From NCBI GenBank assembly GCA_031425215.1, contig JANPIW010000852.1, positions 1 through 28,955 of the forward strand: a stretch of 28,955 nucleotides of DNA, read 5' to 3'. The DNA comes from Verrucomicrobiaceae bacterium (GTDB taxonomy: Bacteria; Verrucomicrobiota; Verrucomicrobiia; Verrucomicrobiales; Verrucomicrobiaceae). The position numbers were made by a program, and so were the translations under genes. Below the pieces are notes generated by a model. The model saw only the letters and a program-made list of their open reading frames with translations. It ran no database searches and was not told where the DNA came from. This document shows, piece after piece, positions 1 through 28,955 of this stretch (its first letter is position 1; each line of letters starts with the position of its first letter).

Positions 1-118
1 GAAGAGACACGAATAAAGAGGCTCAGTTCAGAAGGCATTCCATTCGTGTTCATTGGTGTCCATTCGTGGTTCCTCATCCTGCATTCCGAATCTTGAAACA
101 CTCAATCCTCACATTCCT

Positions 119-841
119 ATGAAATCGAAAATCCAACAGCCCCAAGCCCTTGCGGGCGCGGCTACGGCTGACCACCCGCCTGCGCGGGCAGTTGCTCCTG
201 AAAAAGGGAACCTGGAACAGAAAACCGGGAACTCATTTGTCACCGCTACCAACCCTGCCTTGCCCCTTGATGGTGCGTTGGTCATGGCGGACGTTTTGAG
301 AAGCCAGTTTAACGGCCTGGTTGTGATGATCCAAAATATTCCTGCCGGACCTCCGGGGCCGCAGGGTATCCAAGGCATTCAGGGGCCGCCGTTTGCGACG
401 GCCATCATTGATGGTGTGACGACGCTGCCGGCTGGTGAGCAGGCTTGGGTGACTTCGTTCTTTGATGGCACGGATGTGCATTTCTCGTTTGGCATTCCGA
501 TGGGTTTCGTGGGGCAGACTGGCGACACGGGGCCGCAGGGGCCGCCTTTCGCACAGGCGGTGGTGGATGGGGTGACGACGCTGCCTTTCGGTGATCCTGC
601 CTGGGTGACGGTGGGCTTTGATGGAGCGGTGGTGCATTTCTCCTTCGGCATCCCGCAGGGTGAGCAAGGGACGTCGGGTGGGGTGACGATGGCGCAGCTC
701 GATGGAGCGATCAGCGGCACGAGCAGCAACACGAATGCAGTGAGCACCCTCGGCCTGGTCGTGAGCGATCCTCCAACCCAAGCAGAGGTGCAGTCTCTGG
801 CAAACAAAGTGGATGAACTGATCCTGGCACTGCGCAGATGA
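119..841 (+). CDS. Collagen-like repeat protein with an internally duplicated ~45-aa module; possibly tail-fibre-like.
   Basis: ORF track 53..841. The first ATG is at 119 (MKSKIQQ...); codon 53 is an alternative start. G-X-Y runs GPPGPQGIQGIQGPP and GQTGDTGPQGPP are each followed by a near-duplicate module (PPFATAIIDGVTTLPAGEQAWVTSFFDGTDVHFSFGIPMG / PPFAQAVVDGVTTLPFGDPAWVTVGFDGAVVHFSFGIPQG). The C-terminal tail is predicted helical. No signal peptide or SD is seen. Confidence 0.45.
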   Translation: MKSKIQQPQALAGAATADHPPARAVAPEKGNLEQKTGNSFVTATNPALPLDGALVMADVLRSQFNGLVVMIQNIPAGPPGPQGIQGIQGPPFATAIIDGVTTLPAGEQAWVTSFFDGTDVHFSFGIPMGFVGQTGDTGPQGPPFAQAVVDGVTTLPFGDPAWVTVGFDGAVVHFSFGIPQGEQGTSGGVTMAQLDGAISGTSSNTNAVSTLGLVVSDPPTQAEVQSLANKVDELILALRR

Positions 842-842
842 A

Positions 843-1056
843 CATGGAACGCCGACGAGTCGTCGGCTCATCCATGCCCGGAATGCCTGATAGCCGACGA
901 GTCGTCACATTTTGTGATTTCCAGCAGATTCAAGGAGGCCAGCAGATTTCTGATTTGTCTTCATCTGCTGGCCTCCTTGAATCTGCTGGAGACAAAATCG
1001 GTAATCACAAAACTTGATGCCCCGAGGTATAGCCGACGAGTCGTCGGCGTTCCATG
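843..1056. mobile_element. MITE-like non-coding element bounded by ~25-bp inverted repeats.
   Basis: catggaacGCCGACGAGTCGTCGGC at 843-867 is inverted as GCCGACGAGTCGTCGGCgttccatg at 1032-1056. A third partial core copy sits at 893-907. The core is itself an 8-1-8 palindrome. The element lies between the convergent ends of the collagen-like gene and murCB. Confidence 0.35.
921..989. repeat. Perfect 27-bp inverted repeat (hairpin, 15-nt loop) inside the IR-bounded element.
   Basis: ccagcagattcaaggaggccagcagat (921-947) is the exact reverse complement of 963-989. Neither strand has a T-tract after it, so it is not a canonical intrinsic terminator. Confidence 0.7.
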
Positions 1057-1204
1057 ACGGGCACGAACAGCACTTTGAGAAGACAGAGCGGTTGGTCCTC
1101 CATCCGCCGCCAGTGGGCTGCATTTAGCCATGAGGACCTGGCACCGTACCTTTACAGATTCGCATGAGCGTTCTGCCGTCTGGGGGGTGGCTGCCCGCCT
1201 CGGG

Positions 1205-3514
1205 CTACAGCTTCATCGGGTGATCCTCGCCGATGACCTTCACTTCCAGCTCAAGCTGGATGCCGCGCTCGCGGAGGGCGGCCTCTTTGATGTCGTCGAT
1301 GAGATCGAGCACCTCGCGCGCGGTGGCGTGGCCGGCGTTGACGATGAAGTTTCCATGCACGTCGGACACGATGGCTTTGCCCACGCCGGTGCCTTTGAGC
1401 TTCAGCTCATCGACGAGTTTCCCGGCCTGCGCGGGCAGCGGGTTTTTGAAAACGCATCCCGCGCTTGCGCCGATGGGCTGTGACTCTCGGCGCTTCGCAT
1501 GTGAGGCGGCGAGCTTGGCGTCGATCTCATCGAGCGGCGCGGGTTTGCCTTCGAGCACAGCGGAGACGACAAAGCGCTCCTCGAACTCGGGCACGCTGCG
1601 GTAGTTCGCGGTGATCTCGGCTGCGGTCTTTTCTTTGATGGTGCCGTCGCTGTCGATGAAGCGCACGCTCACGATCTGGTCGAAGGTCTGCGTGCCCATC
1701 GCGCCGGCGTTCATGCGGATCGCGCCGCCGAGATTTCCCGGGATGCCTTCCATCCACTCGAACCCGCCGATGCCCGCCGCGCGCGCGGAGCTGGCGACCT
1801 TTTTCAAGCGCGCGCCGACGCCGACGGTGAGGCGGTTGCCATTGGCCGTGACGTTCTCCAGCTCGCCCTTCGACGGGTGGATCACCGCGCCACGGATGCC
1901 GCCGTCTTTGACGAGAAGATTCGAGCCGCGCCCGATCACGCGGATGGGCACCGCAGCGCCGCGCAAGTAACGCACGATCTCTGCAAAGCCGCCCTCGGTG
2001 CGAGGCTCCACCCAATACTGCGCCGGGCCGCCGATGCGAAAGGTGGTGTGCAACGCCATCGGCTCATACAAGCGCGCCACGCCGCCGCCGTGGTGATCGA
2101 GGATGGCACAGAGCTGCTCGATCACTTTCAAATCACGCGCGATGCACGCGCCGACCTCGTGGACATTGCCCGCGCCGAGAGTGATGAGCAGATCGCCAGG
2201 CCGGATCGCATTGCCGACGATGTCGCGCGCGACGGGCATCGTGGGTGTGGAGTGACATGGGATTTTGGTGCGTGCGCGCACTTCATTCAGAATGGTCTCA
2301 CCGCTCACGCCGGGCAGCGGTTTCTCGCTCGCAGGATAGATGTCGGTGACGAACAGCTCGTCCACGTCATCGAAGGCCTCGCCGAACTCCTTCTTCAAAA
2401 GCTGTGTGCGCGAGAAGCGATGCGGCTGGAAGAGGCAGAGGATGCGCTTCGGATTCAGCCCCTTCGCCGTGGCCAGCGTGGCTTTCACCTCGCTGGGATG
2501 ATGGCCGTAGTCATCGATGACGGTGAAGCGCTCTCCCGAATGCCTGATCTCAAAACGCCGCCGCGCGCCGCGGAAACTTTGCAGCGCGTGTTTGATCAAA
2601 TCAAAGCTCACACCGAGCCGCATCGCGAGCGCGATGGCGGCGAGCGCGTTGGAGACATTGTGCTTGCCCGGAATGCCCAGTGTGGCCTCACCGAGTTTCT
2701 CTCCACCAGCGAAGACCTCGAAGTCCGTTTGAGCGGGCCGCATCGCGGTGATGTTCGCGGAGAAATCCATGCTGCGATCCCAGCCATAGCTCACGGAGTT
2801 CGGCTGCCCGGCGCACACCTCGCGCGCCACGGGATCCTCGGCGCAGTAAATCCAATGGCCGCTCGTCTGGCTGAGCAGTTGGCGGAACACCACTTTGATC
2901 GCCTCGATGTCGGCGTAAAAATCCAGGTGCTCCGGCTCGATGTTCAAGATGATCGAGTGACGCGGGTGGAAATTCACGAGCGTGCCGTCGCTCTCATCGC
3001 CCTCCGCGACGAACAGCTCCCCTTCCCTGTCCCAATGCGCGTTCGTCCCTAGGATCGGAATCTCAGCGCCGACGTAATGCGATGGTTTCAGCCCGCCTTG
3101 TCTCAAAACATGCGCCGTCAGCGCCGAGGTCGTGGTTTTGCCGTGCGTGCCCGCCACGATGACCCCCTGCTTGCACGCCATCACCGCGGCCAGTGCCTCC
3201 GCGCGACGCACCAGCGGGATGCCTTCTTTGAATGCGGCCTCATACGCCACATTGCCCGGCTTGATCGCCGAGGAGTAAATGACCATGTCGCAATCCTCCA
3301 CCTCGCGCTCGCAGTGCGGTGAGAAAAACTTCAGCCCCATTTTCTCCAGCCGCTCCGTCTCCAGCGTCGTCACCTTGTCAGAGCCGCGCACCGCGTGCCC
3401 GAGGCCGATGAGCAGAGAAGCCAGCCCGCTCATGCCCGAGCCAGCGACACCGATGAGATCGATGGTCATCGGATGACGGTTTTCTTTCAAGATGCTGAGG
3501 ACGGGATGGATCAT
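1205..3514 (-). CDS. murC-murB: Bifunctional MurC-MurB fusion: UDP-N-acetylmuramate--L-alanine ligase plus UDP-N-acetylenolpyruvoylglucosamine reductase.
   Basis: The N-terminus carries the Mur-ligase signature IGVAGSGMSGLA...GTHGKTTTSA. The C-terminal ~300 aa is MurB-like (FAD-binding RIGGPAQYWV...RVIGRGSNLL...AGCVFKNP). The ORF track starts at a TTG at 3565. ATG options are 3514 (MIHPV...) and 3469 (MTIDLIG...); the latter matches canonical MurC N-termini. Confidence 0.85.
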   Translation of the reverse strand: MIHPVLSILKENRHPMTIDLIGVAGSGMSGLASLLIGLGHAVRGSDKVTTLETERLEKMGLKFFSPHCEREVEDCDMVIYSSAIKPGNVAYEAAFKEGIPLVRRAEALAAVMACKQGVIVAGTHGKTTTSALTAHVLRQGGLKPSHYVGAEIPILGTNAHWDREGELFVAEGDESDGTLVNFHPRHSIILNIEPEHLDFYADIEAIKVVFRQLLSQTSGHWIYCAEDPVAREVCAGQPNSVSYGWDRSMDFSANITAMRPAQTDFEVFAGGEKLGEATLGIPGKHNVSNALAAIALAMRLGVSFDLIKHALQSFRGARRRFEIRHSGERFTVIDDYGHHPSEVKATLATAKGLNPKRILCLFQPHRFSRTQLLKKEFGEAFDDVDELFVTDIYPASEKPLPGVSGETILNEVRARTKIPCHSTPTMPVARDIVGNAIRPGDLLITLGAGNVHEVGACIARDLKVIEQLCAILDHHGGGVARLYEPMALHTTFRIGGPAQYWVEPRTEGGFAEIVRYLRGAAVPIRVIGRGSNLLVKDGGIRGAVIHPSKGELENVTANGNRLTVGVGARLKKVASSARAAGIGGFEWMEGIPGNLGGAIRMNAGAMGTQTFDQIVSVRFIDSDGTIKEKTAAEITANYRSVPEFEERFVVSAVLEGKPAPLDEIDAKLAASHAKRRESQPIGASAGCVFKNPLPAQAGKLVDELKLKGTGVGKAIVSDVHGNFIVNAGHATAREVLDLIDDIKEAALRERGIQLELEVKVIGEDHPMKL

Positions 3515-3578
3515 GGCGGCGGATGAAATGAGCGCGGAGCGTAGCTGTGGAAGCGACGGCGGCAACTTGCGAGCGTCG

Positions 3579-3842
3579 TCAATACCTCACGCGCTGGATG
3601 TCCACGACACGCAATTCATCGACTGCCCCGTCATGCCACCAGGTGATGAGGAAAGGGTGCGCGGCGCTTACGTTCAGGTGTCGGCCTGACTTGTCAGTCA
3701 GCGCGTATTCAGATGCCTCCAACCAGTGATGGTCACGCAACCGTTCCAGCGACAGGAGCACTCTCCTGCGGACCGAGCCGCGCAATGAGAGCAGGAAATG
3801 CAGCGCACTTTCCTCGAGGACTAGTGACGGCGAGGCTGCCAT
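3579..3842 (-). CDS. Putative RelE/ParE-family type II toxin.
   Basis: 87 aa. The start lies 2 nt after the stop of the upstream small gene. The C-terminus HPFLITWWHDGAVDELRVVDIQRVRY follows the RelE/ParE tail pattern (..RiiY...v.Vl.I.hR.d.Y). Confidence 0.5.
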   Translation of the reverse strand: MAASPSLVLEESALHFLLSLRGSVRRRVLLSLERLRDHHWLEASEYALTDKSGRHLNVSAAHPFLITWWHDGAVDELRVVDIQRVRY

Positions 3843-3844
3843 GT

Positions 3845-4057
3845 TTACCAGCCTTCCCGTTCGAGGCTTTCGTGCATCCGTACGGCTTGTTCGAGGGTGA
3901 ACTTCTTCCCGGCCTCAATTCGATCACCACGAGCCGCCAGCTCCCCGAGATACACGTCGTCTCGCGAATTCGCCAGATGTTGCAAATAGGCAGCGGCAAG
4001 AAAACGGTCCTCGTCGGACATCGCATCAATCTGGCTCTTAATCTCTGTCAGGCTCAT
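3845..4057 (-). CDS. Putative antitoxin, resembling the addiction-module-component family (TIGR02574-type).
   Basis: MSLTEIKSQIDAMSDEDRFLAAAYLQHL...EAGKKFTLEQAVRMHESLEREGW is a small acidic helical protein immediately upstream of the toxin ORF. The start is ambiguous: ATG at 4057, ATG at 4087, or GTG at 4099. Confidence 0.5.
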   Translation of the reverse strand: MSLTEIKSQIDAMSDEDRFLAAAYLQHLANSRDDVYLGELAARGDRIEAGKKFTLEQAVRMHESLEREGW

Positions 4058-4146
4058 GAAGCGGATGATAGAGGACACCGGTTTCATTTCAACTGACACG
4101 ATGGCGGCATTTCCCGTGGCTGCGGCATTGTGCCGCGGTCCGTCCT

Positions 4147-4218
4147 GGCGGCTTTCAGCCGCCTGTCTGAGGTTCGGGTGGCTGGAAGCCTCCGAGACGG
4201 GCTGCGGCAGAATGCCGC
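4147..4218. repeat. Two short hairpins in the murG/antitoxin spacer, possibly an operator or processing sites.
   Basis: ggcggc-tttca-gccgcc at 4147-4163 and tgcggca-gaa-tgccgca at 4202-4218. Neither has a U-tract on either strand. Confidence 0.4.
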
Positions 4219-4225
4219 AACTACT

Positions 4226-5497
4226 TTACTGGCGCTGCTTCTCCGCGAGTTCCTCGATGGCAGCCGCGATTTGATCGGCGGAATCGCGCACGGCCAGTTT
4301 CATCGCGGCGGTTCTCATTTCCTTGGTGACGCTCTCGTTCATCATGATTTCGCGCACGGCATCGACGAGGTTCGTGGCATTGATCTCGGACTCGGGCAGC
4401 AATCTCGCGGCACCTGCGTCGGCGAATATCTCCGCGTTCTTTGTTTGATGATCGTCAGCGGCAAACGGATACGGCACGAGCAAACTCGGCAGACCAAACC
4501 ATGCGAACTCCGTGAGCGTGGACGCGCCGGCGCGCGCGATGGCGAGATCGGTGGCCTGATACGCCAGCTCCATGCGGTGGCAGAACGCGGCGACATGTTG
4601 CGGCAACAGCGGGTGCTTCGCGTAGGAGTCACGCACTTCGACATAGTCGGACGGACCGGCGATGTGGAGCACCTGGATGCCGAGGCGCTCGAATTGATCC
4701 AGAGCCATGCACACCACGCGGTTCACTCCACGCGCGCCCTGGCTGCCACCCATGATGAGCAGCGTTTTCTTCGCGGGATCGAGTTTGAAAAACGCGTGCG
4801 CATCCTCGCGCGCCTGCTGCCTCATGCCGCCGCGGATCGGTGTGCCGACGAATCGCACATCGTTGTGCTTTGGAAAATGCGCGCGGCATGAGTCGAGACC
4901 CACCAGCACCACGTCACTCCAGCGCGCGGTGAGCCGGTTGGCTTTTCCTGGCACGGCGTTCGAGTCGTGGATGAGCGTGGCACGCTTCTCCTGCCGTCCC
5001 GCGAGCACGGGCGCGAGCGATGTGAATCCGCCCATGCCGAGCACGACATCGATCTTCCGATCACGGATCATCGCGCGGCATTGACGCAGCCCTTTCCAGG
5101 TGCCGGACAAAAAGGAGATCATTTTCGGCGACCAGGGTTTCGGCATGGCGAGGAATGGCATGCGCTCGAATTTCATCGACGCATGACCCGACGCTGCGAG
5201 CGCGTCGATTTTCTTCTCACTGATCAGCAGGGTGACATCATGCCCGCGCTGGATGAGCGTCTCTCCGACTGCGATTCCGGGAAACAAGTGTCCGCCGGTG
5301 CCACCACACGCGATGAGAACGCGGAGACGCGAAGGCGGCGCCACCCGCCTGGTTGCGCCCGGAGCTTCAGACAAGCCGGCGGCTTGATCCACCCTCAAAC
5401 CCGGCAACTCATCCGCCACGTCATCGACTCCGCGCCTGACAGCCGGTCTCGTCGCACCATTGCCTCCACCGCCGCCTCTGTTTTTCTTCTTCGCCAC
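4226..5497 (-). CDS. murG: MurG, the undecaprenyl-PP-MurNAc-pentapeptide GlcNAc transferase, with a basic Gly/Arg/Lys-rich N-terminal extension of ~55 aa.
   Basis: RVLIACGGTGGHLFPGIAVGE is the canonical MurG N-terminal motif, but here it begins at residue ~57. The start is a GTG at 5497 with GAGG 4 nt upstream. There is no internal ATG before the G-loop. Confidence 0.85.
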   Translation of the reverse strand: MAKKKNRGGGGGNGATRPAVRRGVDDVADELPGLRVDQAAGLSEAPGATRRVAPPSRLRVLIACGGTGGHLFPGIAVGETLIQRGHDVTLLISEKKIDALAASGHASMKFERMPFLAMPKPWSPKMISFLSGTWKGLRQCRAMIRDRKIDVVLGMGGFTSLAPVLAGRQEKRATLIHDSNAVPGKANRLTARWSDVVLVGLDSCRAHFPKHNDVRFVGTPIRGGMRQQAREDAHAFFKLDPAKKTLLIMGGSQGARGVNRVVCMALDQFERLGIQVLHIAGPSDYVEVRDSYAKHPLLPQHVAAFCHRMELAYQATDLAIARAGASTLTEFAWFGLPSLLVPYPFAADDHQTKNAEIFADAGAARLLPESEINATNLVDAVREIMMNESVTKEMRTAAMKLAVRDSADQIAAAIEELAEKQRQ

Positions 5498-5503
5498 GAC
5501 GCC

Positions 5504-5637
5504 TCAGTTATGCGGAGTGTAGGAATGCGCAGTGCGGATCACAGGCAGTTGGCCCCATACGAGGTGGGTTTCCTGGTGACGGATGTGATACGACAAATCA
5601 ATAGCAATCATGGTGGATCAGAGCCGACACCGTAGCT
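5504..5637 (-). repeat. Decayed direct duplicate of the last ~135 bp of ftsW, including a relic stop 6 nt before the murG start.
   Basis: The minus-sense strand of the spacer reads agctacggtgtcggctctg...tggggccaactgcctgtgatccgcactgcg...ataactga. The ftsW 3' end reads agctacgtcggctccagc...tgggatcagctaccggtgatccgcaggaaa...cagatctga. By eye about two-thirds are identical. It encodes a 35-codon remnant ORF (5504-5611) ending ...QLPVIRTAHSYTPHN. Confidence 0.45.
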
Positions 5638-5682
5638 CACCCTCCGCGAAGGCAAGTTGATGTTTGACTCCAAATTCACCAA

Positions 5683-6825
5683 TCAGATCTGCGGTGTGAA
5701 GCGGTGTTTCCTGCGGATCACCGGTAGCTGATCCCAGGAGACGTGGACGCCCTGGCGGTGGATGTTGAGCAGGATGCCGATGATGATCATGGCGGCGACG
5801 AGGCTGGAGCCGACGTAGCTCACGAAGGGCAGAGGCAGGCCTTTGTTGGGCAGCAAGGATGTGGTGACGCCCATGTTGAGCAGGGCCTCCATGCTGAGCA
5901 GCAGCGTGAGGCCAAAGCCGAGGAGCTTGCCGAAGCGATCAGGCGCGCACGACGAGATGCTCATGCCGGCGATAAGGATGAAGACAAACATGAGCACGGT
6001 GCCGATGACGGCGTAAAGGCCGAGCTCCTCTCCGACGACGGGGAAGATGAAATCGGTGTGCGCCTCGGGGAGGTAATCGAGCTTCATGCGTCCATCACCA
6101 AGACCGAGACCTCTGATGCCGCCGCTGCCGAAGGCGAGCTGGGCGACCCATTGCTGGAGGCCGTAGGTGTCTTTGTATTTCTCGAGGTCATACACGGAGA
6201 TGATGCGGGCCATGCGATTCGGGTAATAGTGAATCGCCCCGGCGAGTGCGCTGCCGGCGGCGAGCACGCTGATCAATAGATAATGCCAGCGTGTGCCGGC
6301 GACGAACATGATCGACAGACCGACGGCGGCCGCGAGCGATGCATTGCCGAGGTCTGGCTCCATGCCGATGGGCAGCACGACGACGGCGAGGATGAGGCCC
6401 GGCAAAATGAAGCCGCGCGTGAAGGTGGATGTCGTGGCTTCATTGCGCGCGAACCACGCGGCAAGCGCGATGACGACGGCGATCTTGGCAAACTCCGAAG
6501 GCTGGACGCGCAGTCCGCCCACGCCGAGCCAGCGCGTGGCGCCGTTGATCGTGAAACCCACCCCAGGCACGAGCACGAGTGCGAGGAGAAACCCCGCGAC
6601 ACCGAGAACGTGCCAGCGCCAGCGCTGGAAGCGGCTGTAATCAAACATGGCAAAGAACGCGCAACCCAACGCGCCGATGCCGAGGTATTTGATCTGCTTC
6701 CAGAGCGTGAAGTATTCCTCGCCTCTTCCTTCCTCAATGAAGTACGTCGTGCTGGCCAGCATGACCAAACCCAAGGTCACGAGGAGGCAGACGGCCAGGA
6801 TGAGGAGGAGGAAGGTGGCTTTCAT
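5683..6825 (-). CDS. ftsW: FtsW, the SEDS-family peptidoglycan polymerase/lipid II flippase.
   Basis: 380 aa, ~10 TM, and typical SEDS blocks (FVVLPIGMEPDLG, GLQQW). ATG at 6825. Confidence 0.85.
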   Translation of the reverse strand: MKATFLLLILAVCLLVTLGLVMLASTTYFIEEGRGEEYFTLWKQIKYLGIGALGCAFFAMFDYSRFQRWRWHVLGVAGFLLALVLVPGVGFTINGATRWLGVGGLRVQPSEFAKIAVVIALAAWFARNEATTSTFTRGFILPGLILAVVVLPIGMEPDLGNASLAAAVGLSIMFVAGTRWHYLLISVLAAGSALAGAIHYYPNRMARIISVYDLEKYKDTYGLQQWVAQLAFGSGGIRGLGLGDGRMKLDYLPEAHTDFIFPVVGEELGLYAVIGTVLMFVFILIAGMSISSCAPDRFGKLLGFGLTLLLSMEALLNMGVTTSLLPNKGLPLPFVSYVGSSLVAAMIIIGILLNIHRQGVHVSWDQLPVIRRKHRFTPQI

Positions 6826-6870
6826 GAGAGAGGCGTAGAGGAGTAGAGCGTTAGAGCCTTAGGTCTAAGT

Positions 6871-6893
6871 GCGAAGTGCTCAGTGCACTTCGC
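6871..6893. repeat. Hairpin in the LysM-gene/ftsW spacer.
   Basis: gcgaagtgc-tcagt-gcacttcgc. No flanking U-tract. Confidence 0.4.
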
Positions 6894-6921
6894 GCTATGA
6901 TCTTTTCTCTCCGCATGTCGC

Positions 6922-7932
6922 TCACTGCTTCGCGGGGATCACCAGCTTCATGCCGTCGCGCATCTTCGCGGGGTCTTTGATCTTGTTGGCTTTGATGAGG
7001 GCATCAATGGAGACGCCGTATTTGGATGCGAGGCGATAGAGCGTCTCACCCTTGGCGAGGACGTGACTTGTGGCGGGCGCAGCGGTTTTGGCGGAAGGCT
7101 TGGCAGCAACTGGCGCGGTGGGTTTGACGATGGGGCGCTTGGCCATCTCGCTGGGTTTGGGGACGGGGTTTGGCGGCGGTGCGATGGATCTGGCCTTGGG
7201 TGTCACGGGCGCGGGCGGCGGTGCGGATTCGATGACCGGCTCGACGGGCGCGGGAGGTTCGGTGGCGGCTACGACGGTTTCATCGAGGCTGTCGATCTTG
7301 GCGAGCATGGGCGCGGGTGGTTCGTCGAGCGGCACGGTGCTGTTGTTCTCCTCGGGCAAAGTGAGGCTCATCGCTGCGGGTGGGACGTTGACGCTGGTGG
7401 TCTCGGCCACTGGCTCAGTGCGAGGTTCGAGCGTGGTGGGCGTGACGGTGGCGGCGGCGGGGAGGCTCTGCGCGATGACGACATCGAGCGGCGCGTCCGC
7501 GATTTTCTCGGGCACGCGGAGGACGGTGCCGGTGGAGATTTGCACGTCATCGCTGCCGAGCTGGTTGAGCGCGACGAAGGCGTCTTTGTCCACGCCGAGG
7601 TGCGCGACGATGCGCGGGACCGAGTCGCCAGATTGCACGGTGTACTTCTGCTCTGTCGAGGGAGCAGCAGCAGCGTTTGCAAGCATCGCTTTTGCTGCTG
7701 GCGCGACGCGGACTTCTTCCTCGCCGCTCTTCGTGAAAAAGTCGTGAAACACAATGCCGCCGACAACGAAGACGTGCAGCACGAGCATGACGACGAAGGT
7801 TCGCGCGACGCCGCTGTTGGGTTCATGCGCGTTCCATTCACCTTCACTCGTGATAGTGGCGGCGACGTGATGGCGGTGCTTCTGGCTGTCGAGGATGTTC
7901 AACAGGAGTTTGGGCTTGGGTTTGGTTTTCAT
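6922..7932 (-). CDS. Bitopic membrane protein with two LysM domains and a long Pro/Ala/Thr/Glu-rich linker, lodged between murD and ftsW.
   Basis: The ORF track runs 6922..8151, but the 5' part overlaps murD in another frame. The first ATG after the murD stop is at 7932 (MKTKPKPK...). A TM segment is ARTFVVMLVLHVFVVGGIVF. LysM-1 is YTVQSGDSVPRIVAHLGV...VLRVP. LysM-2 is the C-terminal HVLAKGETLYRLASKYGVSIDALIKANKI...LVIP. Confidence 0.6.
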   Translation of the reverse strand: MKTKPKPKLLLNILDSQKHRHHVAATITSEGEWNAHEPNSGVARTFVVMLVLHVFVVGGIVFHDFFTKSGEEEVRVAPAAKAMLANAAAAPSTEQKYTVQSGDSVPRIVAHLGVDKDAFVALNQLGSDDVQISTGTVLRVPEKIADAPLDVVIAQSLPAAATVTPTTLEPRTEPVAETTSVNVPPAAMSLTLPEENNSTVPLDEPPAPMLAKIDSLDETVVAATEPPAPVEPVIESAPPPAPVTPKARSIAPPPNPVPKPSEMAKRPIVKPTAPVAAKPSAKTAAPATSHVLAKGETLYRLASKYGVSIDALIKANKIKDPAKMRDGMKLVIPAKQ

Positions 7933-7972
7933 GGGGGCTTTGGGTTTGCGTGGGTTTTTGCGGGACTGTGAA

Positions 7973-9304
7973 TCAGGAAAGTGCGAGCACGGCGTCGCGG
8001 AAGGCATCGCCGCGCTGGGCGTAGCCGGTGTACATGTCGAAGGACGAAGTGCCGGGTGAGAGGATGATGGCATCGCCCGCGCGGGAGAATTCCGTGGCGG
8101 CGCGCACGGCGTCGGCCATGTCGGTGGCGCGGCGGCAGGGGATGAGATCACTGAATTGTTTTTCCAGCGCGGGCGCGATCTCGCCGATGAGCGCCATGGC
8201 GTGGACGCGGCCTGCGATCGTCTCGCGCAACGGTGTGTAATCGAGGCCTTTTTCTTTTCCGCCTGCGATCAAGACGATGGGGCGGTCTTGCGAGCGGATG
8301 CAGCTTTCGAGCGCGTGGAGGTTGGTGGCTTTGCTGTCATTGATGTACTCGCGGTCATTGAAAACACGCACCAGCTCGCAGCGATGGCGCGGCGCCTCGT
8401 AGCTGGCGAGCGTGTCCATCATGTTGGCAAAGTCGAGGCCGAGCAGCCAGCCTGCGGCGACGGCGGCGAGGATGTTCTCCATGTTGTGGCGGCCACGGAG
8501 TTTCACTTTGGATGCGTCGCCGAATTCTATGTCGCGATGCTGGAACTTGCCTGCGGCATAAACAAAATCGGCATCGCTTGTCTCGGATGAAAAGGTCACG
8601 CGACGTGCGGCGATGTCGCCGATGTTTTCTCCAGCGCGGACGATGGCCCAGTCGTCGGCGGTTTGGTTTTCGAAGATGCGGAGCTTGGCTTTGTAGTAGG
8701 ATTCGAGATCGGGATAACGGTCGAGATGATCGGGGGCGAAGTTGAGCCAGATGCTGACCTTGGGACGGAAGGTGTCGATGGTTTCGAGCTGGAAGGAGCT
8801 GACCTCGCAGGAAAGCGTGTCGAACTTTTCGCCCTCGACGATGACCTCGCTCAGCGCTTTGCCGTGATTGCCGCACGGAATGGAAGGACGGCCCGCGCCA
8901 TTGAAGAGCGCGGCGATCAGCTCGGTGCAGGTGCTCTTGCCGTTCGTGCCGGTGATGCCGATGAGCGGTGTGGTGCAAAGAGTGAAACCGAATTCCATCT
9001 CGCCCGTCAGCGGAACTCCGGCGTCGGTGAATTTCTTTGGCAGCGGCCAGTTCGCGTCGAGGCCAGGGCTGATAATGACGAGGTGGAAATCGCCGGGTGC
9101 TACAATTAGCTCTGTGGCGTCTTGGCCGATGACGGTGGGGAATCCTGCTGCGCGTACTTTGGAGACTGCTGCGGCGAGTTTTGTCGGATCGCCCTCGTCG
9201 ATGACGGTCGCGCGTGCGCCGTGCTGCGCGGCGAGGCGCGCGGCGGCGAGACCGCTGCGTCCCGCGCCGAGTATGGCAAAGTGTTGTCCGTCAAAACGAC
9301 CCAT
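7973..9304 (-). CDS. murD: MurD, UDP-N-acetylmuramoylalanine--D-glutamate ligase.
   Basis: Rossmann-type N-terminus FAILGAGRSGLAAARL and Mur ligase motif GTNGKSTCT. The ORF-track start at 9373 is a TTG. The internal ATG at 9304 (MGRFDGQHF...) lies 11 nt after the mraY stop. Confidence 0.85.
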   Translation of the reverse strand: MGRFDGQHFAILGAGRSGLAAARLAAQHGARATVIDEGDPTKLAAAVSKVRAAGFPTVIGQDATELIVAPGDFHLVIISPGLDANWPLPKKFTDAGVPLTGEMEFGFTLCTTPLIGITGTNGKSTCTELIAALFNGAGRPSIPCGNHGKALSEVIVEGEKFDTLSCEVSSFQLETIDTFRPKVSIWLNFAPDHLDRYPDLESYYKAKLRIFENQTADDWAIVRAGENIGDIAARRVTFSSETSDADFVYAAGKFQHRDIEFGDASKVKLRGRHNMENILAAVAAGWLLGLDFANMMDTLASYEAPRHRCELVRVFNDREYINDSKATNLHALESCIRSQDRPIVLIAGGKEKGLDYTPLRETIAGRVHAMALIGEIAPALEKQFSDLIPCRRATDMADAVRAATEFSRAGDAIILSPGTSSFDMYTGYAQRGDAFRDAVLALS

Positions 9305-9315
9305 GTTTTTCTGCG

Positions 9316-10449
9316 TCAGCGAAGTTTGAGCGTGGCGAGCCCGAGCATCGCGAAGATGAGCGAGGCGATCCAAAAGCGTGTGATGACCTGGTTCTCGTGC
9401 CAGCCGCCGAGTTCAAAGTGATGATGGATCGGCGACATGCGGAACACGCGTTTGCCGCGCGTCTTGAAGCTGATCACCTGAATGATGACGCTCATGGCCT
9501 CGCACACGAACACGCCGCCGACGAGGGCGAGGACGATTTCTTGCTTGCAGCCGATGGCGAGGGTGGCGATGCAGCCGCCGAGCGCGAGGCTGCCGGTGTC
9601 ACCCATGAACATTTTTGCCGGATGCGCATTCCACCAGAGGAAGCCGAGGCAGGAGCCAGCGAGCGCCATGGCGACGACGGGCAGTTCGGATGCGAGCGAG
9701 TGATGCGGGATGACGAGGTATTCGGAATACACGGCATTGCTGCAAAGATAGCCGAACGCGGCATACGCGAGCGCGGTGGTGAGAGAGCAACCGGTGGCGA
9801 GTCCGTCAAGGCCGTCGGTGAGGTTCACCGCGTTTGACGCGCCGACGATAATGAGTGCGAAGATCACGACCGCGAATGGCCCCATGTCCCCGATGAGCGC
9901 TTCTTTGAGAAACGGCACATGCAGCGCGCGGAGGTGTCCGTCATTGAGATCCCCAGGGATGCCGTAGGCGAAGAACATTCCGGCGGCGAAGGCGACGCCA
10001 AACTGCCACACGAGCTTGAAGCGCGCGCTGACGCCTTTGGAGTTCTTCTTGCTGATCTTCAAATAGTCATCCCAGAAACCGAGGGCGCCGAGGCCGATGG
10101 TGGTGAGCAGCACGGCCCAGACCACGGGGTTGCTCCATTTCATCCAGAGCAGCGACGAGATGACGACGGAGCCGAGAATGAGGATGCCGCCCATCGTGGG
10201 TGTGCCGGCTTTTTTGCCGTGCAGTTCGAAAAGTTTGTTCACCTCCGCGGCACTGCGGATGGGCTGGCCGATCTTGAGCGAGATGAGTTTGCGGATGAGC
10301 GGCTCGCCATACATGATGGAGAGCATGAATGCGGTGACGACCGCGCCACCCGCGCGAAAAGTGTGGTAGCGGAAGACGTTGAGCAGCTTGTAAATGAAGC
10401 CGTCGGGAGAGGAGAACAGGTCTCGATGTTCGAAGAGCCAGTAGATCAT
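9316..10449 (-). CDS. mraY: MraY, phospho-N-acetylmuramoyl-pentapeptide transferase.
   Basis: MIYWLFEHRDLF...FRAGGAVVTAF... and NAVNLTDGLDGLA are present. The long Arg-rich upstream part of the 536-aa ORF is an artefact. The start at 10449 overlaps the murF stop (ATGA). Confidence 0.9.
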   Translation of the reverse strand: MIYWLFEHRDLFSSPDGFIYKLLNVFRYHTFRAGGAVVTAFMLSIMYGEPLIRKLISLKIGQPIRSAAEVNKLFELHGKKAGTPTMGGILILGSVVISSLLWMKWSNPVVWAVLLTTIGLGALGFWDDYLKISKKNSKGVSARFKLVWQFGVAFAAGMFFAYGIPGDLNDGHLRALHVPFLKEALIGDMGPFAVVIFALIIVGASNAVNLTDGLDGLATGCSLTTALAYAAFGYLCSNAVYSEYLVIPHHSLASELPVVAMALAGSCLGFLWWNAHPAKMFMGDTGSLALGGCIATLAIGCKQEIVLALVGGVFVCEAMSVIIQVISFKTRGKRVFRMSPIHHHFELGGWHENQVITRFWIASLIFAMLGLATLKLR

Positions 10450-11813
10450 GATGCGCGGAAATGAGTGAGAACTTTCTCCATGCCAGCGGAGCGGCTGCCT
10501 TTGAGAAGGACGGTGTCGCCAGGTGCGAGGAAGGCGCGGAGGTGCGCGGCGCAGTCGGAGTGGGAAGCAAAATGCTGCGTGGTGAGCGATGAGGACGCGG
10601 CGGTGGAAATGAGCGAGGATTCGTTGTCGCCGACGGTGAAGAGGGCGTTGAGGTGGGTGCGCGCGGCGAATTCTCCGAGGGCGCGGTGCTCGGGTTCGGC
10701 GTGGATGCCGAGTTCGCCCATGCGACCGAGGACGGCGACGCGGCGGCCGTTGGTGTTGATGCTCGAGAGTGTTTGCAGGCCGGCGCGCATGGAGTCGGGG
10801 TTGGCGTTGTAGCTGTCGTCGAGGAAGGTGATGCCGTTGATGGTTTTGGTTTCGAGACGGCCGCCAGTAAGCGTGACGTTGCGCAGCGCGTCGCCGATGA
10901 CTTCGGGTGCGATGCCGTGTTTCCATCCGGTGGCTGCGGCGAGCGCAGCGTTGCCGACCATGTGCTGGCCGGGGATGGGGAGAAAAGTGGCGACGCGCTC
11001 GCCGCCAAAGTCGAGCGTGAAGGATGTGCCATCAGCGCGCTGATCGAGATCGAGCGCGGCGATGTCGCCAGTGCCGATGCCTGCGGTGATGACGTTGGCT
11101 TTGCAGCGTGCGGCGATGGAGGCGGTGAAGTCATCGTTTGCATTGAGCACGACGGTACCGCTGGCGGGGACGGCTTCGGCGAGCGTGCCCTTCTCGATGG
11201 CGATGGCTTCGCGCGTGCCCATGTACTCGATGTGCGCGACGCCGACGTTGGTGATGATGGCGGCGTCAGGCGCGGCGATGTCAGCGAGGATTTTGATTTC
11301 GCCTGGATGGTTCATGCCCATCTCGAGGACGGCGCAATTGTTGCCTTCCGAAAGGCAGAGGATGGTGAGCGGTAGTCCGATGTGGTTGTTGAGATTGCCG
11401 AGCGTGGCGCACACGCTGAAGGCGCGCGACATGACGGCTTTGGTGAAATCCTTGGTGGAGGTCTTGCCGTTGCTGCCGGTGATGCCGATGACGCGTGGTG
11501 CGTGATGGAGGCGGTAGTGGTGGGCGAGGCGCTGGAGCGCCAGGAGGGTGTCGGGGACTTCGATGATGGTGCAGGGGAGCGCTGTTGTAGCGCTGTCAGC
11601 TTTGCTGACGATGATCGCGGCTGCGCCTGCTTGCGCGACTTGGGGGAGGAAGTTGTGCGCGTTGAATTTGTCGCCGACGAGCGCGATGAAAACGTCACCC
11701 TGTTTGATGGCGCGGGAGTCGGTGCTGACGCTCGTGACCATGCGCGTGGCGTCACCGGAGCGGATGATACCGCCGGCGAGGTCTGCGATGATGGTGAGCG
11801 GAATCGATTTCAT
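10446..11813 (-). CDS. murF: MurF, UDP-MurNAc-tripeptide--D-Ala-D-Ala ligase.
   Basis: GITGSNGKTSTK motif and MurF-like N-terminus. The ATG at 11813 overlaps the murE stop (ATGA). Confidence 0.85.
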   Translation of the reverse strand: MKSIPLTIIADLAGGIIRSGDATRMVTSVSTDSRAIKQGDVFIALVGDKFNAHNFLPQVAQAGAAAIIVSKADSATTALPCTIIEVPDTLLALQRLAHHYRLHHAPRVIGITGSNGKTSTKDFTKAVMSRAFSVCATLGNLNNHIGLPLTILCLSEGNNCAVLEMGMNHPGEIKILADIAAPDAAIITNVGVAHIEYMGTREAIAIEKGTLAEAVPASGTVVLNANDDFTASIAARCKANVITAGIGTGDIAALDLDQRADGTSFTLDFGGERVATFLPIPGQHMVGNAALAAATGWKHGIAPEVIGDALRNVTLTGGRLETKTINGITFLDDSYNANPDSMRAGLQTLSSINTNGRRVAVLGRMGELGIHAEPEHRALGEFAARTHLNALFTVGDNESSLISTAASSSLTTQHFASHSDCAAHLRAFLAPGDTVLLKGSRSAGMEKVLTHFRAS

Positions 11814-13300
11814 TCCTGGTAGTCTTCGTCGCGGGTGGATTTGAGCTGGCTGATGATGTTCTTCGCGATGCGGCGATCATCGAAGGGGGTGCGCTTGCCG
11901 TGGACTTCCTGGTAGGTCTCGTGGCCCTTCCCTGCGATGAGGACGATGTCGCCGTCGCGGGCGAGTTCGAGGGCGGCGCGGATGGCGGTTTTTCGGTCGG
12001 GGATTTCTCCGTGGCCGGCGCGGGTGAAGCCTTTTTTCGCATCGGCGATGATGGACTGCGGGTCTTCGGTGCGCGGGTTGTCGGAGGTGAGGACGCAGAG
12101 GTCGCTGCCTTCCTCGGCGGCGCGCGCCATGAGGGGGCGCTTGAGTTTGTCACGATCTCCACCGCAGCCGAACACGGTGATGATGCGGGAGGGCTTGAGC
12201 GCGCGGAGAGTGCGGAGCACGCTCATTATTGCGTCGGGCGTGTGGGCGTAGTCGACAAAAACCTGGCAGCGCTCTTTGTCAGTGATGCGTTCGAGGCGGC
12301 CGGGGACTTGCGGCGCGGCTTTGAGATGATTGATGCTCTCGCGGAGGTTGAGGCCCATGGCGTGAGCGGCGGCGATGACGGCGAGAGAGTTGGCGACATT
12401 GAAGTCGCCGATGAGCGGGATGCGCACGAGGAAGGAGCGGCCGCGCGCGTCGAGTTCGAATGTGGTGCCGCTCATGTCATAGCGGACGTTCGATGCGCGG
12501 AAGTCGAGGCCGTAGCCCTGGCCGTAGGTGCTGACGCGTTTGGTGTGTTCGAATTGTTTGATGAGCTTCCGGCCCCATGCGTCATCCGCGTTGATGATCA
12601 TCTGGCCTTTGCCGGCATCGGCGACGTTTTGAAACAGCAGTGTCTTGGCGGCGAAGTAGTCGTCCATCGTGCCGTGGTAATCGAGATGATCCTGCGTGAG
12701 GTTTGTGAAAATGGCGGCGGCGAACGGGATGCCGTGGGTGCGCTGCTGGTGGAGCGCATGGGAGGATGTCTCGATGGCGACGGCGCGGCAGCCGTTGGTT
12801 TGCATCGTGGCGAAGAGCGACATCAGCTCGAGCGACTCGGGCGTGGTGTGCGTGGCGGGGACTTGCTCACCGCCAAGGTCGTAAAACATGGTGCCGATCA
12901 ATCCGGCCTGCACTTGCGCGGCGTTGAGCAGGTAGTGAAGGAGAAAGGCGATGGTGCTTTTTCCATTCGTGCCGGTGATGGCGGCGATGCTAAGCGCGCG
13001 CTCGGGATGCGCGTAAAACGTGGCGGCGATCTGGGCGAGGGCGACGCGGGAATTTTTGACATGCACCCAGGGCACGGTGGCATCAGCGGGTGGGGCGCTT
13101 TCGGCGATGATGGCGGACGCGCCTGCTTTCAATGCGGTGGGGATGAATTCATTCGCGTCGAGCTTTGAGCCGCGAATGGCGACGAAGGCGGTGCCGGGGG
13201 CGACCATGCGGGAGTCGTACGCAATGGCGGTAATCTCGGTGTCGAGGCTGCCGGATGCGACGGGCTTGTCGAGATCGGTGATGAGATCGCGCAGGGTCAT
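11810..13300 (-). CDS. murE: MurE, UDP-MurNAc-L-Ala-D-Glu--2,6-diaminopimelate ligase.
   Basis: GTNGKSTIAF, and the DNPR motif (TSDNPRTEDP) typical of meso-DAP-adding MurE. The ATG at 13300 overlaps the ftsI stop. Confidence 0.85.
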   Translation of the reverse strand: MTLRDLITDLDKPVASGSLDTEITAIAYDSRMVAPGTAFVAIRGSKLDANEFIPTALKAGASAIIAESAPPADATVPWVHVKNSRVALAQIAATFYAHPERALSIAAITGTNGKSTIAFLLHYLLNAAQVQAGLIGTMFYDLGGEQVPATHTTPESLELMSLFATMQTNGCRAVAIETSSHALHQQRTHGIPFAAAIFTNLTQDHLDYHGTMDDYFAAKTLLFQNVADAGKGQMIINADDAWGRKLIKQFEHTKRVSTYGQGYGLDFRASNVRYDMSGTTFELDARGRSFLVRIPLIGDFNVANSLAVIAAAHAMGLNLRESINHLKAAPQVPGRLERITDKERCQVFVDYAHTPDAIMSVLRTLRALKPSRIITVFGCGGDRDKLKRPLMARAAEEGSDLCVLTSDNPRTEDPQSIIADAKKGFTRAGHGEIPDRKTAIRAALELARDGDIVLIAGKGHETYQEVHGKRTPFDDRRIAKNIISQLKSTRDEDYQE

Positions 13301-15168
13301 TGGGCGTCACCTCCCGGTGCATCCACGCGGACGACGAAGGAGCGCTCCGAGTGAACGGAGAGCTGATCGAGCGCTGCGCGCACGACCTCGGAGAAAATGG
13401 GCGCGGCGACGGTGCCGCCGAAGATGTCCTCGGTGCCAGCTTTCGGATCATCGACGACGACGACGCAGGCGATGCGCGGGTCCTCGGCCGGCGCGAAGCC
13501 TGCGAATGATGCGATGTAGTGGCCGTCTTGATAACCTTTCGTGGCCTCGTCGTAGCGCCAGGCGGTGCCTGTTTTACCGGCGACGGTGATGCCTTCGATG
13601 GCGGCTTTTTTTCCGGTGGTCTCGGTGACGACTTTGCAGAGCATCTTGTTGATCTGCGCGATGGTGCGCGCTTTGCAGATCTGATGCTGCGGCATGGAGG
13701 GTGTGACGCGGATGTTTTCTCCATCGGCGGAGACGACGCGGTCGATGAGTCGGGGCTTCATGAGCACGCCGCCATTGGCAAAGGCGCCGATGACCATGGC
13801 GAGCTGCAACGGTGTGACGCTGACCTCGTAGCCCATGGCCATGCGCGACATGGTTGTGCCGGACCAGTTGTCAAATTTCACGAGGCCGGTGCCTTCGCCT
13901 TTGAGACCAATGCCGGTTTTTTGTCCGAAACCGAAGCGCCAGATGTAGGCGAGGAAGTCGTCCTGGCCTACGGTGCGCGCGACTTTGTAGGCGCCGATGT
14001 TGCTGGAGTGGACGAGGATGGTTTCGACGCTTCCATTCGCGAGCGGGTGGTGATCGGTGAGTTTGATTTTTTGCGCCGGCTCCTCGTAGTAGCCGTTGTT
14101 GAGCGCGAATGAGGTGTCGGGCGCGACTTTGCCGAGATCGAGCGCGGCGGCGAGGGTGACGAGCTTGAAGGTGGAGCCTGGCTCGTACGGATCGGAGATG
14201 GCGAGGTTGCGGAGCATTCCGCTTTTGCTGTCGCGCTCGTAGTGCGGGCGGCTGGCCATGGCAAGGATGGAGCCGGTGCGCGGGTCGGTGATGATGATGG
14301 TGAGTTTTTTCGGCGACCAGATCGCGCACTGCTGCTCGATGACCTGCTCGACATAATCCTGGAGGCTCATGTCGATGGTGAGGTAGGTGTCGCTGCCGTG
14401 TTTTGGCTCGATGACTTTGCCGCGGTAGAGGGGCAGCTCGCGGCCTTTGTTGTCGCGCTCGATCCATTGCTCGCCGTCGGTGCCGTCGAGGTCGGTGTCC
14501 ATCATGGCCTCGACGCCCCATGCGCCGCCGTGGGAGAAATTCATGTCGCCGAGCACATGCGTGAGGCGCTCTTTTGCCGGGTAGGCGCGCTGGAATGTGG
14601 GGCGAAGATAGACGCCGGTGATGTGGCGCTCGGCGAGAAGCTTGCGCCAGGTCGCGGCTTCTTCGTCGGTGAAGATGCCTGGGAAAACGGTGACGGGTTT
14701 TTTTGACGCGAGCATCATGCGCGCAGTGTCGAGCGGCATCTGGAGATCGGGCGCGATCGTGGTGGCGACGTGCTCGCGGTAGGCGGCGTTGATCTGCTCA
14801 TCAGACATTTCTTTGCGCAGATCAGCGACGGTGGTGCCGCGGATGGTAGCGAGCTTGCGGCGCACGAGATGTTTTTCATCGAGGTGGACGCGGTCGATGT
14901 ACAACTCGTGGACGGTCTCGTCGTGGGCGAGCAGCTCGCCGTCGCGATCACGGATGGAGCCGCGATGCGCAGGGAGCGGCTGATGGAGCTGTCTCATGCG
15001 CGCGGCCAGCTCGGAAAACTCGGCGTGCTGGCGGACGTGAAGAAAGTACAGGCGCGCGGTGACGGCGGTGAAGCCGAGCACGAGCACGCTGGTGACGACG
15101 CACATGCGCGCGCGGACATGGCGGTCGCGTTTGATGATGTCGAGATTGGGTTTGAGCGGAGGATTCAC
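13297..15168 (-). CDS. ftsI: Class B penicillin-binding protein (FtsI/PBP3-type transpeptidase).
   Basis: N-terminal TM, a PBP dimerisation region, and transpeptidase motifs (STFK, SSN, KTGTA). The start is a GTG at 15168 in GTGA overlap with ftsL; an internal ATG is the alternative (MCVVTSV...). Confidence 0.8.
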   Translation of the reverse strand: MNPPLKPNLDIIKRDRHVRARMCVVTSVLVLGFTAVTARLYFLHVRQHAEFSELAARMRQLHQPLPAHRGSIRDRDGELLAHDETVHELYIDRVHLDEKHLVRRKLATIRGTTVADLRKEMSDEQINAAYREHVATTIAPDLQMPLDTARMMLASKKPVTVFPGIFTDEEAATWRKLLAERHITGVYLRPTFQRAYPAKERLTHVLGDMNFSHGGAWGVEAMMDTDLDGTDGEQWIERDNKGRELPLYRGKVIEPKHGSDTYLTIDMSLQDYVEQVIEQQCAIWSPKKLTIIITDPRTGSILAMASRPHYERDSKSGMLRNLAISDPYEPGSTFKLVTLAAALDLGKVAPDTSFALNNGYYEEPAQKIKLTDHHPLANGSVETILVHSSNIGAYKVARTVGQDDFLAYIWRFGFGQKTGIGLKGEGTGLVKFDNWSGTTMSRMAMGYEVSVTPLQLAMVIGAFANGGVLMKPRLIDRVVSADGENIRVTPSMPQHQICKARTIAQINKMLCKVVTETTGKKAAIEGITVAGKTGTAWRYDEATKGYQDGHYIASFAGFAPAEDPRIACVVVVDDPKAGTEDIFGGTVAAPIFSEVVRAALDQLSVHSERSFVVRVDAPGGDAQ

Positions 15169-15515
15169 GGCGAGGTGCGGGCCACGTCTGCTGTCGCGGG
15201 CGGCGGGATGGGCGGCAGGTAGATGAGCCTGTCTTTGGTGATGGGACGAAGGAGGGTGCGCGCATTGGCGAGACGTGGCTGCACTTTGTCGCGCGTGAGG
15301 AGGCTCTCGATGCGGAGGTCGAGTGCGGAGATTTCTTGATTGAGCAGTTTCACTTCTTTTTCGAGCTCGCGCTGCTGGTCGGAGAGCGCGTGGGCGAAGT
15401 TTTGATGATGCACCATGCCGAGGGCGATGCTGATGAGCACGGCGGTGACGATCACGAGCGCGATGACCGTGGGCAGGCGGATGCCGTTGCGATAGCGGTG
15501 GCGGTTGCGGCTCAT
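15165..15515 (-). CDS. ftsL: FtsL-like bitopic cell-division protein.
   Basis: 116 aa with a basic N-terminus, one TM (LPTVIALVIVTAVLISIALGMV) and a coiled-coil (QQRELEKEVKLLNQEISALDLRIESL). It sits between rsmH and ftsI. The ATG at 15515 overlaps the rsmH stop. Confidence 0.55.
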   Translation of the reverse strand: MSRNRHRYRNGIRLPTVIALVIVTAVLISIALGMVHHQNFAHALSDQQRELEKEVKLLNQEISALDLRIESLLTRDKVQPRLANARTLLRPITKDRLIYLPPIPPPATADVARTSP

Positions 15516-16453
15516 GGCAGTTTCTCTGCGGCGCGCAGTCGGGCGCTGCGCGAGCGCGGGTTGCGGTTGGATTCCTCGGGCGATGGCTCCTGCGGTTTGC
15601 GCGTGATGAGCCTCATGCAGTAGTCAGGATTCGGCCGCGGCTCAGGCCACTCGGGGCGGTCATTCATCTGCTTGCTCACATGATGAAACGCCTGCTTCAC
15701 GATGCGGTCTTCGAGGCTGTGAAATGAAATGGCGAGCAGCACGCCGCCGGGTTTCAACCAGCGCGGCGCGGCTTCGAGAAACTGCTGCAGCGCCGCCAGC
15801 TCATCATTCACCGCGATGCGCAGCGCCTGAAACGTGAGCGTCGCGGGATGACGGCGGCCTTTGCCGCGACCGATGGCACCAACGATCACGGCGACGAGAT
15901 CGAAGGTGGTGAGGATTGGGTTCTTATCACGCGCACGAACGATGGCGCGGGCGATGCGGCGGGCTTGCGGCTCTTCGCCGTATTCGCGCAGGATGCGCTC
16001 GATCTCGTCGGCATCCTCCATGTTCACGATGTCAGCGGCGGAGCGCGCGGCGCGTCCATCCATGCGGAGATCGAGCGGACCGTCGTGCTGAAACGAAAAT
16101 CCGCGCGCAGGCTCGTCGAGCTGATGACTCGATACACCGAGATCGACGATCATGCCGTCGAAGCCCGTCACGCCCGTCTCAGCGAGGATCTCGGGAAAGT
16201 GGCGGAAATTTCCATGCAACGCGCAGAAGCGATCACCGAAAGCGCTCAGCCGTTTCGAAGCGTGACGGATCGCATTCGCATCCTGATCCATCGACACCAC
16301 ACGCGCGCCCTCTTGCAGCAGCGCTTCGGAGTGCCCGCCCCCGCCGAGCGTCCCATCAAAAAACAAACGGCCAGGCGCGGGCCGGAAATATTTCACGACC
16401 TCGGCAAGCATCACGGAGTCGTGATAAAAATCGAGCTTGCCGCGCAGGCTCAT
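15512..16453 (-). CDS. rsmH: RsmH (MraW), 16S rRNA m4C1402 methyltransferase.
   Basis: HDSVMLAEVVKYFRPAPGRLFFDGTLGGGGHSEALL. The ORF track extends to 16756, but the upstream 100 codons are low-complexity G/D-rich with atypical A/T-ending codons, so the start is taken at ATG 16453. Confidence 0.8.
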   Translation of the reverse strand: MSLRGKLDFYHDSVMLAEVVKYFRPAPGRLFFDGTLGGGGHSEALLQEGARVVSMDQDANAIRHASKRLSAFGDRFCALHGNFRHFPEILAETGVTGFDGMIVDLGVSSHQLDEPARGFSFQHDGPLDLRMDGRAARSAADIVNMEDADEIERILREYGEEPQARRIARAIVRARDKNPILTTFDLVAVIVGAIGRGKGRRHPATLTFQALRIAVNDELAALQQFLEAAPRWLKPGGVLLAISFHSLEDRIVKQAFHHVSKQMNDRPEWPEPRPNPDYCMRLITRKPQEPSPEESNRNPRSRSARLRAAEKLP

Positions 16454-17226
16454 GTCCGGGTCCTCATCGTCGTCGGGCTGACCGTCATCACCACCGCCTG
16501 AAGAACGCTCACCAAACAACCCGCGCCCTCCGCCACCAGAGCCAGCGCCTGCATCGACCTGACCAAACCACGGCCAGCTCCCGACCTGCGAAAGCTGCCC
16601 GACACCTCTGACGAGTCGAGCAACCGCGCGCTCGATCTCGCCGAAAAGTGAAGGTTGATTCACATCCACTGGAGAAAAACCGGGCCATTTAGCTGTGATA
16701 CTGGTTTCCATAACGGGACTAAGGGTGATGAACTGTGAACTGGAGCCGGGTGGCATTTTCCATAATTTTTCAACAGTTTGGATGTCTTTATATCTAACCT
16801 GTCGAATTTTGGCAACGGCATTTTTTAGAAATTTCCGAATCGGCTGGGTTTGTCAGGCTCGACGGGCTGTGCCCGATTTTTATCACCCGAAGCATCTGCT
16901 GCCCTGATTGACGGCGTGAATCCGGAAGAAAGATTGGTTTTAATCTACCAAACTGGGGGAATACCGCCGTTCCAAGTCAACCACAAATTGTAAAAATCAT
17001 GGTCAACCCAATCCCTACGCCTCCCAGCAGGCCAACCTCTACGGCCCGACTTCCGACTCACAAGGCGGCGTCACGCAAATGGTCGTTCTGCACCTGGGCA
17101 AGACGAAGCCGTGGGTGTGATTCATGTCTGTGATGCTGTGGATTCATGCGGCGTACATCGTCGGTATGATGGTGTTTTCGGCCGCATTTGCCGCAGGCGT
17201 GAGCGGCCCCGCCAAAAAAAGACGGC
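16454..17226 (-). promoter_or_regulatory. Long AT-richer leader/promoter region upstream of the dcw operon; no mraZ.
   Basis: ~770 bp with no convincing ORF and a locally lower GC content (16700-17000). No MraZ-like translation appears in any frame. Specific -35/-10 boxes could not be assigned with confidence. Confidence 0.3.
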
Positions 17227-18075
17227 TCAAAGGTACCGCCGCAGCCGCTCGCGAACATCGTCGGCGAGGCGGGTGACGTAGCCGAGGGTGAATTCCTCAA
17301 CGCTCATCGCGTCGTCATGCACGAGGGGCGTGAGGTCCATGGCGAAATTTAGCAGGCTGCTGCCATCCGTGGTGTGCGAGTCAAAGTAGGTCGCGTTCGC
17401 GTGGCGCAGACCTTCCTCGGCGAGGTCGTAGCGCTTGCCGCCGGAGATTTGGGAATCAAACACACCGAGCAGCGGGCGGAGCATGTGCTGATGCTTGTCC
17501 ACTTTGAGCATGACCTTGTCCTCCGTGAGCAGCCAGTCGAGCTTCCGCCAGACCTCGCAGCCGTAAATTTTTGCGGGGCGCTGTTCTTTGGGAAGTGATC
17601 GCAGGGCCTCCAAGCAGCGGAGGAATGTGGCGACGTGGGTGTCGTGGCGGTCACAGGGATTATGCAGATAAACGACATCGGGCTGCGAATCGATGAGGAT
17701 CTGGCGCAAGTCGGCGCACACATCGCTCTTGAGTTCGTCCTTCAATTTGTCGCTCGGATAGCCGAGCTGGATCATAATGGAGTACTCGCCGACGTAGGCG
17801 GCCTTGCGCTGCTCGATGAGGCGGACCTGCTGCATCTCCTCGTCGGTGTAGTCTGCATACGGCCCTTTGCGCGGGCTGCCGGAGCCGTCAGTCACCACCA
17901 CGCCGCCGAACCATTGATCACCGCTGTGAAAGCACTCTATTATTCCGTGGTAGGCCGCGATTTCGAGATCGTCCTGGTGCGAGACGATGCCGAGATGTGT
18001 CACACGACTGAGCGCCTTGGTTTCATCTTGGAGTTCCGGGAGAAAGACATCGTGCTTCGCGTGACGCAGGTTCAT
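17227..18075 (-). CDS. PIG-L/LmbE-family N-acetylglucosaminyl deacetylase-like protein.
   Basis: VSHQDDLEIAA (HxDD-type motif) and VVYLHNPCDRHDTHVAT (the D..H.DH block of the PIG-L family). The first ATG after the flotillin stop is at 18075. Confidence 0.55.
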   Translation of the reverse strand: MNLRHAKHDVFLPELQDETKALSRVTHLGIVSHQDDLEIAAYHGIIECFHSGDQWFGGVVVTDGSGSPRKGPYADYTDEEMQQVRLIEQRKAAYVGEYSIMIQLGYPSDKLKDELKSDVCADLRQILIDSQPDVVYLHNPCDRHDTHVATFLRCLEALRSLPKEQRPAKIYGCEVWRKLDWLLTEDKVMLKVDKHQHMLRPLLGVFDSQISGGKRYDLAEEGLRHANATYFDSHTTDGSSLLNFAMDLTPLVHDDAMSVEEFTLGYVTRLADDVRERLRRYL

Positions 18076-18184
18076 TCTTGGAACTAAAGCGGTGAGGTGG
18101 CGATGCAAGGAGGAAGTTCCCGGCGCAGACTGCCGGTGAACTGCGAAGCCGGCAGGCTGCCGCAGTCCAAGGCGCTGGGCGCAA

Positions 18185-19726
18185 TCATGATGTCTCCTTG
18201 GCGCCTGATTTGTCCGTGCCTTGGAAATCTTCACGCAGAATCTCCCGCGCGGTTTTCTTCGCGCGTTCTTGCGCTGCATCGGGTTTGCCAAGGTAGGCCG
18301 GCAGCTCGACGCCGACATTTTTCGCGATCTCGTGCAGCGGCGGGACGGCGCCGACGAGGCCGGAGAGGAAATCGGCGGTTCTTGTTTTGCCGTCCTCGCC
18401 GACGCGGCCGGAGTCCCAGACGGTGATCTTGTCGATCTTCACGCCACTGATGGCGCGCATCTGCTCCTCGACGAGTTTCGGGAGCTGCTCCGTCACCATG
18501 AGCTGCGCGGCTTGCTCGGCTCCGCCGGCTGCGGCGATGATGGCTTTGAAGCCGTCGGCGCGCGCATTGAGCTGCGCGAGGGTCCCTTGCGCCTGGGCTT
18601 CCATGAAGGCTTTGAGACCGAGCGCCTCACCGTTTTTGAGCAGGCGAATTTTCTCGCCCTCGGCTGTGGCGGTGAGTTCGATGCGGCGTTTCTCGGCCTC
18701 GGCTTCCAGTTCGATGCGGACTTTCTCGGCCTCGGCGTGATAGCGGATTTTGCTTTTCTCGGCGTCGGCGAGGACCTCGATCTTTTTCTTCTCGATCTCA
18801 GCCTGCACGATGACGGTGGCGAGCTGCGCGGCTTCCTCGCGCTTTGCGCGCTGACGCTCGGCGATCTCCTCGGCCTTGTAGGATTCCTCCAGCGCTTTGG
18901 CGCTGGCGACTTTTTCGGCGGCGGTGCCGATGCGCTGCGCCTCGGCTTCGCGCTCGCGGCGGCTGGCGATGGAATTGGCGATCTGCACGGCGGCCTCGTT
19001 CTCGCCTTGCACGGCATTGGCGTGCGCGGCGGAGACGCGGATGCGTTTTTCGCGGTCGGCCTCGGCGGCGCCGATGTCGCCATCGCGCTCTTGATTGGCG
19101 ACTTTGATTTTGGCTTCGTTGATGGCGCGCGCGGCGGCTTCTTTCCCGAGGGCCTCGATGTAGCCGGACTCGTCGGTGATGTCCTGGACGTTGACGTTGA
19201 TGAGGCGGAGGCCGACTTTTTTCAGCTCGACCTCGACGCCGTTGGAGATGTTGGCGATGAGCTTGTCGCGGTCGGCGTTGATCTCCTCGATGGGCATCGT
19301 GGCGATGACGACGCGCATTTGGCCGAAGATGATGTCCTTGGCCAGCTCCTGGATTTGCGGCGCGGTCTGGCCGAGCAACCGCTCTGCGGCGTTCTCCATC
19401 ACGCCTGGCTCGGTGCTGATGCCCACGGTAAATGTCGATGGCGTGTTGACGCGGATGTTTTGCTGGGAAAGCGCGCCGCGGAGCTGGATGTCGATGGGCA
19501 TCGGCGTGAGGCTGAGGTACGCGAAGTCCTGGATGACAGGCCACACGAAGGCCGCGCCGCCGTGGTAGCAGCGCGCGGATTTTTGTCCCTGCACTTTTCC
19601 GAACACGACGAGGATGCGGTCCGACGGACATCTGCGGTAGCGCGAGATGAAGAACATGAAGAAGCCGAAGACGAGGACGGCGAGGATGCCGATGAGGACA
19701 GGGATGGAGAAGAGGATGTCGAACAT
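18185..19726 (-). CDS. Flotillin-like SPFH/band-7 protein (YqiK-type).
   Basis: N-terminal TM, an SPFH core, and a long E/A-rich coiled-coil (EAEAQRIGTAAEK...EAEAEKRRIELTATAEGEK). Confidence 0.8.
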   Translation of the reverse strand: MFDILFSIPVLIGILAVLVFGFFMFFISRYRRCPSDRILVVFGKVQGQKSARCYHGGAAFVWPVIQDFAYLSLTPMPIDIQLRGALSQQNIRVNTPSTFTVGISTEPGVMENAAERLLGQTAPQIQELAKDIIFGQMRVVIATMPIEEINADRDKLIANISNGVEVELKKVGLRLINVNVQDITDESGYIEALGKEAAARAINEAKIKVANQERDGDIGAAEADREKRIRVSAAHANAVQGENEAAVQIANSIASRREREAEAQRIGTAAEKVASAKALEESYKAEEIAERQRAKREEAAQLATVIVQAEIEKKKIEVLADAEKSKIRYHAEAEKVRIELEAEAEKRRIELTATAEGEKIRLLKNGEALGLKAFMEAQAQGTLAQLNARADGFKAIIAAAGGAEQAAQLMVTEQLPKLVEEQMRAISGVKIDKITVWDSGRVGEDGKTRTADFLSGLVGAVPPLHEIAKNVGVELPAYLGKPDAAQERAKKTAREILREDFQGTDKSGAKETS

Positions 19727-19745
19727 GGGAGGTGGGAGTGATGAA

Positions 19746-20327
19746 TTAGAGAGGCAGGAAAGTGATGACGGGTTTTACGATGAGGAGATTATCAGCCTCG
19801 ACGGCGATGACGTCGATGGCAGTGAGCGGCGCGAGGGCGGTGGCTGCGTCAGTGATGGCGCTGGCGGTGATGAGACGGCTCTGGAGCATGATCTCCACCT
19901 GACCCTGGCCGGTGCGATGCGGCGGGATGGTGACATAGACTTTGCCGCGCACACCGATCGCGTTTTTGTAATCGAGAGTGCCTTCCGATCGCAGAGAGAC
20001 GAGAAAACTCATCAACCCCGCGATCACGACCATGAAGATGCCGCCCGTGACAAGGGCCGCGACATGCACGCTGCCGGTCGAGAAGCCACTGTTCACCGCC
20101 AGCACTCCCGCCCAGCCAAAGCCGACAAAGAACGCGACGAGCGCGCGCAGGGAGAAAAACTTCGGCGCATGGCCGTGGTCACCATCCGCGCCGTCTCCGC
20201 CGTGGATGTTGTGCTCCGCGCCCATGACCGCGCCAAACATCAGGCATAGCTGCAGCACCGAAGCGAAGAGCGCTATCGTCCAGTAAAACTTGGCGACGGG
20301 CAGGAGCAGATACCACCACTGATTCAT
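19746..20327 (-). CDS. NfeD-like membrane protein (YqiJ-type partner of flotillin).
   Basis: Several TM segments with a C-terminal OB-fold-like tail (GVRGKVYVTIPPHRTGQGQVEI). It is immediately upstream of the flotillin gene. Internal ATG at 20327. Confidence 0.6.
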   Translation of the reverse strand: MNQWWYLLLPVAKFYWTIALFASVLQLCLMFGAVMGAEHNIHGGDGADGDHGHAPKFFSLRALVAFFVGFGWAGVLAVNSGFSTGSVHVAALVTGGIFMVVIAGLMSFLVSLRSEGTLDYKNAIGVRGKVYVTIPPHRTGQGQVEIMLQSRLITASAITDAATALAPLTAIDVIAVEADNLLIVKPVITFLPL

Positions 20328-20420
20328 AACGCTGGCCGTTGTAGCGGGTTTGGCACCGCGTTGCAAGCCCGCACCTGCTGCACTTTGCCCGTTATTTTGT
20401 AAGCAGGGCTGGCGTTAACT

Positions 20421-20452
20421 GTTTCTGATTCCCAATTCCCAGTTTCTGATTC
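20421..20452 (+). promoter_or_regulatory. Direct repeat gtttctgattc x2, 21 bp apart, just upstream of the CPXCG gene.
   Basis: Seen at 20421-20431 and 20442-20452, within the divergent NfeD/CPXCG intergenic region. Confidence 0.25.
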
Positions 20453-20458
20453 TTTCCT

Positions 20459-20644
20459 ATGACCGATCTCGTGCCAGTGACATGCCCTTCGTGCTTCGAG
20501 GTTTTCGAGGTCGCCGCCCCGGCTGTGGGCGAGATGCCATGCGATGTGGATTACGACTGCGAGGTCTGCTGCCGTCCCCTGCGCATCTGGTTCGAGGAAA
20601 TGGACGGCGAAGTCGTGGCGCAGGGTTACGGGCTGGGGGAGTAG
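20459..20644 (+). CDS. CPXCG-motif cysteine-rich zinc-ribbon small protein.
   Basis: 61 aa: CPSC...CEVCC with an acidic tail. Confidence 0.55.
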   Translation: MTDLVPVTCPSCFEVFEVAAPAVGEMPCDVDYDCEVCCRPLRIWFEEMDGEVVAQGYGLGE

Positions 20645-20737
20645 TCACTCTCAGCCGGGTGAAGAGCCGGGTGTTGCTGCCCATTGGACACTGAAGACGT
20701 GCTGCGGCGGCGGGGTGGTGGTGTCCAGCATGGAGGC

Positions 20738-20929
20738 ATGAGCACGGCAGCCATTGAACGTGAGTTGAAGAAAGTGCGCAGACGCTTGAAGACCCTGGAG
20801 GAACTCTTTGGTCAAAAACCCAAAGCCTCCTGTCGGGATGCATTTGGCGCGATGAAAGGCGACTCTCTGCACCGCGAGGCTGCCGCGCTCGGCGCGGCAT
20901 GGCGCGCAAAAGAGAACAAGCGTAAGTGA
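20738..20929 (+). CDS. Small VapB-like antitoxin candidate, partner of the downstream PIN gene remnant.
   Basis: 63 aa (MSTAAIERELKKVRRRLKTLEELF...). GGAGG lies directly upstream of ATG 20738. The stop is 4 nt before the PIN-gene ATG, with a GAGG between them. Confidence 0.4.
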   Translation: MSTAAIERELKKVRRRLKTLEELFGQKPKASCRDAFGAMKGDSLHREAAALGAAWRAKENKRK

Positions 20930-20933
20930 GGTC

Positions 20934-21250
20934 ATGTTTGCCGTCCTCGACACCAATCACTTCACGGGTTTTGCCGACGCCTCTGCTCTTGGTCGCAAGA
21001 TACTGCGGCGCATCGAAAAACAGCAGGCCGAGGTCTTCTCCTGCATCGCCGCCGCAAAGGAAACAAGCGCGGCTGGCTGGCTTTGATCAAGCAGCACAAA
21101 TCGGGACGGGACCAGCTTCACGCCTACTCCATGTTTCAGCAGGGAATCGAGACGAGGCCATTTGCATGGCACACGACACCACGTTGCTGACACGCAACTT
21201 CGCGCCGTTTCAGGGCATCTCGGGTCTGCGAGTGGCGAAACTGGCTGGAT
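20934..21250 (+). pseudogene. vapC: Degraded vapC (PIN-domain toxin) with a frameshift and an internal deletion.
   Basis: Frame 0 reads MFAVLDTNHF...AEVFSCIAAAKE and then hits a stop at 21086. The continuation KRGWLALIKQHKSGRDQLHAYSMF is in the -1 frame from 21062. The PIN C-terminal block DEAICMAHDTTLLTRNFAPFQGISGLRV is in a third frame, with ~25 aa of the expected middle missing and no terminal stop. Confidence 0.5.
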
Positions 21251-21570
21251 TGATCCCAGCCAGACCTCTCTTTCTTCCGCGCCCATTACCACTGGCACCA
21301 CACGCCTTCGGATCAAAACCTCAAGTCAAAGGCGGGACGCCTCGATCCATCGACAGGCGGGGACGCCTGTCCTCCGCTCCATCACAGCCCTTCGCTCTCA
21401 GCCGGGTGAACAATACGGTGCTGCTGCTGATAGGCACGGTGAAGACATGGCCTGGCAGCAGAAAGGGGATAGAGTGCTGGCAGCGACATGACGAGCTGGC
21501 AAGATCGAGACTGCGACCGTTAATTTTCCTATGTAACCTCCGTCATACCGTTTCCTCTTTGCAGGATGGC

Positions 21571-23496
21571 ATGAACACTCATCCACACTCTCTCTGCCCG
21601 CGCTGTGGTTCGACGCTCGAGGCTTCGGCCGTCGCGGGGCTTTGTCCAAAATGTCTGATGGTCCGCGCGGCGATGCAGACGGAGGACGCGACCGTGCCGG
21701 TCACTGCAGCGCCTGCGCCGACGCTGGATGAAATCGCGACTGCGTTTCCCGAGCTGGAGGTGCTGGAGATGATCGGACGCGGTGGCATGGGCGTGGTTTA
21801 CAAGGCGCGGCAGAAGTCGCTGAACCGGCTGGTCGCGTTGAAGTTGCTCGCGCCAGAGCGCGCGGATGATCCGCAGTTCGCGGCGCGCTTTGAAAAAGAG
21901 GCGCTGGCGCTGGCGGCGCTGAATCATCCGAACATCGTGACGGTGCATCAGTCCGCCAGGGCAGGCGGTTTTTATTTTCTGCTCATGGAGTTCGTCGATG
22001 GTGTGAATCTCCGCCAGGCGATGCGGGCGGGGCGCTTCACACCTGAGCAGGCGCTGGCCATTGTGCCGCCCGTGTGTGAGGCGCTGCAATATGCGCATGA
22101 CCACGGCATCGTGCATCGCGATATCAAGCCGGAGAACCTGCTGCTCGACAGGGAAGGCCGCGTGAAGATCGCTGACTTTGGGATCGCGAAAATTCTCGGT
22201 GCGGACGCGACCGAGACGATCTCGCAGCCCGCTGGCACACCACGCTACATGGCGCCCGAGCAAGGCAGCGGGGATGCGCGCGTAGATCATCGTGCTGACA
22301 TCTACTCCCTCGGCGTCGTGCTTTACGAACTGCTGACCGGGGAGCTGCCCTCTGCAAAGCTGGAGCCGCCCTCGCGCCGGGTGCAGATTGATGTGCGGCT
22401 CGACGAGGTCGTGCTTCGCGCGTTGAATGAGAAGCCGGAGCTGCGCTGGCAGACGGCGGCGGAGTTTCAGACTGGTGTGGAAACCGTGATCACGCGCCCG
22501 CAAACCCAGCCCGAGGCCCAGCAGCGGCTTTATCACGCGATGGGTTATCACACGCCGTGGGGACAGCGGTTGTTGAAGCTCTCGTTCATCGGGCTGCTCG
22601 GCTTTTTCGGCCTGGTGCCGGGGCTGGAGTTCATGGCCGTGTGCAGCGTCTTCCTCGTATTCATGGCCTTCGCGAGTTTGATCGAGTGGTGGCATCGCCG
22701 CAGTCAGTTGGATCGTGGGTACCCGGTCCGCAAATGGTGGCACAAGGCGCTCGTCACCGTGCTACTCGCCATCGTCATCGTCATCCCGCTGCGAGCCTGG
22801 GTGTTGCATCCTTTCTTCATCGCAGGCAATTCACTGGAGCCAGAGATGCCCGTGGGCAGCCGTGTGCTGGTCTGGAAGCTCACTCGACAGTTCGCGCCGG
22901 GCGACATCATCGCGCACAAGCACGGCGCGCGAGTGTGGGTGAGCCGCGTGGTGCGCGAGGGTGACGACCATCTCGTCACTCAGCGCAACCAGTCGCCCGA
23001 GGAGAAGCTGCCGCGCGCGGATGTCATCGGCAAAGTGGTGAGCGTGTACTGGCGCGCATCGCCCGCGCCGAAGAGCGCCGTGCTGCGTGCTTTCAAAAGC
23101 ACCGACTCTCCAATCTCCAAACAAGCCGTGCTCGATGGCGAAGCGTGGCGCGTGGATGCCGCCGAGGCGCAAGTTGTGAGCTTGTTCGAGCTGCCGCTGG
23201 CTGACATCGACGACTGCACGATCACTTACCGCGCCAAGATGAAATCGGAGGATGTGAAGGGCCGCGCATTTCTTGAGATGTGGTGCCGTGTGCCTGGCTT
23301 TGGCGAGAGCTTCTCGCGCGGCCTCGACAAGACCATCACGGGCACCAACAACTGGGCCAACTTTGAAATCCAGTTCTTCCTCAAGAAAGGCGAGAAGACG
23401 GATCAGTTGAAGCTCAACCTCAACTTCGAAGGCTCGGGTCGTGTGTGGATCAAGGATATTGAGGTGATCGCGAACGGCGCGGGCGTGAAACCATGA
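21571..23496 (+). CDS. Membrane Ser/Thr protein kinase fused to a signal-peptidase/LexA-like (S26/S24-type) domain and a C-terminal beta-rich domain.
   Basis: N-terminal zinc ribbon (CPRCG...CPKC). Hanks kinase motifs are present (GRGGMGVVYKA, HRDIKPENLL, DFG, APE). Three TM helices span residues ~333-410. Then comes HPFFIAGNSLEPEMPVGSRVLVWK...GDIIAHK...VSRVVREGDD...ADVIGKVVSVYW (residues ~411-496). The 856-aa track ORF starting at 20926 is a read-through artefact of the vapC remnant. The first plausible kinase ATG is 21571. Confidence 0.8.
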   Translation: MNTHPHSLCPRCGSTLEASAVAGLCPKCLMVRAAMQTEDATVPVTAAPAPTLDEIATAFPELEVLEMIGRGGMGVVYKARQKSLNRLVALKLLAPERADDPQFAARFEKEALALAALNHPNIVTVHQSARAGGFYFLLMEFVDGVNLRQAMRAGRFTPEQALAIVPPVCEALQYAHDHGIVHRDIKPENLLLDREGRVKIADFGIAKILGADATETISQPAGTPRYMAPEQGSGDARVDHRADIYSLGVVLYELLTGELPSAKLEPPSRRVQIDVRLDEVVLRALNEKPELRWQTAAEFQTGVETVITRPQTQPEAQQRLYHAMGYHTPWGQRLLKLSFIGLLGFFGLVPGLEFMAVCSVFLVFMAFASLIEWWHRRSQLDRGYPVRKWWHKALVTVLLAIVIVIPLRAWVLHPFFIAGNSLEPEMPVGSRVLVWKLTRQFAPGDIIAHKHGARVWVSRVVREGDDHLVTQRNQSPEEKLPRADVIGKVVSVYWRASPAPKSAVLRAFKSTDSPISKQAVLDGEAWRVDAAEAQVVSLFELPLADIDDCTITYRAKMKSEDVKGRAFLEMWCRVPGFGESFSRGLDKTITGTNNWANFEIQFFLKKGEKTDQLKLNLNFEGSGRVWIKDIEVIANGAGVKP

Positions 23497-24179
23497 ACTT
23501 TCACACCACCCGTTGGACGCTCGTGCTGCAGGCGCGCGGCGATGACACGACCGCGAAGCAGGCGCTGAGCGATCTTTGCGCCGCCTACTACGCGCCTGTG
23601 GTGGCGTTCATCACGCGCAGCGGGTTCGAGGAAAACGCCGCGCGCGATCTGGCACATGATTTTTTCGCGCGCTGGCTTTCACAGCAGCAGATGCTAAGGC
23701 CCGAGCGCGAGCATGGGCGCTTTCGCTCGTACCTCCTCGGCGCGGTAAAGCATTTCGTGTCTGATGCGCTCGATCATCAGCGCGCGCAGAAACGCGGTGG
23801 TGGAGCGGAGATCGTGCATCTCACGGACACGGGATCAGCGCTGCCGGAGGATGCGGCGCTCGCGTCGGATCGTGCATTCGACCGGCAATGGGCGTTGACC
23901 GTTTTGGAGCGCGTGATCGCGCAGCTCGCGGCGGAGTTTGATGCCGCGGGAAAGGCCGCGCATTTTTCTTTGCTCAAAGCATGGCTTACTGGGGACGAGG
24001 GTGAGGCCACGCAAGCGCAAGTGGCGGCGCGACTCGGCACGAACGAGGGCGCGCTGAAGGTTTCGATCCATCGGCTGCGCAAACGATTCCGTGATCTCAT
24101 CAAAGCCGAGGTCGCTCACACCGTGGGCAGCGAGGTGGAAGCGCGCGAGGAACTGACGCATCTGCTGGCGGCGATGTGA
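23493..24179 (+). CDS. ECF-type sigma-70 family factor.
   Basis: 228 aa. The N-terminal TTRWTLV motif is typical of PVC-group kinase-associated ECFs. Region 2 is LCAAYYAPVVAFI...; the region-4 HTH is QAQVAARLGTNEGALKVSIHRLRKRFR. Its ATG overlaps the kinase stop (ATGA). Confidence 0.8.
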   Translation: MNFHTTRWTLVLQARGDDTTAKQALSDLCAAYYAPVVAFITRSGFEENAARDLAHDFFARWLSQQQMLRPEREHGRFRSYLLGAVKHFVSDALDHQRAQKRGGGAEIVHLTDTGSALPEDAALASDRAFDRQWALTVLERVIAQLAAEFDAAGKAAHFSLLKAWLTGDEGEATQAQVAARLGTNEGALKVSIHRLRKRFRDLIKAEVAHTVGSEVEAREELTHLLAAM

Positions 24180-24275
24180 CGCGGTGACCGAGATGGGGAG
24201 CTTATTTTTTCTTCACGACTGTTGGCAATGCCGAGAGTACTTGGGCAGGATTCGAAGCCTTGGCCGCAAGCTTGA

Positions 24276-24566
24276 TCAGGTGGTCCAGCGCTCCTGCCAC
24301 TCAAAGTGCGCGGCGTGCATGTCGTCAGGCCACTCGTGCGGGTGCACGAGCTTGGGCGGGTCGAGCGCGTAGAGGAAATCAGGGCGCGTCGGATGCTTTG
24401 GAAGCTCACCCATGAGCGGCGCGACGTGATGCACCTTGCGCCCGAGCAGCCACTCGATGGTTCTCTTGGGTTCCTTCAGGGCCAGCAGCTTGATGATGTT
24501 GTCCGTCGCACGCACCGTTGTGCGTGCTGCACGGGGGCGGGGATGTCGCTGTGCGGGCTTTGCCAT
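24276..24566 (-). CDS. Hypothetical 96-aa protein.
   Basis: ATG start, mixed-composition sequence (DNIIKLLALKEPKRTIEWLLGRKVHHVAPLMGELPKHP...). It is convergent with the sigma gene and divergent from the lipoprotein gene. No family was recognised. Confidence 0.3.
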   Translation of the reverse strand: MAKPAQRHPRPRAARTTVRATDNIIKLLALKEPKRTIEWLLGRKVHHVAPLMGELPKHPTRPDFLYALDPPKLVHPHEWPDDMHAAHFEWQERWTT

Positions 24567-24666
24567 GCGCGCTGTTTACGCCAGTGCGAATGCTCGCGCA
24601 AGAACACGCCGGCCATCCTTTTGCCCGCTTTGCTTCGCACCATCCATCCTCTATGATGGTCGCACC

Positions 24667-25182
24667 ATGAAAGCCACCTCACTCCTATTTTGCGTCGTGA
24701 TTCCGCTGTTGCTCGCCTCGTGCTTGTTCAAGGACCCCGTTTTCACCGAGGGCTTCATCAAGACGGACGACAGCATCGTCGGCGTATGGGTGATGGAGGA
24801 GGAGATGGCCGATATGGAGAAAGCCGATCTCGCCGCATGCTTCAAAGTGGACGACAGCCATTACATTCTGCATTACCCGGCACAGAAGAAGGACGGCATG
24901 TATTTTGACGCGCAGCCGCTGAAAGTGCGTGACCGTGAGCTGCTCCAGGTGCGCGCGCTTGGCTCGCTGAAGGATCGTCCGGTGAGGGCAGGGGACAAGG
25001 AAGTGTTCACTCTCATCTGGATCGAGAAGCTGGCCGCCGGGAAACTCAACGTGCGCCCGCTCAACGGGAAGCTGGAGAAGAAGGCTCCGGCCGAGCTTCG
25101 GAAGATGATCGAAGATCCGGGGAGTGATTGGAACGAGCTGTTTGTGGAGGCGAAGGTCTTCAAGAGAATCTCAAAGGAGTGA
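24667..25182 (+). CDS. Lipoprotein.
   Basis: The first ATG after an artefactual 5' extension. Signal peptide plus lipobox: MKATSLLFCVVIPLLLASC. 171 aa. Confidence 0.55.
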   Translation: MKATSLLFCVVIPLLLASCLFKDPVFTEGFIKTDDSIVGVWVMEEEMADMEKADLAACFKVDDSHYILHYPAQKKDGMYFDAQPLKVRDRELLQVRALGSLKDRPVRAGDKEVFTLIWIEKLAAGKLNVRPLNGKLEKKAPAELRKMIEDPGSDWNELFVEAKVFKRISKE

Positions 25183-25215
25183 GGAACTGAAGCCTGTCCT
25201 TCCCGTCCGCGCGCG

Positions 25216-27162
25216 ATGCCTGTGTTTCCACGATCTTGGCTGACGGCTTTTCTGGCCGCCGCCTTTGTCGCGGTCATCGCGTTTCGTTACGCGGAGCCGA
25301 TCTCTGATGGCGATCTATTCTGGCACATGGCGTATGCGCGGCAGATGAGCGAGAGCGGCTCGCTAGTGTTGGATCACTCGATCTACTCATGGACGCCAGC
25401 CAGCAACCGCATGATCTACTGCGCGTGGGCCGCGGAGCTGGAGCTGCGATGGCTGTGGGAGAATCTCGGATTGTGGAGCCTCTTCTGCCTGCGCTACGCG
25501 GTCATTCTTTTCTGCGCGTGGTTGTTTTGTGATTTTGCGCGGCGGCTCGGTCTGGCGCGTCTGCCCGCGACGTGGCTTGTGCTGCTCATCACTGCGCTCG
25601 TGTCCGTGGCGGGCACTTTGATCAAGCCGGAGCTTTTCTCGCTGCTCTTCATGTCCGCGCTCGTCGTCGTGTTTTATCGGGGCAAACATGCCACGCTCAC
25701 CGGTGGCAATACCGTGCGCTGGTTTTACGCCGCGCCGATCATCATGCTGTTGTGGGTGAATCATCATGGCGCGTTCATCCTCTCCGCGCCGTTCCTCCTG
25801 GCGACGGCGCTGGGTGAGGGCATCGCGCTGCGCTTTGGCAAAACCGGCGCGCTGCCGGCGCGAGTGTATGCGCATCTCGTCGCGGCTTGGGCGCTGTGCG
25901 GCGCGGCCACGCTGATCACGCCTTATGGCGCGCGTTATCCAGCGCAGCTTTTTGCCGACTACGTCCTGCATCGCACACCCCGGCCTGATGCGGCGTGGAA
26001 CCAGGCTTATCAAACCATCTTCCACGAGAGCGCGCAGGGCGGGCACTTTGTCGGGTCCATGATCGTGATGCTCGCCCTGCTGCTCACGGTCATCATCATG
26101 CGCGCGCGTTCCGCGCCGCGTGGCGCACGGTTCGACTGGACCACGGCGCTGGTGAATCTCGCTTATGTGCCGCTCTACATCATCTGGCTGCGCACCACCT
26201 GGGTTTGGGCACCGGTGTTCGCGTGCAGCTTTTTCTTCTCGCTCTGGCAGGCGCGGCAATGGCAGGCGGCGCCGGACGAAGCGCCGAAAGTCAGACGCCT
26301 GCCAATGCTGGCATCATCTTTGGCCGTCATCGCATATGTTTTCATCGGCGCGCGCGGCGTGATGGATGCGTGGCAACGGCCGGACTCGTGCAGTTGGATG
26401 GGTTTTGGTGTCTCGTGCATCAATCCCGTAGCGGAGGCGGAGTTCGTTTCGAAATCAAAGCTCGGCCCGCGCCTCATCAATCTCTTCGACGGCGGCGGCT
26501 ATCTCCTCTGGCGGCTCTGGCCGCAATGCCAGGTCATGGTGGACTCGCGCTCGTTTCCTTACCTCGACTGGTTTCAGGAGCAGTATGACTTCGCCCACGG
26601 CAGACACTTTGAAGAGTTCATCGCCAAATATCCCGCGGACACCGCTGTCATCGATCTCACCAAGGATCTCTGCTGGCGGAAGTTTCTTCGCGCTCCGGGC
26701 TGGCGGCCGGCTTTCTTCGGGCCGAGCGCCGTCGTCTTTGTGCGCGACTCGGTGAAGTCTGACCAACTGACCGTCGATGTCGCTCCCCATCGCTTTGAAG
26801 AACTCCGCAGCGCGGATGCCGCTGTGCGGGCGTTCTGGTTTGCCGCAGCAATCGCGGATTTCAAAACGGCGTGGCAGTTGCAAAGCGCGCTCGATACCCG
26901 CCTGCGTCGCCAGGTGCTGGAAACTGATGCTCTTTCAGCACAACGGTATCGCGAGGCCCACGCCGCTCTCCGCTCGGGCGACTTTGCACGCGCGGACCGT
27001 TTGTTTCTCGCCGCGCTCACCCCGGAGCGCATGTCAGACCGCGACAGGCTCATCCGCACCTTTCTCGATGGCATGGCGACCATTGCGAGAGAAGGCCGTC
27101 CACCCGCCGAGGCCGAGCCGCTCAAAGCCGCGCTCGCACGGCTGGCGGCTCCTGAGTCTTGA
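25216..27162 (+). CDS. Polytopic membrane protein (~11-13 TM) with a helical-repeat C-terminal domain; possibly a GT-C-fold (ArnT/PMT-like) glycosyltransferase.
   Basis: 648 aa. An acidic motif in the first loop (EPISDGDLFWHMAY) and many TM helices are followed by a soluble Ala/Arg-rich C-terminus. The family call is tentative. Confidence 0.55.
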   Translation: MPVFPRSWLTAFLAAAFVAVIAFRYAEPISDGDLFWHMAYARQMSESGSLVLDHSIYSWTPASNRMIYCAWAAELELRWLWENLGLWSLFCLRYAVILFCAWLFCDFARRLGLARLPATWLVLLITALVSVAGTLIKPELFSLLFMSALVVVFYRGKHATLTGGNTVRWFYAAPIIMLLWVNHHGAFILSAPFLLATALGEGIALRFGKTGALPARVYAHLVAAWALCGAATLITPYGARYPAQLFADYVLHRTPRPDAAWNQAYQTIFHESAQGGHFVGSMIVMLALLLTVIIMRARSAPRGARFDWTTALVNLAYVPLYIIWLRTTWVWAPVFACSFFFSLWQARQWQAAPDEAPKVRRLPMLASSLAVIAYVFIGARGVMDAWQRPDSCSWMGFGVSCINPVAEAEFVSKSKLGPRLINLFDGGGYLLWRLWPQCQVMVDSRSFPYLDWFQEQYDFAHGRHFEEFIAKYPADTAVIDLTKDLCWRKFLRAPGWRPAFFGPSAVVFVRDSVKSDQLTVDVAPHRFEELRSADAAVRAFWFAAAIADFKTAWQLQSALDTRLRRQVLETDALSAQRYREAHAALRSGDFARADRLFLAALTPERMSDRDRLIRTFLDGMATIAREGRPPAEAEPLKAALARLAAPES

Positions 27163-27256
27163 GGCTCCACCATCGTTTGCACCTGCTCATAATAAGTCCC
27201 GCCTCATCGCACTCATGTCTTGACTCGGCACGCTCATTGGCGCGACACTTCTCTTC

Positions 27257-28955
27257 ATGCACTCATATCACCTACTTCGTTTCGCAGTGTCTCTGGCCGC
27301 AGCACCGTTCTTGAGCGGGAGCGCAATGGCACAGGCCGGCAACACGACGTTCACCACCTCCACCACCAGGCACGACACGGTGAATCCGGTGGTGACCAAC
27401 AGCTCGACCAGCAGCACGGTCGAGAGCGCCCCGCTCTTCCTCAACCGTGCATCGACCGGCTTGCTGCTGGATTTCCAGCGCGACGGAGCCTTCTCTGATG
27501 CCGTCGTGCAGGATGCCATCCGTCGCGTACAGCCGTTGTTAAGGAATGCTCCGAGCAACAACGTCGGCGGCGGCACACAAACGTCCATCAGCTCTCAAAC
27601 CCAAACGCAGATGGAGACGCTTAACCTGGGACGTCAGGCTCGCGGCACCAACACATCCGTCACCGTCTCCAATGCGATTGGTCCGGGCACGATTCTCATC
27701 GGCACTGACCAAACCGTGTCATTTTTTGTGCCAGTTGGCACGCAAAACTTCAACGCCAACACGCACACCGAGAGCTATTTCGATGAGGTGATCGTGCAAT
27801 TCACGAATACCGTCACCACCAACACGCTCATCACCACCTCGCTTGGCCAGCCGGTCATCGCGGAGGTGGATCTCGGCGCGGTCATCTCTCTCATTCACAG
27901 CGCTCTTCCAGCCGCGCTGGCCCAGCGCGGTGCGGTGCAGCATATCGCCTCCGTCTCCACCCGCGATGTGAACAGCAGGCTCTTCCGCCTGCGCACCGGC
28001 GGTGATGAACGCGAGTTGAGCGGCGGCGACAAGGAGCCCGTGCGCGCCACCATCCGCCAGGATCATGATGGCAAGCTCGCCGTGGAGAATGTGAGCGAGC
28101 AACCTCACTGGCTGGAGCTGTTCGTGGGTGGCGATTTTGGCAGCACGGATCAAGAGAGCGGCACGTCGCTTGCGGGCCTCCAGGCTGAAACGTGGGGCGG
28201 CACTGTGGGAGCTGAGTTCACGCTTGCTCCCGGACTCAAGGCGGGCCTCGCGTGGTCTTACCTGGAGAGCCACGGTGATTTGTTCGGCGATCTCGGCGAC
28301 ATCGGCAGCCTCGATCTCGACGGCTACGCGCTCACCGCTTACATCTCGTGGTTGCACAAAGGATTCTACGCCGACGCGCTCTACAGCTACGGCAGCTTTG
28401 ACCACGACCTGCGCCGCGACACACTCCTTGGCGGCAGCGCCAGCGCGGAGACGGAGAGTGAGACGCACAGCGTGCAGTTCAACACCGGCTACAACTGGCA
28501 TGTGACGCCGCGCCTCATCACCGGGCCGCTGCTCAGCCTAGAATACCAGACCGGCGAGATCCACGGCTACACCGAGCGCGGAGGCGGCGGCGCGGCTGCC
28601 ATCGTGAGCGCGCAGAGTTACGACTCACTCATTTCACGCGTCGGCTGGCAGGCCTCGTGGCGCAAGCCAGCGAGCTTTGGCAATGTGACCGTGCAACTGC
28701 GCGCGAGCTGGGATCATGAATACATGAACGACGCCGAGGATGTGAGCGCGGCGTTGGGCACCTCGCCCGTGCGCTTCATCACCGCCAACGGCGTGGTGGG
28801 CGGCGGAGCCTTTGGCGTGACAGAATCAAGCGGCGACCCCGAGCGCGACTGGCTCAGCGTGGGCGCGGGAGTGCTCTTTGAGTTCGACAAGAGCTGGTCA
28901 GTGCTCCTCGACTACGAAGGCCGCCTGCTTCGCGGCGACCGCAACGACCACTTCG
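27257..28955 (+). CDS. Autotransporter (type Va) with a short Thr/Ser/Asn-rich passenger and a C-terminal beta-barrel translocator; 3'-partial, running off the window.
   Basis: Read from the sequence, as it is not in the ORF track (no stop in the window). Signal peptide: MHSYHLLRFAVSLAAAPFLSGSAMAQA. Beta-domain blocks are LAWSYLESHGDLFGDLGDIGSLDLDGYALTAYISW, GFYADALYSYGSFDHD and FNTGYNWH. An in-frame TGA sits at 27221. The start coordinate is accurate to ±1. Confidence 0.7.
   Translation, partial: MHSYHLLRFAVSLAAAPFLSGSAMAQAGNTTFTTSTTRHDTVNPVVTNSSTSSTVESAPLFLNRASTGLLLDFQRDGAFSDAVVQDAIRRVQPLLRNAPSNNVGGGTQTSISSQTQTQMETLNLGRQARGTNTSVTVSNAIGPGTILIGTDQTVSFFVPVGTQNFNANTHTESYFDEVIVQFTNTVTTNTLITTSLGQPVIAEVDLGAVISLIHSALPAALAQRGAVQHIASVSTRDVNSRLFRLRTGGDERELSGGDKEPVRATIRQDHDGKLAVENVSEQPHWLELFVGGDFGSTDQESGTSLAGLQAETWGGTVGAEFTLAPGLKAGLAWSYLESHGDLFGDLGDIGSLDLDGYALTAYISWLHKGFYADALYSYGSFDHDLRRDTLLGGSASAETESETHSVQFNTGYNWHVTPRLITGPLLSLEYQTGEIHGYTERGGGGAAAIVSAQSYDSLISRVGWQASWRKPASFGNVTVQLRASWDHEYMNDAEDVSAALGTSPVRFITANGVVGGGAFGVTESSGDPERDWLSVGAGVLFEFDKSWSVLLDYEGRLLRGDRNDHF

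Follow-up and report, generated by a model that had tools for sequence, protein, structure and literature searches.

The closest described counterparts of the gene pair reported here are found among the compact RelE mRNA interferases, represented by structures from T. thermophilus (2khe), P. horikoshii (aRelE, 1wmi) and M. tuberculosis (RelE1, 9g12; RelE2, 3g5o), and among the ParE gyrase poisons, represented by those of P. aeruginosa (6xrw), M. tuberculosis (ParE1, 8c24) and E. coli O157 (ParE2, 5czf). Generic hallmarks of such type II toxin-antitoxin systems are a small, adjacent and conserved gene pair and one product whose fold belongs to a recognized toxin superfamily, both of which are found here. 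The pair, termed genes A and B, occupies part of a 711-nt segment between murG and a murC-murB fusion gene in a 28,955-nt stretch of DNA (hereafter the window) assigned to a Verrucomicrobiaceae bacterium. We consider it likely that these 711 nt represent an inserted chromosomal module of the type II toxin-antitoxin type, with gene A as the antitoxin and gene B as the toxin. With similar confidence, we regard the pair as a previously unannotated, sequence-orphan family of the RelE/ParE type II kind.

All genes of the locus lie on the minus strand. Upstream of the insert, the window carries a dcw cluster comprising rsmH, ftsI, murE, murF, mraY, murD, a LysM protein gene, ftsW and murG, and the 4-nt overlaps pointed out in an earlier, sequence-only reading of this DNA are observed at ftsI/murE (13297-13300), murE/murF (11810-11813) and murF/mraY (10446-10449). 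The last dcw gene upstream of the insert is murG (4226-5497; TIGR01133, 3.7e-80; Pfam Glyco_transf_28 and Glyco_tran_28_C), and the downstream neighbor is murC-murB (1205-3514; TIGR01082 murC, 1.4e-129; PRK13905 murB, 2.2e-88). The longest murC-murB open reading frame (ORF) starts at 3565; alignment with three related loci (L012, L017, and L019; M/V-N-H-A-V-L-S) sets the conserved start at ATG 3514 (M-I-H-P-V-L-S). The canonical adjacency of murG and murC is therefore absent from the window, the junction being interrupted by 711 nt that contain the two small co-directional genes, gene A at 4057-3845 and gene B at 3842-3579. The GC content of the insert (0.57 to 0.60, versus 0.60 to 0.65 in the flanks) shows no anomaly.

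Several other features of the window are recorded here in their own right. Between murD and ftsW, positions 6922-7911 (minus strand) encode a Pro/Ala-rich protein with a C-terminal LysM domain and weak DipM/SafA-type matches, and the spacing in relatives suggests that a LysM gene is kept at this place in the dcw cluster. The longest rsmH ORF (15512-16756, minus strand) encodes 414 aa, of which the RsmH model covers only residues 110-412, so that either the true start is internal or the N terminus is extended; this check did not reveal mraZ. At the other end, murC-murB (ending at 1205) and a collagen-like ORF with GPPGPQG repeats (53-841, plus strand) converge on a perfect inverted repeat of 28 bp (920-990; loop, 15 nt), possibly a bidirectional terminator.

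Gene A has three candidate starts (4099, 4087, and 4057) with a common end at 3845. Since all its homologues are 70 aa long and start at the position of ATG 4057, we take gene A to be the 70-aa version (4057-3845) and not the 80- or 84-aa versions. The spacer between murG and gene A measures 168 nt from this ATG, or 126 nt from GTG 4099, and the spacer between gene B and murC-murB (3515-3578) measures 64 nt, in agreement with the ranges given previously. The TAA of gene A is followed by AC and then by the ATG of gene B, leaving the 2-nt gap already noticed, and the 87-aa product of gene B ends exactly as had been quoted, in ...HPFLITWWHDGAVDELRVVDIQRVRY.

When either protein alone served as the query, word-indexed searches for homologues recovered only proteins A and B themselves, on one contig, and neither protein has a Pfam, NCBIfam, PADLOC, or PDB sequence match, even at E ≤ 1-10. 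An exhaustive HMMER scan with the gene B protein yielded 35 cluster representatives, nearly all of 81 to 94 aa and 29 to 52% identity, in which W69 and D71 are invariant and R25, L35, R54, E76, and R78 nearly invariant. The gene A profile recovered 343 clusters, all named "hypothetical protein" and none with a Pfam domain. For the pairing of the two genes, 31 metagenomic loci encoding gene B homologues were retrieved; the locus scan was seeded with a 7-sequence alignment, the 31-sequence toxin alignment being too diverse as a seed. Wherever upstream sequence is present, a 70-aa gene A homologue (40 to 60% identity) lies directly upstream of the gene B homologue. Overall, the module is seen at approximately 45 metagenomic or metagenome-assembled genome (MAG) loci in constant order, and every source that names an organism is Verrucomicrobiota, while no homologues of the pair were found in plasmid and viral collections. 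In 24 complete pairs the gap between the genes is -4 nt (ATGA), -1 nt (TGATG-type), or +2 to +4 nt, and the median pairwise dN/dS is 0.10 for gene A and 0.13 for gene B, values that indicate purifying selection. The homologous pairs, tight gaps, and low dN/dS show that genes A and B are real, co-inherited, and translationally coupled. The family-invariant residue sets of both proteins are intact in the proteins of the window.

The gene B protein is modeled with high confidence by AlphaFold2 from the 31-sequence alignment (pLDDT, 93; pTM, 0.82), with the topology beta1-alpha1-alpha2-beta2-beta3-beta4-beta5. All 50 of the 50 Foldseek matches listed are toxins of the RelE/ParE superfamily, and among these listed matches compact RelE proteins come first (TM, 0.70 to 0.76), followed by YoeB and then ParE. 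At the level of sequence, none of the 31 gene B family members matches PF05016 or RelE at E ≤ 1, and a PDB sequence profile search was likewise empty. Using hhalign, the gene B toxin profile aligns to E. coli RelE (sequence checked against 4v7k) with a probability of 3.8%, over only 22 columns and out of register. Against the toxin of locus L011, a confirmed PF05016 member, the probability is 2.8%; this alignment is full-length and collinear, with L65 of gene B opposite the conserved Arg of that toxin. Because neither HMM searches nor hhalign provide a link, the RelE/ParE label for gene B holds at the fold level only. The earlier proposal of a RelE/ParE-type toxin thus stands for the fold but not for a PF05016/RelE sequence match, and the 87-aa ORF proves to have both a recognizable fold and homologues.

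When gene B is aligned by hand to E. coli RelE, with secondary structure as the guide, the RelE catalytic residues K52, K54, R61, R81, and Y87 lack conserved counterparts: F64 takes the place of R61, the positions opposite K52 and K54 are variable, and the sequences of the gene B family stop short of the R81-Y87 segment. The protein has a net charge of 0.0, within a family range of -3.4 to +3.7, and is thus near neutral, not basic. The conserved R54 and R78, together with the frequent R84 and R86, could form an aRelE-like site. While the predicted structure leans slightly to the compact RelE proteins, the missing RelE residues and the near-zero charge are no less compatible with an activity that is ParE-like or altered.

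With a pI of 4.85 (family median, 5.4), the gene A protein is acidic, and AlphaFold2 predicts it to be all-helical, with four helices and moderate confidence (pLDDT, 74.5). Its model has no meaningful structural neighbor and no recognizable DNA-binding fold. Acidity, an all-helical prediction and only moderate model confidence are together characteristic of antitoxins that become ordered upon binding. The first gene had been described as TIGR02574-like, which holds as a resemblance and not as membership: none of the 19 gene A family members matches TIGR02574 or PF09720 at E ≤ 1, nor does the protein of the window. Separately, a PDB query with a PF09720 consensus matched only designed helical repeat proteins.

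Within positions 3300-4500, the only sigma-70-like site is TTGAAA-16 nt-TATCAT (4065-4092, minus strand; 10/12 matches); 7 nt separate the end of its -10 hexamer from ATG 4057. We compared the window with 27 homologous loci, anchoring the sequences on the gene A start codon. The homologous loci display TTGC(G/C)A, a spacing of 16 to 17 nt, and TAnnnT upstream of the gene A start. Across all 28 sequences, the -10 element ends 6 to 7 nt before the ATG or GTG in 22, and a -35/-10 score of at least 7/12 is reached in 26, compared with 15% of control positions. No Shine-Dalgarno motif fits between the -10 element and the gene A start. Because the conserved -10 element abuts the start codon and leaves no room for a Shine-Dalgarno motif, this arrangement implies that the pair would be transcribed from its own conserved sigma-70-type promoter as a leaderless bicistronic mRNA.

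Gene B would be translated from a Shine-Dalgarno-like motif, GGGAAGG, located 9 nt upstream of its start and inside the end of gene A. In the scan of 3300-4500, no terminator-like site was found after gene B, and the 86-nt stretch 3590-3505, which contains the spacer to murC-murB, folds at only -14.3 kcal/mol (z, +2.26). Since a terminator is absent and the spacer is unstructured, transcription from the module promoter probably also reads through from gene B into murC-murB.

Upstream of the promoter, and 2 nt beyond the stop codon of murG, begins a long imperfect hairpin of approximately 110 nt (4116-4224, minus strand), formed by an inverted repeat of 4116-4163 against 4177-4224, with 48-nt arms that are 79% complementary. 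GCGGCA-N3-TGCCGC palindromes at 4122-4136 and 4204-4218 are parts of this one inverted repeat, and a 19-nt direct repeat, GGCTGCGGCA-N3-TGCCGC, is present in two copies (4118-4136 and 4200-4218). The 171-nt RNA segment containing the hairpin (4228-4058) folds at -79 kcal/mol (z = -5.96), and none of 200 shuffles is as stable. The hairpin is without a T-run, contains nothing resembling a terminator, and has no further copy in the window; no integron attC core sites (GTTRRRY) were seen in it by eye, and an Rfam scan of 3400-4400 gave only generic long-hairpin matches far below threshold. The two upstream-spacer hairpins reported from the sequence do exist, but the operator role suggested for them is unsupported: the palindromes lie off the promoter (the hairpin is situated 24 to 132 nt upstream of the -35 element) and are not conserved, while the start-abutting promoter is. 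The palindrome pattern is found in four loci, never at a module promoter, and no similar hairpin precedes the module in the other loci. The hairpin could be a processing site, an attenuation site, or an insertion remnant.

For the history of the junction, we compared 24 related murG loci (44 to 76% identical), all from Verrucomicrobiota. In nine of them (L012, L013, L017, and L019-L024), murC-murB comes after murG with no small genes in between. Four of these relatives (L012, L017, L019, and L023) have a 4-nt overlap (ATGA or GTGA) between the two genes, and for L021 the choice of start decides whether there is an overlap or the genes abut. Because relatives overlap in this way and murC-murB of the window still begins with ATGA, we conclude that the 711 nt were inserted into an ancestral 4-nt overlap, and the type II architecture and insertion proposed previously are borne out at this junction. 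No direct repeats that would represent a target-site duplication flank the insert. The module would have entered the murG/murC-murB overlap and uncoupled both genes.

The same junction is also disturbed elsewhere. In the closest relatives (L002, L003, L005-L008, and L014-L016), murG has no murC-murB within 6 kb, and in V. spinosum, where murCB is essential, the locus tags place murG (VSP_RS19435) far from murCB (VSP_RS18435) (PMC12283558). At the junction of L013, we observe a 160-nt spacer (1335-1494) with a long hairpin, GGCTGATAGC...GCTATCAGCC, of -44.8 kcal/mol, where the sister loci L012 and L019 have the 4-nt overlap. In L011, a Verrucomicrobiota MAG, murG and murC-murB are convergent with approximately 3.3 kb of unrelated genes between them, and a Phd/YefM antitoxin (PF02604) and a ParE_toxin (PF05016) are encoded directly downstream of murC-murB (7124-7610, minus strand). 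Taken together, the split relatives, V. spinosum, L013, and L011 identify the murG/murC-murB junction as a recurrent breakpoint and landing site in this lineage.

Outside the window, the module occupies varied contexts. Most members are part of a fixed block in which a GFO_IDH_MocA oxidoreductase gene, A, B, and an AP_endonuc_2 TIM-barrel gene follow one another (L029, L035, L037-L040, L042-L046, L051, and L058-L067; for example, L058 at 3787-6612). The flanking genes of this block are 64 to 74% identical, and the wider neighborhoods differ, with three different backgrounds. Other copies follow a sulfatase gene (L026, L069, and L070) or cdsA (L068), and there are further contexts too; the closest homologues of the pair in the window are those after sulfatase or CdsA genes. 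Decayed copies are also observed. In L064 (5213-5420), gene A and both flanking genes are intact, but gene B has lost residues ~15-52 through an internal deletion, and in L053-L055 the copies are shortened or rearranged. The L064 copy represents toxin-first decay, a pattern typical of such modules.

The gene order, the acidic helical A, the RelE/ParE fold of B, the translational coupling, the promoter, the patchy contexts, and the toxin-first decay are the grounds on which we read the pair as a type II toxin-antitoxin module. If the pair works as RelE/ParE systems do, A would bind and neutralize B, and free B would arrest growth; we infer this neutralization from gene order and charge only. 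The putative target of B would be either ribosome-bound mRNA, as for RelE, or DNA gyrase, as for ParE. An origin as chance open frames in GC-rich DNA, or as an assembly artefact, might be suspected in a window of 60% GC with many spurious overlapping ORFs, the exact proteins being present on one contig only. It is refuted by the comparative data and retains next to no probability, given dozens of homologous pairs with a dN/dS of ~0.1, a confident fold prediction, intact family-invariant residues, and the ancestral ATGA kept by murC-murB. The main rival, though a rather unlikely one, is that the pair is domesticated and nontoxic, B having lost or never had toxicity, and serves as a regulatory or adaptor complex or as a carrier of an internal promoter. 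The long-term fixed GFO_IDH_MocA/AP_endonuc_2 synteny across three wider backgrounds is consistent with domestication, such stability being unusual for a purely selfish element, as are the downstream genes of L051 and L067, which start 2 to 3 nt after the gene B stop codon. The near-neutral B, the RelE catalytic set not found by hand alignment, and the lack of plasmid or phage copies point in the same direction. However, addiction modules show just such a strict pairing with the antitoxin gene first, translational coupling, and an acidic partner. Contexts also vary outside the main clade, and L064, where the deletion affects B alone, has the asymmetry that would arise if unpaired B were harmful.

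The position of the module within an essential gene cluster raises the further idea, also put forward in the sequence-only reading, of a dedicated switch that couples expression of murC-murB or the dcw cluster to a growth-arrest toxin. The essentiality of murCB in V. spinosum (PMC12283558) and the lack of a terminator between B and murC-murB agree with such a switch, and the very stable hairpin after murG could isolate the downstream genes from dcw read-through. Nevertheless, we find nothing that supports this link and judge it very improbable: the dcw placement is unique, occurring in none of the 24 murG loci and none of the approximately 45 family loci, and the closest homologues follow sulfatase or CdsA genes, the family elsewhere sitting in unrelated contexts. 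In addition, the junction behaves as a general breakpoint, being split in nine close relatives and in V. spinosum, and it has received a different hairpin insert in L013, with an unrelated Phd/ParE_toxin pair after murCB in L011. A rewiring in which the hairpin would block or process dcw read-through and murC-murB would rely largely on the leaderless promoter of the pair is doubtful as well; if true, it would tie peptidoglycan-precursor synthesis to the autoregulation of the module and its stress response. In the same doubtful reading, taken more broadly, the family may persist between co-directional genes, such as GFO_IDH_MocA and AP_endonuc_2 elsewhere, by supplying an internal promoter to the gene downstream. 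The module is thus most likely a selfish or neutral passenger and not a dedicated regulator of cell wall synthesis, and the alternative of a selfish insertion, already considered from the sequence, fits the data.

Under the toxin-antitoxin reading, the RelE/ParE toxin superfamily gains a sequence-orphan branch with an unclassified four-helix partner. Annotation pipelines currently call both proteins hypothetical, and the family could receive profile models. The start-abutting promoter predicts leaderless expression, which to our knowledge is rarely documented for such modules. The locus also indicates that a tightly coupled junction of an essential cluster tolerates uncoupling. Nothing points to a role of the module in regulating cell division, and its biological weight is therefore modest.

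Compared with the known systems, gene B shares only 10 to 15% identity with the compact RelE proteins, with no HMM or hhalign link, and whereas these are strongly basic, B is near neutral and, in the hand alignment, lacks equivalents of the catalytic residues of E. coli RelE. Their partners differ too, since gene A is a four-helix protein and not of the RelB, Phd, or RHH type. ParE is set apart from gene B by the 0/31 matches to PF05016 and by Foldseek, which places ParE below RelE and YoeB among the matches listed. The type II pair of L011 resembles the module in lying beside murC-murB in another Verrucomicrobiota genome, but it belongs to the PF02604 and PF05016 families and is located downstream of murC-murB, not between murG and murC-murB. 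On the antitoxin side, gene A resembles the TIGR02574/PF09720 (Unstab_antitox) proteins in its small size, acidity, helical character, and position ahead of a gene for a RelE/ParE-fold toxin, and a likeness to their motif L-x-x-x-E/D-R-x-x-L-A is plausible by eye. Its predicted four-helix architecture has a parallel in M. tuberculosis ParD2 (MParD2), which is likewise predicted with four helices (PMC4906023).

Follow-up and report, generated by a model that had tools for sequence, protein, structure and literature searches.

In chlamydiae, the protein annotated as 'NlpD' is septal, binds sacculi via its LysM domains, and localises only during peptidoglycan (PG) synthesis. The surrounding Chlamydia genes form a cluster for wall synthesis and division, in the order mraY (Ct757), the 'muramidase' CT_759, ftsW (Ct760), and murG (Ct761); CT758 we take to be murD. 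In Bacillus subtilis, YneA reaches midcell through a transmembrane (TM) helix that binds TM7 of FtsW, and its effect requires binding of its LysM domain to PG. The cytoplasmic tail of FtsN is an interaction motif that binds FtsA. FtsN is not recognisable outside Proteobacteria. In the literature, no paper's text connects LysM to the dcw cluster of Verrucomicrobiota; the sole trace is a figure legend that marks LysM genes near murB/C.

The gene described here, hereafter gene X, comes from a window of 28,955 nt, i.e. the whole stretch of DNA that was analysed (Verrucomicrobiaceae bacterium, assembly GCA_031425215.1, contig JANPIW010000852.1). A first-pass annotation had placed a bitopic, double-LysM protein inside the dcw operon between murD and ftsW, with spacers of 40 and 96 bp. 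Indeed, the flanking genes are matched by TIGR01087 (murD) and PF01098 (ftsW; E = 5.1e-87), and both spacers are exactly of those lengths (Table 1). The ftsW product also matches TIGR02614 (E = 7e-96) at 321 bits, just below the 337.5-bit cut-off. Gene X starts with ATG at 7930-7932 and stops with TGA at 6922-6924, and its product begins MKTKPKPK. A longer, GTG-initiated ORF that reaches 8151 and overlaps murD was dropped, as all homologues begin at the MK.K position. We retrieved 179 full-length homologues of the gene X product at 35-45% identity. Around gene X, the window contains no promoter-like site or canonical terminator (the murD-X spacer likewise holds no promoter-like site), and an Rfam scan of the window gave zero matches. 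The X-ftsW spacer holds a 9-bp perfect hairpin (6868-6896) whose sense strand has no U-tail, and the minimum free energy of this spacer is -28.6 kcal/mol, with a modest z of -1.9.

Table 1. Positions of gene X, the regions of its product, and its neighbours in the window.
Feature	Residues (aa)	Positions (nt)	Strand	Basis
Gene X, 336-aa bitopic double-LysM protein	1-336	6922..7932	minus	ORF and translation, Pfam LysM, homologues
Predicted cytoplasmic tail	1-41	7810..7932	minus	conservation, alignment, charge
Transmembrane helix, ARTFVVMLVLHVFVVGGIVFHDFF	42-67	7732..7809	minus	hydrophobicity, AF2, conservation
LysM1, membrane-proximal	97-141	7510..7644	minus	Pfam, local HMM (97-142), AF2
Disordered Pro/Ala/Val/Thr/Glu-rich linker	142-289	7066..7509	minus	composition, pLDDT, conservation
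Short conserved island in linker, PPPNPVPKPSEMAKR	252-266	7135..7179	minus	alignment A1
LysM2, C-terminal	290-334	6931..7065	minus	best Pfam stretch (291-333), local HMM, AF2
murD, upstream neighbour (true start possibly inside the listed ORF)		7973..9373	minus	TIGR01087, E = 1.3e-106
ftsW, downstream neighbour, SEDS glycosyltransferase		5683..6825	minus	PF01098, TIGR02614
murD-X spacer, 40 nt		7933..7972	minus	murD stop to X start
X-ftsW spacer, 96 nt		6826..6921	minus	X stop to ftsW start

The bitopic, two-LysM architecture also held up in the Pfam search that had been proposed as its check: the PF01476 score of the gene X product lies above the gathering threshold (68.3 bits, where 20.9 are required; E = 5.3e-19) and comes from two stretches, which places the product in the LysM family. 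LysM1, which is also matched by LysM3_LYK4_5, takes a beta-alpha-alpha-beta fold in the AF2 model (pLDDT ~89) and is missing in some close relatives (P0020, P0118). LysM2 has the same predicted fold at pLDDT ~94 and a conservation of 0.81. The protein has a single hydrophobic segment (Kyte-Doolittle KD19 maximum of 2.31 at aa 45-63), which AF2 models as a helix over aa 42-67 with a pLDDT of 82-97. At 0.82, the conservation of this TM helix is the top value of all regions, and its G58-G59 pair is kept in close relatives (at least 90% in alignment A1). The tail had been described as a short basic stretch, MKTKPKPK. The basic start stands, but the tail is really ~41 aa long and carries a strongly conserved motif, LL.N(L).....rH.vA..T.EGeWN.HEPN.G, with a mean majority-residue fraction of 0.77 in A1; its AF2 pLDDT is ~60, and no fold is predicted for it alone. 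The tail counts 6 K+R vs. 4 D+E, and an acidic stretch follows the TM helix. By the positive-inside rule, this charge pattern suggests an N-in orientation, with the N terminus in the cytoplasm and the C terminus in the periplasm.

The linker is Pro/Ala-rich and disordered, as was first noted, though its length is 148 aa and not ~170 aa. It consists of 22% P, 18% A, 10% V, 10% T, and 8% E, and has an AF2 pLDDT below 50 and a conservation of 0.49. Within the family, between 42 and 289 aa separate the end of the TM helix from the point where the last LysM starts. The linker includes a short island in which, among close relatives, three prolines (P254, P256, P260) never vary and M263 is near-invariant (conservation of 0.69 over aa 252-268, vs. 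0.49 for the whole linker); the island is not clearly kept in distant subfamilies. Pfam searches of the gene X product (E <= 0.01) returned no Peptidase_M23/LytM or SPOR match, and no recognisable catalytic domain was found anywhere in the 336 aa; the parts other than LysM consist of the TM helix, a short motif, and the disordered linker. The high conservation of the tail, TM helix, and LysM2 relative to that of the linker suggests a function beyond PG binding.

The tail and TM helix together (the N-module) correspond to no Pfam family (best E-values of 0.0013-0.3, to scattered TM families) and have no match among PDB sequences. Run against 1.84 billion proteins, a profile of the N-module alone yielded 128 cluster representatives, and the match nearly always falls within the first 16-38 residues of proteins of 250-400 aa. 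LysM is present in 100 of the 101 full-length representatives, 78 of which (78/101) have two, and 97 of the 100 LysM-bearing representatives end no more than 10 aa from their last LysM. This combination of N-module, LysM, and constant C-terminal end indicates that the whole architecture is under selection. Among 36 diverse sequences drawn from the representatives retrieved by the profile, His53 never varies, and conservation reaches at least 90% at W33, R44, F46, and L50. The conserved tail motif together with the TM helix is the true signature of the family. Four features define the family here: an N-terminal ..VT.E..W....PN..L.R.F, an invariant His in the TM helix, LysM at the C terminus, and a gene located right after murD. 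All four are found in gene X and its product, making it a member of this verrucomicrobial murD-ftsW LysM family. Few distant members were named in a cluster look-up, and all of the names were Verrucomicrobi-. A word-indexed search with the N-module only gave short fragments of at most 130 aa, which served for gene-context look-ups, and a profile of the nearest subfamilies returned uncultured members only. A deeply conserved cytoplasmic and transmembrane module, in a gene fixed beside ftsW, is newly described here.

Synteny, which the first-pass annotation had named as a further check, is conserved at close and long range. A scan of GTDB genomes with two strict patterns yielded 65 Verrucomicrobiaceae loci, V. 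spinosum not among them, and the order murD-X-ftsW is found in all 63 close loci that keep both flanks. Gene X also directly follows murD in 10 of 10 distant loci (GC 0.44-0.64). It is followed by ftsW in eight of these; one of the remaining loci (L072) ends at a contig edge, and in the other (L078), gene X is followed by murG, in a lineage where the cluster reads murD-X-murG and lacks both ftsW and ftsI. In five of the distant loci, the start of gene X and the stop of murD share an overlap of 4 nt, consistent with translational coupling. The double-LysM architecture, the dcw position, and the synteny make a division-site PG-binding role, as originally proposed, the best reading of the gene.

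More specifically, we consider it about an even call that X is a dcw-encoded accessory subunit of the septal PG-synthesis machinery in Verrucomicrobiota. X would be made together with the dcw gene products and reside in the inner membrane, N terminus in the cytoplasm and C terminus in the periplasm. From what is known of the LysM family, its two periplasmic LysM domains would bind the glycan backbone of PG. With LysM1 ~30 aa from the membrane and LysM2 at the tip of a flexible Pro/Ala-rich tether, both may hold X at the new wall. The TM helix, with its invariant His53 (and Gly-Gly in close relatives), and the ~25-aa cytoplasmic motif with its conserved Trp33 could dock X to a membrane partner. 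The likeliest partner would be the FtsW-FtsI synthase, which is encoded in the immediate neighbourhood, or else a cytoplasmic divisome or lipid-II-synthesis protein. Wall binding would thereby be coupled to the activity or positioning of the synthase, with an effect that is probably positive or scaffolding. The L078 arrangement, in which gene X persists in a cluster without ftsW or ftsI, weakens a strict link to FtsW. Position in the dcw operon is by itself no proof of function, and this also speaks against reading X as an accessory subunit, as does the lack of any predicted fold in the cytoplasmic motif. For the trigger of septal synthesis in bacteria without a recognisable FtsN, X is a testable candidate for the whole phylum.

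A bolder version of the accessory-subunit reading is that X is a subunit or activator of FtsW-FtsI, both obligate and essential, acting via the cytoplasmic motif and the His-bearing TM helix; that it is the functional replacement of FtsN in Verrucomicrobiota; and that it is the orthologue of chlamydial 'NlpD', such that the TM-LysM-LysM gene between murD and ftsW would be an ancestral divisome component of the Verrucomicrobiota and Chlamydiota branches of PVC. We find this combination doubtful, with perhaps a modest chance of being right.

Verrucomicrobium spinosum offers a genetic view of the same position. By locus-tag order, exactly one gene lies between ftsW and murD in this species (new tags: mraY RS19455, murD RS36300, RS19445, ftsW RS36295, and murG RS19435; old tags: murG ..19100 and murD ..19115). 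Tag order and synteny imply that this gene, VSP_RS19445 (old tag VspiD_010100019110), is the homologue of gene X. VSP_RS19445 was scored essential by TraDIS, with an insertion index of 0.016 vs. 0.0077 for ftsW and 0.010 for murD, and through this positional counterpart gene X is putatively essential. Mini-Tn5 insertions in VSP_RS19445 could be polar on the essential genes ftsW and murG; mraW, the first gene of the V. spinosum cluster, tolerated both insertions and deletion, so polarity in this cluster is not absolute. The V. spinosum TraDIS paper makes no mention of gene RS19445, LysM, or FtsN. Targeted genetics now exists in V. spinosum, where the same-position gene has this essential score.

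Several other explanations compete with a role beside the septal synthase. The GC content of 0.615 here gives rise to long ORFs on both strands, and gene X might in principle be a chance ORF in GC-rich DNA and no real gene; this is vanishingly improbable given the two significant LysM domains in its product, both folded by AF2 at high confidence, the hundreds of homologues that span the full length and whose ends are conserved, and the synteny kept among relatives. On the sequence data, the chance-ORF explanation is already refuted by homology and domain evidence. A second candidate role follows from what is reported for chlamydial 'NlpD', in which X would be a septal PG-remodelling factor that itself trims or cleaves stem peptides in the manner of a carboxypeptidase or endopeptidase, or recruits and activates hydrolases for daughter-cell separation, and would not act on the synthase. 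The two proteins have the same domain content (a membrane anchor and two LysM domains, LytM being absent), CT759 directly precedes ftsW (CT760) by ORF numbering, and chlamydial 'NlpD' is reported to act on lipid II as a DD-carboxypeptidase in vitro and to give endopeptidase-reporter activity in E. coli. However, no catalytic domain is recognisable in X, and its strongest selection besides LysM2 is on cytoplasmic and intramembrane parts that a periplasmic hydrolase would not need. We regard remodelling as rather unlikely.

The same cytoplasmic motif and polar TM residues bear on whether X is simply a general tether between inner membrane and PG, or an envelope spacer, acting round the whole cell, with its dcw position a frozen accident. 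LysM binds PG generically, and a long Pro/Ala-rich, TolA/TonB-like linker of widely varying length could span the periplasm, but a passive tether would need neither of those conserved features. The position of gene X after murD is, moreover, invariant over GC 0.44-0.65 and deep divergence, with stop/start overlaps in several lineages. We find the tether explanation quite unlikely. A brake on FtsW, similar to YneA or ChiZ, would share the minimal logic of YneA, namely TM docking on TM7 of FtsW plus LysM-PG binding, and would restrain septal synthesis until a checkpoint; the location of gene X immediately upstream of ftsW is compatible with this. Yet X shares its operon constitutively with genes essential for synthesis and is not SOS- or stress-induced; it is kept in every lineage examined, and it is far larger and has a second LysM as well as the conserved cytoplasmic motif. 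The essential score of the positional V. spinosum gene would also be unexpected for an inhibitor. We consider a brake very unlikely.

In its parts, X resembles several known proteins. YneA (B. subtilis) and ChiZ (M. tuberculosis), like X, combine a single TM helix with an extracytoplasmic LysM, but both of these are small inhibitors that are induced by damage and whose genes lie elsewhere than in dcw. X has 336 aa, two LysM, a long linker, and a cytoplasmic motif, is constitutive in its operon, and corresponds in position to a V. spinosum gene scored essential. We rejected membership of this type of small damage-controlled inhibitor based on its size, its dcw location without a promoter-like site, and an NCBIfam YneA score of 22.4 bits vs. 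a cut-off of 60. YneA, a known FtsW-binding TM-LysM protein, is itself an inhibitor and not an activator, an observation that runs against the accessory-subunit reading. DipM (Caulobacter) and NlpD (E. coli) share LysM with X, which in these proteins targets septal PG; however, those are soluble periplasmic proteins or lipoproteins, while X is bitopic and has a motif on the cytoplasmic side. Membership of the LytM factors (DipM/NlpD/EnvC) was likewise rejected: X has no M23 domain, and its NCBIfam DipM scores of 34.8 and 22.2 bits (cut-offs of 740 and 900) reflect LysM only.

The first-pass annotation had called X FtsN/DipM-like, which proved apt for the layout and proposed logic of FtsN, and not for a family relation to either protein. 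X follows the layout of FtsN (and DedD/DamX), in which a short tail in the cytoplasm leads through a single TM helix and an extended, flexible periplasmic linker (Pro/Gln-rich in FtsN) to a C-terminal PG-binding domain. Unlike FtsN, it has LysM in place of SPOR and would bind the glycan backbone and not specifically denuded glycans. It also has a second, membrane-proximal LysM and no recognisable E-domain, and its gene lies inside dcw while ftsN does not. Homology to FtsN was rejected on the lack of a SPOR domain and on an hhalign comparison of the N-module profile with E. coli FtsN residues 1-132, which gave a probability of 2% with only 17 TM columns aligned.

Among known proteins, the septal chlamydial 'NlpD' is probably the nearest counterpart of X, and not FtsN or DipM. 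This protein (C. trachomatis CT759, C. pneumoniae Cpn0902, and Waddlia NlpD-Wch) likewise combines an N-terminal membrane anchor with two LysM and has no LytM; its gene lies within dcw, immediately ahead of ftsW by ORF numbering; and it belongs to the sister phylum within the PVC superphylum. The two differ in that the chlamydial N terminus is drawn as a signal sequence (Waddlia) or a TM helix (C. pneumoniae), so that the chlamydial protein may lack a conserved cytoplasmic motif of 40 aa. Cpn0902 has its two LysM together at the C terminus without a long Pro-rich tether, and enzymatic activities are reported for the chlamydial protein, whereas X shows no catalytic domain. If the two proteins are orthologous, X would reinterpret the chlamydial protein and would be a division component common to PVC bacteria, whose division modes otherwise strikingly diverge.

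The gene between murD and ftsW, whose coordinates the first-pass annotation had right and whose strand is minus, encodes a protein with one hydrophobic segment. Pfam finds LysM alone in it (PF01476, two stretches, E=5.3e-19), with no LytM/M23 or SPOR match. An AlphaFold2 prediction with 23 homologues gives a TM helix, a membrane-proximal LysM1, and a C-terminal LysM2; the linker contains 22% P, 18% A, 10% V, 10% T, and 8% E. Because the N-terminal tail is basic, the stretch after the helix is acidic, and LysM must reach peptidoglycan (PG), we predict an N-in/C-out topology. NCBIfam matches to DipM, MltD, YneA, and ActS, among others, score far under their cut-offs, with LysM-only coverage.

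Features of the window (nt) and regions of the double-LysM protein (aa); conservation is the mean majority-residue fraction in an alignment of 23 homologues
Feature	Position	Strand	pLDDT (AlphaFold2)	Conservation	Remark
rsmH	15512-16756	-			414 aa; RsmH profile begins only at residue 110
FtsL-like small bitopic ORF	15165-15515	-			116 aa, one TM helix and coiled-coil-like stretch; 4-nt overlap with both rsmH and ftsI; no Pfam match; FtsL-like by position and shape
ftsI	13297-15168	-
murE	11810-13300	-
murF	10446-11813	-
mraY	between murF and murD	-
murD	7973-9373	-			upstream neighbor
double-LysM gene	6922..7932	-			336 aa, starts MKTKPKPK
hairpin	6868-6896
ftsW	5683-6825	-			downstream neighbor
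murG	4226-5497	-
murC-murB fusion	1205-3565	-			single 786-aa ORF; MurC aa 35-473, MurB aa 497-781
antisense ORF	7063-7971	+			302 aa, Gly/Arg/Ala-rich
antisense ORF	7070-7747	+			225 aa, Gly/Arg/Ala-rich
kinase ORF	20926-23496	+			856-aa Ser/Thr protein kinase, S24/S26 peptidase-like region at C-terminus
ORF	23493-24179	+			weak sigma-70 region-4 match; 4-nt overlap with kinase ORF
cytoplasmic tail	aa 1-41			0.77
TM helix	aa 42-67		82-90	0.82
LysM1	aa 95-141		about 89	0.64
unstructured segment	aa 142-289		below 50
linker (148 aa)				0.49
LysM2	aa 288-333		about 94	0.81

The gene lies in a co-directional dcw cluster, with spacers of 40 nt to murD and 96 nt to ftsW that match those first reported. 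Since no sigma-70-like promoter site occurs in 5400-9600 and the sole hairpin between the gene and ftsW lacks a U-tail on the sense strand, it is most simply read as an operon member. This hairpin pairs perfectly over 9 bp (GCGAAGUGC-ACUGA-GCACUUCGC on the sense strand), and the folding energy of the whole spacer is -28.6 kcal/mol (z = -1.9); a role in processing or stability between the two genes is conceivable. Elsewhere in the cluster, the MurB/C fusion is a known verrucomicrobial signature (PMC4803751); here it directly follows murG, unlike in V. spinosum. The rsmH ORF has either a Gly/Asp-rich N-terminal extension or a later true start, and the composition of the two ORFs antisense to the LysM gene is typical of GC-rich antisense frames.

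Using tblastn with the window MraY, MurD, FtsW, and MurG on 65 species-representative genome loci (those found by the N-terminal motif) and 4 contig look-up loci, we found the order mraY-murD-LysM gene-ftsW in 63/63 loci keeping both flanks. The gene also directly follows murD in all ten loci of distant subfamilies (GC 0.435 to 0.635, several from frameshifted long-read assemblies), and is followed by ftsW in eight, a contig edge in L072, and murG in L078. Both results go far beyond the synteny check in related genomes that the first-pass annotation had proposed. In contrast to the 40-nt spacer in the window, the gene start and the murD stop share 4 nt in five distant loci (local positions 6001 and 6004 in L070, L071, L072, and L073; 4826 and 4829 in L079), which suggests translational coupling in these relatives. 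Locus L078 (1-13591) reads rsmH-(small ORF)-murE-murF-mraY-murD-LysM gene-murG, with both ftsI and ftsW absent from the cluster.

Conservation in the protein is highest in the cytoplasmic tail, TM helix, and LysM2; the conservation of the first two, here called the N-module, had gone unremarked. His53 is invariant superfamily-wide, W33, R44, F46, and L50 are conserved at >=90%, and the most degenerate N-module is that of L078 (Trp to Phe, Gly-Gly to Ala-Ala). A linker island, PPPNPVPKPSEMAKR (aa 252-266), is conserved in close relatives only. The N-module matched no Pfam family or PDB sequence, and kinship to the FtsN N-terminus was rejected (hhalign probability 2%). When it is folded alone (36 diverse sequences), the TM helix reaches pLDDT 84-97, and residues 1-39 show no fold at a pLDDT of about 60, as is typical of a short linear interaction motif.

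An N-module-only profile (71 positions) run against 1.84 billion cluster representatives (E<=1e-3) retrieved 128 proteins, nearly all of them 250-400 aa long and carrying the module at their very N-terminal end. Most of the 101 full-length representatives (78) carry two LysM domains, whereas 22 carry a single one and 1 lacks LysM; 42 to 289 Ala/Pro-rich aa separate the TM helix from the last LysM, which ends <=10 residues from the C-terminus in 97/100. Some close relatives in our homologue alignment (P0020, P0118) lack LysM1 altogether but keep the N-module and LysM2, so LysM1 seems dispensable in some lineages. All organism-named members are Verrucomicrobiota, Verrucomicrobiales, Verrucomicrobiaceae, or Prosthecobacter.

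In the V. spinosum TraDIS study, mraY, murD, ftsW, and murG are VSP_RS19455, VSP_RS36300, VSP_RS36295, and VSP_RS19435; an older annotation has murG as ..19100 and murD as ..19115. Because both numbering schemes leave one slot, exactly one extra gene, VSP_RS19445, lies between ftsW and murD, and by gene position alone it would be homologous to the LysM gene. VSP_RS19445 was classed as essential (insertion index 0.016 vs. 0.0077 for ftsW and 0.010 for murD), and the LysM gene may likewise be essential. Mini-Tn5 insertions in VSP_RS19445 may be polar on ftsW and murG, although insertions in and deletion of mraW, the first gene of the cluster, were tolerated. The TraDIS data list no E. coli or P. 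limnophila ortholog of VSP_RS19445, and the paper does not discuss it. A 2016 figure of verrucomicrobial murB/C neighborhoods marks "LysM-containing protein coding genes" without comment.

Altogether, we very probably have here a membrane protein that binds PG and is associated with division. We consider it most likely, with moderate confidence, that it assists the septal PG synthase as a co-expressed accessory protein. In this reading, LysM would hold it to septal or newly made glycan, and the TM helix and the cytoplasmic motif, both conserved, would contact FtsW-FtsI or else a different partner from the divisome or from lipid II synthesis. YneA, a TM helix plus LysM, sets a precedent for the docking of a bitopic LysM protein on FtsW by its TM helix; it reaches midcell through TM binding to FtsW TM7, and its LysM-PG binding is required to act. 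A YneA-like brake is quite improbable here. A general IM-PG tether is unlikely, and there is next to no chance that an ORF with this domain content and synteny is spurious.

By its domains, the position of its gene, and its phylogenetic neighborhood, the chlamydial "NlpD" is the nearest match to our protein. Cpn0902 combines a TM helix with two LysM domains, lacks LytM, and is now considered misannotated. The Waddlia gene lies within a wall and division gene cluster, and no septal PG-binding protein was known from Chlamydiae before its product, which attaches to sacculi via LysM and localizes only while PG synthesis is under way. A role as a remodeling factor in the style of chlamydial NlpD is conceivable but doubtful for our protein. 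The number of CT_759 ("muramidase") directly precedes that of ftsW (Ct760) and follows that of mraY (Ct757). We take CT758 to be murD. DipM and E. coli NlpD have LysM alone in common with our protein, while FtsN is alike in layout and logic but not homologous, and its PG-binding domain is of another type. The earlier proposal of an FtsN/DipM-like divisome component was sound in its observations and partly so in its interpretation; membership in either family is rejected, and Chlamydiae offer a closer precedent. The protein probably belongs among the bitopic PG-binding division proteins; new to it is the cytoplasmic and TM module, which shows deep conservation and keeps its place between murD and ftsW throughout the verrucomicrobial lineages sampled, save L078, where murG is next.

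Follow-up and report, generated by a model that had tools for sequence, protein, structure and literature searches.

A zinc-ribbon receptor kinase with an apparently dead signal-peptidase-like domain and its overlapping ECF-like sigma gene belong to a large Verrucomicrobial family

Besides ECF43, the ECF sigma groups ECF59-62, 217, 267 and 283 are linked to kinases. Kinase control of ECF sigma factors is a recently proven signaling route that, in the literature consulted, has been worked out for ECF43 only, with direct phosphorylation of the sigma reported for members from Vibrio, Xanthomonas and Hyphomonas (PMC13147305, PMC8999054). In the pairs EcfP-PknT of Vibrio parahaemolyticus and EcfK-PknS of Xanthomonas citri the Hanks kinase activates the adjacent sigma in this way, and the EcfK phosphosites include residues of the σ2-σ4 linker (PMC13147305, PMC8999054), whereas the remaining kinase-linked groups may differ from it in mechanism (PMC8999054). 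Pseudo-signal-peptidases are likewise few: SipA, a signal-peptidase-like pilus assembly factor, is inactive, having lost the catalytic dyad while keeping an SPase-like cleft (PMC4049620).

Here we compare with these systems a two-gene locus found in 28,955 nt of Verrucomicrobiaceae DNA (the window, by which we mean the whole stretch analyzed). We think it probable, if by no means certain, that the locus belongs to a family of paralogous Verrucomicrobial two-gene modules, each pairing a receptor Hanks kinase built around a dead-peptidase scaffold with a cognate, divergent ECF-like sigma factor, the two being translationally coupled in this instance. The features of the locus are as follows:

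21533..21558, + strand: ECF-type promoter-like motif, GTAAC (21533-21537), 15 nt and TCCTCT (21553-21558), from conservation across loci
21571..23496, + strand: receptor Ser/Thr kinase gene, 641 aa, open reading frame with stop included
21595..21654, + strand: predicted cytoplasmic Cys4 zinc ribbon, residues 9-28, CPRC-x12-CPKC, from motif search
21757..22464, + strand: Hanks-type kinase domain, residues 63-298, Pfam Pkinase with motifs intact
22570..22695, + strand: hydrophobic hairpin of two predicted TM helices, residues 334-375, from a Kyte-Doolittle scan
22735..22803, + strand: third predicted TM helix, residues 389-411, anchor of the S26-like domain, from hydrophobicity and an AF2 helix
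22804..23061, + strand: putatively periplasmic, catalytically dead S24/S26-fold domain, residues 412-497, with S421 at the nucleophile position and S458 at the Lys/His position
23068..23493, + strand: putatively periplasmic CBM-like beta-jelly-roll domain, residues 500-641, from predicted structure
23493..23496, + strand: ATGA overlap of kinase stop (TGA) and sigma start (ATG), read from the sequence
23493..24179, + strand: divergent ECF-like sigma factor gene, 228 aa, PF07638-related, from the open reading frame with homologue and family-level Pfam searches

The kinase frame carries a Pfam match of 1e-52, and its N terminus, MNTHPHSLCPRCG, agrees with those of other family members and supports the start at 21571. 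On these grounds, and in view of a PIN-gene remnant upstream, two alternative frames were rejected: an antisense ORF at 21529-22743 (−), and an 856-aa ORF from 20926 that is a same-frame read-through across the remnant. The ATGA overlap proposed in an earlier note on this DNA is indeed found at 23493-23496, and orthologues likewise keep the two genes overlapping or tightly adjacent, with 4 nt shared in locus L003 and 1 nt in L006 and L007. Among the neighboring genes scanned around the pair, none matches an anti-sigma family and none is a sortase or pilin gene; an Rfam search of the whole window found nothing. A lipoprotein gene lies downstream, with a counterpart at 71% identity in L003, a close orthologous locus; since the related loci L001 and L004 carry different genes downstream of the sigma, it was left out of the module.

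The architecture described in that note, a 641-aa protein comprising a zinc ribbon, a Hanks kinase, three TM helices, an S24/S26 fold and a beta-rich C terminus, was confirmed by translation, profile searches and structure prediction. The ribbon cysteines are C9, C12, C25 and C28, and most full-length family members have a CPxCG...CPxC N terminus too, as do related loci by tblastn. Pkinase (PF00069) matches residues 63-298 with 179.3 bits against a cut-off of 31.7 (E 1.2e-52) and the catalytic motifs are complete (GRGGMGVV 69-76, VALK 88-91, HRDIKPEN 182-189, DFG 202-204 and APE 228-230), as they are across the family; an NCBIfam PknB-type profile matches with E 6e-82, a score under its equivalog cut-off. 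The hydrophobic hairpin has a Pro-Gly turn at its center, is conserved in proteins P0001, P0004 and P0005, and is followed by a loop with six Lys/Arg leading to the third TM helix, which AF2 models at residues 10-32 of the prediction, or 389-411 of the protein. This positive-inside loop, the S26-type anchor helix, and the signal peptides or lipoboxes carried by stand-alone homologues of the last domain together suggest that the C-terminal half of the kinase is periplasmic.

Residues ~500-641 are confidently predicted as a beta-jelly-roll and share the fold of carbohydrate-binding modules of families CBM22/70/16/15/4/61. Identity to these structural matches is 6-20%, placing the domain outside the described CBM families by sequence, and a Pfam search of residues 497-641 returned no family at E<=1, CAZy-type families included; the genomic neighborhoods of stand-alone homologues gave no consistent functional clue. 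The Verrucomicrobial phylum is known for degrading polysaccharides, and the predicted fold hints at glycan sensing.

The earlier note's kinase gene overlapping an ECF-like sigma gene is borne out, with a sigma that is itself divergent: it scores under every curated cut-off, including those of Sigma70_r4_2 (16.6 vs 25.7), Sigma70_r2 (15.3 vs 24) and TIGR02937 (34.6 vs 42.9), and its PDB matches to SigE and other ECF sigmas are weak (E 0.02-0.04). At the family level, at E<=0.01, Sigma70_r4_2 is matched by 17 of 18 homologues, Sigma70_r2 by 13 and PF07638 by 10, and we found 6394 homologues in the Verrucomicrobiota. In region 2.2, aligned to M. tuberculosis SigE, residues 49-52 read AARD where DAED is expected, with R51 conserved at 98%, D52 at 100% Asp/Glu and position 56 at 92% Asp/Glu. 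The ECF43 signature, (S/Q)TTA with a phospho-Thr in region 2.2, is absent; the adjacent Hanks kinase gene without an anti-sigma gene is a feature shared with ECF43, and the adjacency is conserved. Because Arg takes the place of the ECF43 phospho-Thr and two acidic residues (D52, D56) are kept, this sigma cannot be assumed to work as ECF43 does, and another activation site or mechanism must operate. Several Ser/Thr positions are near-invariant in the sigma family; among them T111, in the σ2-σ4 linker, is Ser/Thr in 94% of members, followed by Ser/Thr/Asp/Glu in 91%, and is a candidate phospho-acceptor. The statement that kinase-governed ECF sigmas are established in the PVC superphylum therefore needs qualifying: kinase linkage is found here, but in the literature consulted direct phosphorylation is reported for ECF43 only, and this sigma does not carry its signature.

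An unlikely alternative is that the kinase does not phosphorylate the sigma at all, and instead either holds it at the membrane in an anti-sigma-like manner, via the zinc ribbon or the kinase domain, or acts on another substrate, the gene linkage reflecting co-expression only. With D52 and D56 retained and the ECF43 phospho-Thr absent, the sigma may intrinsically bind RNA polymerase; if it is intrinsically active, the lack of an anti-sigma gene beside the pair would call for some other negative regulator, and a conserved Cys4 ribbon sits at the kinase N terminus. To our knowledge, however, a Cys4 ribbon of 20 residues is no anti-sigma domain fold, and the kinase catalytic motifs, each of them intact throughout the family, speak for phosphorylation. 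So do the near-invariant sigma Ser/Thr, the linker Thr being analogous to EcfK phosphosites (PMC13147305), even if kinase-linked groups besides ECF43 may differ in mechanism (PMC8999054).

Turning to the membrane-proximal domain, fold and profile similarity both place it in the S24/S26 superfamily, so that the check proposed earlier for residues 411-496 came out positive with Pfam S26/S24 and with Foldseek. The Pfam Peptidase_S26 match begins at residue 392 and hence includes the anchor helix, Peptidase_S24 scores just over its threshold, and NCBIfam sigpep_I_arch matches residues 394-490 (E 2e-4). The top Foldseek matches are of the LexA/lambda cI/UmuD type (6a2q, TM 0.61, 27% identity over 90 columns), and the closest solved relative by sequence is SipA/LepA of Streptococcus pyogenes (PDB 4n31, 4k8w). 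S421, within a GNSLEPEM box, aligns with the catalytic Ser of S. aureus SpsB and of SipW-type enzymes. The general base is Lys in S24/S26A peptidases and His in S26B; S458 stands at this position, aligned with the catalytic Lys of SpsB and the catalytic His of SipW-type peptidases. Across 152 family members the base position is Gly in 117, Ala in 18, Ser in 15 and Lys in one, this sole Lys-bearing member having Asp as its nucleophile residue. The nucleophile position itself is Ser in 64 and Ala in 67 of them and is therefore not under catalytic constraint, and where S26B enzymes have the Asp of a GDAN box, the alignment gives the Arg of QRN in the window protein.

The locus is no one-off but belongs to a large family, as judged from sequence searches that gave 265 representatives of the domain at E<=1e-10 (50%-identity clusters), among whose best 150 at least 90 carry the zinc-ribbon kinase N-terminal to the S26-like domain. 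The dead domain is the constant, membrane-proximal module, joined to the last TM helix with nothing in between, an arrangement it shares with real signal peptidases, and distal domains vary: DUF4019, PDZ, SecDF P1 head, HlyD barrel-sandwich, Big_5 and CBM-like. The domain also occurs by itself, in proteins of ~120 aa made up of a TM helix and the domain. The loop that bears the nucleophile in real enzymes reads PE-x-P-x-GS in the family, with P, E, G and S invariant. In a survey of genome loci made with the narrow domain alignment A4, and so covering close relatives only, a sigma homologue directly adjoins the kinase gene in 11 of the 13 Verrucomicrobial loci with the kinase visible, which answers the earlier proposal to look for such kinases beside ECF genes. 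It adjoins the kinase also in L001-L004 and L006/L007, in kinase-sigma or sigma-kinase order; the kinase genes of L001, L002 and L004 are split or frameshifted, which may be assembly error or decay. That this is not a described architecture was an overstatement: besides the representatives counted above, precomputed Pfam matches display the same layout in proteins that NCBI names "protein kinase", and a supplementary table of kinase accessory domains includes "Signal peptidase, peptidase S26" (PMC11032199). Beyond that bare table row, our literature search found no paper discussing the kinase plus S26-like architecture.

It is rather improbable, by our estimate, that sensing falls to the dead signal-peptidase domain itself, its substrate groove holding extended peptides at the membrane surface (signal peptides left unprocessed, secreted pre-proteins or one specific partner) and reporting the state of secretion or of the envelope, with the distal domains merely tuning or localizing sensing. 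SipA does retain an SPase-like peptide-binding cleft despite loss of the dyad (PMC4049620), the domain is constant where the distal domains vary, it exists on its own, and the strongly conserved PE-x-P-x-GS loop suggests a binding function over a mere spacer. But a peptide ligand is purely hypothetical, the domain has no S26 cap and is as compact as the C-terminal domain of LexA, a dimerization module, and its conserved residues are equally explicable by folding or dimer contacts. Improbable to a further degree is the full chain in which the dead domain, as a new membrane-surface peptide-groove receptor, would signal to the Hanks kinase, and this in turn would activate an ECF-like sigma specific to the paralogue at a site different from that of ECF43; if true, the large Verrucomicrobial family would be one of "pseudo-signal-peptidase receptor kinases" whose sigma partners are insulated and autoregulated. 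The notion of an active or self-cleaving peptidase that would combine regulated proteolysis with phosphorylation, one option of the earlier note, is highly improbable: despite a genuine fold, a retained S421 and a GNSLEPEM box resembling S26 box B, the general base is replaced by S458 (151 of 152 members have no Lys), Ala is the nucleophile residue in 67 members, Arg replaces the GDAN Asp, and the best solved sequence relative, SipA, is similarly substituted and has no peptidase activity (PMC4049620), so that self-cleavage is very unlikely and it is the note's other option, a pseudo-peptidase, that fits the data.

The promoter-like motif ends 12 nt upstream of the kinase ATG. GTAAC-N15 lies at an equal distance in the orthologous loci L003, L004 and L013, conserved amid flanking DNA that is not, and in related loci 21 of the 24 starts of sigma or kinase genes have GTAAC ahead of them, the background being 1.5-3.3%. 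The second element is identical for both genes within one locus and different between loci, and such locus-matched elements offer a handle on how paralogous pairs stay insulated within one cell. The full operon motif matches once in the window, at its own site (chance expectation 0.02-0.17), and the search across the window for further copies marking regulon members gave no other site; a sigma-70 promoter scan of 21000-25300 found nothing. With a -10-like element ending 12 nt before the ATG, either the mRNA is nearly leaderless or the motif is not a promoter.

Under the two-gene receptor-kinase reading that we favor, the distal CBM-like domain would bind a ligand, probably a glycan, and the pseudo-peptidase would serve at the membrane surface as a scaffold or as a dimerization and transmission module. 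S24 domains also serve as dimerization modules, and it is by analogy with LexA and cI that such a role may be proposed. Ligand binding would turn the kinase on, and the kinase would then activate the sigma by phosphorylation at a non-ECF43 site, candidates being T111 in the linker and the N-terminal T5, T6 and T9; direct phosphorylation of adjacent ECF sigmas by Hanks kinases, linker residues included, provides the precedent (PMC13147305, PMC8999054). The sigma could in turn drive its own operon from the GTAAC-N15-TCCTCT promoter, along with further regulon members. The locus is a variant within known kinase/ECF-sigma signaling, with a pseudo-peptidase module already recorded in databases, and brings no new principle. 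Its interest lies in the much larger Verrucomicrobial family to which it belongs, whose sigma homologues number in the thousands and kinase clusters in the hundreds, and in the dead, presumably periplasmic module, which adds a Gram-negative, signaling-linked case to the few pseudo-signal-peptidases such as SipA.

Compared with the ECF43 pairs, the locus has the same combination of a TM Hanks kinase with a predicted periplasmic sensor region beside an ECF-type sigma and no anti-sigma gene, and its linker Thr, T111, may correspond to the EcfK linker phosphosites. It differs in region 2.2, where ECF43 replaces DAED by (S/Q)TTA with its phospho-Thr and the window sigma has AARD, with Arg there and D52 and D56 kept; in the periplasmic part, which is TPR in PknS and a dead S24/S26 plus CBM-like domain here; and in the zinc ribbon on the kinase, the overlapping genes and the Verrucomicrobiota lineage. 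Like SipA, the window domain is an S26 fold on a TM anchor with substituted catalytic residues; SipA, however, is a separate protein with a small cap domain, encoded in sortase-pilus loci of Gram-positive bacteria, whereas the window domain is a bare, capless core inside a diderm receptor kinase, with a further domain after it and no pilus or sortase genes nearby. With the C-terminal S24 domains of LexA, lambda cI and UmuD it shares the compact core without domain II, but those are cytoplasmic and fused to DNA-binding domains, while the window domain has neither the Ser-Lys dyad nor a cleavage-site region and is predicted to be membrane-anchored and periplasmic. The compact SipW/Sec11-type (S26B) peptidases at the Clostridial loci L024-L027 have a C-terminal strand in common with it (AVIGKVISVYPR vs DVIGKVVSVYWR; 32% identity over 85 residues) and keep both Ser (GSMAPTL) and His (ITHRI), whereas Ser takes the place of that His in the window protein. 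Among receptor kinases, PknB with its PASTA domains and PknD with its beta-propeller have sensor domains of other families. The CBM-carrying RsgI anti-sigma factors of Clostridium thermocellum also belong to other domain families, the window distal domain being CBM-like by predicted fold, and signal through an anti-sigma domain, whereas the output of the window protein would run through its kinase.

The earlier note had read in this stretch a Ser/Thr kinase carrying an S24/S26-like domain and overlapping a sigma factor gene through ATGA, an arrangement that ORF reading and Pfam searches confirm:

21571-23496, plus strand: kinase gene, 641 aa (ORF reading)
23493-24179, plus strand: gene for the divergent ECF-like sigma factor, 228 aa (ORF reading)
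23493-23496, plus strand: ATGA overlap of kinase TGA and sigma factor ATG (sequence reading)

The receptor kinase opens with a Cys4 ribbon (C9, C12, C25, C28), continues into a Hanks-type kinase domain (E 1e-52 to Pfam Pkinase) where Gly loop, VALK, HRD, DFG and APE are all found, and then forms a hydrophobic hairpin of 42 residues (334-375), a loop with six Lys/Arg and a third helix (389-411). The charge of this loop, together with the same anchoring as in real signal peptidases, would put the last 230 residues on the outer side of the cytoplasmic membrane, and signal peptides or lipoboxes on stand-alone homologues of the last domain agree with such a location. This portion comprises the S24/S26-like domain (residues 412-497) and a beta-jelly-roll CBM-like domain (residues 500-641). 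An 856-aa ORF from 20926 was rejected as spurious in-frame upstream read-through, which by eye arises because the C-terminal half of a PIN-like sequence shares the kinase frame; the family N-terminus (MxT..CPxCG) begins at 21571.

Taken alone, the 228-aa sigma factor scores under every curated sigma cut-off, and its profile aligns weakly with M. tuberculosis SigE across regions 2 and 4. Its homologues number 6394, those with a source name being labelled Verrucomicrobiota, and 18 sampled ones match Sigma70_r4_2 (17/18), Sigma70_r2 (13/18) and PF07638 'ECF sigma factor' (10/18). A genome scan along the lines of the survey proposed in the earlier note, for a kinase with an S26-like domain next to sigma genes, showed a sigma homologue adjoining the kinase in 11 of the 13 loci in which that kinase can be seen. 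The orthologous loci L001-L004, L006/L007, L011 and L013 retain the order kinase-sigma, their genes overlapping or abutting, and in nine genome-scan loci a sigma paralogue is the immediate upstream neighbor of the kinase, in the same orientation. Since this linkage is conserved, a functional kinase-sigma pairing is well supported.

The gene pair is further preceded by a conserved promoter-like motif:

21533-21558, plus strand: GTAAC, 15 nt, TCCTCT; kept in L003, L004 and L013

In these three loci the 40 nt ahead of the kinase ATG are conserved and the DNA farther upstream is not, giving the consensus TGTAACC-N-TCCTCT-N-AGGATG(A/G)CATG, of which the window holds one copy where 0.02-0.17 would be expected by chance. 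In the window plus related loci, 21 of the 24 starts of sigma or kinase genes have GTAAC 28-71 nt ahead of them, against a background of 1.5-3.3% per interval searched. The second element, 15 nt past GTAAC, is identical for the sigma and kinase genes of one locus and different between loci:

L008, GTAAC sites 4070 and 4824: CCCCAAGG
L009, GTAAC sites 1684 and 2828: ACGTCAGG
L010, 2157 and 2962, and L016, 3541 and 4346: (G/C)CGTAT
L014, GTAAC sites 3584 and 4350: TCTCCAAGG
L023, GTAAC sites 3416 and 4586: CGCTTAATC
Group of the window: TCCTCT

The layout GTAAC-N15-CGTAT is that of a textbook ECF-type promoter. Such a pattern would be expected were every sigma paralogue to drive its own gene pair through its own -10 specificity, and it looks like a set of paralogue-specific ECF-type promoters insulating many sigma/kinase pairs. 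The window's second element stops 12 nt short of the ATG, so that an mRNA from the predicted start would be almost leaderless.

How the kinase might act on its partner is constrained by region 2.2. In ECF43, a sigma group phosphorylated by an adjacent Hanks kinase, DAED is replaced by (S/Q)TTA and phosphorylation of the second Thr acts as the on switch (PMC13147305, PMC8999054), whereas the family of the window's sigma factor reads AARD, with the Arg kept in 98% of members, D52 acidic in 100% and position 56 acidic in 92%; judged by this motif, the factor differs from ECF43 in the feature that defines the group. Near-invariant Ser/Thr residues are T5, T6 and T9 of the TTRWT motif, S79 and T111. 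The last of these, in the sigma2-sigma4 linker, is Ser/Thr in 94% and is followed by Ser/Thr/Asp/Glu in 91%; it may be the first-choice candidate phosphosite, because linker phosphosites are functional in EcfK, the Xanthomonas citri member of ECF43 (PMC13147305). Control of the sigma factor by the kinase without its phosphorylation, to be set beside the AARD motif on one side and the conserved linker residue on the other, seems unlikely to us, and we favor phosphorylation at a non-ECF43 site.

In the S24/S26-like domain both Pfam profiles proposed for checking score just over cut-off, Peptidase_S24 at 24.8 bits (cut-off 23.3) and Peptidase_S26 at 25.0 bits (cut-off 22.9), and a PDB search with a seven-sequence profile of the domain gave as top matches the inactive Streptococcus pyogenes signal-peptidase-like protein SipA (4n31, E 6e-6), LepA (4k8w) and then S. 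aureus SpsB. S421 (GNSLEPEM) aligns to the nucleophilic Ser of SpsB, and S458 (VWVSRVV) both to its catalytic Lys (DYVKRVIG) and to the catalytic His (ITHRI) of compact SipW-type peptidases of Clostridia from the genome scan. In an alignment of 152 family members, the position of the base holds Gly in 117, Ala in 18, Ser in 15 and Lys in one, and that of the nucleophile holds Ser in 64, Ala in 67, Gly in seven and Cys in six. The substitutions are of the same kind as in SipA, where Asp and Gly replace the catalytic positions and peptidase activity is absent with the peptide-binding cleft kept (PMC4049620). As read from these alignments, the fold is real and the catalytic machinery is gone. By analogy to LexA/cI, whose S24 domains dimerise, and from its constant juxtamembrane position, the domain would serve as a scaffold, dimerisation or transmission module; that it is itself the sensor, through a peptide groove like the cleft that persists in SipA, we hold to be improbable. 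An active protease is a far more remote prospect, since the base is lost in the window and across the family and SipA with like substitutions is inactive, making self-cleavage or proteolysis very unlikely; of the two ideas in the earlier note, the pseudo-peptidase one is thus borne out and the self-cleaving one is not. L024-L027 (Clostridia MAGs) encode compact SipW-type signal peptidases with Ser and His intact, and the C-terminal strand motif (A/D)VIGKV(I/V)SVY(P/W)R that they hold in common with the dead Verrucomicrobial domain hints at derivation of the latter from an S26B-type enzyme, not LepB or LexA.

An initial word-indexed search with the C-terminal half of the kinase gave only 13 relatives; an exhaustive profile search over 1.84 billion cluster representatives returned 2226 at E<=1e-3, of which 265 reach E<=1e-10 and 57 reach E<=1e-30. 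Among the best 150 representatives a Hanks kinase lies N-terminal to the S26-like domain in 90, usually with a CPxCG zinc ribbon ahead, the remainder being mostly fragments or ~120-aa forms with a TM helix and the S26-like domain alone, and only four carry a CBM-like domain resembling the window's. Pfam scans of nine long members found Pkinase plus Peptidase_S26/S24 in eight, while what follows (or precedes) the dead domain is variable: DUF4019, PDZ, a SecDF P1 head, an HlyD-type barrel-sandwich or Big_5. Because these neighboring regions vary and the dead domain persists, it is the fixed, putatively periplasmic element shared by a modular family of receptor kinases. Scanning one genome per GTDB species with a pattern that picks up close relatives only gave 16 related loci, one labelled only 'bacterium' and 15 Verrucomicrobiota (Chthoniobacteraceae/Chthoniobacterales, Verrucomicrobiales and subdivision 3, one labelled Akkermansia), as well as four Clostridial loci encoding true SipW-type peptidases. 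Split or frameshifted copies of the kinase gene occur in L001 (2481-4024, without N-terminus and split ahead of the TM region), L002 (47-2765) and L004 (3635-6011, frameshift within the S26-like domain), through either MAG/assembly errors or decay of paralogues.

The architecture, which the earlier note took as undescribed, is thus abundant and visible in databases: NCBI names such proteins 'protein kinase', and precomputed Pfam for the window's own protein (P0290) lists PF00069 with PF00717 and PF10502. A supplementary table of a 2024 PVC kinase survey has an accessory-domain entry 'Signal peptidase, peptidase S26', with zeros in that row in all Planctomycetota columns shown (PMC11032199). 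The claim is thereby softened, and no paper discussing the architecture was found in the literature searched.

The distal domain belongs to a large family of its own:

23068-23493, plus strand: CBM-like domain; relatives are protein entries P0007-P0012 and P0287-P0395

A profile search gave at least 1566 homologues, nearly all stand-alone, unannotated proteins of ~175 aa, most bearing a signal peptide or a lipobox and matching no Pfam family; a named member comes from Thermodesulfovibrionales. In P0006 a copy is joined to TPR repeats. The neighborhoods examined for stand-alone homologues held no informative functional clue; one homologue adjoins a monofunctional peptidoglycan transglycosylase gene (L029). 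A glycan ligand may reasonably be inferred from the fold but is not itself a finding.

Together, we propose, as a moderately probable overall picture, that the periplasmic sensor half binds a ligand, perhaps a glycan, through its CBM-like domain, that the dead domain acts as scaffold, and that the kinase thereby becomes activated and would phosphorylate the sigma factor, leading to positive autoregulation of the operon.

Upstream of the pair, a minus-strand context spans 13297-20366:

13297-15168, minus strand: FtsI-type PBP, part of a division/cell-wall cluster
15512-16756, minus strand: MraW, part of the same cluster
17227-18318, minus strand: PIG-L family deacetylase
18185-19726, minus strand: flotillin/Band_7 protein
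19746-20366, minus strand: 206-aa membrane protein without Pfam match

What otherwise seems a 1.2-kb gap holds a 61-aa ORF (20459-20644, plus strand; Pfam Cys_rich_CPXG, 26.5 bits, cut-off 25.2). Next comes a vapB/vapC-like toxin-antitoxin remnant (20684-21300, plus strand), made up of an 81-aa ORF (20684-20929) and then a 50-aa ORF with a weak PIN-like start (E 0.07), the C-terminal half of the PIN sequence by eye running on in a different frame; a hairpin with a T-rich stretch behind it (21241-21263) may terminate this remnant. Downstream lie two further genes:

24664-25182, plus strand: predicted lipoprotein of 172 aa with lipobox LLASC, sharing 71% identity with its L003 counterpart, without Pfam match
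25216-27162, plus strand: 648-aa polytopic membrane protein without Pfam match

Both are also called downstream of an identical sigma gene in Logan contig L028, and the lipoprotein gene is conserved in L003 as well; neither was seen in the more distant related loci compared. The 485-bp spacer between sigma and lipoprotein genes (24180-24663) contains a 96-aa minus-strand ORF (24276-24566) and looks like an insertion, since the matching spacer in L003 is only 116 bp.

Pairs of kinases and ECF sigma factors, receptor kinases with variable sensor domains and, from Gram-positive pilus loci, inactive signal-peptidase homologues are all already known. What appears new, or at least undiscussed in the literature searched, is that all of these come together in one large family of Verrucomicrobia, and that the sigma partner, from its region 2.2, would be unable to use the ECF43 switch.
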